From: an uncultured bacterium
Lineage (GTDB): Bacteria; Joyebacterota; Joyebacteria; Joyebacterales; Joyebacteraceae
Assembly: GCA_964516845.1 (NCBI GenBank)
Contig: CAZEXP010000005.1
Location: forward strand, 1,030 to 65,029
Direction of reading: 5' to 3'
DNA length: 64,000 nucleotides
Positions within the stretch are counted from its first letter, which is position 1. The number at the start of each line of letters is the position of its first letter. Made by a program: the position numbers and the translations under genes. The notes under the pieces are model-generated. The model worked only from the letters and a program-made list of their open reading frames with translations, did no database searches and was not told the origin of the DNA. Positions 1-64,000 of the stretch are shown piece after piece.

Positions 1-2
1 TC

Positions 3-323
3 TACGCCGATGCAATGGAGCGGCTGGTCTCGCTCGACAGGGTATACGTCCGGTCGTGTGCGACGGGAGAGGTCTGGGAGTCCTCGGGGATGCCTGATGT
101 GGAGGCGATCGACGGGGCGGTCTGCTTTGTATTCGCCCGCGTCACGCTCGATGCGGACGCCTGGGAGCGCAATCTCTCAGAGACGCTGCGCGAGATGCGG
201 CGCAGCTTCCAGTCATCGGGGCGTGAGAACCTGGTCGGTCTCGCTGACTGGACCGATGCCCATCTTGCCGAGCTGCTCGCCGGCGACGACGCCCCCGCTG
301 AAGGGGCAGATGCAAGGAACTGA
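3..323 (+). CDS. C-terminal fragment of an unidentified protein (5' end outside the window)
   Basis: Frame is open from nt 3 (YADAMERLV...). Its TGA (321-323) overlaps the dnaE ATG (TGATG), which suggests translational coupling. Confidence 0.6.
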   Translation, partial: YADAMERLVSLDRVYVRSCATGEVWESSGMPDVEAIDGAVCFVFARVTLDADAWERNLSETLREMRRSFQSSGRENLVGLADWTDAHLAELLAGDDAPAEGADARN

Positions 324-3300
324 TGAAGCACGCTGACTTCGTACACATCCACAACCACACGGAATACAGCCTGCTCGACGGCGCGCTCAAGATCAAGGAG
401 CTCGTCGGCAGGGCGCACGAGCTCCGGATGCCCGCGGTGGCGATCACCGATCACGGGGGGATGTTCGGTGCCATCGAGTTCTATGCCGAGGCCATGAAGA
501 AGGGCGTCAAACCGATCATCGGCATGGAGGCATACGTCGATCGGCGCGGGCACACGCACCGGCCGGAGGGGCGGGTCCGCGAGAAGTACAACCACCTCGT
601 CCTGCTGGCGCGGAACGAGACCGGATATCACAACCTCATGCAACTGTCGACAGCCGGCTATGTCGACGGGTTCTACTACAAGCCCCGTCTCGACCTGGAG
701 CTTCTCCGGGAGCACAGCGACGGCCTGCTGGCGACGACCGCGTGTCTCGCCTCGGCGCCGGCGCAGCGCGTGCTCGCCGGCGACATGGACGGCGCACGTG
801 AGGCCGTCATCGAGCTGCTGGAGGTCTTCGGTAGTGAGTACCTCTACCTCGAGGTCCACCGGCACGGCATGGACGAGGAGGAGCGCGTGATCGCCGGCTT
901 CCGCGAGTTATCGCGGGAACTCGGCGTCCCGCTCGTCGCCGCGAACGACTGTCACTACCTCAATCGCGAGGACGCGGCCGCTCACGACGTGCTGCTCTGC
1001 ATCCAGACCGGGAAGGTCATTGACGAACCGAACCGGATGAGGATGCCGAACGACCAGTTCTACTTCAAGACACCCGACGAGATGCGCGAGCTGTTCGCGG
1101 ACATTCCCGAGGCCTATGCGAACACGGTCGCCGTCGCCGAGAAGTGCAATCTGTCGCTCGACTTCGGCCGCGTCCACATGCCGAGATTCCCCATTCCGGA
1201 GGGTCACACGGACGCTGCGTCATACCTGGCGTCGCTGACGTGGGAGGGGATCAACGAGCGCTACGATGAGATCACGCCCGAGGTCCGTGAGCGCGTCGAC
1301 AAAGAACTCTCGATGATTGATGAGATGGGATTCTCCGGGTACTTCCTGATCGTTCACGACTTCATCCGTGAGGCGCGAGAGCGCGGGATCCCCGTGGGCC
1401 CCGGCCGTGGGTCGGCGGCGGCGAGCATCGTCAGCTACGGGCTGGGTATCACGGAACTCGAGCCCCTGGGGTTCGGGCTCATCTTCGAGCGGTTCCTCAA
1501 TCCGGCGCGCAAGAGCATGCCGGACTTCGACATCGACTTCTGCTACGTACGGCGTGATGAGATCATCGACTACGTCACCGAGAAGTACGGTCGCGACTCG
1601 GTCGCGCAGGTCATCACGTTCGGGACGATGCAGGCCCGGGCGGTGGTCCGTGATGTGGGACGCGTGCTCCAGTTCCCCTACGGAGACATCGATCGCATCG
1701 CCAAGATGATCCCGCGCGAACTCAACATCACGCTCGATGAAGCGCTGGAGCGCGTTCCCGAACTCAAGGCGCTCGCCGCCTCCGATGAGCTCCACTCGAA
1801 ACTCATCAAGTACTCAAAAACGCTCGAGGGTCTGACCCGGCACGCGTCGACGCATGCGGCGGGCGTGATTATCGCACCCGGGAAGATCACGGACTGGGCT
1901 CCGCTGTTCAAGACCAACAAGGACGACATCACGACCCAGTACGCGATGAAGGCGCTCGCGAAGATCGGACTGCTCAAGTTCGATTTCCTCGGTCTTCGCA
2001 CGCTGACGGTCATCCACGACGCGATCGAGATGATCCGGGAGAATCACGGGGTGGAGCTGGTGCCTCAGGATATCCCGCTCGACGACGAGGGGACCTTCGA
2101 ACTCCTCGGGACCGGGCATACGGTCGGCGTCTTCCAGCTTGAGTCGTCGGGGATGCGCGATCTCGTCAGGAAGATCCGGCCCGAGCGACTCGAGGACATC
2201 ATTGCGACGAATGCCCTCTTCCGTCCGGGGCCGCTCCGCTCGGGGATGGTCGACGACTACGTCAAGCGGAAGCACGGCAAACAGAAGGTGCGATACCTGC
2301 ACGACAAACTCAGGCCTGTGCTCGAGGAGACGCACGGCGTCATTGCGTACCAGGAGCAGGTCATGCAGGTCTCGAGCGCCCTCGCCGGGTTCACGATGGC
2401 GCAGGCGGACGTTCTCCTCAATGCGATGAGGAAGAAGGTCGTCGATGTCATGGCGCGGCAGCGTGAGGACTTCGTAGCGGGGGCATCCGGGCGCGGGGTC
2501 GAGAAGCGGACGGCCGAGGCCGTCTTCGACCAGATGGCGAACTTCGCCGAGTACGGGTTCAACAAGCCGCACTCGGCCGCATACGCCGTCCTCGCCGTGC
2601 GGACCGCGTATCTGAAGGCGCACTACCCGGCCGAGTTCATGGCGGCGAACCTCACCAGCGAGATGGACAACACCGACCGCGTCGTCATTCTCATCAATGA
2701 GTGCAAGCGGATGGGGATCACCGTGCTCCCACCGAACGTCAACGAGGGGCATGTCGATTTCCGCGCGACGCCGAGGAATGACATCCAGTTTGGGCTCGGC
2801 GCGATCAAGAACGTCGGTCGCTCGGCCATCCAGTCGATCGTCGACGCGCGGCGCGAGCACGGTGACTTCGACGACGTTTTCGACCTCGCCGCTCGCGTGG
2901 ACCTGCGGCTCGTCAACAAGCGCGTGCTCGAGAGTCTCGCTTTCGCCGGCGCCCTCGACGGCCTCCACGGCCATCGTGCGCAGCTGGCCGCGGCCGCGCC
3001 GGCGGCCGTCGAGCTCGGGCAGAGGATGCAGCGCGAGCGTGACTCGGGGCAGACGTCTCTATTCGGCGGCGGGGGAGACGACGCTGTGGCTCAGCCGCGC
3101 AAGCTCCCGGAGGCGGAGCCGTGGCCGGACAGTGTGGCGCTCGCCAGAGAGAAGGACGTTCTCGGGTTCTACGTGACCGGACACCCGCTTGCGACGTACG
3201 GGCGCGAACTCAATGCGTTCGCCACGGCGTCCATCGACGGCATCGGTGAGATGGAGCACAAGGAGCTGGTCCGGATGGGCGGGATCATCACCGAGATCAA

Positions 3301-3799
3301 GACGACCGAAGACCGCAAGGGCAAGCGGATGGCATTCGTGACGCTCGAGGATTTCACCGGAACGATCGAGGCCGTCGTCTTCTCGACGTGCTACGCGCAG
3401 TACCAGGGGGCGCTGCGGCGGGAGGCGGCCGTCATCGTGGACGGGCACATCTCCATGCGGCGCGAAGAGATGCCCAAGATCATCGTGGATGCGGTCGTCC
3501 CGCTCTCGCAGGCGATGCAGAGGTTCGTCGAGCTCGTCCGGATCGAGCTCTCGACGGCCGGTCTTGACGATGACCTGCTCGAAAGCCTCAAGTCCACGCT
3601 TCTCCGGCATCCCGGACGCTGTCCGGTCGAACTCATGCTCCGCTCGCGCGACGGCGAGGAGCGCACGGTCCGCGTCGGCTCGATCCGCGTCGAGCCCTCG
3701 CCGGTTCTCATCGATGAGTTGGAACCCCTGGTCGGCGAGGCCGCCATCCACCTCGTTGGGGCCGTCCAGCGCGAGAGAGTTCCTGAGCCGGCTTTCTGA
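323..3799 (+). CDS. dnaE: DNA polymerase III alpha subunit
   Basis: PHP domain (HNHTEYSLLDG), GRGSAAAS, FERFLNPARKSMPDFDIDF, YGFNKPHS and a C-terminal OB fold; 1158 aa with no intein. Confidence 0.98.
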   Translation: MKHADFVHIHNHTEYSLLDGALKIKELVGRAHELRMPAVAITDHGGMFGAIEFYAEAMKKGVKPIIGMEAYVDRRGHTHRPEGRVREKYNHLVLLARNETGYHNLMQLSTAGYVDGFYYKPRLDLELLREHSDGLLATTACLASAPAQRVLAGDMDGAREAVIELLEVFGSEYLYLEVHRHGMDEEERVIAGFRELSRELGVPLVAANDCHYLNREDAAAHDVLLCIQTGKVIDEPNRMRMPNDQFYFKTPDEMRELFADIPEAYANTVAVAEKCNLSLDFGRVHMPRFPIPEGHTDAASYLASLTWEGINERYDEITPEVRERVDKELSMIDEMGFSGYFLIVHDFIREARERGIPVGPGRGSAAASIVSYGLGITELEPLGFGLIFERFLNPARKSMPDFDIDFCYVRRDEIIDYVTEKYGRDSVAQVITFGTMQARAVVRDVGRVLQFPYGDIDRIAKMIPRELNITLDEALERVPELKALAASDELHSKLIKYSKTLEGLTRHASTHAAGVIIAPGKITDWAPLFKTNKDDITTQYAMKALAKIGLLKFDFLGLRTLTVIHDAIEMIRENHGVELVPQDIPLDDEGTFELLGTGHTVGVFQLESSGMRDLVRKIRPERLEDIIATNALFRPGPLRSGMVDDYVKRKHGKQKVRYLHDKLRPVLEETHGVIAYQEQVMQVSSALAGFTMAQADVLLNAMRKKVVDVMARQREDFVAGASGRGVEKRTAEAVFDQMANFAEYGFNKPHSAAYAVLAVRTAYLKAHYPAEFMAANLTSEMDNTDRVVILINECKRMGITVLPPNVNEGHVDFRATPRNDIQFGLGAIKNVGRSAIQSIVDARREHGDFDDVFDLAARVDLRLVNKRVLESLAFAGALDGLHGHRAQLAAAAPAAVELGQRMQRERDSGQTSLFGGGGDDAVAQPRKLPEAEPWPDSVALAREKDVLGFYVTGHPLATYGRELNAFATASIDGIGEMEHKELVRMGGIITEIKTTEDRKGKRMAFVTLEDFTGTIEAVVFSTCYAQYQGALRREAAVIVDGHISMRREEMPKIIVDAVVPLSQAMQRFVELVRIELSTAGLDDDLLESLKSTLLRHPGRCPVELMLRSRDGEERTVRVGSIRVEPSPVLIDELEPLVGEAAIHLVGAVQRERVPEPAF

Positions 3800-3828
3800 T
3801 TGACACCCCTCTGGGCCATTGCTATATT
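3800..3828 (+). promoter_or_regulatory. sigma70-type promoter
   Basis: TTGACA (3800-3805), 17-nt spacer, TATATT (3823-3828), with an extended -10 TG at 3820-3821. Confidence 0.8.
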
Positions 3829-3870
3829 CGCCCCAAATGACGATGTTTCGCGCAGTTGGAGGGCCGTTTG

Positions 3871-4614
3871 ATGCTGAGGATCTGGGCTGCCACGGCTCTC
3901 TCAGTCCTATTGTTGGCCGCTCCGTCGACGGGTTGGGCGCAGTCGGACTACCCGGTCCGGCTGGTTGATTTTCCGACCGCCTACGGAATGCCGCGTGGCG
4001 TGTATTCGCTGGGCATTCGGGTCGTGCCCGCGGGCGGCGTCGTCGTCGGGCTGGGAGTGGGCATCAACGATTATCTCCTCGTGGGGATCTCCTACGGCGC
4101 CGGCAATGTTGTGGGGAGCGGCGAACCCGTCTGGGATGACCGCGTCGAGTTCGACGTGAAGCTGCGCTTCGCCGAAGAAGCGACCGCGATCCCGGAGATG
4201 GCCGTAGGCTTCGATTCTCGAGGGTACGGGCGCCAGCTCGAGAACGGGGAGTACGAGAAGTCCTCTCCCGGGTTCTACATCACGGCGGCCAAGACCGCGC
4301 CCTTTTCTGAGTACTACACGCTTCACGCCGGGCTTTCCAGGACGCTCGACCGGGACCGGGCCAAGCCCGACATCATCGTCGGTGCGACCGCCCGGTTGTC
4401 TCAGGAATTCACGACCATTCTCGAATACGCGTGGGGGCTCCAGAGGGATTCAGATGAACCGGAGGGCTCAAGCGGATATCTGAACCTCGGGCTCCGGTGG
4501 GTATTTGCGGATCAGATCGAGATCGATCTCTACTTCCGGAACCTCGTCGGGCCGAGCGGGTCTCCGGAACTGAACAGCAGGGCCATCGGCTTCGTCTTCT
4601 ATGACAGCTTCTAG
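3871..4614 (+). CDS. Outer-membrane beta-barrel protein (YjbH-like)
   Basis: GGAGGG RBS before ATG 3871, a signal peptide ending WA-Q, amphipathic strands and a C-terminal Phe (FYDSF). Confidence 0.6.
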   Translation: MLRIWAATALSVLLLAAPSTGWAQSDYPVRLVDFPTAYGMPRGVYSLGIRVVPAGGVVVGLGVGINDYLLVGISYGAGNVVGSGEPVWDDRVEFDVKLRFAEEATAIPEMAVGFDSRGYGRQLENGEYEKSSPGFYITAAKTAPFSEYYTLHAGLSRTLDRDRAKPDIIVGATARLSQEFTTILEYAWGLQRDSDEPEGSSGYLNLGLRWVFADQIEIDLYFRNLVGPSGSPELNSRAIGFVFYDSF

Positions 4615-4659
4615 CGCGCGCGGCGGGCGAGGCTTCGAGGACGCTTGAGGGGGTGCACC

Positions 4660-5616
4660 ATGGTGGGTTGGCTGGAATTCGAGAAGCCGCTCGTCCAGTT
4701 GGAGCAGAGAATCGATGAGCTGCGCAGTTTCGCCGACAGTCAGAACATCGATGTCGCGCGCGAACTCGGTCGGCTCGAGAGCAAGGCCGAGGGCCTCCGT
4801 CAGGAGATCTACGGCAAGCTCTCGCGGTGGCAGATCACGCAGATCGCCAGACATCCGAAGCGCCCGTATACGCTCGACTACATCAAGCACCTGGGCATCG
4901 ATTTCATGGAGCTTCACGGAGACCGTCGATACGGTGACGACGCGGCGATCGTTGGCGGCGTCGGGTCCTGGGCCGGGCGCAAGGTCGTCGTCATCGGCCA
5001 CCAGAAGGGGCGCGACACCAAGGAGAACATCCAGCGGAACTTCGGCATGGCACAGCCGGAGGGGTATCGCAAGGCGCTTCGACTCATGCACCTCGCCGCG
5101 AGGTTCAACCGTCCGATCATTACGTTCATCGATACGCCCGGCGCGTACCCAGGCATTGGTGCCGAGGAGCGTGGACAGGCGGAAGCGATCGCGCTCAATC
5201 TGCTCGAGATGGCGCGTCTGCCGGTGCCGATCGTTGTCGCCGTCATCGGTGAGGGTGGGAGCGGTGGGGCTCTCGGCATCGCCGTTGGTGACCGCATTCT
5301 TATGATGCAGTACTCGATCTACTCGGTCATCTCCCCGGAAGGCTGCGCCTCGATCCTCTACCGCGACGCGGCCAAGGCTCCGCAGGCAGCGGAGGCGATG
5401 AAGGTCACGGCGCCCGATCTGATGGAACTCGGTGTGATCGACGAGATCGTGACCGAGCCGATCGGCGGAGCGCACCGTGACGCCGCTCGGGCGGCGAAGA
5501 CGCTCGAGGAGGCGATCTCTCGTCACCTCTCGGAGCTCGAGGCGATCCCGGCCTCCGAACTCGTGGAGCGTCGTCTCGAGAAGTTCATGGCGATGGGCAA
5601 GTACCGGGAAATCTAG
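4660..5616 (+). CDS. accA: Acetyl-CoA carboxylase carboxyltransferase alpha subunit
   Basis: [36 protein letters not shown] and [10 protein letters not shown] motifs; ATG 4660 follows GAGGGGG. Confidence 0.97.
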
Positions 5617-5627
5617 GAGCACCTGAC

Positions 5628-6086
5628 ATGAAGCTGAGTTCGTTCACCGACAAGCGCTACGTCGACCTCGATCTGGAGGCCGGGAGCAAGCAGGAAGTCC
5701 TCGCGTCGATGTCGAGACTCCTCGCCGCGTCGCCGAAGGTCACGAGCGGAGAGACCCTGTTGCGCGACGTGCTCGACCGCGAGGAACTCGTGACGACGGG
5801 CGTCGGATACGGCGTGGCGTTCCCGCACGCCAAGAGCAAGGCCGTGAAGGACGTGACGTTCGCGTTTGCCAGGACCCGCGGCGATGTCGACTTCGGCGCT
5901 CTCGACGGGGCTCCCGTCAGGCTCGTCTTTCTCATCGGCGCGCCGAAGGAACAGGAGCCATCGAGAGTCTATCTGAATCTCATGGCGCGGCTGTCGTTTC
6001 TGATGAAGGACGAGGCGAACCGGACCGCGCTGCTCGAGGCTTCCTCGGTGGCGGACGTGCTGCGGATCTTCGATTCGATCAAGTAG
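5628..6086 (+). CDS. PTS IIA-domain protein (EIIA Ntr/Fru type)
   Basis: REELVTTGVGYGVAFPHAK contains the phospho-His motif; also DFGALDGAPVRLVFLI. Confidence 0.9.
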   Translation: MKLSSFTDKRYVDLDLEAGSKQEVLASMSRLLAASPKVTSGETLLRDVLDREELVTTGVGYGVAFPHAKSKAVKDVTFAFARTRGDVDFGALDGAPVRLVFLIGAPKEQEPSRVYLNLMARLSFLMKDEANRTALLEASSVADVLRIFDSIK

Positions 6087-6115
6087 GGGCGGTTCAGGCG
6101 GAGGGCATCCCCAGA

Positions 6116-6583
6116 GTGAAGGCGCGCAACTACATGACCCGCGACGTTGTGACGGTCGGTCGTTCGACGAACATCGCCGAGATCGCGCGGCTCCTGCGGA
6201 CGCACAACATCACAGGCGTGCCCGTCGTGGACGATGACGGACACCTTCTCGGCGTGGTGACGCATGAGGAACTCATCAACATATTTCTGCCGCACTACCT
6301 GTCGATGTTCGATGATCTGGCGTTCCTCGACGACCTCAGCGCCATCGAGGCGCAGACGATGTCGGAGATCGAGCCGTCGCTCTTTCTCGCCGAGGATATC
6401 ATGCATGTCGATCCGCATACCGTGGGCCCCGACACTTCGATGATGAAGGTGGCAGCCGTTATGTTGAACAACAAGCACGTGCTCCTGCCCGTGGTCGATG
6501 ATGACAACCGTGTTGTGGGCGTCATCAACAGGAGCGCAGTGAGTTCCGCCTTCACGGGCGCCGCATCAGAGGAGGGGCGATGA
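6116..6583 (+). CDS. CBS-domain pair protein
   Basis: Two CBS motifs: ARNYMTRDVVTV...GVPVVDDDGHLLGVVT and LPVVDDDNRVVGVI. Confidence 0.9.
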   Translation: MKARNYMTRDVVTVGRSTNIAEIARLLRTHNITGVPVVDDDGHLLGVVTHEELINIFLPHYLSMFDDLAFLDDLSAIEAQTMSEIEPSLFLAEDIMHVDPHTVGPDTSMMKVAAVMLNNKHVLLPVVDDDNRVVGVINRSAVSSAFTGAASEEGR

Positions 6584-9500
6584 CCGACGCGCTGAGACGT
6601 ATTCTTCTGTCTGCCCGCCGCGTCGTTGCGCCTGCGGCCTTGATCCCGCTGGCGTTCCTTGTCTCCGCGCCCGCGTCTGCTCCCGCATCTGCGGCCGCGT
6701 CAGCGCTCTCGCCTGAACTCCTGTCGTCCGATGAGGGCGGCATCTATCTTCGGCTTGCCGTCGGTGACCCGACCATATCGACATTCATCGTCGATGGTGT
6801 CGAGTACTCGATCGTCACGCTTCCCGGGGCGAGTTCGACAGGCGAGCCCGGGATGCCTGAACTTCCTTGCGTGCGCGCCGTCCTGGGCGTGCCTGAGTGC
6901 GACGCTGTCGATCTCGAGGTCACACCCGGAGTCACGCGCCGGACGGGCGGCATCCGCGTGCTTCCCGCTCCCGGCATCTTCGACGCCGGCGAGGGGGAGC
7001 TCTCCCGCTACCCGCGGGTCGAATCAGACTCGTACGCGTCATCCGGGATCTGGCCCGAGCGGCCCGCGCGTGTGACCGCTCCGCGGTGGCTGGGGCCGCA
7101 GCGCACGGTCACCGTCGAGCTGTACCCGTGCCGCTTCGAGCCTTCGACCGGCGAACTCCTTGTTCACGAGACGCTCGATGTTGTGCTGCGATTCCGTGGG
7201 CTCAGGTCCACGCGTGGCGAGGACGGCTCGCCCGCTCGCCTGCGCCCGAGCCAGAAGCGCCTGCTCGACACAACGCTCCTCAATGCGGAGGGCGCACGAT
7301 CGTGGCTGCGCACCGGGCCGCTGAGCAACCGGCGGCGTCCGGACGACTACTACTCGACGTCGGAGAACTGGATTCGCCTGCGCGTCACCGACCGCGGTTT
7401 CCACCGCGTCGGGTACAGCGACATCGATGGCGTGGGTGTCACCGCTTCGATCATCGACCCGGCGACCTTCCGTGTCTTCACGGGTGGCGGCCTGCTTCTT
7501 CCCGAGGCGTTCGATGCTCCGCGCCCCGACTGGATGCAGGAGTGCACCATCATCGTCGATGATGGCGGCGACGGGAGCTTCGACGCCGGTGACGGCGTCG
7601 TGTTCTACGCTCTCGCGGAGGACGGCTGGGCGGACGAGTACGGCATCGTCGATCCCGACGAGCCTCACACCGAGCATCACTTCGCGAGTGAGAACATCTA
7701 CTGGTTGACCTGGGAGGATGAAGGTACATCGTCCGGATTCTCCTCGGCGCCGCTGAGGATGGCCCAGGACGATCTTCAGAATTCTCCGACGCCCATCTCC
7801 GTGGACGACCACTTCGCGCGCGCCCATTTTGAGCGGAACATCGTGATCAAGGAGGGGCGCGCCGATAACTGGTACTGGCACGACATGGGGCAGAGCGAGG
7901 ACTGGCGGTACTTCCATGAGCAGCTCGAGGGGGTCGTGACGGACTCACTGGGCGCGCTCCGCGCGCACATCGACGGGAACTCATCGACAGGCGGCGTCTA
8001 CCCCGATCATCATGTCCGCTTCCTGCTTAACGACGCGCTTGCCTACGACGCCGAGTGGGACGCGTACCAGCCGCTGTACTTCGAATCGAGCGGCCTGTCG
8101 ATCAACGAGGGCTACAACACGTTCGCGGTCAACATCCCGCACGACGTTCCCGGAGTCGATGACGAGGCGATCCTCATCGACTGGTTCGAGATTCTGTACT
8201 GGCAAACGCTTGCGCCCGCGGACGATCAGATCGTCTTCGGGAGTTCGGGCAGGACGGGCGTGCTGGAGTTCTCGGTCGACGGGTTCTCCACGTCCGACGT
8301 CACGGCCTTCAAGGTCGTTGACCAGTACACGGTTCTGACCGTCCCCGGCGTGTCGTCACGGCAGGGAGGGGACCGTGCGGTCACCGTGACGTTTCAGGAC
8401 GATGTGGCGGACACCGCTTCATACGGGGTCGTCAGCGGAGACGGCTATCTGACGCCGGTCATCGAACTCGACACATTCGTCGACCTGAGGACTCCGACGG
8501 ACGACGACTACATCATCATCGCCCATGACGATCTCTACGATCAGGCGCTGCGGTTGAAGGCGCACCGGGAGAGCAACGCGGGCGGCGGCTTCGACGTGCG
8601 CCTCGTGCGCGTCTCGGATGTGTATGACGAGTTCTCGTGGGGTCTCGTCGACGCGACGGCCATCCGCGACTACCTCAAGTTCACGTGGGAGACCGCGGCG
8701 AATCCGCCGACCCACGTCGTGCTCGTCGGAGACGGTACGGTGGATCCGCGGCAGTACTCGGCATCGAGTCTGAGGACGTACATCCCCGTGCACTATACGC
8801 ACATCGGCGGGAATTCGGCTTCGCCGTCCTACTGGCCGACCGAGTTCTGGTACACGGGATTCGACGCGATCTACGAATACATTCCCGGCATGGCGCTCGG
8901 TCGTCTGACGGCCAACTCCGTCAACGAACTCTCCACGATGCTCGACAAGATCATTGACTATGACACGGACCACGGGGCCGCGCTCTGGCGGAACACCGCG
9001 ATCCTCGCGGGTGACGACGAGTACACCTACGACAACGATACCGAGTACTTCCACGCGGAACAGACCGAGAGGCTCTCGGATGAGATCCTGCCGTTCGCGA
9101 TCGACCGTGAGAAGCTCTTCCTCATGGAGTACGAGAAGGTCGGGCAGTTCAAGCCGGCCGCGCGCGCGGCGTTCCTCGATCTCTGGAACAAGGGTGCCGT
9201 CCTCGTGAACTACACCGGGCATGGCAGCGAGATCGTCATGGCACATGAGTCGCTCTTCTACTTCGATGATGTCACCCTCCTTACGAACAGGCCGGGGCTG
9301 CCGCTGTTCTTCGCCGCGTCGTGCCGACTGAATAAGTTCGATAGAATGACCGTCGATTCACTGGGTGAGGCGCTCGCCAAGTCGGCCAACGGCGGGTCGA
9401 TCGTTTCCATCGGAAGCACGAGGGATTCGGGGGCGTCCCAGAACGCTGCATTCAACAGGGACATCCTCGGCGCCATGTTCGGCAATCAGCAGGCTGATCC

Positions 9501-10650
9501 GGCTGCGGTACTCGATGTCGGGCTGGCCGTTCAGGCGGGCGTTGCGCTGTCCGGCAGCTATTCCGCGTGGCTCAACGACACGAGGTTCATGATCGTCGGG
9601 GATCCGGCGATCGTTCTGGCGACACCCACGGGGAGCGGGAGCCTCTCTTCGGATGAGGTGGACCCGATGATGCGGCGCGACGAGGTCGAACTCGATGGAA
9701 CGTGTTCCGGATCGACCGCGGACCTCGATGGCATAGCCGTCGTACGCGTGAGCGAGTCCGCCGACACCACCGGGTACACGCTGCCGTCCAACGGTCATCA
9801 CGTCGACTACGCGTTGCCCGGGGACACCGTGTTCAATGGTCCCGTGACCGTCTCGAATGGTGCGTTCGACGCTCGGTTCATAGTCTCCTATGCCACGGCC
9901 GAGGGGCCCTACGGCAGGATTCGGGCATACTGCTACGACGATGGCACGGATGGCGCGATCTCAATGGAGAACGTTGCGATCGCGGACAGCGTAGAGACGA
10001 CGGACGCTGTCGGTCCCACGATCACGATCGAGTTCGCGGGCGGCGCCACCTCGGTGCTGCCGGGCGCGGAACTGATGATGGCGATCTCGGACGAGAGCGG
10101 CATCAACACCGTGACCGGCGGCTACGGCGCCCCGATTTCGCTTGTTCTCGACGGAGGCGATTCGACAGATGTTACGGGGGCCTTCGTGTACGATGTGGGA
10201 AGCCACCAGTCGGGCACGGTCGATTTCGATCTGCCGAGCCTGTCGTTCGGGGCGCACACGATCGAACTCGCCGCGAGCGACAACATGGGCAATCGGTCGA
10301 GCGGTCAGCTCTGGTTCGAGATCGTGTCTGCTGCGGACTTCGAGGTCCGGAACGTGGCCAACTACCCGAATCCGTTCCCGGATGGGGGAGAGACCGGGAC
10401 GTGGCTGATGTTCCAGCTTCCGGGACCGGCCGACGTGCGTATCGATATCTTCACGGTCGGCGGTCGGAGGATTCTCACACTGGATGACATTCCGGCGAGC
10501 GCCGGCGCGAATCAGGTCTACTGGGACGGGCGAGACGTCGTGGGTGACGAGCTGGCGAACGGCGTGTACCTTTTCAGGATTCACGCGGTCTCCGAGAGCT
10601 ATCGCGGCGACAAGGCGGAGGCCATAGGGCGGGCTGTCATCATGCGGTAG
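6580..10650 (+). CDS. porU: PorU-like C25 (gingipain-family) sortase with propeptide and a C-terminal Ig-like secretion-signal domain
   Basis: Signal peptide; C25 propeptide (PGMPELP); NYTGHG (His881) and FFAASC (Cys915) dyad; PorU-type D-x-x-GP-x-I region; CTD with NYPNPF...LANGVYLFRI...GRAVIMR. Confidence 0.85.
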   Translation: MTDALRRILLSARRVVAPAALIPLAFLVSAPASAPASAAASALSPELLSSDEGGIYLRLAVGDPTISTFIVDGVEYSIVTLPGASSTGEPGMPELPCVRAVLGVPECDAVDLEVTPGVTRRTGGIRVLPAPGIFDAGEGELSRYPRVESDSYASSGIWPERPARVTAPRWLGPQRTVTVELYPCRFEPSTGELLVHETLDVVLRFRGLRSTRGEDGSPARLRPSQKRLLDTTLLNAEGARSWLRTGPLSNRRRPDDYYSTSENWIRLRVTDRGFHRVGYSDIDGVGVTASIIDPATFRVFTGGGLLLPEAFDAPRPDWMQECTIIVDDGGDGSFDAGDGVVFYALAEDGWADEYGIVDPDEPHTEHHFASENIYWLTWEDEGTSSGFSSAPLRMAQDDLQNSPTPISVDDHFARAHFERNIVIKEGRADNWYWHDMGQSEDWRYFHEQLEGVVTDSLGALRAHIDGNSSTGGVYPDHHVRFLLNDALAYDAEWDAYQPLYFESSGLSINEGYNTFAVNIPHDVPGVDDEAILIDWFEILYWQTLAPADDQIVFGSSGRTGVLEFSVDGFSTSDVTAFKVVDQYTVLTVPGVSSRQGGDRAVTVTFQDDVADTASYGVVSGDGYLTPVIELDTFVDLRTPTDDDYIIIAHDDLYDQALRLKAHRESNAGGGFDVRLVRVSDVYDEFSWGLVDATAIRDYLKFTWETAANPPTHVVLVGDGTVDPRQYSASSLRTYIPVHYTHIGGNSASPSYWPTEFWYTGFDAIYEYIPGMALGRLTANSVNELSTMLDKIIDYDTDHGAALWRNTAILAGDDEYTYDNDTEYFHAEQTERLSDEILPFAIDREKLFLMEYEKVGQFKPAARAAFLDLWNKGAVLVNYTGHGSEIVMAHESLFYFDDVTLLTNRPGLPLFFAASCRLNKFDRMTVDSLGEALAKSANGGSIVSIGSTRDSGASQNAAFNRDILGAMFGNQQADPAAVLDVGLAVQAGVALSGSYSAWLNDTRFMIVGDPAIVLATPTGSGSLSSDEVDPMMRRDEVELDGTCSGSTADLDGIAVVRVSESADTTGYTLPSNGHHVDYALPGDTVFNGPVTVSNGAFDARFIVSYATAEGPYGRIRAYCYDDGTDGAISMENVAIADSVETTDAVGPTITIEFAGGATSVLPGAELMMAISDESGINTVTGGYGAPISLVLDGGDSTDVTGAFVYDVGSHQSGTVDFDLPSLSFGAHTIELAASDNMGNRSSGQLWFEIVSAADFEVRNVANYPNPFPDGGETGTWLMFQLPGPADVRIDIFTVGGRRILTLDDIPASAGANQVYWDGRDVVGDELANGVYLFRIHAVSESYRGDKAEAIGRAVIMR

Positions 10651-10761
10651 CCGGGCGGGCGCGGATCGACCAGGTGCGACCACGGCCGCGCGGATGCGTC
10701 AAAACGAGATAGTATACTCACGGATACCATGCGAGACACCGATTGAAGGGAGAAACCGGGA

Positions 10762-11748
10762 ATGAGAAGTACGAAGCTACTCATGGCGGTCATGGTTCTC
10801 GCGGCGATTGCGAGCGCCGCATCCGCTCAGGTCTCCATCGGCGGAGCGCAGTCTCTCTACATCCAGCCCGGGGCGCGGCCGGCCGGCATGGGGGACTGCT
10901 TCGTCGCAATCGCCGATGACGCCAGTGCCGTGTCGTGGAATCCCGCGGGTCTTGCGTGGGTCGACGGACGTGTCAATTTCACGCTCATGCACACGCAGCT
11001 TGTTCCCGACTGGGACGACGTCTACTACGAGTACGCGGCCTACGCGCAGCGCGTGGAGGGCCTCGGCACGATCGGAGCGTCGCTCATCTATCTGACGTAC
11101 GGTGAGCAGGCCGCCACCGATCCCGACAGTCCCGATGTGGTCGGTTACTTCGACAGCTACGAGATCATTCCGTCCGTCTCGTACGGGACGGAGATCAGCG
11201 AGAACCTCGCCGTCGGTCTCAATCTGAAATTCGTCTACGTCAACCTCGCGCCGGCGCAGTACACGCAGGACCAGCAGAAGGGTTCCGGCTCGACGTTCGC
11301 GGCGGACCTTGGCGTTCTCTATCGGATGTGGGAGGATCGCCTGCGACTGGGCGCCGCCGTTCAGCACGTGGGTCCGCGGATCGCCTACATCGATGAAGAG
11401 CAGTCCGACCCGCTCCCGCGCAATCTCAAGATGGGCGTGGCGTACAAGGTCCTGTCGGATGAAATGAACGTGCTTCTCGTCACGGCCGAGTACAACAAGT
11501 CGCTCGTCATCATCGAGGACATCGCGGACCAGTCGGTCGGCGTGATCATGAATTTCGGAGCCGAGTACCGGTACTACGACCTCTTCGGTCTGAGGGGTGG
11601 ATACGTCCACGATGAGGACGGAGAGGTGAAGGGTTTTGCCTTCGGGATGGGCCTGAAGTACCACAATTGGGCGTTCGACGTGGCGAACGTGCCGCAGGCC
11701 GAGGGCCTCAAGCGGCCGTTCCGATTCTCTCTGAGCGCTACGTTCTAG
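10762..11748 (+). CDS. porV: PorV/PorQ-family outer-membrane protein
   Basis: L-x-I-x-PGARPAGMGD, DDASAVSWNPAGLA, DPLPRNLKMG and a C-terminal Phe; lies directly after porU. Confidence 0.85.
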   Translation: MRSTKLLMAVMVLAAIASAASAQVSIGGAQSLYIQPGARPAGMGDCFVAIADDASAVSWNPAGLAWVDGRVNFTLMHTQLVPDWDDVYYEYAAYAQRVEGLGTIGASLIYLTYGEQAATDPDSPDVVGYFDSYEIIPSVSYGTEISENLAVGLNLKFVYVNLAPAQYTQDQQKGSGSTFAADLGVLYRMWEDRLRLGAAVQHVGPRIAYIDEEQSDPLPRNLKMGVAYKVLSDEMNVLLVTAEYNKSLVIIEDIADQSVGVIMNFGAEYRYYDLFGLRGGYVHDEDGEVKGFAFGMGLKYHNWAFDVANVPQAEGLKRPFRFSLSATF

Positions 11749-11765
11749 ATCGCCATCGAGACTTC

Positions 11766-11812
11766 GCGCTGGTGGAGGCGGACCGTCCGGCGGGCGGGCC
11801 GTTCGCCAGCGC
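11766..11812 (+). terminator. Long imperfect GC hairpin (terminator or transcript-stabilising stem)
   Basis: GCGCTGGTGGA pairs with TTCGCCAGCGC, plus an inner stem (about 21 bp in total, with G-U pairs); only a weak U-tract follows. Confidence 0.45.
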
Positions 11813-11872
11813 TTCTCACAGGCGGATGACCGCAGGTGGCCGAGCGTGGCTGTGGCCGGGCACAACGGGGGG

Positions 11873-14800
11873 ATGGTGACGAGGTTGAACACGCGAGCGA
11901 AAGCGCTGAGGACCCTGCTGGTGATCGTAGCCGTCGCGCTCATGCTTCCGGTGGTCGCTTCCGCGGCGTCGACACTTCTTTGCACCAAGGACACCGAGCG
12001 GCCGCTCGAGGAGCTGCAGGCGGTCAACGCGAAGTACTTCCCGAGTCAGCCCGCGCGTGTGAGCGCCATCGAACTGGCGCGGCAGCGGGGGCGCGGGGAC
12101 GGCGAGCGGACGACGCTTCGGTTCCTGGCGCTCCGTGTCGAGTTCCAGCCTGACGACGATCCCCTGAGCACGGGCGACGGGACGTTCAACTACTCGCCAT
12201 GGGATGGCTCGACGTTCGATGGACCGCCGCACGACCGCGAGTACTTTGAGCTTCACATGACAGCGGCCAAGAGCTACTTCGAGTCGGTCTCGCACGGCGA
12301 GGTCGAGATCGAGTTCACGGTGGCTCCCGCCGACTCGCACGCGGCGTACGTGCTCCCGTATGAGATGGGCTACTATCACGATTACTCGGACGCGCAGGTC
12401 TGGTACGTCTCACAGGTCGAAGCGTTCACGCGGGACGCCTTCGCGGCGGCCGACACGACCGACTCGATCGACTTCTCGGAATACGACGGCTACGTCATCT
12501 TCTTCGCGGGCTCGGACTGGCAGAGCGACATCTACTACGATACGCCGTACGACCTGCCGGCGGCTCACATCACACTTGGGGAGCCGATCGTGGTCAACGA
12601 CGGCGCGCACGAGATCTGGAACGCGTCGCTGATGCCCGAGACCTCGAGCCAGGACGGTCTCACGGCGGTTCTCAACGGGACGCTGGTCCACGAGATGGGT
12701 CACGGCATCGGTCTTCCCGACCTCTACAACACATCGAATTTCTTTCCATCGATCGGCTACTGGGGCATCATGGACTCCGGCGGCCGCATCGGCATGAACA
12801 CGCCCTGGGGGTACGCGTACGGTCTGATCCCGGTGCCGCCGTGCGCCTGGTCGCTCGAGTACCTCGGGTGGACGGACCCCGTGGTCATCATTGAGGACTC
12901 CGAGAACCTCGAGGTCAAGGCCTCTGTCCTGAGGGGCGGCGGATACCGGACGTTCAAGATCCCGATCACGAGCACCGAGTACTACCTCGTTGAGAACCGG
13001 ATGGACGACATCGGCAAGGACGGGCTCGTCGCCATCGAACAGGAACGGGGCGTCGTGCTCGGTCCGGTCGACCCCGACTGTCAGCAGCAGATATGTCCCG
13101 TCAACAACGAGTACGACTTTCTGCTCCCGGGCCCCGGGATGCTCATCTATCACATTGACGACACTCGCGTGATTCCCGGACTGATGCCGTACGACGCGGT
13201 GAACTACGACCGCAACCGGAGGGGCGTCGCGGTCGAGGAGGCCGACGGCATTGAGGACCTCGGCGATGTCGGCAGTTTCTACTGGACGGGCAGCAGGTTT
13301 GATCCGTTCTTCGCGTCGAACAACGATTCGTTCTCGTACGACACGTTTCCATCGACCGACGACAATCTCGGCGCCAGGAGCTACATCTCGATCACGGGCA
13401 TCTCGGAACCGGACTCCATCATGACGATGGACGTCCGATTCAACCGCTGGAAGGACGGCTGGCCGATCCAGTTCGAGGGGGAGACGGCGGGGATCGCTCC
13501 GCGCGTTGCAGACCTCGATGGCGACGGCGACATGGAGGTCGTGCTCGCCACGACCGACGGCCTTGTCTATGCGTTCCATCACGACGGCTCGGCGGTGCTT
13601 CCAGACTGCGCCGGCCCGTCCGGCTTCATCGCGATCGCAGGCGGTGACATATCGCAGACTCCGGCGCTCGCGGACCTTGACGGAGACGGCCAGCTCGAGG
13701 TCGTGGTCGTTTCGGACGACGGCATGCTGCACGCGTGGCACGCGGTCGACAATGACGGGAACGGTCACGCCGACCCGGTCTCGGACCACTTCCCGGTCGA
13801 GATCGGCGGACCGGCGAGCGCCCCCCCGGTCGTGGCGGATCTTGACGAGGGCTTCGGTCTTGAGATCGCGGCGACCTCCCGGGGCGGCGATCTCGTCGTC
13901 GTGGATCAGGTCGGGCGCCCGGTCGGGACTTCGCCGTATTCGTTCGGCGCGCTCGTGCTCGACGACGTGACGATGGCGGCCGGAGACCTGGACGCCGACG
14001 CCGAACTGGAACTCGTGTTGTCGACGACGAACAGGGGATGGGTCATCGCGCTCAATGCGGACGGAACACCGCTTCCGGGCTGGCCCGTCGAGGTCGAAGG
14101 TTGGGAGCGCGAGGCTGTTGGCGTGCTCCTCGGCGATCTGGACCGCGGACGTGACGGACGACTCGACGTGATCGCCGTCGGTTCGGACGGACGCGCGTTT
14201 GCGTGGGATCGTCGCGGCGAGGAACTCGCGGGGTGGCCTGTCGATCTCGGTGAAGAGGTCGTGGGGCGGTCCTCTCTGGGTGATCTCGACGGCGATGGTT
14301 TCCTCGAGCTTGTCGTTCCGGTCGGCTCGACGCAGGTTCGCGGCATCCGGGCGAACGGCACGGCGGTCGAGAACTGGCCATTGAGTTTCTCATCGGGTGA
14401 CAGCACCCGCAGCTCCTCAGCCTCGCCCCTGGTCGGGGATATCGATGGTGACGGTGGGATCGACGTGGTCATGAGCGGCCCCGGAGGCGGCGTCTACGCG
14501 TGGGACGGTCTCACCGGCGACGTACTGCCGGGATGGCCGCTCTCGTCGGATGTCGCGCTCGGCACGCCGTGGATCGGGGACGCGGAGGGCGACGGAGAGA
14601 TTGACCTCCTGATTGCGGGTCGCAGCGGTCGCGCGCTCTTCTACCGCCTGCCGTACGATGCGTCTCCGGGCGCAATCGTCTGGCCGACGGAGGCAGGGAA
14701 TCCGGCGGGGACCGGTTGTTTCGCGGACTCGCTCCTCGGCGAGGAGTTCGAGGAGACGCCTACGCTCATGGTGCAGGATCGCACGTACTGCTATCCGAAC

Positions 14801-15073
14801 CCGGCGCGCGAGGAGGACATCACGATCAGGGTCTATCTCGAGGAGTCGATGGACATCCTCGTGGAGATCATGGACGTCACGGGTCAGATCGTTGAGACGC
14901 TCCGTGCCGACGGTGTTCCAACGGCCAACGAGCTGGTCTGGGAGACCGACGGCGTGGCGAGCGGTCTCTATCTGGTCCGAGTCGAGGTCGGGTTCGAGAT
15001 GATCGATGTGTTCGGCGGCGGCATGGCCGGGCGCATTGAGGAGAAGCTGATGAAGGTCGCCCTGATTCGATAG
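11873..15073 (+). CDS. Secreted M6 (immune inhibitor A-like) metalloprotease with FG-GAP repeats and a T9SS-type CTD
   Basis: HEMGHGIGLPDLY, WGIMDSG and EYYLVENR motifs; about 8 DLDGDG-type repeats; CTD CYPNPA...VASGLYLVRV...KVALIR. Confidence 0.88.
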   Translation: MVTRLNTRAKALRTLLVIVAVALMLPVVASAASTLLCTKDTERPLEELQAVNAKYFPSQPARVSAIELARQRGRGDGERTTLRFLALRVEFQPDDDPLSTGDGTFNYSPWDGSTFDGPPHDREYFELHMTAAKSYFESVSHGEVEIEFTVAPADSHAAYVLPYEMGYYHDYSDAQVWYVSQVEAFTRDAFAAADTTDSIDFSEYDGYVIFFAGSDWQSDIYYDTPYDLPAAHITLGEPIVVNDGAHEIWNASLMPETSSQDGLTAVLNGTLVHEMGHGIGLPDLYNTSNFFPSIGYWGIMDSGGRIGMNTPWGYAYGLIPVPPCAWSLEYLGWTDPVVIIEDSENLEVKASVLRGGGYRTFKIPITSTEYYLVENRMDDIGKDGLVAIEQERGVVLGPVDPDCQQQICPVNNEYDFLLPGPGMLIYHIDDTRVIPGLMPYDAVNYDRNRRGVAVEEADGIEDLGDVGSFYWTGSRFDPFFASNNDSFSYDTFPSTDDNLGARSYISITGISEPDSIMTMDVRFNRWKDGWPIQFEGETAGIAPRVADLDGDGDMEVVLATTDGLVYAFHHDGSAVLPDCAGPSGFIAIAGGDISQTPALADLDGDGQLEVVVVSDDGMLHAWHAVDNDGNGHADPVSDHFPVEIGGPASAPPVVADLDEGFGLEIAATSRGGDLVVVDQVGRPVGTSPYSFGALVLDDVTMAAGDLDADAELELVLSTTNRGWVIALNADGTPLPGWPVEVEGWEREAVGVLLGDLDRGRDGRLDVIAVGSDGRAFAWDRRGEELAGWPVDLGEEVVGRSSLGDLDGDGFLELVVPVGSTQVRGIRANGTAVENWPLSFSSGDSTRSSSASPLVGDIDGDGGIDVVMSGPGGGVYAWDGLTGDVLPGWPLSSDVALGTPWIGDAEGDGEIDLLIAGRSGRALFYRLPYDASPGAIVWPTEAGNPAGTGCFADSLLGEEFEETPTLMVQDRTYCYPNPAREEDITIRVYLEESMDILVEIMDVTGQIVETLRADGVPTANELVWETDGVASGLYLVRVEVGFEMIDVFGGGMAGRIEEKLMKVALIR

Positions 15074-15133
15074 GTCCAAGCCGACGGAACGTCGGCCGTG
15101 ATCCGGTCGCCGTGCGGCTTTGCGGGAGACGTG

Positions 15134-15922
15134 ATGAGACTTCTGGCAGCGTTCATGATCACACTGATAGCGGTGCCCGCGCTCTGCGCGGGGCCGACTG
15201 CTGTGACCGCACGCGTGATGCCCGAGGATCTCGTGCTCATCTCGTCGCTCGGCTTCGCTGAGGAGCTTCTCGAGACGGACGCGGAGAACGGGGGAGCCTC
15301 CGGCGGCACGAGGACGTCGCACGACCCGCCGAAGATGATGCTCCTGTCTCTGGCCGTGCCCGGCGCCGGCCAGATCGTGCAAGGGGAGAAGCGCGGCTAC
15401 ATCTACCTCCTGCTCGAGGCGGCCATGTGGGGCGGCTTCTACTACCTGGACAAGCAGGGTCTCGACGAGCGGGGTGATTACGAGGACTTCGTCATCGACA
15501 ACTGGAATCTGGCCGCGTACCAGGATTTCTTCAATGAGAACTGCCTGGAAGACCCGCAGGACTACGCCAACGGCTGCCGGCCGCTGGCGCCGGAGGGCTC
15601 GCAGGAGTTCTACGAGGACGTCGGCAAATACGATGTCTACTGGCCGTGGTGGAGCGGGGACGGCTCGCCGAACGACGTCACCGCCGAGGACATGGCGCTC
15701 AGGGACGAATACTGGGGGATGCGCAAGGACAGCAACTCGCATCTGAGGGAGGCGCGCTACTTCATGATGGCCGCGCTGCTCAACCACGTTGTGAGCGCTC
15801 TTGATTCGTTCTTCATCGCCAGGGCGCCCGCGGAAGCGGAGCCGCCGGCCGACCTGGGTCTTGAGTTCGGCGTGCCCGATGGACCGATCGGGCTGACCTG
15901 TGCACTCGTTGCGAGGTACTGA
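15134..15922 (+). CDS. Hypothetical exported/membrane protein (DUF5683/TM2-like SxxxPGxGQ motif), paralog A
   Basis: Signal peptide; LLSLAVPGAGQ, LLLEAAMW and LLNHVVSALD motifs shared with the next gene. Confidence 0.65.
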   Translation: MRLLAAFMITLIAVPALCAGPTAVTARVMPEDLVLISSLGFAEELLETDAENGGASGGTRTSHDPPKMMLLSLAVPGAGQIVQGEKRGYIYLLLEAAMWGGFYYLDKQGLDERGDYEDFVIDNWNLAAYQDFFNENCLEDPQDYANGCRPLAPEGSQEFYEDVGKYDVYWPWWSGDGSPNDVTAEDMALRDEYWGMRKDSNSHLREARYFMMAALLNHVVSALDSFFIARAPAEAEPPADLGLEFGVPDGPIGLTCALVARY

Positions 15923-15932
15923 GGAGCTGCAG

Positions 15933-16760
15933 ATGAGTCGATGCTTCGTGCCCCTTTGTGTGATCCTGATACTGGTCTCGACGCAGGCCGCTCTCGCCGA
16001 ATCGTATTTTCCGTCCGGCGCGTCCGGTGGCCTCGCCAGGCAGGGGCTCTCGCTCCGAGCCGACGACCCGATCTCCGATCTGGCTCCGGAACAGCAGCCG
16101 AAGGAGCCCGTTCACGCAGCCGGCGGGCGTGAGGAGAAGAACCCGCTCGTCGCAATGCTCATGTCATTCGCCGTTCCCGGGTGGGGGGAGTTCTACACGG
16201 GGCACGACGGCCGCGGACGCGCGTTCATGGCGGCCGAGGGTGCGATCTGGATCGGGTACGCCTCGTACAGCGTGCAGGAGCGGATGCGGGTCGACGACTA
16301 TGAGGAGTACGTCTCGGTCTACCTGGACGTGGAGCAGGGCGCGGACCACACGTACTATGAGGATATTGCGGACTACATGCGCAGCGAGGGGTCCGACAGC
16401 TACAACGAAGACATCCGGAGCGAGGCGAGGAGCCTGTTTCCGGACGACCTCGACGCGCAGGAGCGCTACTTCGCGGAGCACGGTTACTTCGGCGGCGACG
16501 GATGGGACTGGGGAGATCGTGACCGGCTCGAGGAGTACCGCGAGCTTCGGCACGGGGCGTCGGTGTCATCACGCAACGCCTTCTACATGACCGGGCTTGC
16601 CGTGCTCAACAGGGCGCTCTCGGGTATCGACGCCGCGTGGATGGCGAGACGCCACAACGCCGGTCAGAGCGGGACCCCGGCGGTGAGGCTCTCGGTCGCA
16701 CCGGTGCCGGATGAGAACGGGCTGTGCGGCAGCCGCACGACGCTCGAGTTCTCCTTCTGA
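15933..16760 (+). CDS. Hypothetical exported/membrane protein, paralog B
   Basis: GAGGAG RBS before ATG 15933; signal peptide; LMSFAVPGWGE, AAEGAIW and VLNRALSGID motifs; ends LEFSF. Confidence 0.65.
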   Translation: MSRCFVPLCVILILVSTQAALAESYFPSGASGGLARQGLSLRADDPISDLAPEQQPKEPVHAAGGREEKNPLVAMLMSFAVPGWGEFYTGHDGRGRAFMAAEGAIWIGYASYSVQERMRVDDYEEYVSVYLDVEQGADHTYYEDIADYMRSEGSDSYNEDIRSEARSLFPDDLDAQERYFAEHGYFGGDGWDWGDRDRLEEYRELRHGASVSSRNAFYMTGLAVLNRALSGIDAAWMARRHNAGQSGTPAVRLSVAPVPDENGLCGSRTTLEFSF

Positions 16761-16763
16761 CAA

Positions 16764-16787
16764 CGCGGCGGGGTTTCTCCCGCCGCG
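16764..16787 (+). terminator. GC hairpin
   Basis: CGCGGCGGG-gtttct-CCCGCCGCG just after the stop at 16760; no clear U-tract. Confidence 0.4.
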
Positions 16788-16859
16788 CAGCATCCCCCTT
16801 TCGCGGAGCACGCCATGATGCTCGCACTGTTCCCGCCGCAGGCGACGCGACGGACGTCC

Positions 16860-17768
16860 ATGAGGCGTTGTCTCGATCTCGTGTTCATCGCGGTCATCAC
16901 TTCACTTGTTCTTCCACTTGCCGCGGCCGGCTCGGTGATCGCACTCGATCTCGTTGGGGAGATCGGTGGCGACGCATGGGACGTGGATGGTCCGACGGCG
17001 CTGGCCGTTGACCACCGGGGACGTCTGTACGTCGTCGACAGCGGTCACCATCGCGTGCTCGTGGTCGAGCCGGATGGCTCGATCGTCCGGGAGCTCGGCG
17101 GGTACGGGTGGGAAGAGGACAGCCTCGATCGTCCGCTCGACGTGGTCGTCGACCGCGGCCTGGCGACGTATGTCCTCGACGCGGGGAACCGGCGCGTCGT
17201 CGAGTACGATGCCGAGGGGAACTACCTCGGGGTTGTGCTCGACGAGGAACAGGTTGGGAACCCGGTCGGTCTGGAACTCGGTTCGGCCGGCGAACTCTAT
17301 GTCACTGACGCCGACGCGCAGATCGTCCGGGTCCACTCGCAGTTCGGGGAGCCGCTTGACCCGATAGGCAGCTTCGGCGGGGAGGGTGGCGGTCTCGTCG
17401 GTCCGACGCGCGTCGCCATGGGGCCGTCGCGCGTGCTGGCGATTGCCGACCCCGCGGCCGCCGTCGTCCTGCTCTACGACGAGTTCGGTTCGCCTCTTGC
17501 CCGGCTCTCGGGCACCGGGGAATTCACGCCATACGACATCATCTTCGATCCGCGCGGCAATCTCATCGTCGCGGACCCGCGCAACGGCACGGTCCTGGCG
17601 TTCGATTGCGCCGACGGCTCGGTCACCGCGGTCGCCGGTCGGGACCAGATGGGGTCTTCGGCTCTGCCTTCCGGGCTGGCGATCGATCGGACGGGGAGGC
17701 TTCTTGTCCTGGACGGAACCTCGGGTTGCGTGTTCATCTTCGCGCTCGAGTACGACACAAAGCACTAG
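16860..17768 (+). CDS. Secreted NHL-repeat beta-propeller protein
   Basis: Repeats such as PTALAVDHRGRLYVVDSGHHRV, PLDVVVDRG and PVGLELGSAGELYVTD; signal peptide from ATG 16860. Confidence 0.85.
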   Translation: MRRCLDLVFIAVITSLVLPLAAAGSVIALDLVGEIGGDAWDVDGPTALAVDHRGRLYVVDSGHHRVLVVEPDGSIVRELGGYGWEEDSLDRPLDVVVDRGLATYVLDAGNRRVVEYDAEGNYLGVVLDEEQVGNPVGLELGSAGELYVTDADAQIVRVHSQFGEPLDPIGSFGGEGGGLVGPTRVAMGPSRVLAIADPAAAVVLLYDEFGSPLARLSGTGEFTPYDIIFDPRGNLIVADPRNGTVLAFDCADGSVTAVAGRDQMGSSALPSGLAIDRTGRLLVLDGTSGCVFIFALEYDTKH

Positions 17769-20700
17769 ACCGCTTATCGGAGCGATCCTTGCCATCGCCC
17801 TTCTCGCCGCGTTCGTGACGACCGCGGGCGCCGGCACCCTGGCGAGGACGAGCGGGCGCCGCGTGGTCGATCTGACGGGGGTGGACCTCGCCGACGGGCG
17901 TGTCGCGCTTCCGGACTCGTTGATCGTCGCCGGCAGCGACACGGTGCTCGTCAGCGATCGTCCCGCCGAGCGGGGCGTCGACTACGTCCTGGACGTCTCC
18001 GCTTCCAGCCTTCGCTTCCTCCGCGACCTTCCGGATACCGCGCGCATATCTCTCAGCTACCTCTATATTCCCGGGGCTCTCGCCCGCGAGCAGCGATACG
18101 CGATGCTCGATGCCACGGGGGAACTCCCGAATGTGTTCGCCGCGCCGGAGAGCCTCGTGAGTCTGCGCATCGCGGAGCCCGATCGCGCACCCGTCGGGTC
18201 GGGTCTGAGGATAGGGGGCGCCAAGACGTTCGGTGTCAGCGTGGGCTCCGATCGGGACCTCAAGCTCGAGCAATCGCTCCGCCTGAACGTCGAGGGCCGG
18301 GTCGCCCGGGATGTGTCCGTCCGCGCGTATCTCTCAGACCAGAACACGCCATTGCTGCCCGAAGGGGACACGGAGGAGCTGCGCTCACTTGACAAGGTTC
18401 TCGTCGAGATCGAGGGCAAGGATGTCTCCGCAACGATGGGGGACATCGTGCTCGACATGACGTCGGGGAGTCTCCTGTCGATGCGTCGTGAACTGGCGGG
18501 TGTTATGGTGACGGGCAAGCGGGGTCCGCTCAGTGTCCTGCTCGCCGGCGCGCAGGCCTCGGGTGAGCAGACGACCGCGGCCTTCATTGGCGTTGAGGGG
18601 AAGCAGGGGCCGTATCTGCTCCCGAACGCGTCGGGCGCAGTCGGCGTCACGATCGTTGCGGGAAGCGAGCGCGTCTGGCTTGACGGCGCTCGGCTCAAAC
18701 GGGGGAGCGACAACGACTACGTCATCGACTACGCGTCCGGCGAGCTTCAGTTCTCGGAGACGCGGCCGATCACGGCCGAGAGCCGGATCGACGTGGACTA
18801 CGAATGCGCCACCTCCGATTTCGACCGCGACGTCTACGGGGGCACCGCCGGTCTCCGCTCCGCCGATGGGCGGATGGAGTTCGGCGCCGCATACTTCCGG
18901 GAGTCCGATGATGATTCGTCCCCGACGAGCGTGGACCTGTCCGACGACGATCTCGCACTGCTGGCCGCGGCCGGCGACGACATCGAACTGGCCCACGACG
19001 ACGGCGTCGATTCGGTCGGGTACGGGAACGGCGACTACGAGAGGCTGCCCGACGGGACGTTCGAGCACGCGGGCGCGGATTCCGGATCGTTCGAGCTCGA
19101 TTTCGAACGCTCTGACGGCGGCGACTACGCCTACGACTATGTCGCCGGGCATTACTACTATGCGGGTGAGGGGGTGGGGACACACCGGCTCGGGCGACAG
19201 CTGCCGCTTCCAACGGACGCGTCGCTGCTGGCGGTCAACGGGGCGGTGCGCCTCGAAGGCGGAGGGTTCGTCGAGGCCGAGGCCGCGCTGTCGACCTATG
19301 ACCGGAACACACTCTCCGACCTCGATGATGATGACAACCTCGGGAACGCCGGGGTCGTACGGCTCGAGGCGCCGTCGCTGACGGGCGGTGTCCTCGGGGA
19401 CTCGCGTCTGACGGCGTCCGCGGCAGGACGGCGCGTGGCGGGGAACTTCCGGGGGAACGGGCGGTTTCGCGAGACGGGCTATGAGGATCACTGGGAACTT
19501 CGCGGTCTCGAGGTTCCGACAGCCGAGCTCACGGGTGAGGGCACGCTGCGGTTCGACATGCCGGGCGGCGGGTCGGCCGAGGTCCGGCACGGGCGACTGG
19601 AGCGCGGTGACGCGCTGACCTCGATGCGGACGCGGTTCTCGGTCGAGGCATCACCGGCGGAGCGCGCTCGCGTCTGGCTGAGCGGCCGGATCGTTGACCT
19701 CGACTACACGGCGGCCGCGGACACGGCACTCACGCGGGAGCGGAGGCTCTACCGCGCGGGCGGCGACGTCACGCTGGGTCACGTGCGGCCGGGAGCGACC
19801 TGGACGAGCGATGAGGCGACCGAGGACGGCGTCGGGGAGCGCTACGACGAGTACGGCGTGACGCTGGCGAGCGCCGGTCTGAGGGGCGCCGGCCTGCGGG
19901 CAGGGTACGCGTATCGGATGACCGACCGGCGCGGGGAGTCGGACGACTGGTCGCGCGCGGCCGTGACGGCGACACAGACCTACGGCCTGGAGCTGACCCG
20001 CTGGGAGCCGCTCACGGTGGACGCGAGTGTCGTTCGTAGGAGGACCGACTTCGAGGACGGGCTCGCGGAGTCCGACACGCGTTCGGATCTGGCCCGCGTT
20101 CGGCTCGGTCACTCGTCGCTCGGCGGGGCCGTCCAGGGCGAGGTCCGATACGTCGTCACCACGACCGAGGTCGAGGAGAAGGAACGCTACGTCACCGAGG
20201 AGGACGGTGTCGAGGTGACGCGCATTATCTCCACCGGACGGTACCTGCCGGTGACCGATCTGAGCGCCGGGACGCGGTGGAGTTTCCGTCCCGGCTCGGG
20301 CGGTACGACGCCGTCGGGGCTTCCCGACCCGAGCGCGCTGCGGCGCTGGCTTGCGCGTTTCTCGTTCGAGACCGACCTCAAGCTGCGCGAGGCGACGACC
20401 ACCGATGAGAAGGAGCGGCTCTATCTGCTGGACCCGTCGGTCCTCCGCGGGGACGACACCGTCAGTGGGGAGCTCACCGGTCGCCACACGCTGAGATACG
20501 CCTCCGCCGGGGGGACGTTCGTGAGCCGTCTTGCGCTGCGGACGGCTGACGAGCTGGAGCGCGTCTATTCGAACTCGCCCGAGGAGCGGCGCGATCGGGA
20601 GGTCACGCTCGAGTTCAAGCTCGCCGCATCCCGAGGCCTGACCTATCGCGTCCAGGGCGAGGCAGGCGAGCGTCGCCGTGACTCCGAAGGCACGGTCGAC

Positions 20701-21099
20701 AGCTACGATCTTGATGTCAGGTCGCTTCTCGCCGAGGTCGCTCATCGCGGCTCCGGCGCGGTCGAGGTGCGGTTGACCGGCGTGTACGGGACCGAGGACG
20801 ACGCGGTGACCGGGGTCGCGGCCGATGTCTGGAAGCTCACGCCGGCCGTTACGTACCGGCTGAAGGGGCGCGGGTCGATCTCGGCCAGTCTCACCCGGTC
20901 GAGCGTGGCGGCCTCCGGCGGCGAGTTGCCGCGCTACATGGCCGAGGGACGGGTGGAGGGAGGGGCGGCCGATTGGCGGCTGTCGGCCGACTATCGCTTC
21001 AATCGATTCGTCACGGGCAATCTGAACTACACCGGGGAGCGGCGGCCCGGTTCCGACGATCGCCATACGGTCGATCTCAGAGTGAATGCGTTCTTCTAG
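17704..21099 (+). CDS. Large (~1130 aa) hypothetical outer-membrane barrel protein of FCB type
   Basis: In-frame TTG 17704 after GGGAGG; hydrophobic signal segment; GAKTFGVSVG...SLRLNVEG...LSDQNTPLLPEG and GKQGPY...GSERVWLDG...DYVIDY motifs; ends VNAFF. The start is uncertain. Confidence 0.75.
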   Translation: MSWTEPRVACSSSRSSTTQSTRPLIGAILAIALLAAFVTTAGAGTLARTSGRRVVDLTGVDLADGRVALPDSLIVAGSDTVLVSDRPAERGVDYVLDVSASSLRFLRDLPDTARISLSYLYIPGALAREQRYAMLDATGELPNVFAAPESLVSLRIAEPDRAPVGSGLRIGGAKTFGVSVGSDRDLKLEQSLRLNVEGRVARDVSVRAYLSDQNTPLLPEGDTEELRSLDKVLVEIEGKDVSATMGDIVLDMTSGSLLSMRRELAGVMVTGKRGPLSVLLAGAQASGEQTTAAFIGVEGKQGPYLLPNASGAVGVTIVAGSERVWLDGARLKRGSDNDYVIDYASGELQFSETRPITAESRIDVDYECATSDFDRDVYGGTAGLRSADGRMEFGAAYFRESDDDSSPTSVDLSDDDLALLAAAGDDIELAHDDGVDSVGYGNGDYERLPDGTFEHAGADSGSFELDFERSDGGDYAYDYVAGHYYYAGEGVGTHRLGRQLPLPTDASLLAVNGAVRLEGGGFVEAEAALSTYDRNTLSDLDDDDNLGNAGVVRLEAPSLTGGVLGDSRLTASAAGRRVAGNFRGNGRFRETGYEDHWELRGLEVPTAELTGEGTLRFDMPGGGSAEVRHGRLERGDALTSMRTRFSVEASPAERARVWLSGRIVDLDYTAAADTALTRERRLYRAGGDVTLGHVRPGATWTSDEATEDGVGERYDEYGVTLASAGLRGAGLRAGYAYRMTDRRGESDDWSRAAVTATQTYGLELTRWEPLTVDASVVRRRTDFEDGLAESDTRSDLARVRLGHSSLGGAVQGEVRYVVTTTEVEEKERYVTEEDGVEVTRIISTGRYLPVTDLSAGTRWSFRPGSGGTTPSGLPDPSALRRWLARFSFETDLKLREATTTDEKERLYLLDPSVLRGDDTVSGELTGRHTLRYASAGGTFVSRLALRTADELERVYSNSPEERRDREVTLEFKLAASRGLTYRVQGEAGERRRDSEGTVDSYDLDVRSLLAEVAHRGSGAVEVRLTGVYGTEDDAVTGVAADVWKLTPAVTYRLKGRGSISASLTRSSVAASGGELPRYMAEGRVEGGAADWRLSADYRFNRFVTGNLNYTGERRPGSDDRHTVDLRVNAFF

Positions 21100-21111
21100 C
21101 CGTTCGCGCAG

Positions 21112-22845
21112 ATGGGAGCCCCTGTGCTGAAGTCCAACCGGCTCACGGTCCTCGCAGCGCTCGTCGTCACGACGTGCGCGTTCGTCGCGGTCGCGACGGC
21201 GTCGGAGATGTTCCCGACGGTCGTCGGGAACGTGCGAGCGGAGGGGCATCAGAGTGTGAGCACGCGCGAACTCCTCGACGCGTTCGGCGTGGCGCGTGGC
21301 GATCCGCTCGACCCGGAGGCGCTGGCATCCGGGGCCGACTCGGTGCTCGCGCTCCTCGCCGCGAGCGGCAGTCCGTTCGCGTCCGTCCGCGTCGACTGGG
21401 ATGACGAGGATCCGGCCGGCGTTGTCGTTCGCGTGGAGGAGGCTCGAGGCGGGCGCATCGCCTCGGTCGCATTCGCCGGGAACACGGCGGTCGGGACGGG
21501 TGAACTCGAGCTGCTTGTCGCGGCTCAGTCGGGAAGACCAACGACGGCGGCCATGCTCGAGGGAGACGCGGCGTCGATCGCCGCCCGGTATGCGGAGCGG
21601 GGATACCCGCTTGCGGCCGTTCGCCCGACCGTATCGCTCGCCACGGATGAACCGGGCGGACTCCTGCTCGTCTACGAGATCAACGAGGGACTGGCGGTCA
21701 CGTTCGCGGACGTCCTTGTGGTCGGGAACAAACAGACCCGGGCCGAAGTCATCACACGGGAGACGGGCATCGTCCGCGGCGAGCCCTTCCGTCTCTCGGT
21801 GCTGGAGGACGTTCGACCGACGCTCGAGCGTCTGCCGTTCCTGGCATTCGTTGGGGAACCGGCCGTCGCCATCAATCGCGAGACCGGCACGGCCGATGTG
21901 GGGATCGAGGTCGGGGAGGCCCGCGCGAACCGGATCAGCGGCGTGCTGGGGTATGTCCCCACCACCGAGGGTGAGGGCGAATTCACGGGGCGGGCCGACA
22001 TCAGCCTGGGAAACATCGCGGGGACCGGCCGGAGGGCGCGGGCGACCTGGGAGAGGGTGCGCGACGGGCACGACCGGATCGCCTTCGACTACACCGAACC
22101 GTGGTTGTTCGGAGCCCCCATCGACGCGGGTGTCCGCGCCGAGCAGGTCAACCGCGACACGCTCTACTCGACGACGGAGGGCGACCTCTTCGTCACGGCT
22201 CGTTTCGGGACGCGGCTCGCCGTGACGTGGTCGGCCGGCGCGGAGCGGTACGTACCCGGCACGGGCGATGAGCCCTCAACCGACGGCTACCGCACGGCGC
22301 TCGAATTCACATACGACAGGACCGACAGTCCGCTCAATCCGACCCGAGGCGTCGAGTCGAGCGGTCGTCTCTTGTACGCCAGTGTCGAGGCCATCGAGGG
22401 GGATGCGTCGTATCGAACGGGCACGCTGAACGCGTCCGCGGCGGTGTACGTGCCCGTGCGGCGAGCTCAGGTCCTGGCGCTCGCGGCACGCGGCGCGGCG
22501 CTCACGTCGAGCGACGACGACGTTCCGCTCCATAAGCAGCTCGTCCTCGGAGGAGCGGGAAGCCTGCGCGGATACCGCGAAGAGCAGTTCCACGGGACGG
22601 TCACGGCCCTCGGCAGTCTGGAGTATCGGTTCATCTTCGGACGGTACGCACGTATCGCGGCCTTCCTCGACATCGGCCACTACTCCAGGGAGGGTTCCAA
22701 CCCCGTGTCGGAGACCAAGTTAGGCTACGGGGTCGGGTTGCGGGGGGAGACCCGATTGGGTATAATCGCCGTCGACTACGGCCTCGGTGAGGGAGACGGA
22801 TTCCTCGACGGCAAGCTCCACGTCGGCCTCATTCGCGAGTTCTGA
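21112..22845 (+). CDS. Omp85 (BamA/TamA-family) outer-membrane protein with POTRA domains
   Basis: POTRA segments (VAFAGN, LVVGNKQTRAEVITRE), LGGAGSLRGYREEQF lid loop and a terminal HVGLIREF. Confidence 0.88.
   Translation: MGAPVLKSNRLTVLAALVVTTCAFVAVATASEMFPTVVGNVRAEGHQSVSTRELLDAFGVARGDPLDPEALASGADSVLALLAASGSPFASVRVDWDDEDPAGVVVRVEEARGGRIASVAFAGNTAVGTGELELLVAAQSGRPTTAAMLEGDAASIAARYAERGYPLAAVRPTVSLATDEPGGLLLVYEINEGLAVTFADVLVVGNKQTRAEVITRETGIVRGEPFRLSVLEDVRPTLERLPFLAFVGEPAVAINRETGTADVGIEVGEARANRISGVLGYVPTTEGEGEFTGRADISLGNIAGTGRRARATWERVRDGHDRIAFDYTEPWLFGAPIDAGVRAEQVNRDTLYSTTEGDLFVTARFGTRLAVTWSAGAERYVPGTGDEPSTDGYRTALEFTYDRTDSPLNPTRGVESSGRLLYASVEAIEGDASYRTGTLNASAAVYVPVRRAQVLALAARGAALTSSDDDVPLHKQLVLGGAGSLRGYREEQFHGTVTALGSLEYRFIFGRYARIAAFLDIGHYSREGSNPVSETKLGYGVGLRGETRLGIIAVDYGLGEGDGFLDGKLHVGLIREF
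22738..22766 (+). promoter_or_regulatory. Candidate sigma70 promoter embedded in the Omp85 gene, upstream of ligA
   Basis: TTGCGG, 17-nt spacer, perfect TATAAT (22761-22766), built from codons rare for this GC level (CGA TTG GGT ATA). Confidence 0.55.
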
Positions 22846-22886
22846 CGCTTCCCGGCGAACCGCGCCAGCGTGCCCGCGCCCCATGA

Positions 22887-24935
<2,049 letters not shown>

Positions 24936-25022
24936 TCCTCCGGACGTTCAGCTGGACCGCCCGGAGTGAGGATCATGCCCCCTCCGCACCATCATCACAG
25001 CAGCCAGAGGAATGGGGTTCCC

Positions 25023-26312
25023 ATGCTGGTCATGAAGGAGACGCGCGACGGGCGGACGACGCCCGATCTCGAGGCCGTCGCGTGTGAAGAGGGCATCGAC
25101 GTCGCGCTGCTGGCCGAACAGGTGGCCAACGGCCGTGTCGCAATCATGAAGAACTCGAACAATTCGCATCGTCCCGTTGGCGTGGGTGAGGGGCTTCGGA
25201 CGAAGGTCAACGCCAATCTGGGGACATCATCGGACGCCTCGGACATCGAGGAGGAACTTCTCAAGGTCGACGCCGCGATCGAAGCCGGCGCGGACGCCGT
25301 CATGGACCTTTCCACGGGCGGCGATATCGACATGATCCGCCGCGCGGTCGTCGAGCGCTCCACCGTTCCGGTCGGAAGCGTTCCCCTCTATCAGGCGGCC
25401 ATCAAGGCGCGTCGCGAAGGTCGTGGGATGGTCAACATGACGCCCGATGAGATCCTCGACGGCGTGCGGGCTCATCTGGACGACGGTATCGACTTCGTCA
25501 CCGTCCACTGCGGTGTGACGCGCGAGGTCGCCGGCCACTGCAGGCGCACTCCGCGGCTCGCGGACGTCGTCAGCCGGGGCGGCTCGTTCCTGATGGAATG
25601 GATGTCCTACAACGACGCGGAGAACCCGCTCTACGAGCGCTACGACGACCTTCTGGATATCGTGGCCGAGTACGACGCGACGATCAGTCTTGGCGACGGA
25701 CTCAGGCCCGGCGCGTTGGCGGACGCCAACGACGCGGCCCAGATCGCCGAGCTCACCGTGATCAGCGAACTGGTGTTGCGCGCGCGCGAGCGCGGTGTGC
25801 AGACCATCGTCGAGGGCCCGGGACACGTGCCGCTCGATCTGGTGGCGTCCTCCGTGGAGCTCGAGAAATCGCTCTGCCACGGCGCGCCGTTCTACGTGCT
25901 CGGACCGCTCGTGACCGACGTTGCGCCGGGATACGACCACATCGTCGGCGCCATCGGCGGCGCGGTCATCGCCATGGCAGGCGCGGACTTCCTCTGCTAC
26001 GTCACACCCGCCGAGCACCTGCGTCTTCCGACCATCGAGGACGTGAAGGAGGGCGTCTACACGTTCCGCGTGGCCGCCCATGCCGCGGACATCGCCAAGG
26101 GTATCCCGGGTGCGCGGGATTGGGACGACCGCTTCTCGGCGGCCCGCAGGGCGCTCGACTGGGACACGATGATGAAGCTCTGCCTCAACCCCGAGAAGGC
26201 GAAGAGCTTCCGCGACGCGGCCCCGCCCTCGGACGACCGCCTCTGCTCGATGTGCGGCGAGTACTGCGCCGTGCACAAGATGAGCGGTGTCCGCGAGAGG
26301 GAGGGCGAATGA
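25023..26312 (+). CDS. thiC: Phosphomethylpyrimidine synthase ThiC (short type); a ThiC-family Bza paralog is not excluded
   Basis: KVNANLGTS, DAVMDLSTGG, VSRGGS, EGPGHVP, CYVTPAEHL and C-terminal CSMCGEYC. Confidence 0.85.
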   Translation: MLVMKETRDGRTTPDLEAVACEEGIDVALLAEQVANGRVAIMKNSNNSHRPVGVGEGLRTKVNANLGTSSDASDIEEELLKVDAAIEAGADAVMDLSTGGDIDMIRRAVVERSTVPVGSVPLYQAAIKARREGRGMVNMTPDEILDGVRAHLDDGIDFVTVHCGVTREVAGHCRRTPRLADVVSRGGSFLMEWMSYNDAENPLYERYDDLLDIVAEYDATISLGDGLRPGALADANDAAQIAELTVISELVLRARERGVQTIVEGPGHVPLDLVASSVELEKSLCHGAPFYVLGPLVTDVAPGYDHIVGAIGGAVIAMAGADFLCYVTPAEHLRLPTIEDVKEGVYTFRVAAHAADIAKGIPGARDWDDRFSAARRALDWDTMMKLCLNPEKAKSFRDAAPPSDDRLCSMCGEYCAVHKMSGVREREGE

Positions 26313-29245
26313 CCCAGCGGCACCGCGAGGCGGTGGCGCCGCGTCATGGCGACGCGACGACGCCGTCGGACCGGCAGCAGAGCGGCGGTAAGGGCACCAG
26401 CTCACGCGGTTATCCGTCGACCTTCGTTTCGATCGATCTTGAGACCACGGGGCTTGAGGCCGGCACCGACCGCATCGTTGAGGTCGGCGCGGTCCGCGTC
26501 ACCGAGGGCGTGGTGGAGGCGAGGTACGAGTCGCTGGTGAACCCGGGCATGTCGATGCCATCGGACATCAGCTATCTCACCGGGATCACCGACGACGATC
26601 TGGTCGACGCCCCAGATATCGACACGGTGCTTCGCGAGGCGCTCGAGTTCTGCGGCGACTCACCGCTCGTGGCGCAGAACGCTACGTTCGATCTCGCGTT
26701 TCTCGCCGCGGCCGCCGACAACCGTCCTGAATTCCTCATCGGACGGTACGGCGTGTTCGACACCCTGCCGCTCGCCCGGGCGCTCATGCCGCGCATGAGA
26801 AGCCACCGACTGGCCGCTCTGACCGGTTTCTTCGGGATCGAGACCGGGCGGGCGCATCGCGCGCTTGATGACGCCGACGTGACGGCGACCGTATTCCTCC
26901 GACTCCTCGACGTGCTGGACCAGGTGGGTCCGGCCATCCTCTCCAGAATGGCCGCCATGGCCGACCCGCAGATCCGGCTCCTCGTCGAGGCCGCCCGGGA
27001 GCGCTCGGGCGACACGCTCGAACCGTTCGCCGTGCCCGACCACGGAGCCGCGGGCGAGGAGCTTCTCAGATACGACGTGGTTCGCGGCGAGCAGTACGTG
27101 CGTGTTCCGCGTGAGGAGCGGCTCGAGGTCGATCTCGACACGGCCGAGCAGCAGTTCGGCGCGCAGGGCGCCATCGCGGCGGAGCTGCCGGAGTACGAGG
27201 AGCGGCGCGAGCAGCTCGAGATGATGCGCGCGGTCGGCGACGCGCTCAACAACGGCATCGACCTCGTCGTGGAGGCGGGGACGGGCGTTGGCAAGTCGCT
27301 GGCGTACCTCGTGCCGGCGGTCCAGTTCGCCGTGCTCAACGGTGAGCGCGTCGTCATCTCGACGAACACACGCAACCTGCAGGAGCAGCTGTTCAACAAG
27401 GATGTTCCGTTCCTCGAGCGGGCGCTTGACGTCGGGTTCAGCGTGGCGCTTCTGAAGGGGAGGAGCAACTACCTCTGTCGCGAGCGGTGGGCCAGGGTCC
27501 TGGAGCGGGGGCTCTCTCCCGAGGAGCGGGCCGGGCTGCTGCCCGTGGCGCTCTGGGAGGCCGAGACGACCTCGGGTGATGTCAGCGAACTCGCCGCCGT
27601 GCAGCGGAGGAACTACCTGTGGAGCCGCATCTCCGCGGACGGAGGACCGTGTCTCGGGCAGAAGTGCCCGCACAATGATACCTGCTATCTGCAGCGGGCG
27701 AGACGCGCGTCGCAGTCGTCGCACATCGTGGTCGTGAACCACTCGCTTCTGTTCAGCGACAGCGAGACCGACGGCCGTGTCCTCGGTGAGTACTCGTTCC
27801 TCATCTGCGATGAGGCGCACAACCTCGAGCGCGTGGCGACCGAGCACATCGGACGGCGCGCGAACGTCTGGCGCGCCAGGACGACGCTCGACTCGGTCTA
27901 CCGCCGCGACGGCGGGGACGACGGCGTCCTCCCGGACATACTCTCGAAGCTGAGGAAGGGAGCCGACGGCGGTGTGATCTCGACGGCCGCCGAGGCCGCC
28001 GAGCGTGGCATCGGTGAGGCCGAGACCGCTCGGAAGGACCTCGAGATGTTCTTCAAGGTCCTCAACGCCAGACATCAGGACCTCAATAACGGCAGGCCTG
28101 TCGAGTACGGGAAGCTCAGGTACCGTCCGGAGGACCCGGTGTCGTCGCTCGTCGGTCCGGAGCTTGACGCCGTCTCGACGAGCCTGACCCATCTGGTCGA
28201 GACGATGACGACGCTCGCAGACCTCGTCACGGACTCCGGGCTCGAGTCGACCGATTCGATCACTCAGGCGCTCCAGTACGAGAACGAGCGCGTGGCGAGA
28301 CTCCGCGAGGACGTGGTGTTCCTCGCCGAGGGAGCCGACCGCGAGAGCGTGTTCTGGCTCGAAGTGAGAAGCTACGGCGACGTCAGGGAGTGCGAACTGA
28401 GGAGCGCCCCGGTCAGCGTGGCGGAGAGGATGCACGAGTTTCTCTACACGAAGCTTGATTCGCTGATCCTCACGTCGGCGACGCTGACGGTCGACGGATC
28501 ATTCGAGTTCTTCTGCGAGCGGCTGGGGCTGGACGCGCTGGCGGACTGGCAGCTCGTGACGATGGATGTCGGCAGTCCCTATGACTACAGCCGGCAGGCC
28601 ATCTCCATCGTGGCCCAGTACATGGACGAACCATCCTCGCGCGGCTTCAATCAGGCCGTGGCGGACCTCGTCGTCAAGCTGGCGATGCCCGCGACCGGCG
28701 GAACGCTGGTACTCTTCACGTCACGATCCTCGCTCGACACGGTGTTCAAGCTCGTCCGCGACCGGTTCACCGCGTCCGGCAAGCTCCTGCTCGCGCAGGG
28801 ACACGGCGCGCCAAGGACGGCGCTGCTGGAGGAGTTCGCGCGGGAGACCGAGAGCGTGCTCCTTGCGACCAGCAGCTTCTGGGAGGGTGTCGATGTTCCG
28901 GGACGCTCGCTCGAGCAGCTCGTGATCGTGAAGCTGCCGTTCCCCGTGCCGTCGGACCCCGTCGTCGAGGCGCACTGCGAGCGATACGATCAGGCCGGAG
29001 AGCACTCGTTCAGCCGCTACATGGTCCCGCGGACGGCCATAGGTCTCCGGCAGGGATTCGGGCGGCTGATCCGTTCCTCGACCGACATGGGAGGCGTGAT
29101 CTTCCTGGACAGCCGCCTGGCGAGCCGCCGATACGGCTCCAGACTGCTCGATCAGCTTCCGACGAGCACCGCGTTCGCACGGAACGAGGGCGAACTCCTC
29201 GCGGCCCTGCGGGGGCTGCACGGGGATCCCGCCGCGCGAGACTGA
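26309..29245 (+). CDS. dinG: DEDDh 3'-5' exonuclease fused to a DinG-family Fe-S helicase
   Basis: True start is ATG 26309 (ATGA overlap with thiC); IDLETTG, HRALDDA, EAGTGVGKS, Fe-S cysteines, DEAH and QGFGRLIRS motifs. Confidence 0.93.
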   Translation: MTQRHREAVAPRHGDATTPSDRQQSGGKGTSSRGYPSTFVSIDLETTGLEAGTDRIVEVGAVRVTEGVVEARYESLVNPGMSMPSDISYLTGITDDDLVDAPDIDTVLREALEFCGDSPLVAQNATFDLAFLAAAADNRPEFLIGRYGVFDTLPLARALMPRMRSHRLAALTGFFGIETGRAHRALDDADVTATVFLRLLDVLDQVGPAILSRMAAMADPQIRLLVEAARERSGDTLEPFAVPDHGAAGEELLRYDVVRGEQYVRVPREERLEVDLDTAEQQFGAQGAIAAELPEYEERREQLEMMRAVGDALNNGIDLVVEAGTGVGKSLAYLVPAVQFAVLNGERVVISTNTRNLQEQLFNKDVPFLERALDVGFSVALLKGRSNYLCRERWARVLERGLSPEERAGLLPVALWEAETTSGDVSELAAVQRRNYLWSRISADGGPCLGQKCPHNDTCYLQRARRASQSSHIVVVNHSLLFSDSETDGRVLGEYSFLICDEAHNLERVATEHIGRRANVWRARTTLDSVYRRDGGDDGVLPDILSKLRKGADGGVISTAAEAAERGIGEAETARKDLEMFFKVLNARHQDLNNGRPVEYGKLRYRPEDPVSSLVGPELDAVSTSLTHLVETMTTLADLVTDSGLESTDSITQALQYENERVARLREDVVFLAEGADRESVFWLEVRSYGDVRECELRSAPVSVAERMHEFLYTKLDSLILTSATLTVDGSFEFFCERLGLDALADWQLVTMDVGSPYDYSRQAISIVAQYMDEPSSRGFNQAVADLVVKLAMPATGGTLVLFTSRSSLDTVFKLVRDRFTASGKLLLAQGHGAPRTALLEEFARETESVLLATSSFWEGVDVPGRSLEQLVIVKLPFPVPSDPVVEAHCERYDQAGEHSFSRYMVPRTAIGLRQGFGRLIRSSTDMGGVIFLDSRLASRRYGSRLLDQLPTSTAFARNEGELLAALRGLHGDPAARD

Positions 29246-29280
29246 TACGATTGACGCGGTGTTGCGGTCCCACGGGGGAT

Positions 29281-29368
29281 CGAGAGACGTCAGAGAATCC
29301 ATGGGCATCAGGTAGTCGAGATATCAGAGATTCGAGAGACATCAGAGAACCGAGAGACATCAGAGGAC
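29281..29368 (+). repeat. Four imperfect 16-18 nt AG-rich repeats in the hut leader
   Basis: CGAGAGACGTCAGAGAAT (29281), CGAGATATCAGAGATT (29317), CGAGAGACATCAGAGAAC (29333), CGAGAGACATCAGAGGAC (29351). Confidence 0.85.
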
Positions 29369-29395
29369 CGAAGGACAGCGTGGAGGTGTGAGGAG

Positions 29396-31060
29396 ATGGG
29401 CAGCGCACAGAAGAGGACCGTGCGGGCGCCTCGCGGCACCGAGATCACCTGTAAGGGGTGGCTCCAGGAGGCCGCGATGCGGATGATCATGAACAACCTC
29501 GACCCGGAGGTCGCCGAGAATCCGGACGAACTCGTCGTCTACGGGGGCACCGGCCGCGCGGCCCGGAGCTGGGATGCGTTCGAGGCCATCGTCAGGACGC
29601 TCAAGACGCTCGAGAACGACGAGACGATGCTCGTCCAGTCCGGGAAGCCCGTCGGCGTGCTGAAGACACATCCGGATGCGCCGAGGGTCCTCCTGGCGAA
29701 CTCGAACCTCGTCGGCGACTGGGCCACATGGGACAAGTTCCGGGAACTCGAGCGGCAGGGCCTCATCATGTACGGACAGATGACGGCCGGCAGCTGGATC
29801 TACATCGGGACCCAGGGTATCCTCCAGGGAACGTACGAAACGCTGGCCGAGCTCGCCCGTCAGCACTTCGGCGGGAGTCTTGCGGGAAGACTCGTTCTGA
29901 CCGGCGGCATGGGCGGCATGGGCGGCGCGCAGCCGCTCGCCGTGACGATGAACGGCGGCGTCTGTCTCTGCGTGGAGGTCGACGCGGCCCGGATCCGGAT
30001 GCGGCTCGACACGGGGTACTGCGACCGGATGGTCCATGACCTCGACAAGGCGCTCGCGATGGCCGATGAAGCCGTCAAGGCCGGCAGGCCGCTCTCGATC
30101 GGCCTGGTGGGCAACTGCGCCGAGGTCATCCCCGAGATGGTCAAGAGGCGTGTGACCCCCGACGTCGTGACCGACCAGACGTCGGCGCATGACGCGCTGA
30201 GCGGGTACGTGCCGGGCGGAATGCCGCTCGCCGACGCGCTCAGGCTCCGCGACGACGACCCGGAGGCGTACATCGAGCGCTCGATGCGCTCGATGGCCGA
30301 CCACTGCCGCGCGATCCTCGATCTTCAGAGGGCCGGTTCGATCGCCTTCGACTACGGCAACAACCTCAGGGGGCAGGCCAAGGACGCGGGTGTCGCGAAC
30401 GCGTTTGATTACCCCGGGTTCGTTCCCGCGTACATCAGGCCGCTCTTCTGCAGTGGCAAGGGGCCGTTCCGCTGGGTGGCGCTCTCGGGAGATCCTGAGG
30501 ACATCTACAAGACCGACGAGGTCATCGTGCGTGAGTTCCCGAGAGACGAGGCGCTGGTCCGCTGGATCAAGCTCGCGCGCGAGCAGGTGCACTTCCAGGG
30601 ACTTCCATCGAGGATCTGCTGGCTCGGCTACGGCGAGCGGGCCCGGTTCGGGAGGATCATCAACGACATGGTCGGCTCGGGCGAGATCTCGGCGCCCATC
30701 GTCATCGGCCGCGACCACCTCGACAGCGGCTCCGTGGCATCGCCGTACCGGGAGACCGAGGGAATGAAGGACGGCAGCGACGCGATCGCCGACTGGCCCG
30801 TTCTCAACGCACTCATCAACGCCGTCGGAGGCGCCACGTGGATCTCATTCCACCACGGCGGCGGCGTCGGTATCGGCAAGTCGCTCCACGCGGGCATGGT
30901 GATCGTGGCGGATGGAACGCCCGAGGCAGCGGTCCGGCTCGAGCGCGTGCTCACGACCGACCCGGCCACGGGCGTGATTCGGCACGCCGACGCGGGGTAC
31001 GATGAGGCCATCGCCTTCGCGGCCGACCACGGTATCCGGATTCCGATGCGGGAGAGATAA
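29396..31060 (+). CDS. hutU: Urocanate hydratase
   Basis: [49 protein letters not shown] and HHGGGVG motifs. Confidence 0.98.
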
Positions 31061-31065
31061 CCGAT

Positions 31066-32358
31066 ATGCAGACAGTCGACCTTCTGGTGCGCAACATTGG
31101 ACAGCTCGTGACCGTCGCGGGGCGGGGTCCCCGTGTGGGTCCGGCCGCGCGTGAACTCGGCATCATCGAGGACGGGGCGGTCGCCGTCATTGACGGCCGC
31201 ATCGTGGCGGCTGGGCCGGAGTTCGGCGTGCTCGCCGCGTACGCGCCGGCTGCTGACGCCGTCGTGATCGACGCCGCCGGCGCCGTTGTGACGCCGGGGT
31301 TCGTCGACCCACACACGCACGCGGTCTTCGCGAGAACACGCGAGGACGAGTTCGCGATGCGCGTTGAGGGGAGGAGTTACGAGGAGATCGCGGCGGCCGG
31401 TGGCGGGATCCGTTCGAGCGTCCGACAGGTTCGCGCGGCGACCGAAGAGCTTCTCTTCGAGCACGGCGCCGCGACACTCGATCGCATGCTCGAGTACGGC
31501 ACCACGACGGCCGAGGTCAAGAGCGGCTACGGGCTCTCGCTCGAGGCGGAGATCAAGATGCTGCGCGTGATCGCTCGGCTGGCCGAGCATCACGCGGTCG
31601 ACGTCGTGCCGACCTTCCTCGGCGCGCACGAGTTTCCGGATGAGTGGCGGGACGACCGCGACGGGTACGTGACGTACCTCGTCGACGAGGTCATCCCGCT
31701 CGTTGCGGGCAACGGTCTCGCGGAGTTCTGCGACGTCTTCTGTGAGGAAGACGTCTTTACGGTGGAGCAGTCACGCCGGCTGCTGCTCGCCGCCGCGTCG
31801 CACGGTCTGCGGCCGAAGCTCCACGCGGACGAACTCCATGCGTCCGGGGGCGGAGAGCTGGCGGCGGAGGTCGGCGCGATCTCGGCCGACCACCTCGTCT
31901 TCGTCTCGGACGCGGGCATTCGCGCGATGGCGGACGCGGGAGTTGTTGCGGTCCTGCTCCCGGGCACGACGCTTTCGCTCGGCAAGCGCGAGTTCGCGCC
32001 GGCGAGGAAGTTCGTCGATGCGGGTGTTCCCGTGGCGCTCGCGACGGACTGCAACCCCGGCAGCTCGATGACCGAGTCGATGCAGATCATCGTCTCGCTC
32101 GCGAGCATGGTCATGCGCCTGACGCCCGCCGAGGCGCTCGTCGCCGCGACCGCGAACTCGGCGGCCGCGCTCGGTCGGTCGGGCAACGTGGGGAGTATCG
32201 AGCCGGGCAAGCTGGCGGATCTGGTCGTCTGGGAGGTCGACGATTACCGGGCGATCCCGTATCACTACGGTGTGAATCTTACGAGCACGATCATCAAGCG
32301 CGGCGCGGTCGTGAGGGGAGAGACCCCGGGTGCGCCCACGGACGGAGGCGGACGATGA
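31066..32358 (+). CDS. hutI: Imidazolonepropionase
   Basis: PGFVDPHTH, GGGIRSSV, EVKSGYGL, KLHADE, SADHL and ATDCNPGSS motifs. Confidence 0.97.
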   Translation: MQTVDLLVRNIGQLVTVAGRGPRVGPAARELGIIEDGAVAVIDGRIVAAGPEFGVLAAYAPAADAVVIDAAGAVVTPGFVDPHTHAVFARTREDEFAMRVEGRSYEEIAAAGGGIRSSVRQVRAATEELLFEHGAATLDRMLEYGTTTAEVKSGYGLSLEAEIKMLRVIARLAEHHAVDVVPTFLGAHEFPDEWRDDRDGYVTYLVDEVIPLVAGNGLAEFCDVFCEEDVFTVEQSRRLLLAAASHGLRPKLHADELHASGGGELAAEVGAISADHLVFVSDAGIRAMADAGVVAVLLPGTTLSLGKREFAPARKFVDAGVPVALATDCNPGSSMTESMQIIVSLASMVMRLTPAEALVAATANSAAALGRSGNVGSIEPGKLADLVVWEVDDYRAIPYHYGVNLTSTIIKRGAVVRGETPGAPTDGGGR

Positions 32359-33254
32359 AGATCGTTGAGTGTGTTCCGAACTTCAGCGAGGGCAGAAGGC
32401 CGGAGGTACTCGACGAGATCGTCGGGACCATGACGGCCGTCGAGGGGGCGCGACTTCTCGACAAGGAGATGGATGCGGATCACAACCGGGCGGTCGTGAC
32501 GATCATCGGGGAGCCGGAGGCCGTGCTTGAGGCCGCTTTCAGAGGCATTGAGAAGGCGCGCGAGCTCATCGACCTGACGAAGCACGAGGGCGAGCACCCG
32601 CGCATGGGTGCGACCGACGTCTGTCCGTTCGTCCCCGTCACCGAAGTTACGATGGCCGAGTGCATCGAGCTGGCGCAGCGGCTCGGCGAGCGGGTCGGCA
32701 CGGAACTCGATATCCCGGTCTATCTCTACGAGGCGGCCGCGACCACACCGGCGCGCGAGAATCTTGCGAAGGTCCGGAAGGGGCAGTTCGAGGGGCTCCG
32801 GGACGAGATCGGAACGAACCCGAAGAAGGTGCCGGACTTCGGACCGAACCGCATCCACCCGACCGCGGGCGCCGTCGCAATCGGTGCGCGCGAGTTCCTC
32901 GTCGCGTACAACATCAATCTGGGGACCGACGATATCTCGATCGCCAAGACGATCGCGAAATCGATCCGATTCGCCGGCGGGGGCCTGAGATACGTCAAGG
33001 CGATGGGGTTCGAGATCAAGGATCGCAACATCGTCCAGGTCTCGATGAACATGGTCAACTACAAGGGAACACCGCTGTTTCGCGTCTACGAGATGGTGAA
33101 GACGGAGGCGGAGCGGTACGGCGTTCCCGTGATCGGCTGCGAGATCGTCGGGTTGATCCCGCTGGACGCACTCGTCGACTGCGCCGATTTCTACCTGAGG
33201 CTTGAGAGTTTCAGCCGCGACCAGATCCTCGAGAACCGCCTCGCCGAGCTGTAG
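32355..33254 (+). CDS. ftcD: Glutamate formimidoyltransferase
   Basis: VECVPNFSEGR, DADHNRAV, HEGEHPRMGATDVCPFVP and VQVSMN motifs. Confidence 0.96.
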   Translation: MKIVECVPNFSEGRRPEVLDEIVGTMTAVEGARLLDKEMDADHNRAVVTIIGEPEAVLEAAFRGIEKARELIDLTKHEGEHPRMGATDVCPFVPVTEVTMAECIELAQRLGERVGTELDIPVYLYEAAATTPARENLAKVRKGQFEGLRDEIGTNPKKVPDFGPNRIHPTAGAVAIGAREFLVAYNINLGTDDISIAKTIAKSIRFAGGGLRYVKAMGFEIKDRNIVQVSMNMVNYKGTPLFRVYEMVKTEAERYGVPVIGCEIVGLIPLDALVDCADFYLRLESFSRDQILENRLAEL

Positions 33255-33274
33255 GGCGGGGGGAAGGAGACACC

Positions 33275-33901
33275 ATGGGTGGGATGAACGACTTTCTGGC
33301 CGAGCTGGCCTCCAGCGAACCGACCCCGGGTGGCGGCAGCGTCGCCGCGCTCTGCGGCGCGCTTGGCGCGAGTCTTGGTTCGATGGTCTGCAGCCTCACG
33401 ATCGGGAAGAAGAAGTACGTCGACGTCGAGGAGGACATGAAGCGCGTGCTGGCGCAGACCGAGAGGCTGCGCGTGGAACTCGAGCAGCTCATCGACGAGG
33501 ACGCCGCGGCCTTCGACAAGGTGATGGTCGCGATGAAGCTGCCGAAGGAGACCGACGAGGAGAAGGCCGTCCGTCGCGACGCCATCCAGGACACGCTGGT
33601 CGACGCGGCGATGGTGCCGCTCGCCGTTATGCAGAAGTGCGTTGAGGTCGTCGAACTCTCCGAGACGATCGCGGCGAAGGGGAACACGAACGCGGTCTCG
33701 GACGCCGGCGTGGCGGCGCTCGTCGGTAGGGCCGGCGCGCACGCGGCCAGGCTCAATGTCATGATCAATCTCGGCGGAATCCGGGCCGAGCGGCACGCAG
33801 GGTTCGTCGAGAAGGCGAACGCCGCGCTCAACCAGCTCACCGAGCGCGTCGACAGGATCGCGGATGACGTGATGGAGGCCGTACTCGAGTCCGTCACGTA
33901 G
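33275..33901 (+). CDS. Formiminotetrahydrofolate cyclodeaminase / methenyl-THF cyclohydrolase family
   Basis: LASSEPTPGGGSVAAL, LIDEDAAAF, GNTNAVSDAGVAA and ARLNVMINL motifs. Confidence 0.92.
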   Translation: MGGMNDFLAELASSEPTPGGGSVAALCGALGASLGSMVCSLTIGKKKYVDVEEDMKRVLAQTERLRVELEQLIDEDAAAFDKVMVAMKLPKETDEEKAVRRDAIQDTLVDAAMVPLAVMQKCVEVVELSETIAAKGNTNAVSDAGVAALVGRAGAHAARLNVMINLGGIRAERHAGFVEKANAALNQLTERVDRIADDVMEAVLESVT

Positions 33902-33992
33902 GGAACAACTCATGCGTCGGATGACTTGCACCAGGCGCCCGGGCGTCGGATGTGATCCTCTCGACGCCCCGAACGCAGCCAGGAGGTCATTC

Positions 33993-34400
33993 ATGACCAG
34001 GTGGCTCGTAATAGCTATCGCGGCTCTCTTCCTCGCGGTCGGGTGCGCGCCCGTACCGGAAGGCGGGGACCCCGCCACCGACGGGGAATTCGGCACCTTC
34101 TCTCTGATCGACCACGCCGTGGCGCAGGGGAGGATCGACTACTCGACGGGCATGCTCTACAAGATCTACGCGCAGTACGATCCGATGAGTCTTCCTGAGG
34201 AGTACCAGAGCGACGCCATCGGGATGGTAGGGGCCCCTCTCGTCACCGAGATCGAGCGGAACTGGCACCGGATCCTGCCGGAACACCGGGCTGAGATCTC
34301 CCAGTACATCGAGCATCTGCTCGACATCGACGACAGTGAGACACAGCTTGACGACGTGACGCCCGACCGCCTCGACCAGGAACGGAATCGGATTGACTGA
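33993..34400 (+). CDS. Hypothetical lipoprotein
   Basis: AGGAGG RBS before ATG 33993; lipobox LAVG-C. Confidence 0.7.
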   Translation: MTRWLVIAIAALFLAVGCAPVPEGGDPATDGEFGTFSLIDHAVAQGRIDYSTGMLYKIYAQYDPMSLPEEYQSDAIGMVGAPLVTEIERNWHRILPEHRAEISQYIEHLLDIDDSETQLDDVTPDRLDQERNRID

Positions 34401-36867
34401 CCCCGTGCGTGAGAACGCCGCGGGCGGACCCGTCCCGGTCCGCTGGACGGCTCCTGTCGCGGTCCTCGCCGCGCTCGCGGCCGCGCTCGGCTATGCGCTG
34501 GCTGCGGTTCCCAACATCGAGCTGATCACGCTGGTCGTGTTCATCTCGGGGGCTGCGCTCGGGCGGCTTCGCGGGGCGCTTGTCGGATTCATCGCGATGG
34601 GGATCTACTCGGGGCTCGGTCCGTATGGTTCGGGTCTTGCCATTCCCACGCTCTTTGCGGGGCAGATCGGCGCGATGGCGCTCGTCGGGTTCGCGGGCGG
34701 GCTCCTCCGACAGCTTTGGAGCGGGAAGGCCAACGCAACCCGCATCGCGGCGGCCGCCGCGGCCGGCCTCGTGCTCACGGCCATCTATCAGGCCGCCGTC
34801 ATCGTCGGCTACGCCGCGATGAGTCCCGAGTTCGCCGACGGGTTTCTCGCGGCTCTCACCGCGAATCTGTTCTTCCCATACGTTCACATCATATGGAACA
34901 CGATCCTCTTCGCCGTGCTCGTCCCGCTGCTCGTCCCGCGGGTCCGCCGTCTCGCCATGGTCGCAGTGTCGGGCGTCATCCCGTTGCTTCTGGCGACGGC
35001 GCTCCTGGTCGCACCGACCGGTGCGGTGGCCCAGGACATCGTGCCGCCGGGGCTCGAACCCGAGCCTGAACCTGAGCCCGCGACCCCCGTCGTGGCTCTT
35101 CCCGACTCGCTGTACCCCGGACCAGGGATCGACCTGCTCGGCGTGCGTCGCGTTGTCGGACTGGAGTTCGGGGGAGATCACGACGCTTCGTCCGCGGCCG
35201 GGGCGCTTCCGGCTCTCCGTGTCGTCTCGTCCCGATGGCCGGGACAGCGCGCGTCCGTTACCCGGGGCGGCATTCCGGCGGGACTCTCGGTGGTCACCGA
35301 GGTCGGCCGGTCGGGCAGCGACTGGCTCCTTGACGGGCTGGGTCTCCTGGACGCGGTCGCGACGCGCGGACCGGTCCTCGTGCCGTCGGGTCCCGATCTG
35401 TCGACACGTTCTCTCTTCGCCTCCGGTGTTGTCGTCTTCGACCGGGGCGGCCCCGCGCAGGGGATCGCGGCCGGGACGGGTTCGGCCTCGGTCCGGTACT
35501 ACGCGGGCCGCCGCTTCGCCGGGACCCCCTTTTCGCGGGTCGGCATGGCCAGCGGTGACGCCGGGCTCCGGTGGCGGATCGTCGAGTTCGGGAGTGGTCT
35601 CCGCGAGCGCGGAGCCGTCACCGGGTTCTTTGAAGGGCGGAGCGGGCGTGGCCCGAATCCGGGCGGCGAGTACGAGCGCGAGAGCTTCGGCGCGTCGGCG
35701 ACCCTCGATCTGTCCGGCGACTGGAGGGCGGAGCTCCTGGGGTCGAGCGTGACGGCGTCGCGCAGCATCCCCGACGCGGCCGGTGTCTCGGGCGCGGTCC
35801 TGGATGTATCGTCCGGAGCGGTCGATGTGGCCGTCACGAACGGGAGTGCGCGGCTCGGGATCTTCCACGCGGCGACGCGGATCGGGGACTCTCGCGGCGG
35901 CAGCGCGGGAACCTGCGAGAGCGGCCGGACGGGCGCGGTCCTCGACCTGCCCGTCGAACTCGGCGTCCTGCGGTCGGTGCACGCGCGCGCGTCCGGGCTT
36001 GTGGCGGAGGGGAGTCTTCTGACGAGCGGCGTTCACGCGCTGTCCGCCGGCGCCTCCGCGAGCGGGGGCGTGCGGGTCGGCGACTGGGAGGCTCTGGTCA
36101 GCGCCGGGGCGTCCCGCCAGCGGGGAGAGACGGTTCCAGAGCTCTCCTGTCTTGTGGCGCATGAGGACGGCAACGCCGGTCCGTGGTTCACTCTCGACAT
36201 CGGCGGCCGCTTCCCGACGGCGACGGAGCTTGCCGGTGTGGATCGTCCCGTCGTCGGCGACGACGACCGGTTGATCGGGGGTGCGGGAGACATCGGGGCC
36301 GAGCGGGCGGCGACGGCGGGTCTCGGCTGGGCGATGGGTTCGGGTCGTCTGGACGCCGGTGTCACCGGCGAGATCACGCGCGTGCTTTCGCCGATCGTTC
36401 TCGAGGATGATGCGGCGGGTGTTCTCAGGCCCGTGCCGGGGGACGATGCGACGGCGTCAATGCTGGCGTTCTGGGCCGCAGTCGTCGATACCGCACTCGG
36501 TGGAGTCAGGGTCTCCGCCGAGGCTATCGGCATTGATGCGGAGGGGCCGCTCAACGCGCTCGCGCCGGTGCCCGAACTCGCCGGTCACGCGTCGGTCTGG
36601 GTCGATCGACGGTTCTTCAAGCAGACCCTCGACGTTCGTTTCGAGGTCTCGGTGGCGTACGAGACCGGACTCGCCCGGGGCGTCTGGAACGGTGTCGTCG
36701 ACGACGCGCTCTGGCGCACACGATTCGCCGCCTCCGGCGCGGTCGGACCGGCGCGGCTGCAGGTCACGGTCGACGACCCGTTCGACACGGACTCCGGCGG
36801 CTGGCCGGGGTATGCCTTCTCCGAGCCCCGCGTGACCTACGCTTTCATATGGGACTTCTGGAACTAG
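34393..36867 (+). CDS. ECF-type S component (CbrT-like) fused to an OM beta-barrel-like domain
   Basis: Residues ~15-185 are about six TM helices with PNIELIT, GQIGA and H-x-x-x-N. They are followed by a signal-like RVRRLAM...AVA-Q, a PEPEPEP linker and ~610 aa ending YAFIWDFWN, all in one uninterrupted frame. Confidence 0.8.
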   Translation: MTDPVRENAAGGPVPVRWTAPVAVLAALAAALGYALAAVPNIELITLVVFISGAALGRLRGALVGFIAMGIYSGLGPYGSGLAIPTLFAGQIGAMALVGFAGGLLRQLWSGKANATRIAAAAAAGLVLTAIYQAAVIVGYAAMSPEFADGFLAALTANLFFPYVHIIWNTILFAVLVPLLVPRVRRLAMVAVSGVIPLLLATALLVAPTGAVAQDIVPPGLEPEPEPEPATPVVALPDSLYPGPGIDLLGVRRVVGLEFGGDHDASSAAGALPALRVVSSRWPGQRASVTRGGIPAGLSVVTEVGRSGSDWLLDGLGLLDAVATRGPVLVPSGPDLSTRSLFASGVVVFDRGGPAQGIAAGTGSASVRYYAGRRFAGTPFSRVGMASGDAGLRWRIVEFGSGLRERGAVTGFFEGRSGRGPNPGGEYERESFGASATLDLSGDWRAELLGSSVTASRSIPDAAGVSGAVLDVSSGAVDVAVTNGSARLGIFHAATRIGDSRGGSAGTCESGRTGAVLDLPVELGVLRSVHARASGLVAEGSLLTSGVHALSAGASASGGVRVGDWEALVSAGASRQRGETVPELSCLVAHEDGNAGPWFTLDIGGRFPTATELAGVDRPVVGDDDRLIGGAGDIGAERAATAGLGWAMGSGRLDAGVTGEITRVLSPIVLEDDAAGVLRPVPGDDATASMLAFWAAVVDTALGGVRVSAEAIGIDAEGPLNALAPVPELAGHASVWVDRRFFKQTLDVRFEVSVAYETGLARGVWNGVVDDALWRTRFAASGAVGPARLQVTVDDPFDTDSGGWPGYAFSEPRVTYAFIWDFWN

Positions 36868-36924
36868 CCATCACCCCACGGACTACTCTCCCCTTGCCGT
36901 TTCTCAGGAACACTGAGGATTCGT

Positions 36925-36953
36925 TTGCATTGCGTTTTGCAATACACTACATT
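36925..36953 (+). promoter_or_regulatory. sigma70-type promoter overlapped by a TTGCA-N8-TGCAA palindrome
   Basis: TTGCAT, 17-nt spacer, TACATT (36948-36953); the palindrome spans 36925-36942 in an AT-rich patch. Confidence 0.55.
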
Positions 36954-36976
36954 GAGTTCGCAGGGTGGGAGGGGAC

Positions 36977-37417
36977 GTGAGAGGGTTCCTTACGCGCGAT
37001 GAGCGCGCGGTCATCGCCTTTCTGGCGACGGCCACGGCAGTCGGGGCGATCGTGCTCGGTCTTCGGGGCGTCGACCCGGCACTTGTGCCGGATCTCGTTT
37101 CATCGGCCGGGACCGGGGTGGTGATCTCGGACGAACTCATTGACCGGACCGGACGCACGGAGCGGGCCGAGCAGGTCACGGGTCCCATCGACGTGAACGA
37201 GGCCACCGAGGAAGAACTGACGGGGCTGCCGGGGATCGGTCCCGCGAAGGCTGCGGCGATAGTGAGATACCGCGAGCGGCACGGTCGCTTCGCCTCGCTC
37301 GACGCTCTGCTCGATGTCAGCGGTGTCGGCCCCGCGACGCTCGATCGGCTTCGCCCGGTGGCGACTCTCGGGAGTGTGGAACCGCCCACCGAAGGACAGG
37401 TCAGGGAGGGACGATGA
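36977..37417 (+). CDS. comEA: ComEA-family helix-hairpin-helix DNA-binding protein
   Basis: N-terminal TM helix; IDVNEATEEELTGLPGIGPAKAAAIVRYR...VSGVGPATL. Confidence 0.9.
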   Translation: MRGFLTRDERAVIAFLATATAVGAIVLGLRGVDPALVPDLVSSAGTGVVISDELIDRTGRTERAEQVTGPIDVNEATEEELTGLPGIGPAKAAAIVRYRERHGRFASLDALLDVSGVGPATLDRLRPVATLGSVEPPTEGQVREGR

Positions 37418-39027
37418 GTATGGGGCTGGCGGCGGCACGCGGCATCATCGTTGGACGCCTGCTCGTCTCGGCCGCCGTGATCGCGGCGGCGCTGATGAGC
37501 GACGATATCTCGGTCACGCCCGTTGTCCTGCTGGGTATCGGCGTCGCGGCCCTGAGCGTCCCGCACGCCATCTGGTCACGCAAGCGTGGACGTGAGAGTC
37601 TGTGGCTTCTCGTGACGCTGTTCGTTGCCGATGTCGTGCTCGTGACCCTGATCGTGCTCTCGTCCGGCGGTCTGGCCAGTCCGTTCAAGCTTCTCTACTT
37701 CCTTCCGTTGATTGTCTCGTCGACGGCGCTTGGACCGAAGCCCGGCGCCATCGTGACGGTCTCGTCGCTTGCCGCGTTCGCCGCACTCTTCATCGCCGAG
37801 AGTCCCATGACCATGCGTTCGCACGGGGCCGGCATCCTGGCGGAGACGGCCGTTCTCGCGATCTCGCTCACGGTGGTCTCGATCCTCGTCGGCATCCTCT
37901 CGGCGCGCGTTCGCGAGGGAGAGAAGAAGCTGGGGGAGGTGGAGACCGCTCTCGAGGCGGCGCACGTCCACATCGACAATCTCATAGAGAGCATCCAGAG
38001 CGGTCTGGCGCTCTTCGACATGTCGGGCGGTCTTCTCTCACTGAACGAACGTGGTAGAGCCATTCTCGGCATGCCGGCGCCCGGAGCGCCGCGCGCGCAC
38101 TTCTCGGAGGTCTTCGCGGCGCAACCGGCTCTCGCCGAGCAGGTATCAGCCGCCGTGGAGCACGGGAAGACGGCGGAGCGCGTTGAACTCAGCGTCGAGC
38201 GAGCCGGCGGGACCGTTCCCGTCGGGCTCTCGACCTCGCTGCTCCGCGACGATGACGGAGTCGCCGCGGGTGTCATCATGATATTCCAGGACATCACCGA
38301 GGCGCGCCGTCAGGAGCTGGACAGGCTCCACGCGGACCGACTCGCGTCGCTCGGCCAGTTCGCGGCGGGCATGGCTCACGAGATCAGGAATCCACTGAAC
38401 GCCATCAAGGGGTCGGCCGAGATGCTTCGGGACGGTGTCGCAGCAGGGAGCGACGATGCGCGGCTGGTCGATCTGGTGATTCGGGAGAGCGACCGCCTCG
38501 CAACGCTCACCAACGACGTGCTCACCTACGGACGCGTCATGGGGCCGCCGACGGGAACCGTGTTCCTCGAAGCGCTGTTCAGGGAGGTTGAGGCTATCGC
38601 CCGGTCGCACCGGGCATTCGGGGACGGAATCGAGCTGGCGATGGATGACGGCGGGATCCGCTCGCGGGGGAACTCCGAGCAGCTCAAGCAGGTTCTTCTG
38701 AACCTCGTGGTCAACGGGATCGAGGCGATCGAGGAGACGGGTTCCGTCCGCGTCACCGCGGGTGTCGGGGGCGCCGTCTTTGCGAACGGGCGGAGCGGAA
38801 CGGACGACGAGATCGCCATCAGTGTCGTCGACACGGGCGTTGGGATGGAACGCGAGAGCCTCGAGCAGATGTTCGCGCCGTTCTGGACGACGAAGCAGAC
38901 CGGAACGGGCCTCGGACTCGCCATCGCCGACAGGCTTGTCGAGGCGCACGGCGGACGTATCGAGATCGAAACCGGGCCGGGGCAGGGCAGCCGGTTCGTC
39001 ATCTATCTTCCGAAGGCAAGAGACTAG
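37414..39027 (+). CDS. PAS-domain sensor histidine kinase (PilS-like)
   Basis: Multi-TM N-terminus, PAS domain, AHEIRNPL, LKQVLLNLVVN, DTGVGM and GTGLGL motifs. Confidence 0.92.
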   Translation: MSMGLAAARGIIVGRLLVSAAVIAAALMSDDISVTPVVLLGIGVAALSVPHAIWSRKRGRESLWLLVTLFVADVVLVTLIVLSSGGLASPFKLLYFLPLIVSSTALGPKPGAIVTVSSLAAFAALFIAESPMTMRSHGAGILAETAVLAISLTVVSILVGILSARVREGEKKLGEVETALEAAHVHIDNLIESIQSGLALFDMSGGLLSLNERGRAILGMPAPGAPRAHFSEVFAAQPALAEQVSAAVEHGKTAERVELSVERAGGTVPVGLSTSLLRDDDGVAAGVIMIFQDITEARRQELDRLHADRLASLGQFAAGMAHEIRNPLNAIKGSAEMLRDGVAAGSDDARLVDLVIRESDRLATLTNDVLTYGRVMGPPTGTVFLEALFREVEAIARSHRAFGDGIELAMDDGGIRSRGNSEQLKQVLLNLVVNGIEAIEETGSVRVTAGVGGAVFANGRSGTDDEIAISVVDTGVGMERESLEQMFAPFWTTKQTGTGLGLAIADRLVEAHGGRIEIETGPGQGSRFVIYLPKARD

Positions 39028-39053
39028 ACAGAGAGATTCCAGGGGAGGACGCC

Positions 39054-40427
39054 ATGCCACACGGGAGGATACTCGTCATCGATGACGAGGACAGCATCAG
39101 GGAGTATTTGTCCATGATGCTCGAGCGAGAGGGGTACGAGGTTCTGGCCGCGTCCGACGGGAAGAAGGCGGTGAAGCTGAGCAAACGCGAGAGCTTCGAC
39201 GCGGTTATCACCGACATCCAGCTTCCCGGCATGACGGGCATCGAGATCCTCGGCTCGTTCAAGGAGTCGGACCCGACGGTTCCCATTATCATCGTTACCG
39301 GGCATGCGTCGCAGGAATCGGCCATCGAGGCGCTCAATCTCGGGGCATTCTACTACCTCCTGAAGCCCGTCTCGAACGAAGAGCTCAAGCAGGTCGTCCG
39401 GAATGCTCTCGAGGTCAAGCAACTGCGGACCGAGAAGAACGATCTGGAACGCGCGCTCCACCCGAGCGCCGACCGTGACATGGTCGGTGACAGCGAGGGG
39501 CTCCACTCCGTATTCGATCTGATCGACCGCGTCGCGAGGACGGCGAGCACCGTCATGCTCAGGGGAGAGAGCGGCACGGGGAAGGAACTCGTGGCTCGCG
39601 CCATTCACGCGGGGAGCGTCCGGGCGGACCAGCGGTTCGTGTCGATCAACTGCGGGGCTCTGCCGGAGACGCTGCTCGAGAGCGAGCTCTTCGGGCATGT
39701 GAAGGGATCGTTCACGGGAGCCGTGCGCGACAAGCGCGGGCTGTTCGTCGTCGCGGACGGCGGGACGTTCTTTCTCGACGAGGTCGGGGAGACGTCGCTT
39801 GCCATCCAGGTGAAACTCCTCCGCGTGCTCCAGGAGCGCGAGGTCGTCCCGGTCGGCGGAACCAAGCCGACGAAGGTTGACGTCCGGGTCATCGCCGCGA
39901 CGAACGCCGATCTCGAGCTGGATGTGCAGGAAGGGAACTTCCGTGCGGACCTGTACTACCGTCTGAACGTCATCCCTATCACCATTCCGCCGCTTCGCGA
40001 CCGTCGCGACGACATCCCGCTGCTGGTAGAACACTTCCTGCAGAAGCTTGCTTCAGGGGAGAAGACGATCGCCGAGGGAGCGATGGACATTCTCACATCG
40101 TACGAGTGGCCGGGAAACGTGCGCGAGCTCGAGAATATCATCGAACGCGCGGTGATCCTCGCTGACGGCAGTGAGATCACCGCGGAGAGTCTCAACGTTT
40201 CGATCTTCCCCGAGCGTCTCCGGAAGCGGTCGCGGTCGACCGGAACGGGCGATCTGGGCGTCAGCGGGATCACGCTCGACGAACTCGAGCAGCGGTACCT
40301 GCTTCAGACGCTTGAGGAGACGAGCTGGAAGAAGAAGCAGGCGGCGGAGATCCTGGGGATCAACCCGTCGACGCTCTACAGGAAGCTCCAGCGCTACGGG
40401 ATGGAGGGCGATGTCGAGGATGACTAG
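39054..40427 (+). CDS. sigma54-dependent response regulator (NtrC/PilR family)
   Basis: Receiver domain, [33 protein letters not shown] and a Fis-type HTH. Confidence 0.95.
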
Positions 40428-40538
40428 TCGTGCGCGTGGAGGCGGCGTGATGGGAGAGCGGTGGGTGCGAAGGGCGTCGTGCGCGCGAAGAGAGTCTGCT
40501 GTGAGCGCGCAGTCGTGCGCGAGGAACGGGGTGCGCTC

Positions 40539-41108
40539 GTGAGGATCATCGCCGGCGAGCTGGGCGGCAGGCGGATCGGTGTGCCGCGGGGGGTCGAGCT
40601 GAGGCCGACCTACGACCGCGTGCGCGAATCGCTGTTCGCGACGATCGAGGACAGGCTCGCCGGGGCGCGCGTGCTCGATCTCTTCGCCGGGACCGGAAGC
40701 CTCGGACTCGAGAGCGTCTCCCGCGGCGCGGCTCTGGCGGTCTTCGTCGAGCGCGACGCACGCACTGTCGGCCATCTGAAACGGACGATTACGGAGTTCG
40801 CGGTCGGCGACCGCTGTCGGGTCGTGCGGTCGGACGCCGTACGCTTCGTCTCACCGCCGCACCGCGGTCGGGAACCGTTCGACATCGTGTTCGCGGATCC
40901 CCCGTACGATACGGACCAGGCCCGGCGTGTCCACGAGGTCCTGGACCGCTGGAACGGGATCGCCGCCGGCGGGCTCGTCGTGATCGAGCACAGGGCGGAT
41001 GATCGTCTTCCGGAGCGCGGCGCGCGGCTGAGGCTCAGAACGGTAAAACGCTACGGGACCATCGAGGTCGAGCTGCACGACGTCATCGACCCCGGCGAAA
41101 CCCAGTGA
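40539..41108 (+). CDS. rsmD: 16S rRNA (guanine966-N2)-methyltransferase
   Basis: RIIAG, RPTYDRVRESLF, LDLFAGTGSLG and FADPPY motifs; the start is approximate. Confidence 0.93.
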   Translation: MRIIAGELGGRRIGVPRGVELRPTYDRVRESLFATIEDRLAGARVLDLFAGTGSLGLESVSRGAALAVFVERDARTVGHLKRTITEFAVGDRCRVVRSDAVRFVSPPHRGREPFDIVFADPPYDTDQARRVHEVLDRWNGIAAGGLVVIEHRADDRLPERGARLRLRTVKRYGTIEVELHDVIDPGETQ

Positions 41109-41125
41109 ACTTCCAAGGAGGGCTC

Positions 41126-41617
41126 GTGACCAAGGCGCTCTACCCGGGGACGTTCGATCCGATCACCAACGGTCATCTCGACCTCGTGCATCGGGCGCTG
41201 CGTCTCTTCGACGAGGTTGTCGTCGCCGTCGGTACGGCGAGAGACAAGGACCCGATGTTCACCGTGGATGAGCGCGTCGTGATGATCCGCGAGGCGACGG
41301 CCGACCTCGAAGGGATCTCCGTCGAGGCGTTCAGCGGTCTTCTCGTTGATGAGGTGCGGCGGTGCGGCGCGACCTCGATCATCCGAGGACTCCGGGCCGT
41401 CTCCGACTTCGAGTACGAGTTCCAGATGGCGCTGATGAACCGTCATCTTGCCCCGGAGGTCGAGACCGTCTTCCTCATGCCGAACAAGAACTACAGTTAT
41501 CTCGACTCGACGGTCGTGAAGGAGGTCGCGCTGCTCGGCGGTGATGCCAGCGGATTCGTTCCTCCGGTCGTGCTTGCGAGACTGCTCGAGCGACGGAAGA
41601 CACTGGGGCGTTCCTGA
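41126..41617 (+). CDS. coaD: Pantetheine-phosphate adenylyltransferase
   Basis: YPGTFDPITNGHLD and RGLRAVSDFEYEFQMA motifs; the start may instead be 41105. Confidence 0.97.
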   Translation: MTKALYPGTFDPITNGHLDLVHRALRLFDEVVVAVGTARDKDPMFTVDERVVMIREATADLEGISVEAFSGLLVDEVRRCGATSIIRGLRAVSDFEYEFQMALMNRHLAPEVETVFLMPNKNYSYLDSTVVKEVALLGGDASGFVPPVVLARLLERRKTLGRS

Positions 41618-41651
41618 CAGACCCCGCGGGCGCCCGTATTGGAGAGGCTGC

Positions 41652-43130
41652 ATGTCGCCACACGCGAGGGCCACGGCCCCCGTTCTGAAGCGGATCGCGC
41701 GCGCGGTGAGAGGACCCTCCTCGACACTGCGCGAGGATCTTGTCTGCTACGCGTTCGACGCGACCGACATCCACGCGCTCCCCGACATCGTCGTCTGGCC
41801 CGACTCGACCGAGGATGTTTCGGCCGTGGTCCGCATCGCGTGCGACGCCGGCCTTCCCGTCGTCGCACGAGGCGCGGGTACCGGCTACACGGGCGGCAGC
41901 GTGCCCGTGAGCGGCGGCGTCGTGCTTTCCTTCGAGCGGATGAACCGTGTCATGGCCATCGACACGACCGCGGCCGTCGCCGTGGTCGAACCGGGCGTCG
42001 TCAACGAGGATCTCAGGGCGCGCGCGATGGAAGACGGGCTGACCTATCCTCCCGACCCGGCCAGCCTCAAGATGTCGACGCTCGGCGGCAACATCGCCGA
42101 GTGCGCTGCAGGACCGAGGACCGTGCTGTATGGCAGGACCGGCGACTACGTCGTGGGGCTCGAGTTCGTCCTCGCGGATGGACACATCGTCCGGACCGGC
42201 TATCTTGCGGGCGGCCCCGCGGGCGATCTCGCGGGCGATCGCGCCGATACCTCCGGTTGGGATCCTGCGCCGCTCGTCGTCGGTTCGGAGGGGACGCTGG
42301 CCGTCGTCACCAGAGCGGCCTTGCGCCTGACCGACATCCCCGAACTGACGCTGACGTGCTGGGCCGAGTTCCCATCGCTGGTCGCGGCGGCGAGGGCTGT
42401 CGCTGACATCACCGCCGCTGGTGTGCCGGTGAGCGTGCTCGAGATCATCGACCGCGACACGCTCGCCTGCGCGATCGAGTACGTGCGTGGCGAGAGACCG
42501 GAGAACCCTCCCGCCGGGGCGCTTCTCATCGAACTCGAGGGGGCCGAGGAGGATGTCCGGCGCGGAGTCGACGAGGTTCGTCGGGTGCTGGAGGGCGGCG
42601 AGGCGACCGTACTCCGATGGGCCGAGGATGAGGCCGAGCGCGACGAGCTCTGGGAAGTCAGGCGTTCGATATCGGCATCGCTCGCGCGACTCTCCACGGG
42701 CAAGATCAACGAGGACATCGCCGTGCCGCGGAGCCGGATCCCGGACTTCGTCGACCGGATGCGGGACATCGCGGAGACCGCAGACCTTCCGATCCTGGCC
42801 TTCGGCCACGCCGGAGACGGCAACCTCCATGTGAACATCATGGTTGACCGGGCGGACCGGGGCCAGATGACGCGGGCGAGGAGCGCGGTGGCCGAACTCT
42901 TCGACGCTGCGATCTCGATGGACGGCACGCTCAGCGGCGAGCATGGCATCGGCATTACGAAGGCTGAACACCTCTCCCGGGAACTGGACGCGGTGGCGTT
43001 GGGGATGACCCGGGCTGTCAAACGGGCGCTCGATCCCGAAGGCACCATGAATCCCGAGAAGATCTTGAGCGATCGTCCCAATCCGTGGTGGACGGGTCTC
43101 GACGACGAGTCATCCACGGGTGAGGAGTAG
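41652..43130 (+). CDS. FAD-linked oxidase, GlcD/D-lactate dehydrogenase family
   Basis: RGAGTGYTGG, YPPDPAS, STLGGNIAE, GSEGTLAV, GHAGDGNLH and GEHGIG motifs. Confidence 0.9.
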   Translation: MSPHARATAPVLKRIARAVRGPSSTLREDLVCYAFDATDIHALPDIVVWPDSTEDVSAVVRIACDAGLPVVARGAGTGYTGGSVPVSGGVVLSFERMNRVMAIDTTAAVAVVEPGVVNEDLRARAMEDGLTYPPDPASLKMSTLGGNIAECAAGPRTVLYGRTGDYVVGLEFVLADGHIVRTGYLAGGPAGDLAGDRADTSGWDPAPLVVGSEGTLAVVTRAALRLTDIPELTLTCWAEFPSLVAAARAVADITAAGVPVSVLEIIDRDTLACAIEYVRGERPENPPAGALLIELEGAEEDVRRGVDEVRRVLEGGEATVLRWAEDEAERDELWEVRRSISASLARLSTGKINEDIAVPRSRIPDFVDRMRDIAETADLPILAFGHAGDGNLHVNIMVDRADRGQMTRARSAVAELFDAAISMDGTLSGEHGIGITKAEHLSRELDAVALGMTRAVKRALDPEGTMNPEKILSDRPNPWWTGLDDESSTGEE

Positions 43131-43133
43131 CGG

Positions 43134-44114
43134 ATGCTGATCGACAGTGCGACCGTTGAACTGAAGGCCGGCGACGGCGGCGACGGATGCAGGAGCTTCC
43201 GACGCGAGAAGTTCGTCCCCCGGGGCGGGCCCAACGGCGGCGATGGGGGCAGGGGCGGCGACATCATCTTCGAGGCCGATGGCGGACGTTCGACGCTTCT
43301 CGATTTCCGTTATCAGAGAAACTACAAGGCCGAGCGCGGCCGACACGGCGGCAGCTCCCGGAAGACAGGGCACGACGGCGCGGACATCACGCTGCGCGTT
43401 CCGGTCGGCACGGTCATCAGGAATCAGGAGACGGGCGAGATCATCGCGGACCTCGACGAGGCAGGCAAGAGGGTCGTCGTGGCAGCGGGCGGGCGCGGAG
43501 GCCGTGGGAACGCAAGGTTCGCAACCTCCACGGTCCAGGCGCCGATGCGCAGCGATCCCGGGAGACCGGGGGCTGAGGTCATCGTCGACCTCGAGCTCAA
43601 GCTGATCGCCGATGTGGGGCTCGTCGGACTCCCGAACGCCGGGAAGTCGACCATGCTCTCGGCTATCTCGGCGGCGCGGCCGAAGATCGGGGACTATCCG
43701 TTCACAACCCTGAGTCCCGTGCTCGGACTCGTGGAGTACGGGATCGACCGGGGCTTCGTCGTTGCGGACCTGCCGGGCATCATCGAGGGGGCGCATGAGG
43801 GCAAGGGGCTCGGCGACCGGTTCCTCAAGCACATCGAGCGAACGAAGGTTATCGTGCTGCTGGTCGATTCCTCGGACGAGGATCCCGGGGCCTCATACGA
43901 CGTCGTTCTCGGTGAACTCGAGCAGTACGGTGAGGGGCTGGCCGAGAAGCCGCGCATTGTCGTATTCACGAAGGCGGACGTCGGAGGGGACATCGACCCG
44001 GCCGGGACGAGGTTCGGAGGTGAGCGGACCCTGGTCGTGTCCTCCGTGAGCGGGCAGGGTATCGAAGAGATGAAGCGCGCCATCCGGGAGCTTCTGGACA
44101 GCGCGGAATCATAG
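43134..44114 (+). CDS. obgE: Obg GTPase
   Basis: Gly-rich Obg domain, GLPNAGKST, YPFTTL and ADLPGIIEGAHEG motifs. Confidence 0.97.
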   Translation: MLIDSATVELKAGDGGDGCRSFRREKFVPRGGPNGGDGGRGGDIIFEADGGRSTLLDFRYQRNYKAERGRHGGSSRKTGHDGADITLRVPVGTVIRNQETGEIIADLDEAGKRVVVAAGGRGGRGNARFATSTVQAPMRSDPGRPGAEVIVDLELKLIADVGLVGLPNAGKSTMLSAISAARPKIGDYPFTTLSPVLGLVEYGIDRGFVVADLPGIIEGAHEGKGLGDRFLKHIERTKVIVLLVDSSDEDPGASYDVVLGELEQYGEGLAEKPRIVVFTKADVGGDIDPAGTRFGGERTLVVSSVSGQGIEEMKRAIRELLDSAES

Positions 44115-44216
44115 AGACGCATGCGTGCGGCAGTGCCGCACCCGAGGGTACGCGAGGGCAGGGGCCGACCAGGGGTCGGCTGGCAATGGGATGGGGTTTC
44201 ACGGGGAGGTGGTGGG

Positions 44217-45314
44217 GTGGAGGAGCACAAGGCGGCACTGATTTTTCTCATGGCTGATGGTGTCGGAGCTGCGACCGCGGCACGACTTCGCGAACGGTAC
44301 GGCTCATTCGACAACGCACTGACCGCGGCGCTGCGTGGTCGGGCACAGGTCGCTCGGTTGAAACGCCGCGCTCTCGGGACCGCCGTACGCGACCATGTAT
44401 GGGACCTTCAGCTCGACGCGGCTGCCGGACTTGGCGCGCGCTTCGTGACATTCGGGAGTGCGGGCTATCCGGATCCACTGACGCGGATAGCGAGACCGCC
44501 GGTGGGTCTGTTCGTCCGTGGGCGCGGATTTCCGGACGGGCGCCCGATGCTCGCTATCGTCGGTTCGCGCGCGGCGACGCCGCGGGGACGACTCTTCGCC
44601 CGCGAGCTCGCGGCATCGCTCGCCGCGGCGGGGCTGACGATCGTCAGCGGTCTCGCCCGTGGGATCGATACCGCGGCCCACGAGGGAGCGCTTGACGCGG
44701 GTGGCGCGACCATCGCCGTTCTCGGGTCGGGGCTCGACCGCATCTATCCGCGGGAGAACACGGGTCTCGCACGGCGCATTGCGACGTCGGGAGCCGTCGT
44801 CACCGAGTTTCCCTTCGGCGCGAGTCCCCTCGCCGAGCACTTCCCGATGCGGAACCGCATCGTCGCCGGGTGCTCCGCGGGCGTGCTCGTCGTCGAGGCG
44901 GGGGAGAGAAGTGGCGCTCTGATCACGGCGTCGATGGCTCTCGAGGAGGGTCGAGAGGTGTTCGCCGTTCCCGGCGCGCCGGATGACCCCGGCGCGCGCG
45001 GACCGAACGGACTCCTCAGATGCGGCGCCAAGCTCGTCGAGCGCGCCGCGGACGTCCTCGACGAACTCGAAGGGGCGTGGGGACCGTTCGGGGACGTGGC
45101 ATCCCCCGGGGAGCCCTCCGCGGACGACGCGGGCGGCGGCCACACGCCGACCGGAGACGGTGTGCGCGACCTTCTCGGCACCAGGCCACTGAGTGCCGGT
45201 GAGATCGCGACGAAGCTCGGCGTCCCGGTACGGGAGATCCTCGAGAGGCTGGTTGAACTGGAGCTTGCGGGACTCGCGCGTGCCTGGCCCGGCGGCCGGT
45301 ACACTCGAAGGTGA
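44217..45314 (+). CDS. dprA: DNA processing protein DprA
   Basis: AIVGSR, VSGLARGIDTAAH, FPMRNRIVAG, VVEAGERSGALIT and a C-terminal winged helix; the start is inferred at GTG 44217. Confidence 0.95.
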   Translation: MEEHKAALIFLMADGVGAATAARLRERYGSFDNALTAALRGRAQVARLKRRALGTAVRDHVWDLQLDAAAGLGARFVTFGSAGYPDPLTRIARPPVGLFVRGRGFPDGRPMLAIVGSRAATPRGRLFARELAASLAAAGLTIVSGLARGIDTAAHEGALDAGGATIAVLGSGLDRIYPRENTGLARRIATSGAVVTEFPFGASPLAEHFPMRNRIVAGCSAGVLVVEAGERSGALITASMALEEGREVFAVPGAPDDPGARGPNGLLRCGAKLVERAADVLDELEGAWGPFGDVASPGEPSADDAGGGHTPTGDGVRDLLGTRPLSAGEIATKLGVPVREILERLVELELAGLARAWPGGRYTRR

Positions 45315-45380
45315 CGGATCGGTGCGCAGCCGACTGCGACCGGGTCGATGAGCGGGACGCGTTGCATGGGAGACACAGTG

Positions 45381-46520
45381 ATGCCGAAGCAGAGGGCCGT
45401 CGTTGCGATCGCGCGGAGCGCCGACTACGAACTTGCCGGGATACGCGCGGCGGTGACGATGGCCGTCGACGCGGTGGGCGGGATGTCGAAGTACGTCCGG
45501 CCCGGTCAGAGGGTCCTCATCAAACCGAACCTTCTCTCCGCGAAGAGCCCCGAGCGAGCCATCACGACCCATCCGTCCGTTCTCGAGGCCATCATCGAAC
45601 TCGTGCGGGGCGCGGGCGGTGAGCCGACGATCGGAGACAGCCCCGGGGGCGCGATCCGGGGTGTCGAGCGTGTCTGGATCAACACGGGCATGCAGGAACT
45701 CTGTGAGCGGATGGACGTTCCGCTCGTGAGCTTCGAGGCCGCGGGCTCCGTGAGCCTCGCGGGAGCGGAGCGGGAGTACATGATCGCGCGTACCGTCATC
45801 GAGGCGGACGTCGTCATCAACGTCCCCAAGCTCAAGACCCACATGCTCACGCTCTACACGGGCGCCATCAAGAACACGTTCGGGGCCGTCCCTGGATTCG
45901 GGAAGGCCCGTCTGCACAACCTCGCCGGACGCCCCGCCCCGTTCAGCCGGTTCCTCGTCGATGTCCATGCGCTGGTTCATCCGGCTCTCAATATCATGGA
46001 CGGGGTCGTGGCGATGGAGGGGGACGGTCCGTCGGGCGGGAAGGCGAGATATGTGGGCGCCGTGATGGCGAGTTCCGACGCGGTCGCGATGGACACGGTG
46101 GCGGCCGGAATGCTCGGCATGGACGTGAAGCGCGTGCACATGATCCGCCTCGCGGCCGAACGGGGTCTGGGGACCGACGACTCCGAGGGGATCGATGTCG
46201 TGGGGGAGTCTCCGGACTCGTTCGACACGACCGGCTTCAAGCTTCCGGGCACGGGCATCCTCAACTACATTCCGGACCCGCTCGTGCGCGCGCTCAAGCC
46301 GCTCATCTGGATCCTTCCTGAGATGTCGAAGGAGTGGGGATGTGTGGGGGAACGTTGCGGACTCTGCGTGAGAAGCTGTCCGGTGAACGCCATCACGATG
46401 ACCGACGACGGTCCCGTCGTCGATCGGAAGACGTGCGTCGAGTGTCTCTGCTGTCACGAGGTCTGTCCGCACCAGGCGGTACGGATCAAGCTCTCGTGGC
46501 TGGCTGGCAAATTCGCCTGA
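45381..46520 (+). CDS. DUF362 protein with a C-terminal 2x[4Fe-4S] ferredoxin domain
   Basis: VLIKPNLL, TTHPSV, INVPKLKTH, DGVVAMEGDGP, CGLCVRSCP and CVECLCCHEVCP motifs. Confidence 0.88.
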   Translation: MPKQRAVVAIARSADYELAGIRAAVTMAVDAVGGMSKYVRPGQRVLIKPNLLSAKSPERAITTHPSVLEAIIELVRGAGGEPTIGDSPGGAIRGVERVWINTGMQELCERMDVPLVSFEAAGSVSLAGAEREYMIARTVIEADVVINVPKLKTHMLTLYTGAIKNTFGAVPGFGKARLHNLAGRPAPFSRFLVDVHALVHPALNIMDGVVAMEGDGPSGGKARYVGAVMASSDAVAMDTVAAGMLGMDVKRVHMIRLAAERGLGTDDSEGIDVVGESPDSFDTTGFKLPGTGILNYIPDPLVRALKPLIWILPEMSKEWGCVGERCGLCVRSCPVNAITMTDDGPVVDRKTCVECLCCHEVCPHQAVRIKLSWLAGKFA

Positions 46521-46539
46521 GCGAACAGGGGAGTCGGCA

Positions 46540-47451
46540 GTGGCGCGAGAGCGGAAGACCACCATGTCGCACCGGCTTGAGTACGCCGCCGTCCGTGCGT
46601 TCCAGGGCTTGATCTGCGCCCTGCCCGCGGATGCGGCGCGCGAACTTGGAGCGGCATTCGGTGGGTTCGCATGGTCGCCGCTTGGCATCCGTCGGCGTGT
46701 CGTGCTCGAGCAGATCGAACGCGCGCTGGGTCCCGGTATCGCCCCGGAGGAACTGAACCGGATCGCCCGCGAGTCCTTTCGCAATTTCGGTCGGATGACC
46801 TTCGAATACGCGCGGTTCTCGCGATTGACGCCCGCGGACATCGAGCGCACCGTCTCGGTAACGGGGCGGGAGCATCTCGACGCTGCGCTCGAGGCCGGCA
46901 AGGGCGCCATCATCCCCTCGGGCCATTTCGGGAACTGGGAGTACTACGCCACGATCGCGGTGATGGGCTACCCCATCACGTTCCTCGTCGGTGAGCAGCA
47001 CAACCTCCTCGTCGACGGGGTCATGAACCGGCTGAGGGCGCGGTTCGGGGGCGAGATCGTGCCGATGACGGGCAGCCTTCGGGGGATCTTCCGAGCCCTG
47101 CAGTCGAACCGGCTCGTGTTGTGGCTCTCGGATCAGGACGCCGGCAAGCGGGGTGTGTTCGTCGATTTCCTCGGCCGGCCCGCCTCGACGCCGTATGGCG
47201 CCGGCCGGTTCGCCGAGTCGACCGGCGCGCCGCTCCTTCCGGCGATGATCGTGCGTCACGACGGGGGAAGGCACGAGATCGTCGTCAGCCCGCCGGTGTC
47301 GGTCCCGGACCCGGGTCTTGAGTCGGACGAGCGTGTCCGGCTACTGACACAGGGCTACACGGACGTATTCGAGCAGTTCATCAGACGACATCCCGAGCAG
47401 TACTTCTGGATGCACAGGCGCTGGAAGACGCGCCCTTCCGCGGAGGTATAG
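46540..47451 (+). CDS. Lipid A (LpxL/HtrB-type) acyltransferase
   Basis: GHFGNWE, DQDAGKRGVFVDFLG and PEQYFWMHRRWK motifs. Confidence 0.9.
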   Translation: MARERKTTMSHRLEYAAVRAFQGLICALPADAARELGAAFGGFAWSPLGIRRRVVLEQIERALGPGIAPEELNRIARESFRNFGRMTFEYARFSRLTPADIERTVSVTGREHLDAALEAGKGAIIPSGHFGNWEYYATIAVMGYPITFLVGEQHNLLVDGVMNRLRARFGGEIVPMTGSLRGIFRALQSNRLVLWLSDQDAGKRGVFVDFLGRPASTPYGAGRFAESTGAPLLPAMIVRHDGGRHEIVVSPPVSVPDPGLESDERVRLLTQGYTDVFEQFIRRHPEQYFWMHRRWKTRPSAEV

Positions 47452-47529
47452 ACAGTCGTTGCCGACGCCCAGGCGCCCGCAGGCACCGTGCGGCGGGCGA
47501 GGGTCGAAACCGCGCGCACGCGAACAGAA

Positions 47530-47560
47530 AACGGGGGAACCGCCTGGCGGTTCCCCCGTT
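47530..47560 (-). terminator. Rho-independent terminator between convergent genes
   Basis: 15-bp perfect inverted repeat AACGGGGGAACCGCC / GGCGGTTCCCCCGTT, followed by TTTCTGTT on the - strand. Confidence 0.85.
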
Positions 47561-47599
47561 CAGTCTGTCTGCTGCGGTCGGGCCGAAGCCCGATGAGTG

Positions 47600-48481
47600 C
47601 TACATGTTGCTCCAACCGAGCCAGAGGCCAACGCCCCACTCGGAGGTCACGTTCTGACCCATGAGGACGTAGTGGATGTCGAAACCGACGTCCATGCCGT
47701 TGTCCATCAGGTAGACGACGCCCGGGTTCAGCGAGACCATGTTCATCGCGCTGTCCTCGATCGTCTCGCCATCGAACTCGTCTTCGCTGCCGAAGAAGCC
47801 GTCCACTGCGACCTTGAGGTCAAGCATGTCGCTCATCGGGTAGCGGTAGCAGGCGAGGAAGTGGATCTCGGAACCGCACTTGTACTCGGCCGTCTCACGC
47901 ACGTACACGTCGACGTCCTGCGCGCCGAACATCCGGTAGCCGGCCTGAACGCCGAACATACCAGGACCGGCCGGCATGCCGAGCATGACAGCGGCGTCAA
48001 AGTCGGTCGTGCCACTGCCGGTCGGGCCGTTGTCCTCGTCGCCCTCATCGTCGCCGGTCGGGAGCTTGACGCCCAGGCGGGCGCTCATCATGGGCTCGGG
48101 CAGGAACATGTACTTGGCCGTGATCCACGTGTCGCCGAGACCCGAGGCGTCGTAGTCGCCCTCAACATAGATATCGGTAGTGCTGTTCATCCAGAAGACC
48201 GGCTGGACGCCGACCTCGAGCTGGTCCATGACGCTGTAGTACAGGTTGATCGGGATGCCCATGGTCGTCATGGCCATGTCACCCTCGAAGTCCTGCTTCT
48301 CGCCCTCTTCGTCGTACCAGCCATTGGCCGAGAGGTAGATGATGCCGCCGGTGACACCGAAGGTACCGGCATCATGCGTCATCACCGAGTCGTTCGTGTA
48401 CAGCCTGTCCCACGCGCCGGCGTTGACAGCCATAGCCAGCACCAATGTCACGAGCATGATCGAAAGTACGCTGCGTCTCAT
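47600..48481 (-). CDS. Acidic outer-membrane barrel protein (transporter / MetA-pathway-like family)
   Basis: Signal peptide ending AGA-W; SGLGDTWITAKY, LGVKLPTGD and GSGTTDF motifs; terminal aromatic strand. Confidence 0.7.
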   Translation of the reverse strand: MRRSVLSIMLVTLVLAMAVNAGAWDRLYTNDSVMTHDAGTFGVTGGIIYLSANGWYDEEGEKQDFEGDMAMTTMGIPINLYYSVMDQLEVGVQPVFWMNSTTDIYVEGDYDASGLGDTWITAKYMFLPEPMMSARLGVKLPTGDDEGDEDNGPTGSGTTDFDAAVMLGMPAGPGMFGVQAGYRMFGAQDVDVYVRETAEYKCGSEIHFLACYRYPMSDMLDLKVAVDGFFGSEDEFDGETIEDSAMNMVSLNPGVVYLMDNGMDVGFDIHYVLMGQNVTSEWGVGLWLGWSNM

Positions 48482-48758
48482 TACTTAACCCCCTGATTGA
48501 ACCCTGCGCTTTGACTCCGCCAACATTACCAACACTCTCGAACTTCCCTGGTTTCCCAGCTGGTTCTCCGTGCCTTTGTACCTCCCTCCGGATTCATGGG
48601 TGCCCCTTCGGGACATCCAGTGGACCGTAGAAAGCCTTTCATGTTCAGTCCGACCGCCCGTCCAGCCTCCGGGTTTCGGCCAGGTCGGAATCCGACCGAG
48701 CCTCGGAGAGGCCGCGCGTATCCTTCTCTCCAGTCCTCCCTGCCTAACGGGGCAGAGT

Positions 48759-49049
48759 CTACTGGAAGCCTATCTGCTTGTCCGTCTGCTCCTTGCCGAC
48801 AGCCTGGATCTCGCCGTGTTTGGCCTCGTACTTCTGGATGTTGCCCGCGAGGGCCTGTGCGAAGGCCTTCACGTTCTGCGGGGCCATCACGATCCTCGCG
48901 TGGACCCGGCTCTTCTTGGTCCCCGGGAGTACCCGGATGAAGTCGACCACGAACTCCGCAGGGGAGTGGGTGATCACGGCGAAGTTGGCGTATACGCCCT
49001 CCGCCTCCTCATCACGGAGCTCGATGTTGATCTTCTTCTGCTCGGCCAC
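48759..49049 (-). CDS. DUF3467-family protein
   Basis: AEGVYANFAVITHSPAEFVVDF...ARIVMAPQNVKAF...YEAKHGEI...IGF; GTG 49049 follows a GGAGAGG RBS. Confidence 0.9.
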   Translation of the reverse strand: MAEQKKINIELRDEEAEGVYANFAVITHSPAEFVVDFIRVLPGTKKSRVHARIVMAPQNVKAFAQALAGNIQKYEAKHGEIQAVGKEQTDKQIGFQ

Positions 49050-49107
49050 TGGCTGCGCCTCTCCGTCTGCCGCCAGCCGGGCGGCCGTTGAACCATCGGT
49101 TTGCGCT

Positions 49108-49136
49108 AAGATAGGAGTGGCGTGGAGGGGTGTCAA
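49108..49136 (-). promoter_or_regulatory. sigma70-type promoter for the DUF3467 gene
   Basis: On the - strand: TTGACA, 17-nt spacer, TATCTT. Confidence 0.75.
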
Positions 49137-49352
49137 GCCCTTTTTGGGTGGGCCGTTAGCAAGCTCCGTGCCACCGGAATGAGAGACGATTCGGAATGCG
49201 GCGTGCCGCGCGACCGTTCCGCGAGGGTTTCGCTGCCGGCCGCGGGAAGACGACGCGCGCCGAGTCACCCGATGGCGGGCGGGCGAGTACACCGTCTGCC
49301 ACGATGAGCAAGCGCGGAAAGTGACGGCTGTGACCTTTAGCGAACATTCCTC

Positions 49353-49421
49353 TTGACACATTTTGGAGGAAGTGATATCTTGACCATGGTGATTGACACG
49401 TGTAATAATCTGTGCTAATGG
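49353..49421 (+). promoter_or_regulatory. Cluster of tandem sigma70-like promoter elements
   Basis: TTGACA (49353), 17-nt spacer, TGa-TATCTT (49376-49381); further TTGACC (49380) and TTGACA (49393) hexamers with weaker -10 matches. Confidence 0.7.
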
Positions 49422-49486
49422 ACAACGAGCTACACCCTGCGATCCAACAGCTTTGTCAGTTGTCCGGACTGTAGACTGGAGGGGCT

Positions 49487-50344
49487 ATGGTTGCGGAACT
49501 GAACAGGCTGGACGCGAGAACCGTCGCGCCCGACCTCGAACGCGAAGAGATAGTCCAGACGTATGAGGACGTCTCAACGAAGCGGCGTAGGCGGTTTCCG
49601 AACAACTTCTTCGAAGGGGCCACGGGCAAACAGCGCGCCGGCACCATCACGCGCTACCTTCTCGAGGACAAGCTTGAGATCGCGGTCGAGGACATTCCTC
49701 GCGCCATCCACAAGAAGCTCTTCTATGACAACGGGCTGACCTGGATGCTGGGCAGCTGCTTCGACTGGTCGCCGTACAAGGCGATCGACAATGCGTATCC
49801 AGGTCGATTCCACAAGTGGCAGTTCAATGTCAAGGGCATGTGGCAGGGACCGGACCGGTTCAAGCTCGCGGCCGAGGCGACGCGCTGGATGATCGAGGAG
49901 AAGGAAGGCTGCTCGGTCGAAGAGATCCCGCAGCGTATCTCGGCAACGACCTTCGGGAAGTACAACCTGCGAGGGATGCTCTCGGTGTGCTTCCGCGGTT
50001 CGTTCTTCCGGGCCATCGAGAATGCCTACCCCGGTCGGTTCTACCCGTGGGAATTCAGGAACGTTCCGAAGAATTTCTGGCAGGGTGCGAAAGGGCTGGA
50101 GAACGCTCGCAGGGCCACGCGCTGGCTCGTCGAGGACAGGCTGGGCGTGCCGCGGGATCGCGTCTTCCAGGACGTGACGTACCATCTGTTCAGGGAGTAC
50201 GGGCTCGGCGGGATGCTGACGGGCTGCTTCAAGGGGTCATCCATCCAGGCGCTCCACAATGGCTACCCGGACCTCATCGTGCCGGAGCATCCGAAGCGCA
50301 AACCGCGCCGCAGACGCAAGATCGAACCTGTCAAACTGACTTGA
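49487..50344 (+). CDS. DUF4046-like protein with three internal ~75-aa repeats
   Basis: Repeated TR(Y/W)(L/M)xE...GML..CF..S...A..NAYPG.F..W.F units; basic tail KRKPRRRRK; GGAGGGG RBS. Confidence 0.8.
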   Translation: MVAELNRLDARTVAPDLEREEIVQTYEDVSTKRRRRFPNNFFEGATGKQRAGTITRYLLEDKLEIAVEDIPRAIHKKLFYDNGLTWMLGSCFDWSPYKAIDNAYPGRFHKWQFNVKGMWQGPDRFKLAAEATRWMIEEKEGCSVEEIPQRISATTFGKYNLRGMLSVCFRGSFFRAIENAYPGRFYPWEFRNVPKNFWQGAKGLENARRATRWLVEDRLGVPRDRVFQDVTYHLFREYGLGGMLTGCFKGSSIQALHNGYPDLIVPEHPKRKPRRRRKIEPVKLT

Positions 50345-50354
50345 TCCGGCAGCC

Positions 50355-50539
50355 GCCGATTCGAGCTGGCTCGAATCGGCCAAGCTGACGCGCTTGCGCG
50401 TCAGCCAGCCGCTGACGTAGAACCAAGCATGCTGAACCGGCTCCGCCGGTTCAGCCCTCGCCGGACGGGAGTGATGGCGAGACAGACCAATCCGAATACG
50501 GCAAGCAACGGACGGCCGTCCCGAATGGGGCGGCCGTCC
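50355..50539. repeat. Four GC inverted repeats in one intergenic region
   Basis: Stems at 50355-50380 (12 bp), 50384-50405 (10 bp), 50431-50455 (10 bp) and 50510-50539 (13 bp with one G-U). Confidence 0.8.
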
Positions 50540-50568
50540 TTGACTTGCGGGGGACACTGCAATAGCAT
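50540..50568 (+). promoter_or_regulatory. sigma70-type promoter for rfaE1/rfaE2
   Basis: TTGACT, 17-nt spacer, TAGCAT. Confidence 0.6.
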
Positions 50569-50646
50569 CGCCGTGCCGTGTGGTTGCCGGAGACGTGCGT
50601 CCGGGGCGGCATCTGACATGGTGGACGCCATCGGAAAGGAGACCCC

Positions 50647-51660
50647 GTGGGTTCGAGCAGGATCGAGATGGGCAGACTGAACGAGCTTCTCGGTGGTTTC
50701 GGCGACCGACGCGTTGCGATCCTGGGCGACGCGATGCTGGATCGCTACATATGGGGTGAGGTCAACAGGATCTCGCCCGAGGCTCCGGTCCCGGTCGTCG
50801 AGGTGCGCGACGAGACCATCCGGTTCGGCGGCGCGGCGAATGTGGCGGAGAACGTCGCAGCGCTGGGCGCGACAGCGGATGTCATCGGTGTGGTCGGGGA
50901 CGATGATCACGGCAGAGACCTCATGGGCCGTCTGGGGGCGCGCGGGGTCGGCGTCGGGCACCTTCTGACGGTCGACGGTCGACCGACGACCACTAAGACC
51001 CGGATCATCGCGCATAACCAGCAGATCGTGCGCGCCGACCGGGAGCATGCTCACGCGCTGGCCGAGGCGGCGGAGGACTCGCTCATCAAGTCGCTTCGCG
51101 AGGTCGTGCCGGTGTCGGACGTGCTCATCATCTCGGATTACGGGAAGGGAGTCGTCAGCGAGCGGACGCTCGAGGCGGCGCTCGGTGCTGCGCGAGACGG
51201 GGAGACGAAGGTCTGCGTCGACCCGAAGGAATCACACTTCTCCCGATACCTTGGAGTGACCGCGATCACGCCGAACCTCAAGGAGGCGGCGGGCGCCGTG
51301 GGATACGCGATGAGCAGCGATGACGATCTGCTCCGCGGGGGCTGGGAACTGCGCGAGCGACTGGACGCGGAGTGTGTCATCGTCACGCGCGGTGAACATG
51401 GCATGTCGCTGTTCATGCGGGGCGGCGAGTACGCGTACCTGCCGACGGTGGCTCGAGAGGTCTTCGATGTCACCGGCGCCGGCGATACGGTCGTCAGCGT
51501 TCTCGGCGTGGCGCTCGCGGCCGGTGCCTCGATGGTTGAGGCCGCGATGATCGCGAACCACGCTGCCGGTATCGTCATCCGGGAGATCGGCACGGCGTCG
51601 ATCACCGTTGACGAGATCCGTTGTTCATTCGAAGAACTCGAGGAGGTCGCCGGTGGGTAG
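50647..51660 (+). CDS. rfaE1: D-glycero-beta-D-manno-heptose-7-phosphate kinase
   Basis: RISPEAPVPV, GGAANVA, SDYGKG, VDPK and DVTGAGDTV motifs. Confidence 0.95.
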   Translation: MGSSRIEMGRLNELLGGFGDRRVAILGDAMLDRYIWGEVNRISPEAPVPVVEVRDETIRFGGAANVAENVAALGATADVIGVVGDDDHGRDLMGRLGARGVGVGHLLTVDGRPTTTKTRIIAHNQQIVRADREHAHALAEAAEDSLIKSLREVVPVSDVLIISDYGKGVVSERTLEAALGAARDGETKVCVDPKESHFSRYLGVTAITPNLKEAAGAVGYAMSSDDDLLRGGWELRERLDAECVIVTRGEHGMSLFMRGGEYAYLPTVAREVFDVTGAGDTVVSVLGVALAAGASMVEAAMIANHAAGIVIREIGTASITVDEIRCSFEELEEVAGG

Positions 51661-52144
51661 AGTGGTGTCGCGGGAAGAACTGTCGGCGGCGTGCGAGTCG
51701 GCGCGGCAGGCCGGCCGAACGGTCGTCTTCTCGAACGGGTGCTTCGACATCCTCCACCATGGGCACGTTGACTACCTCGCCAGGGCGAAGGCGCTTGGAG
51801 ATATTCTCGTCGTCGGTGTCAACACGGACGACTCGGTCCGCCGCCTCAAGGGACCAAGGCGCCCTATCGTCCCTGAGGACGACAGGGCGGCCGTCGTAGC
51901 CGCGCTCGGGGTCGTCGACTACGTGTGTCTTTTTCCTGAAGATACTCCCTACGAACTCATCGTAAGCATCACCCCTCACGTTCTCGTCAAGGGTGCCGGT
52001 TACTCCCGGGACACCATCGTTGGCGCGGACGTGGTCGAGGAAGCAGGTGGGCGGGTCGTGGCGATGGAGGCGCTTGAGGGCCACTCAACCCGCGGGATCG
52101 TCGCCCGTATTCACTCGCTCGGGGAGGATCGTCCGGAGGACTGA
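51653..52144 (+). CDS. rfaE2: D-glycero-beta-D-manno-heptose-1-phosphate adenylyltransferase
   Basis: FSNGCFDILHHGHVDYL, VGVNTDDSVRRLKG and VLVKG motifs. Confidence 0.95.
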   Translation: MGRVVSREELSAACESARQAGRTVVFSNGCFDILHHGHVDYLARAKALGDILVVGVNTDDSVRRLKGPRRPIVPEDDRAAVVAALGVVDYVCLFPEDTPYELIVSITPHVLVKGAGYSRDTIVGADVVEEAGGRVVAMEALEGHSTRGIVARIHSLGEDRPED

Positions 52145-52206
52145 CCGACTGCCCGCCGTTCGGGCGCGTTCAGGCGCCCTGAGGGTACGGAATGTTCCTT
52201 TGAGGG

Positions 52207-52235
52207 TGGACTCAGTTGAGGCGTTGGCGTATACT
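52207..52235 (+). promoter_or_regulatory. Candidate sigma70 promoter for the arcE-suc-kor-ndk-bfu operon
   Basis: TGGACT, 17-nt spacer, TATACT; would leave a ~220-nt leader. Confidence 0.55.
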
Positions 52236-52463
52236 CGCAGTCTTGTTTGCTTCGGGCCATCGGTCCGTGGCATGCGGTCGGCGGACCGGCCTGCCGGATG
52301 AACGACGGGCGTGCTCGCTGGCCTCTTTGATGACCTGGATCCCCCAGACAAGTGCGCTCCCCCGGGAGCGAGGCTGATGGGGGATTCGTGTGCGATGGCC
52401 GGGTGCGTCGCGGCCTTGTGGTGACGCAACGAAGCAACCTCGGCAACACCTGAGGGAGGATGA

Positions 52464-53774
52464 ATGGAGAGGCGACGAGTCATCATCATGGGCGCCGCTG
52501 GAAGAGACTTTCACAATTTCAATCTGGTCTATCGCGGTCACAAGGAATTCGAGGTCGTCGCGTTCACGGCCACGCAGATCCCGGACATCGACGGTCGAGC
52601 GTATCCGACCGTGCTAGCCGGTGAGCTCTACCCGAACGGGATCCCTATCCTCGCCGAAGAGGACCTTCCGAAGCTCATCAAGGAGCACAACGTCGACGAC
52701 GTCGTGTTCGCCTACAGCGACGTGTCTCACGAGTACGTGATGCACAAGGCATCGCTCGTCAACGCGTGCGGCGCGAACTTCCTGCTCCTGGGCGCGCACG
52801 AGACGATGATCAAGTCGAAGAAGCCCGTCATATCGATCTGCGCAACGCGCACGGGGTGCGGCAAGAGCCAGACGACGCGCCGCATTGCCGAGATCCTGCT
52901 CGAGGCGGGCAAGAAGGTCGTGGCCATCCGGCATCCGATGCCGTACGGCGACCTCAGCAAGCAGATCTGGCAGCGTTTCGCCAAGTACGACGACATGCTC
53001 AAGCACAAGTGCACGATCGAGGAGATGGAGGAGTACGAGCCGCACATCGACCGCGGCAACGTCGTCTACGCCGGTGTGGACTACGGCAGGATCCTCGAGG
53101 AGGCCGAGAAGGAGGCCGACGTCATTCTTTGGGACGGCGGCAACAACGACGCATCGTTCTACGCGTCGGACCTCTACATCGTCGTCGCCGACCCGCACCG
53201 TGCTGCGCACGGCCTGACGTACTACCCCGGCGAGCAGAACCTCCGGATGGCCGACGTGGTCATCATCAACAAGGAGGACTCTGCGACGCAGGCTCAGATC
53301 GATGAGATGGTCGACGTGATCAAGAGTCTCAACGACTCCGCCGTCATCATTCATGCCGATTCGCCCGTCACCTTCGAGGAGAACGTCGACCTCAAGGGCA
53401 AGCGCGTCCTCGTCGTCGAGGACGGGCCGACGCTCACGCACGGCGGCATGAAGATCGGCGCGGGCACTGTGGCCGCGGAGCGCGCCGGAGCCATTCTGGT
53501 CGACGCGCGCGAGCACGCCACCGGCAAGATCCGCGAGATGTACGAGAAGTACCCGCACATCGGCACGCTGCTGCCGGCCGCCGGGTACTCGGATGAGCAG
53601 ATCGCCGATCTGGAGAAGACGATCAACGCCGTGGACTGCGACTACGTCGTCGTCGGCACGCCGATCGATCTCCGCAAGGTCGTCAACATCAAGAGGCCGA
53701 GCGTTCGTGTCCGTTACGAACTCGGGGTGAAGGGCAGCCCGACGCTCGTGGATGTGCTCAAGGACTTCGTGTAG
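52464..53774 (+). CDS. COG2403 P-loop protein, likely arginine synthetase (ArcE-type); often annotated cyclic-2,3-diphosphoglycerate synthase
   Basis: VIIMGAAGRDFHNFN, VVAFTATQIP, RTGCGKSQTTR, RHPMPYG, CTIEEMEEYEPH, WDGGNND and EDGPTLTHG motifs. Confidence 0.75.
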   Translation: MERRRVIIMGAAGRDFHNFNLVYRGHKEFEVVAFTATQIPDIDGRAYPTVLAGELYPNGIPILAEEDLPKLIKEHNVDDVVFAYSDVSHEYVMHKASLVNACGANFLLLGAHETMIKSKKPVISICATRTGCGKSQTTRRIAEILLEAGKKVVAIRHPMPYGDLSKQIWQRFAKYDDMLKHKCTIEEMEEYEPHIDRGNVVYAGVDYGRILEEAEKEADVILWDGGNNDASFYASDLYIVVADPHRAAHGLTYYPGEQNLRMADVVIINKEDSATQAQIDEMVDVIKSLNDSAVIIHADSPVTFEENVDLKGKRVLVVEDGPTLTHGGMKIGAGTVAAERAGAILVDAREHATGKIREMYEKYPHIGTLLPAAGYSDEQIADLEKTINAVDCDYVVVGTPIDLRKVVNIKRPSVRVRYELGVKGSPTLVDVLKDFV

Positions 53775-53801
53775 ATCCCGCTTCGGGGTCAGGAGGATCA
53801 C

Positions 53802-54937
<1,136 letters not shown>

Positions 54938-54941
<4 letters not shown>

Positions 54942-55810
54942 GCATCTTCATCGATGAGAGAACGCGCGTCTGCGTCCAGGGGATGACCGGTCGGGACGGC
55001 TCGTTCCACACGGGAGCGATGATCGAGTACGGTACGCATGTCGTGGCGGGCGTCACGCCCGGGAAGGGCGGACAGAACCTCGGCGGCGTTCCGGTATTCA
55101 ATACGGTCCGCGAGGCGGTCGTCGAGACCGGCGCCAACGCCACGATCATCTTCGTCCCCGCGAGATTCGCGGCCGACGCGGCGCTCGAGGCCGCGGAGTC
55201 GGGTGTCGAACTCATCGTATTCATCACGGAGGGCGTTCCTACGCTCGACGCGATGCGGCTCTACCAGCGGACGAAGGAACTCGGGGTGAGGATGATCGGT
55301 CCCAACTGCCCCGGTCTCATCAGTCCGGGGAAGGCGAAGCTCGGGATCATGCCGGGCGCGATCCATACGCGCGGGCAGATAGGCGTTGTCTCCCGGAGCG
55401 GAACGCTGACGTATGAGGTCGTCGACAGCCTCAGGCGCGGTGGCGTCGGGCAGTCGACCGTCATCGGTATCGGGGGAGACCCGATCATCGGGACGACGTT
55501 CATCGACACGCTCGAGGCATTCGAGAAGGACGAGGGAACTACGGCCGTCGTCCTCATCGGTGAGATAGGCGGAACCGATGAGGAGCAGGCGGCGGAGTTC
55601 ATCAGGGAACACATGACGAAGCCGGTCGTCGGTTTCATCGCCGGGCGGACGGCGCCCCCGGGACGCAGGATGGGTCACGCGGGAGCCATCATCGCGGGCG
55701 GCAGAGGGACGGCCGAGGAGAAGATCAAGGCGCTATCGGACGCCGGCGTACCGGTCGCGGACCGGCCGAGCGAGATCCCCGGACTCCTCCGGGCGACGCT
55801 TGGGAGGTAG
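54938..55810 (+). CDS. sucD: Succinyl-CoA synthetase alpha subunit
   Basis: [30 protein letters not shown] and RMGHAGAII (phospho-His) motifs. Confidence 0.97.
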
Positions 55811-55811
55811 C

Positions 55812-56123
55812 ATGGAGAAGAATGCGGCGAAGGCCGCACCGCGGAGAGCCTGGAACTACCCCGCTCGGGATGAGCACCCCGAGAGAGAGGTCTTCGTATA
55901 CGACGCGTGGTGTAAGGGCTGCGGGCTCTGCTACGAGTTCTGTCCGACGGGCGTGTTCACGTCGGACCGCACCGGTCGCCCCGTCGTGTCGAATCCCGAC
56001 AAGTGCATCTCGTGCTATCTCTGCGAGAAGCTCTGTCCCGACATGGCGATCACTGTCTACAAGGAACGCAAGAAGAAGAGCGTCGAGGCACCGAACGGCG
56101 CCGCCGGCGGGGAGGGGTCCTGA
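55812..56123 (+). CDS. 2x[4Fe-4S] ferredoxin-like delta subunit of 2-oxoacid:ferredoxin oxidoreductase
   Basis: WCKGCGLCYEFCP and CISCYLCEKLCPDMAI motifs. Confidence 0.9.
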   Translation: MEKNAAKAAPRRAWNYPARDEHPEREVFVYDAWCKGCGLCYEFCPTGVFTSDRTGRPVVSNPDKCISCYLCEKLCPDMAITVYKERKKKSVEAPNGAAGGEGS

Positions 56124-56124
56124 C

Positions 56125-57276
56125 ATGTCCGCAAACCGGAGCAAGGACGTCAAGGTCCTCCAGGGGAACGAGGCCTGTGCCATTGGAGCGGTCGCGGCCG
56201 GCGTGAACTTCTTCGCGGGCTATCCGATCACACCGTCCTCCGAGGTCGCCGAGTTCATGGCGCGGCATCTCCCGCTGATCGGTGGCAGGTTCATCCAGAT
56301 GGAGGACGAGATCGCCTCGATCGCCGCGATCATCGGCGCGTCGATCGCGGGTTCGCGGTCGATGACGGCGACGAGCGGTCCGGGTTTCTCGCTCATGCAG
56401 GAGAACATCGGTCTCGCCTGTCTCGCGGAGATCCCGTGCGTCATCGTCAACGTGATGCGCGCGGGGCCCTCGACCGGTCTGCCGACGCAGCCGGCGCAGG
56501 CGGACGTCATGCAGGCGCGCTGGGGAACGCACGGCGATCACTCGATCATCGCGCTGGCCCCTTCGACCGTGCTCGAGTGTATCGAGCTGACGGTCCAGTG
56601 CGTCAGTCTCTCGGAGAAGTACCGGACGCCCACTCTGCTGCTGCTCGATGAGGTCATCGGGCACATGCGCGAGAGCGTCACGCTGCCGGCTCCCGGGTCG
56701 TACCACTGCGAGAGCCGCAGAACGCCGGACCCGGACCTGGCCGACTACTGCCCGGCCGCGTGCGAGGGGGACGAGGTAGCGCCGCTGGGGCGCTTCGGCG
56801 GCCCGCACCGCTTCCACGTCACGGGTCTGACGCACGACCCGCACGGGTTCCCGACGATGGTGCCCTCCGAGGTCGATCGGAAGATCCACTGGATCGTCGA
56901 CAAGATCGAGTCGCGCGCCGACGAACTCGCCATGAACGATGAGTTCATGACGGACGACTGCGACGTCCTCCTTTTCGCATACGGATCGACCGCGCGCGTC
57001 GCGAAAGCGTCCGTGCGGGAGCTCCGGGAGCAGGGTGTGAAGGCGGGGCTTCTCAGGGTGAAGACCATCTGGCCGTTCTCGAGCAAGCGACTGGGCGAGC
57101 TCGCCCCGCAGCTTCGGGGCATCGTCGTTCCCGAAATGAACATGGGACAGCTCGTGCTCGAGGTCGAGCGGGCCATCTGTGGCAGGACGCCGGTCAGGCA
57201 TCTCGGTCGCGTCGACGGCAGGCTGTTCACGCCCGATCAGATAACCGACTTTGTCACGGAGGAACTGAGCGCATGA
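56125..57276 (+). CDS. 2-oxoacid:ferredoxin oxidoreductase alpha subunit (KorA-like)
   Basis: GNEA, FAGYPITPSSE, QMEDEIAS, TATSGPGFSLMQE and RAGPSTGLPT motifs; true start is ATG 56125. Confidence 0.95.
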   Translation: MSANRSKDVKVLQGNEACAIGAVAAGVNFFAGYPITPSSEVAEFMARHLPLIGGRFIQMEDEIASIAAIIGASIAGSRSMTATSGPGFSLMQENIGLACLAEIPCVIVNVMRAGPSTGLPTQPAQADVMQARWGTHGDHSIIALAPSTVLECIELTVQCVSLSEKYRTPTLLLLDEVIGHMRESVTLPAPGSYHCESRRTPDPDLADYCPAACEGDEVAPLGRFGGPHRFHVTGLTHDPHGFPTMVPSEVDRKIHWIVDKIESRADELAMNDEFMTDDCDVLLFAYGSTARVAKASVRELREQGVKAGLLRVKTIWPFSSKRLGELAPQLRGIVVPEMNMGQLVLEVERAICGRTPVRHLGRVDGRLFTPDQITDFVTEELSA

Positions 57277-58178
57277 GCCAGGCGATAGAGACAGCGCGGA
57301 CGTATCTCAAGCCGCACAAGAAGCTGCCGACGGTCTGGTGCGGGGGCTGCGGCCTCGGCGTCATCATGAGCAGTTTTCTACGGGTGATCTCGAAGATGGA
57401 GATCCCGAAGAACGACATCGCGACCGTGTCCGGCATCGGGTGCACCGGTCGCATGCCGACCTATGTTGATTCGAACACACTGCACACGACACACGGGCGG
57501 GCGCTCGCGTTCGCGACGGGCGTGAAGCTTGCCAACCCGAAGCTCACCGTTATCACGGTGATGGGAGACGGCGACGCGCTGGCGATCGGCGGCAACCATT
57601 TCATTCATGCGTGCCGTCGCAATATCGATATCACCGCGATCGTCGCGAACAACTGCATCTACGGCATGACCGGGGGGCAGTACTCCCCGACGACGCCGCA
57701 CGGCAAGCGCGGCACGACAGCGCCGTACGGCAACGTGGAGCATGAGTTCGACGCATCAAGGCTGGCTGCCGGCGCGGGCGCATCGTTCGTGGCCCGGACA
57801 TCCGTCTATCACGTCCGTGAGCTTGACAAGCTCATCGAGCAGGCGATCAGGCATCGCGGGTTCTCGGTCGTCGAGGTAATGAGCAACTGCTATACGAGCT
57901 ACGGAAGGCTGAACAACTACAAGTCGCCGGTGGACATGTTCCGGTGGATGAAGAACAGCTCGGTGACGCTCAGGCAGGCCGAGGGGATGTCGCCGGAGGA
58001 ACTCGAGGGCAAGTTCACACGCGGTGTGTTCGTGGAGAATTACATGCCCGAGTTCATCCAGGTGTACGATGAACTCGCGGAGCGGTTGACGAGCGACTCG
58101 GCGAGCGCAGCGGCACATCTGCGGGAGACCGTCGAGCGGTACGAGCGACTGGGAGACCGACTGAAGGCAGTCGGCTAG
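57273..58178 (+). CDS. 2-oxoacid:ferredoxin oxidoreductase beta subunit (TPP-binding)
   Basis: WCGGCG, SGIGC, HGRA and GDGD...NN..YGMTGGQ motifs. Confidence 0.95.
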   Translation: MSQAIETARTYLKPHKKLPTVWCGGCGLGVIMSSFLRVISKMEIPKNDIATVSGIGCTGRMPTYVDSNTLHTTHGRALAFATGVKLANPKLTVITVMGDGDALAIGGNHFIHACRRNIDITAIVANNCIYGMTGGQYSPTTPHGKRGTTAPYGNVEHEFDASRLAAGAGASFVARTSVYHVRELDKLIEQAIRHRGFSVVEVMSNCYTSYGRLNNYKSPVDMFRWMKNSSVTLRQAEGMSPEELEGKFTRGVFVENYMPEFIQVYDELAERLTSDSASAAAHLRETVERYERLGDRLKAVG

Positions 58179-58245
58179 CGTCTGTCGGCGAAGCGGCCGC
58201 CTCAGGGCCCGTGGGCCGGGGCGGCTCAGCAGCGAGGGTGCACAC

Positions 58246-58806
58246 GTGACGAAGAGTGGGGGAAGGTTCGAGGTTCGCCTCTCGGGGTCCGGTGGTCAGG
58301 GGCTGATGTTGGCCGGGAAGCTCCTGGCGGAGGCGTCGTCCGTCTACGATGGCAAGAACACGGTGCAGACGCAGAGCTACGGACCGGAGGCTCGCGGCGG
58401 CAAGAGCAAGACCGATGTTGTGATCTCGACCGAGGAGATCGACTACCCGAAAGCGACGAAGGTCGACGTTCTCCTGGCGATGACGCAGGTGGCGGCCGAC
58501 GAGTATGCCGACTCTCTCAAGGACGGCGGACTGATGATCGTCGACTCCTATCTCGTTGAGACGGTCAGTCGCGACGGAGCCATCCATATCCCGTTCACGA
58601 TGCTTGCGGTCGAGCACTGCGGCAGGATGCTGTTCGCGAACGTTGTCGCGCTGGGAGCGATTGTCGAACTGACGGGCGTCGTCGAGTGGGAGAGCCTGTC
58701 GAAGGCGGTCATGGCCCGCGTGCCGGAGGGCACCGAGGAACTCAACCAGAAGGCGCTGGACGTCGGGCGCGAGGCAGCAGTGAAGGCAAGGGAGAAAGCC
58801 AATTGA
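58246..58806 (+). CDS. 2-oxoacid:ferredoxin oxidoreductase gamma subunit
   Basis: SGSGGQG, QSYGPEARGG and NVVALGA motifs. Confidence 0.93.
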   Translation: MTKSGGRFEVRLSGSGGQGLMLAGKLLAEASSVYDGKNTVQTQSYGPEARGGKSKTDVVISTEEIDYPKATKVDVLLAMTQVAADEYADSLKDGGLMIVDSYLVETVSRDGAIHIPFTMLAVEHCGRMLFANVVALGAIVELTGVVEWESLSKAVMARVPEGTEELNQKALDVGREAAVKAREKAN

Positions 58807-59228
58807 CGGACAGAACGTTCCTGATGGTCAAGCCGCGCGCCGTGCGTGAAGGGCTGACAGGTCCGATCCTCGCAGAACTCGAGAAGGGTGGATTTCGCAT
58901 CATCGGACTTGCGTCCCGCGGGCTCACCAGCGACGAGGCGCACATCTTCTATGATGTCCACGTGGGCAAGCCGTTCTTCGACACGCTCCTCGAGTTCGTG
59001 ACCTCCGGCATGACGGTCGGCGTGCTGCTCGAGGCGCCGGATGCGGTGCCGGCGCTCCGCGCGTTCGTCGGCGCGACCGATCCGGAGAAGGCGGAGCCCG
59101 GGACGATCAGAGCGACATACGGCAGGAGCCTTACGCAGAACGCGGTGCACGCTTCGGACTCGCCCGAGCGTGTCACACACGAGTCTGCGATCCACTTCGG
59201 CGATTGCCCGAGGACGATAGTAGCGTAG
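58803..59228 (+). CDS. ndk: Nucleoside diphosphate kinase
   Basis: TTG start overlaps the previous TGA; HVGKPFF, GAT...PGTIRA and NAVHASDS motifs. Confidence 0.92.
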   Translation: MTDRTFLMVKPRAVREGLTGPILAELEKGGFRIIGLASRGLTSDEAHIFYDVHVGKPFFDTLLEFVTSGMTVGVLLEAPDAVPALRAFVGATDPEKAEPGTIRATYGRSLTQNAVHASDSPERVTHESAIHFGDCPRTIVA

Positions 59229-59257
59229 CTCCCCCCGGGGGAGAGCGCGGAGGGACA

Positions 59258-59749
59258 ATGGAGAACACGGTGGTTCAGGACGGGGCGATGGCCGGATTCC
59301 TCGAGGCGGCGGACGAGGTCGCCGCGGAGTATGTGGGCCGACGCGGGAGCGTCATCCCCGTACTTCAGAAGGTTCAGGAGCGCATCGGATACCTGCCGCC
59401 CGAGGTCATGAAGCGCATCGGTGAGCGGCTCGGTGTCCCGCCGGCTCAGATCTTCGGTGTCGCCAGCTTCTACGCGCAGTTTCGGATGGAACCCGTCGGC
59501 CGGTACATCGTCAAGGTCTGCCACGGGACCGCGTGCCACGTACAGGGAGCGGGCACCATCACGGACGCGATCTGTGATGAACTCGGTGTGGCCGATGGCG
59601 CGACGACCGAGGACGGGAAGTTCACGGTGGAATCGGTCGCCTGCCTCGGATGCTGCAGTCTCGCGCCTGTTATCATGGTCGAGGGCAAGACCTACGGCCG
59701 GCTGACGCCGGACGAGGCGCGCAAGATCGTCAGGGAGTACGGCGACTGA
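59258..59749 (+). CDS. NuoE/HydC-like [2Fe-2S] subunit (Bfu-family C subunit)
   Basis: IPVLQKVQERIGYLP, VASFYAQF, VCHGTACH and VACLGCCSLAPV motifs. Confidence 0.93.
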   Translation: MENTVVQDGAMAGFLEAADEVAAEYVGRRGSVIPVLQKVQERIGYLPPEVMKRIGERLGVPPAQIFGVASFYAQFRMEPVGRYIVKVCHGTACHVQGAGTITDAICDELGVADGATTEDGKFTVESVACLGCCSLAPVIMVEGKTYGRLTPDEARKIVREYGD

Positions 59750-59789
59750 GAAGCGTTGCACGCCCCGGGAGTGCTCCCGGGGGCGCGGC

Positions 59790-61613
59790 GTGAAGCGACA
59801 CATACGATTCACCCGGAGAGAGATGATGGCGAAGACAGGCGCGACCGTTGAGGTCACCGTCGGGCTCTCGAGCTGCGGCATTGCCGCGGGGGCGGCCGAC
59901 GTCTTCAGCGCGTTCCAGCGGGAGTTCGAGGAGAAGGGTGTGGACGCCCGCCTCCGGCGCACCGGATGTGTCGGCATGTGCTACCGGGAGCCGATCGTCG
60001 ACATCGTGACCCGTGGGGGCGCGAAGTACACGTACGGAGGGATCACCGCGGACCAGGTGGGACGGGTCGTGGAGGAGCACGTCGTCGGCGGGAAGCCGAT
60101 CGACGAGTGGCTGGTGCGCGCGGATGACAGAGAGCTTCCCGACGAGTCGTACTACTCGCAGCAGGTCCGCCTCGTTCTTCGCAACGCCGGCGTCATCGAT
60201 CCGGAGTCGATCGACGAGTACATCGAGGTCGGCGGCTACGCGGCGCTCACGAAGGTCATCAAGGAGATGTCACCGGACGGCGTCATTGAGGAGATCAAGG
60301 CTTCCGGCCTCCGCGGCCGCGGAGGCGCGGGCTTCCCGACCGGGATCAAGTGGGGTCTCGCCAAGAAGGCGCAGGGCGACGAGAAGTACGTCATCGTCAA
60401 CGCCGACGAAGGCGATCCGGGCGCTTTCATGGACCGGAGCATACTCGAGGGTGATCCGCACGCGGTCCTCGAGGGACTCGTGATCGCGGCGTACACCATC
60501 GGCGCGCAGGAAGGCTACTTCTACGTCCGCGCCGAGTACCCGCTCGCGATCAAGCGTCTGAGGATCGCCATCGAGGACGCGACCGAACGCGGCTATGTCG
60601 GCGAGAACATCCTCGACTCCGGCTTCTCCTTCAACGTGCACATCAAGGAGGGCGCCGGGGCATTCGTCTGCGGCGAGGAGACGGCGCTCATCGCGTCCAT
60701 CGAGGGGCAGCGCGGCATGCCGCGGCTCCGTCCCCCGTATCCGGCGGTCAAGGGTCTCTGGGGCAAGCCGACGAACAACAACAACGTCGAGACCTACGCG
60801 AACATCCCGTGGATCATCGCCAACGGTGCGGCCGCCTACGCCGCGTACGGCACCGAGACGAGCAAGGGAACCAAGGTCTTCGCGCTCGCGGGGAAGATCA
60901 CGCGCGGCGGACTCGTCGAGGTCCCGATGGGGCTGACGATCCGGCAGGTCATCGAAGAGGTCGGCGGGGGCGTCCCCGAGGGGCGTTCGTTCAAGGCCGT
61001 TCAGCTCGGCGGTCCGTCGGGCGGATGCGTGCCGACCGAGTTCATGGACATTCCTATCGACTACGAGTCGATCACGAAGACGGGCGCCATCATGGGGTCG
61101 GGCGGCATGGTCGTCATGGACGACTCGACGTGCATGGTCGATATCGCCCGGTTCTTCCTGAACTTCACGCAGGACGAGAGCTGCGGGAAGTGCACATTCT
61201 GTCGCGTCGGGACGAAGCGGATGCTCGAGATCCTCGAACGCATCACATCGGGCGAGGGGCGCGAGGGCGACATCGAGCTCCTCGTCGAACTCGGAGAGAA
61301 GATCATCAGCTCGTCGCTCTGCGGTCTCGGACAGTCGGCCCCGAATCCGGTCCTGACGACCATCAAGTACTTCCGGGATGAGTACGAGGCACACATCAAC
61401 GAGAAGCGATGCCCCGCGCTGTCGTGCAAGGCGCTGATCACCTACGAGATCGATCCCGACAAATGCATCGGGTGCACCGTTTGCGCGAAGAAGTGTCCGG
61501 TCGGCGCGATCACCGGCGAGCGCAAGAAGACACACACGATCGACCACGACCTCTGCACCAAGTGCGACGCCTGCAGACAGGCATGCAAGTTCGACGCCGT
61601 GACGGTCCGCTAG
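59790..61613 (+). CDS. NuoF/HydB-like FMN/NADH subunit (Bfu-family B subunit)
   Basis: N-terminal thioredoxin-like Fe-S domain, GLRGRGGAGFP, ADEGDPGAFMDR, GAFVCGEET, SCGKCTFCR and a C-terminal 2x[4Fe-4S] domain; the start may be 59823. Confidence 0.94.
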   Translation: MKRHIRFTRREMMAKTGATVEVTVGLSSCGIAAGAADVFSAFQREFEEKGVDARLRRTGCVGMCYREPIVDIVTRGGAKYTYGGITADQVGRVVEEHVVGGKPIDEWLVRADDRELPDESYYSQQVRLVLRNAGVIDPESIDEYIEVGGYAALTKVIKEMSPDGVIEEIKASGLRGRGGAGFPTGIKWGLAKKAQGDEKYVIVNADEGDPGAFMDRSILEGDPHAVLEGLVIAAYTIGAQEGYFYVRAEYPLAIKRLRIAIEDATERGYVGENILDSGFSFNVHIKEGAGAFVCGEETALIASIEGQRGMPRLRPPYPAVKGLWGKPTNNNNVETYANIPWIIANGAAAYAAYGTETSKGTKVFALAGKITRGGLVEVPMGLTIRQVIEEVGGGVPEGRSFKAVQLGGPSGGCVPTEFMDIPIDYESITKTGAIMGSGGMVVMDDSTCMVDIARFFLNFTQDESCGKCTFCRVGTKRMLEILERITSGEGREGDIELLVELGEKIISSSLCGLGQSAPNPVLTTIKYFRDEYEAHINEKRCPALSCKALITYEIDPDKCIGCTVCAKKCPVGAITGERKKTHTIDHDLCTKCDACRQACKFDAVTVR

Positions 61614-61622
61614 CTTCGTCGA

Positions 61623-61645
61623 CGGGGTCCGTGCCACGGACCCCG
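61623..61645 (+). other. Intra-operon GC hairpin
   Basis: CGGGGTCCGT-gcc-ACGGACCCCG. Confidence 0.6.
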
Positions 61646-61674
61646 CGGGAACCGGCTTCCAGGAGAGTTCAAAC

Positions 61675-64000
61675 GTGGCACTCGTAAACATGACACTGAA
61701 CGGCACCGATGTGCAGGTCGAGTCGGGGATGACCATCCTCGAGGCGGCGAGCGCGAACGGCATCCGGATCCCGACGCTCTGCCACGACGAGCAACTCGAG
61801 CCGTTTGCATCCTGCTGGATCTGCGCCGTCAAGCTCGAGGGCATGAAACGGTACGTCCCGTCCTGCGGCACGAAGGTTGCCGAGGGGATGAAGGTCTGGA
61901 CGGACACCGAGGACGTTCGCGCCGTCAGACGGATGGCGCTCGAGCTCCTGCTCTCGAATCACCGCGGCGATTGCGTTGCCCCGTGCAAGGAGGCGTGCCC
62001 AGCGAGCGTTGACGTCCAGGGGTACATCGCTCTCATCGCTCAGGGGAGATACCGCGACGCGACGAAGCTGGTCAAGCAGGTCAATCCGTTCCCGCTCTCC
62101 ATCGGCCGCGTCTGCACGCGCCCGTGCGAGGGGGAGTGCCGGCGGAACGCGGTCGACGGACCGGTCTGCATTGATTACCTGAAGCGGTTCGCCGCCGACT
62201 GGGACATCTCACACCCGGATCCCTACTCGCCGCCGGTCGCACCTCCCAGCGGTCACAAGGTCGCCGCCGTAGGCGCCGGTCCAGCGAGCCTGACCGCCGC
62301 GTACTACCTGGCGCAGGCCGGACACGCCGTGACGATCTTCGAGGCGCTTCCCGATCCGGGCGGCATGCTCCGCTACGGCATTCCAGAGTACCGGCTGCCG
62401 AAGCGCACGCTCGACGACGAGATCGGTCTGATCACGGGGCTCGGTGTCGACGTGAAGTACGGGCAAAGGCTGGGATGCGATTTCACGCTCAGTGACCTGT
62501 TCGATCAGGGCTACGAGGCGGTCTTCCTGGGGCTCGGCGCGATGGCGAGCCGCAAGATGCGCTGTCCGGGCGAGGAGCTTGACGGCGTCTGGGCGGGCAC
62601 GGACTTCCTCGGGAAGATGGGCCTCAACGATCCGCCCGCGGTCGGCAGGCACGTCGCCATCATCGGCGGCGGCAACACCGCGGTCGATGCCGCACGGACG
62701 AGCCTGAGGCTCGGCGCCGAGAAGGTGACCATCGTCTACCGGCGCTCCCGCAAGGAGATGCCGGCGTGGGATGTCGAGGTCGACGCGGCGGAGGAGGAGG
62801 GGGTCGAGATGCACTTCCTCGCCGCGCCGACGAAGATCGAAGGCGACGGCAGGTGTGAGCGTCTCGAATTCATCCGCATGGAGCTCGGTGAGCCCGACGA
62901 GAGCGGCCGTCGTCGTCCGGTCCCCGTCGAGGGTTCCGAGTCGGTCATAGATGTCGACAACGTCATCGCGGCCATCGGCCAGCTTCCGAATCTCGACTGC
63001 ATCCAGAAGACGGCGGAGAAGGATCCCGACTCGCTCGAGGCGAAGCTCGGATTGACGCACTGGGGCACGATCATCGCCGACGAGAGGTCCGGGCTGACCG
63101 CGGTTCCCGGCGTCTTCGCCGGAGGCGATGTGGTCAACGGCGCCGCCACGGCCATCGAGGCCATCGCGGCCGGTGGACGCGCGGCCGCGGCCATCATTCG
63201 CATGTTCCGCGGCGAGGCGGTCGACGCCGTCCCGCCGTACTTCAACATTCAGGAGGAACGCTGGGACAGTTTCCCCGCGGAGGAACTCGCGGATGTCGTC
63301 CGCCAGGAGCGCCAGGAGATGCCGGAGCTTCCGGTCGCCGAGCGCATCAAGACCCTGGATGAGGTCGAACTGGGGCTCACCGAGGAGCAGGCGCTCGAAG
63401 AGACGAAGCGCTGTCTCGAGTGCGGTTGTGCCGAGGGGTTCAGCTGTCAGCTTCGGGATTACGCGGCCGAGTACGGTGTCACACTTGGGCGTTTCAGCGG
63501 CGAGGTCGTTTCGGACCCGCCGGACGAGCGCCATCCGTTCATCCGCATCGAGCCGGAGAAGTGCATCATGTGCGGCCGGTGTATCCGCATCTGTCAGGAT
63601 GTTCAGGGCGCATCGGCGCTCGGGTTCTACCGGCGCGGTTTCGTCGCTCAGATGAAGCCCGCGCTGTGCGAGCCGCTGGCGCAGACCGACTGTGAGTCCT
63701 GCGGCCAGTGTGTCGAGTCGTGCCCGACCGGCGCGCTCACTGCGAAGCCCGTGGCCGTCAAGCCGGGTCCGTGGGATCTCGTGTCGACGGTGTCAACATG
63801 CGGCTTCTGCGGCACGGGGTGCTCTGTCGATCTCTGCACGGTGGCGGGAGACCTTGTTTCCATCGCTCCCGCTTCGGGAGTCGGTGTGAACGAGGGCAAC
63901 CTCTGTGTCCGCGGACGGTTCGGATTCCGTGGGGCGCTCGGCGAGAGGATCACGGCGCCGCGCGTCAAGGGGAGCGAGTCATCGTGGGATCGTGCGCTCG
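61675..64000 (+). CDS. Partial NfnA/SfrB-like subunit: NuoG-type [2Fe-2S] + GltD-type FAD/NADPH domain + ferredoxin + start of a molybdopterin-oxidoreductase-like domain
   Basis: Absent from the ORF track because it has no stop in the window. I translated it from GTG 61675 after AGGAGA: IPTLCH...CWIC, APCKEACP, GRVCTRPCEGECRR, VGAGPAS, IGGGNTAVDAAR, CIMCGRCIRIC, CESCGQCVESCP, CGFCGTGC, LCVRGRFG. Confidence 0.93.
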   Translation, partial: MALVNMTLNGTDVQVESGMTILEAASANGIRIPTLCHDEQLEPFASCWICAVKLEGMKRYVPSCGTKVAEGMKVWTDTEDVRAVRRMALELLLSNHRGDCVAPCKEACPASVDVQGYIALIAQGRYRDATKLVKQVNPFPLSIGRVCTRPCEGECRRNAVDGPVCIDYLKRFAADWDISHPDPYSPPVAPPSGHKVAAVGAGPASLTAAYYLAQAGHAVTIFEALPDPGGMLRYGIPEYRLPKRTLDDEIGLITGLGVDVKYGQRLGCDFTLSDLFDQGYEAVFLGLGAMASRKMRCPGEELDGVWAGTDFLGKMGLNDPPAVGRHVAIIGGGNTAVDAARTSLRLGAEKVTIVYRRSRKEMPAWDVEVDAAEEEGVEMHFLAAPTKIEGDGRCERLEFIRMELGEPDESGRRRPVPVEGSESVIDVDNVIAAIGQLPNLDCIQKTAEKDPDSLEAKLGLTHWGTIIADERSGLTAVPGVFAGGDVVNGAATAIEAIAAGGRAAAAIIRMFRGEAVDAVPPYFNIQEERWDSFPAEELADVVRQERQEMPELPVAERIKTLDEVELGLTEEQALEETKRCLECGCAEGFSCQLRDYAAEYGVTLGRFSGEVVSDPPDERHPFIRIEPEKCIMCGRCIRICQDVQGASALGFYRRGFVAQMKPALCEPLAQTDCESCGQCVESCPTGALTAKPVAVKPGPWDLVSTVSTCGFCGTGCSVDLCTVAGDLVSIAPASGVGVNEGNLCVRGRFGFRGALGERITAPRVKGSESSWDRAL

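Follow-up and report, generated by a model that had tools for sequence, protein, structure and literature searches.

Gene content and organisation of the cluster

Eleven genes lie on one strand at 52464-64000 of the window (the whole 64-kb stretch of DNA that was analysed), in the order arcE-like, sucC, sucD, korD, korA, korB, korC, ndk, nfnC, nfnB and nfnA (Table 1), the source being an Eisenbacteria-like lineage of the FCB group, found in aquatic and marine-sediment metagenomes. A preliminary description, made from the sequence alone, had placed a co-oriented block here, and both its location and all eleven gene identities (11/11) were borne out, the latter by profile, PDB or fold searches. 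Its extent of some 11.5 kb has to be revised: nfnA continues past the window end, and since the full-length product (P0121, 1241 aa) puts the stop near 65400, the cluster measures about 12.9 kb. Similarly, the three 4-nt overlaps described earlier are present, but the upper bound given for the gaps (67 nt) is exceeded at nfnC/nfnB, and intergenic distances span -4 to +73 nt. A 484-aa ORF at 55822-57276 was rejected as an artefact, as its first 101 codons overlap korD in another frame.

Table 1. Features of the cluster, with positions in the window and the distance from each gene to the next
Feature	Position	Strand	Description	Evidence or remark	Junction with next gene (nt)
σ70-like promoter	52207..52235	+	TGGACT-17-TATACT	sole promoter-like site in 51000-64000	
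5' leader	52242..52463	+	~220 nt; conserved helix P1, variable inner hairpin, second hairpin, RBS GGGAGGA		
arcE-like	52464..53774	+	putative P-loop enzyme of the arginine synthetase (TK2200/COG2403 'predicted GTPase') family, 436 aa	fold, neighbours	+27
GC-rich hairpin	53774..53790	+	immediately 3' of arcE stop, without U-tract		
sucC	53802..54941	+	ADP-forming succinate-CoA ligase beta subunit, 379 aa	NF001913, 519 bits (cut-off 370); Pfam ATP-grasp_2, Ligase_CoA	4-nt overlap (54938-54941)
sucD	54938..55810	+	succinate-CoA ligase alpha subunit, 290 aa	NF004230, 440 bits (cut-off 336)	+1
korD	55812..56123	+	2x[4Fe-4S] delta subunit, 103 aa	Fer4 domains; NCBIfam OGOR_delta and OorD top, both below cut-off	+1
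korA	56125..57276	+	2-oxoacid:ferredoxin oxidoreductase alpha subunit, 383 aa, ATG start	NF006412, 533 bits (cut-off 411)	4-nt overlap (57273-57276)
korB	57273..58178	+	TPP-binding beta subunit, 301 aa	Pfam TPP_enzyme_C	+67
GC-rich hairpin	58195..58226	+	korB-korC gap, without U-tract		
korC	58246..58806	+	gamma subunit, 186 aa	Pfam PF01558 POR; NCBIfam top 2-oxoacid:Fd OR gamma subunit	4-nt overlap, TTGA (58803-58806)
ndk	58803..59228	+	nucleoside-diphosphate kinase, 141 aa, TTG start over korC stop (TTGA)	PF00334, 140 bits	+29
nfnC	59258..59749	+	NuoE/HydC-like [2Fe-2S] subunit, 163 aa	top PDB 9BOV_C (1.3e-54), 9N5U_C NfnC, 8OH5_A	+73 with ATG 59823 (start used in relatives); +40 with GTG 59790
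GC-rich hairpin	59763..59782	+	nfnC-nfnB gap, without U-tract		
nfnB	59823..61613	+	NuoF/HydB-like FMN/NADH subunit, C-terminal 2x[4Fe-4S], 595 aa	top PDB 9BOV_B (6e-270), 8OH5_B, 9N5U_B NfnB; Pfam domains	+61
GC-rich hairpin	61623..61645	+	nfnB-nfnA gap, without U-tract		
nfnA	61675..64000	+	GTG start 61675; 5' 775 codons of 1241-aa product in window	top PDB 9BOV_A (4.6e-220), 8OH5_C, 9N5U_A	

The arcE-like product carries the Walker A motif GCGKS at residues 131-135, which is invariant in A1. At the level of sequence there is a weak local match to cpgS and nothing stronger, and the AF2 model (pLDDT 88.5) has a fold matching cpgS and LpxK, a likeness also reported for TK2200 (PMC11032458). 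As family members adjoin arcC and arcB in other loci, we infer that gene 1 is ArcE by fold, annotations and arcB/arcC neighbourhood, the features published for arginine synthetase.

The SucCD assignment is firm at the level of sequence profiles, clearing the NCBIfam equivalog cut-offs. The top PDB matches of KorA were 1YD7, 8YS5_A (2-oxoglutarate synthase alpha) and 6N2N, that of KorB was 8YS5_C (2-oxoglutarate ferredoxin oxidoreductase beta, E=1.5e-84), and the length and position of korD are unchanged in relatives. None of KorA, KorB and KorD reaches the curated NCBIfam cut-offs specific for 2-oxoglutarate, so that 2-oxoglutarate is best treated as the predicted substrate. The earlier assignment of the last three genes to Bfu/NfnABC is upheld, as NfnC, NfnB and NfnA top-match all three subunits of solved Bfu-type NfnABC/Stn complexes and the A7-cluster ligands of NfnA (C108, C147, C151 and K170) are conserved. 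According to Pfam, NfnA combines a 2Fe-2S N-terminal domain, an NfnL/GltD-like FAD-NADPH domain, an Fe-S linker and a vestigial Fdh/NuoG-like domain, the full protein being devoid of the catalytic Cys/Sec-His dyad and of PF01568. Use of the GTG 59790 start would give an NfnB of 607 aa, the product in relatives being 595 aa.

Promoter, leader and intergenic hairpins

The -35 (TGGAC) and -10 (TAnnnT) elements of the promoter are retained in 9/9 lineage members; the scan used the σ70 consensus alone, which we count against the reading of a single promoter. Helix P1 of the leader (52337-52346 paired with 52378-52387) is likewise retained in 9/9 sequences; it varies by G-U wobbles and, at its terminal pair, by two double changes. 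The leader matched no Rfam family, and its motif occurs once in the window and is restricted to this lineage.

The preliminary description had named internal promoters or terminators as features that would split the block. The cluster has no internal σ70-like site, and none of its intergenic gaps holds a U-tract terminator, but conserved GC hairpins occupy four of them. The one after arcE is present in 8/8 tabulated loci (the window and seven relatives) with differing sequences, while the nfnB-nfnA hairpin shows compensatory changes (GGGGUCCG/CGGACCCC in the window vs GGAGCCCG/CGGGCUCC in L002). The four hairpins, which follow arcE, korB, nfnC and nfnB, may act as terminators that lack a U-tract, a point against a single transcript, although their more probable role is to adjust the stability of segments or partial read-through and not to set off separate operons. 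The RNA evidence consists of one 215-nt RNA contig, on korB, with no other RNA runs found. Three features suggest a single operon: the spacing, the single promoter conserved upstream and the lack of terminators with a U-tract.

Conservation in the lineage and in other phyla

The arrangement is not unique to this genome: gene order is identical in the window and eight other distinct relatives (n=9; ArcE identity 70-95%), and the close gene spacing, including the three 4-nt overlaps, recurs in eight loci (the window and seven relatives). The flanking housekeeping order is also kept in relatives (obg, dprA, lpxL-like and hldE upstream, rpmF-plsX-fab-rnc downstream), and in a relative 120 nt separate the cluster from rpmF-plsX-fab, the unit that follows, which has a promoter-like site of its own. 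Because almost every gene of the window lies on the + strand and collinearity extends to the flanks, co-orientation and kept gene order are weaker evidence than they appear; with the arcE-sucCD-ndk-fab backbone being old, order conservation partly reflects inheritance and not operon selection.

Several other phyla, mostly of the FCB group, also have arcE-(carbamate kinase)-sucCD-(korDABC)-ndk, often with P5C dehydrogenase upstream and rpmF-plsX-fab downstream. The linkage of nfnCBA to arcE is the sole lineage-specific addition. In a survey of 68 distinct distant ArcE loci, each followed by 9 kb or more of sequence, the same-strand downstream genes included sucCD (13), ndk (13), korAB (5), carbamate kinase (22) and OTC (12), whereas a single-copy gene pair placed at random in a ~3-Mb genome would by our estimate give well under 1/68; these counts thus argue for functional linkage beyond descent. 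At least five architectures occur, in which carbamate kinase follows arcE directly, P5C dehydrogenase directly precedes it, or kor comes after sucD or after carbamate kinase. Carbamate kinase lies immediately 3' of arcE in 9 to 12 sucCD/kor-linked loci, according to the downstream window used, and arcE stands beside sucCD without arcC or arcB in this lineage and three others. As rpmF-plsX-fab follows both here and in other phyla, the cluster is a mosaic within an old syntenic backbone, hldE ... arcE-sucCD-ndk-rpmF-plsX-fab.

A predicted route from amino acids to succinate

The cluster is real and built of known enzymes, its novelty being the arrangement and not any component; as the preliminary description had supposed, the literature search found no paper describing this gene combination. 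We favour, with modest confidence, the reading that this 11-gene, ~12.9-kb cluster with one main promoter provides the ATP and electron steps of anaerobic amino-acid catabolism. Transcription would most likely start mainly at the conserved promoter at 52.2 kb and pass through the structured leader. Judging from its family, ArcE would convert arginine, ADP and Pi into citrulline, NH3 and ATP, and the four-subunit KorDABC would convert glutamate-derived 2-oxoglutarate into succinyl-CoA and CO2 with reduction of ferredoxin, as suggested by its family, by the solved structures closest to it and by its position next to sucCD. SucCD, assigned at equivalog level, would then yield succinate and ATP, Ndk (a family-level assignment) would equilibrate the nucleotide pools, and NfnCBA would re-oxidise reduced ferredoxin and NADH to form 2 NADPH; sequence, architecture and cluster ligands identify the Bfu-type enzyme, and the direction is predicted from that of Caldicellulosiruptor. 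In evolutionary terms, an older arcE-(arcC)-sucCD-ndk unit upstream of rpmF-plsX-fab, present in several mostly FCB-group phyla, would have been elaborated in this lineage by insertion of korDABC after sucD and of nfnCBA after ndk.

The route proposed earlier, from His/Arg through Glu and 2-oxoglutarate to succinate, has gained comparative support, and a pathway that turns Arg/Glu into succinate, gains ATP and balances redox through Nfn is plausible because the sub-cluster recurs beyond the lineage. It stays an inferred route, as arcB, arcC, ornithine aminotransferase, P5CDH and GDH were all absent from the 64-kb window, the transcript evidence amounts to the one short korB contig and GC hairpins occupy four gaps. 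The hut operon reported at 29.4-33.9 kb is present (hutU, hutI and ftcD), and the window also encodes a secreted C25 peptidase and T9SS parts, which we count as lifestyle context for catabolism. In Thermococcus, a 2-oxoacid:ferredoxin oxidoreductase with an ADP-forming CoA ligase is an established energy-conserving route (PMC11032458).

Rather unlikely, in our judgement, is a collinear housekeeping neighbourhood kept by descent, in which arcE, sucCD-korDABC-ndk and nfnCBA are separate units, SucCD and KOR serve a general (branched) TCA cycle and Nfn supplies NADPH for biosynthesis, e.g. to fab. The collinear flanks, with hldE and fab kept even across phyla, the strand bias, the hairpins that coincide exactly with module borders (one following arcE, others ahead of the nfn genes and among them) and the confinement of the nfnCBA-arcE linkage to this lineage all speak for it, but sucD-korD-korA-korB and korC-ndk are joined by overlaps or 1-nt junctions, the σ70 scan and terminator search left the interior clear, and the repeated insertion of arcC, P5CDH and kor in varied architectures argues for functional attraction.

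Each of KOR, SucCD, ArcE and Nfn can run in both directions, which counts against a catabolic reading and would also allow a biosynthetic or reductive module, with KOR as a 2-oxoglutarate synthase fed by SucCD-made succinyl-CoA, Nfn reducing ferredoxin from NADPH, and ArcE consuming ATP (citrulline + NH3 + ATP -> arginine). The biosynthetic neighbours hldE and fab fit this, and a biosynthetic role has been raised for ArcE where argininosuccinate synthetase and lyase are absent (PMC11032458), but we hold it improbable given the linkage of the ArcE family to carbamate kinase and catabolic P5C dehydrogenase (L-glutamate gamma-semialdehyde dehydrogenase), the hut operon and secreted peptidase, and the absence of other rTCA markers (ATP-citrate lyase, fumarate reductase) within the window. 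There is equally little to recommend gene 1 as a P-loop enzyme of the same superfamily with another substrate tied to succinyl-CoA or nucleotide metabolism: this would explain the persistent sucCD and ndk linkage, including the loci without arcC/arcB, and the tie to TK2200 is one of fold, annotation and neighbourhood rather than direct alignment, with no NCBIfam model and a weak CobW match in Pfam, but family members from Bacteria and Archaea share 59-68% identity, which makes a single function likely, carbamate kinase often follows the gene directly, and its annotations, fold relatives and neighbourhood are those reported for ArcE.

Comparison with known systems

Returning to the catabolic reading, one close parallel is the ArcE-ArcB-ArcC pathway of Thermococcus kodakarensis (PMC11032458; PMC13260591), which gains extra ATP from arginine. 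Gene 1 falls in the same widespread P-loop family, whose homologs are annotated as predicted GTPase or cpgS, whereas arcB and arcC are neither adjacent nor in the window here and arcE is clustered with sucCD, korDABC, ndk and nfnCBA, a linkage for which term searches found no mention in the main text of either paper. The nfn genes resemble Bfu-type NfnABC/Stn of Caldicellulosiruptor saccharolyticus (9BOV/9BP5), Sporomusa ovata (8OH5) and an archaeon (9N5U) in the three-domain build of NfnA with its pterin-less Fdh-like remnant and unusual Cys3-Lys A7 ligands, and in the FMN/NADH core and C-terminal 2x[4Fe-4S] domain of NfnB; they differ in their C-B-A order directly behind a ferredoxin-reducing KOR and ndk. 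The yceD-rpmF-plsX-fab neighbourhood is matched by rpmF-plsX-fabHDG-acpP-fabF-rnc after the cluster in this lineage, and after arcE-sucCD-ndk in other, mostly FCB-group, phyla, although that unit, having its own promoter-like site, lies outside the cluster. Finally, the KOR has all four subunits (delta, alpha, beta and gamma) of the KorDABC/OorDABC enzymes that are paired with succinyl-CoA synthetase in anaerobic branches of the TCA cycle and in the amino-acid catabolism of Thermococcales. Among solved structures its nearest matches are 2-oxoglutarate enzymes, and, as in those systems, an ADP-forming CoA ligase partner would store the thioester as ATP; unlike in those systems, scores stay under the specific cut-offs and the genes are physically joined, with sucD and korD 1 nt apart and korA-korB and korC-ndk overlapping.

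Gene organisation of the cluster

Eleven consecutive genes occupy the + strand of window 52464-64000, running from an arcE-like gene (gene 1) via sucCD, korDABC and ndk to nfnCBA. The preliminary description presented this region as a single ~11.5+ kb amino-acid energy-conservation operon, and its three 4-nt overlaps between neighbouring genes are present as claimed, but the remaining gaps measure 1-73 nt rather than 1-67 nt; likewise the cluster is longer than was thought, since the full-length NfnA of the window (P0121) has 1241 aa, which places the end of the cluster near 65400 and its span at ~12.9 kb. The window's own NfnB and full NfnA had no match in the contig index, and genes past 64000 were read in a relative whose NfnA is 95% identical; there, a 120-nt gap containing a promoter-like site separates nfnA from rpmF-plsX-fab. 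A 484-aa ORF at 55822-57276 was rejected as a gene, as it is a composite in which the first 101 codons overlap korD out of frame and encode an Arg/Ser/Pro-rich product, with korA starting at 56125. In the related locus L003 (11408-21175), several cluster genes were called in pieces (sucC as 332 aa, korA as 275 aa, with nfnB and nfnA fragmented), which suggests frameshift errors of that assembly and not real decay.

Positions of genes, promoter-like site, leader and intergenic stem-loops in the cluster region (window coordinates)
Feature	Position	Strand	Remark
Sigma-70-like site	52207-52235		TGGACT-17-TATACT
Leader	52242-52463		~220 nt, upstream of arcE
arcE-like (gene 1)	52464-53774	+	
Stem-loop after arcE	53774-53790		GC-rich, without U-tract
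sucC	53802-54941	+	
sucD	54938-55810	+	
korD	55812-56123	+	
korA	56125-57276	+	
korB	57273-58178	+	
Stem-loop after korB	58195-58226		GC-rich, without U-tract
korC	58246-58806	+	
ndk	58803-59228	+	
nfnC	59258-59749	+	
Stem-loop after nfnC	59763-59782		GC-rich, without U-tract
nfnB	59823-61613	+	
Stem-loop after nfnB	61623-61645		GC-rich, without U-tract
nfnA	from 61675	+	truncated by window end

Enzymes encoded by the cluster

The characterised arginine synthetase ArcE of Thermococcus kodakarensis (TK2200) was described by Michimori et al. as a P-loop protein with an LpxK-like fold and low similarity to cyclic 2,3-diphosphoglycerate synthetase (cpgS), annotated as a GTPase and often encoded beside arcB/arcC (PMC11032458). 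Gene 1 agrees with this published description of P-loop and fold: its Walker A motif GCGKS is invariant, and a Foldseek search with its AlphaFold (AF2) model (pLDDT 88.5) gave cpgS at the top (8ORU/8ORK, 1e-16), followed by LpxK (4EHX, 4e-8). Profile searches returned no NCBIfam model and a weak CobW match, while homologs carry the names "predicted GTPase", "GTPase" and "cyclic 2,3-diphosphoglycerate synthase". The commonest neighbours of gene 1 homologs among the matches listed were carbamate kinase (CK) and ornithine carbamoyltransferase (OTC) in both of two independent samples, with CK beside the gene in 15/73 loci of one sample and 27/80 of the other, OTC-like genes in 12/73 and 13/80 respectively, and representative neighbours exceed the arcC and OTC equivalog cut-offs; within the 64-kb window itself there were no matches to CK, OTC or P5CDH. 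No ArcE entry was found in the PDB, and no Thermococcus proteins were present among the best 80 of >595 gene 1 matches in genome contigs. The product of gene 1 is a putative member of the ArcE family, with arginine + ADP + Pi <-> citrulline + NH3 + ATP as its predicted reaction. A role as cyclic 2,3-diphosphoglycerate synthetase, the NCBI name of some homologs, was rejected, as the only PDB match to the sequence is a weak one to a local stretch of cpgS (9SXB, 2e-5). The same name is carried, it seems misleadingly, by the close ArcE-family homologs P0005 and P0019.

SucC (NF001913, 519 vs a cut-off of 370) and SucD (NF004230, 440 vs 336) both score above the curated NCBIfam equivalog cut-offs, and together form an ADP-forming succinate-CoA ligase. 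The kor genes, which abut sucCD, encode the delta (2x4Fe-4S), alpha, beta (TPP) and gamma subunits together, with the expected domains present in all four. KorA passes the generic alpha model (533 vs a cut-off of 411), and among solved structures the closest are those of 2-oxoglutarate enzymes (8YS5, 6N2N); scores for the 2-oxoglutarate-specific NCBIfam models are below the cut-offs (alpha 400 vs 579, beta 326 vs 364, delta 47 vs 125), and 2-oxoglutarate is therefore the putative substrate. Ndk is a plain PF00334 protein.

All three subunits of a Bfu-type NfnABC are encoded together, and NfnA, NfnB and NfnC have 9BOV chains A, B and C as their best PDB matches (4.6e-220, 6e-270 and 1.3e-54), with Sporomusa Stn (8OH5) and archaeal Nfn-Bfu (9N5U) as further matches. 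The window NfnA contains the Pfam domains Fer2_4, Fer4_20, Pyr_redox_2, Fer4_Nqo3 and Molybdop_Fe4S4, and has the same build as the Caldicellulosiruptor NfnA, with an N-terminal 2Fe-2S domain, an NfnL/GltD-like FAD-NADPH part and an Fdh/NuoG-like domain. Residues C108, C147, C151 and K170, which provide the Cys3-Lys ligation of cluster A7 in Csac NfnA, are found at the Csac positions in a gap-free alignment of residues 1-180. Because the product has Molybdop_Fe4S4 and Molybdopterin domains and is called "formate dehydrogenase major subunit" by JGI, nfnA was also considered as the gene of a true NAD(P)-linked formate dehydrogenase. This was rejected: in the full-length protein PF00384 is present, but the C-terminal pterin-binding PF01568 is absent and the catalytic Cys/Sec-His dyad aligns to Gly-Glu, which makes the Fdh-like part a remnant, as in the solved Caldicellulosiruptor enzyme, and the best matches are NfnA/StnA. 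Public records name P0127 and other NfnA homologs "formate dehydrogenase major subunit" despite the missing dyad, which likewise looks misleading. By sequence and architecture NfnCBA belongs to the Bfu family, and it is predicted to act as a transhydrogenase that reduces NAD+ and ferredoxin simultaneously with NADPH.

Conservation of the gene order

The cluster order is not unique to the window, as all eleven genes recur in identical order in nine distinct loci of the lineage (the window and the relatives' loci L088, L002, L001, L172, L170, L171, L003 and L004), which have 70-95% ArcE identity and Candidatus Eisenbacteria as closest named relatives. These nine loci also have the upstream flank obg-dprA-...-hldE in common, and with the flanks conserved as well, the conserved order alone is not operon-specific. 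Scans of genome and metagenome contigs for ArcE gave, among the matches listed, loci of 59-68% identity and no close relatives beyond the nine.

More informative is a distant set of at least 161 distinct loci with 59-68% ArcE identity among the listed matches from genome and metagenome contigs, 68 of which extend for 9 kb or more downstream. Among these listed loci, the region downstream of ArcE contains carbamate kinase in 22/68, sucCD and ndk in 13/68 each, OTC in 12/68, korAB in 5/68 and nfnCB in 1/68. The architectures include hldE-arcE-sucCD-ndk in Fibrobacteraceae and Krumholzibacteriia, P5CDH-arcE-arcC-sucCD-ndk in Marinimicrobia and others, arcE-arcC-(CCA enzyme)-sucCD-korDABC-ndk in Zixibacteria and others, and arcE-arcC-korDABC-ndk. 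As rpmF/plsX/fab lie downstream in nearly all of these differing architectures, the core arcE-sucCD-ndk represents an old neighbourhood within a syntenic backbone of several, mostly FCB-group, phyla, into which the catabolic genes arcC, P5CDH and kor were placed repeatedly, with nfnCBA being an addition of the window's own lineage. In a neighbour-joining tree of ArcE the sucCD-linked genes did not fall into one clade, with poor resolution at ~60% identity.

Transcriptional organisation

Transcription as a single operon, as originally proposed, agrees with the shared orientation of the genes, the short or overlapping junctions, the one predicted upstream promoter and the lack of internal canonical terminators, but hairpins lacking a U-tract are present in four gaps. 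The predicted promoter is the sole sigma-70-like site in 51000-64000, and both its -35 and -10 elements are conserved in 9/9 lineage members, while short junctions are retained in the eight tabulated lineage loci (the window and seven relatives). U-tract terminators were not found in the intergenic gaps of the cluster. In the relatives the same four junctions are occupied by hairpins of different sequence, and the one after nfnB has compensatory changes between the window and L002. Free energies of the hairpins were not significant when compared with shuffles, and hence their weight derives solely from positional conservation; they may be stabilisers, attenuators or U-less terminators. In public RNA data the cluster is represented by a single 215-nt contig, on korB.

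The leader upstream of arcE contains a 10-bp helix (GGAUCCCCCA / UGGGGGAUUC) kept in 9/9 lineage members, which encloses a hairpin of variable sequence and is accompanied by a second one; the element occurs solely ahead of arcE in this lineage. No Rfam matches were obtained for the leader or elsewhere in the window, and among 75 sources the leader covariance model matched only its nine training sequences, which makes the leader lineage-specific and the covariation support thin; we consider it a candidate new cis-regulatory RNA.

Other genes in the window and in relatives

Encoded at window 6580-15073 are a gingipain-like C25 peptidase of 1356 aa, an outer-membrane protein resembling PorV, and an FG-GAP protein of 1075 aa that carries a T9SS sorting domain at its C-terminus; such components of type IX secretion indicate a protein-degrading organism of the FCB group. 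At 29396-33901 lie hutU and hutI, as well as separate genes for glutamate formiminotransferase and cyclodeaminase, with no hutH identified within the window; the hut genes are followed at 37414-40427 by those for a PAS histidine kinase and a sigma-54 activator. Two large ORFs without Pfam match, at 17386-21099 (1237 aa) and 34393-36867 (824 aa), are candidate genes. In the relative L088 (19462-23557), in a region that lies beyond the end of the window, rpmF-plsX-fab-rnc is followed by genes for an acyl-CoA dehydrogenase, EtfB, and an EtfA whose N-terminus carries a ferredoxin domain. Bifurcating Etf/acyl-CoA dehydrogenase systems typically have this arrangement, and EtfBA is likewise found near arcE in the locus L140.

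Proposed metabolism and comparison with known systems

In the pathway that we propose, ArcE would convert arginine to citrulline with a gain of ATP, the Kor enzyme would convert glutamate-derived 2-oxoglutarate to succinyl-CoA and reduced ferredoxin, SucCD would release succinate with formation of ATP, Ndk would exchange nucleotides, and NfnABC would use reduced ferredoxin, NADH and 2 NADP+ to form 2 NADPH, a direction taken from the Caldicellulosiruptor enzyme. The route from His/Arg through Glu and 2-oxoglutarate to succinate in the preliminary description is thus retained in part: the C25 peptidase with T9SS parts and hutU-hutI-ftcD fit a peptide-degrading lifestyle, but arcB, arcC, P5CDH and GDH were not found within the 64-kb window. 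Since all cluster enzymes are reversible, the cluster may also be a housekeeping or biosynthetic module. A more far-reaching version of the arginine-to-succinate pathway, which we regard as rather doubtful, is that arcE-arcC-sucCD-korDABC-ndk with P5CDH upstream forms a supercluster for substrate-level phosphorylation that is conserved in several, mostly FCB-group, phyla and dedicated to arginine-to-succinate fermentation with at most 3 ATP per arginine. To this supercluster the Eisenbacteria-like lineage would have added a Bfu-type Nfn, which re-oxidises ferredoxin, and a new riboswitch-like leader controlling the whole unit.

If the proposed pathway is correct, it places the newly described ArcE reaction in the metabolism of uncultured sediment bacteria: carbon from arginine and glutamate would flow to succinate, each thioester or carbamoyl/guanidino step would yield ATP, and the Bfu-type Nfn would use the electrons of ferredoxin to make NADPH. 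This would help to explain the low-energy-yield life of peptide-degrading FCB-group lineages, and arcE beside sucCD would be a simple genomic marker for the arginine/glutamate-to-succinate trait.

We found no literature description of arcE being physically linked, in different phyla, to sucCD, kor and ndk, nor of nfnCBA added to such a cluster. Every enzyme of the cluster belongs to an already known family, with the ArcE pathway (PMC11032458) and Bfu-type Nfn both characterised recently, while in Thermococcus energy conservation by a 2-oxoacid:ferredoxin oxidoreductase combined with an ADP-forming ligase is textbook knowledge (PMC11032458); the known enzymology is unchanged, and the value of the cluster lies in the pathway context and regulation that it adds to these systems.
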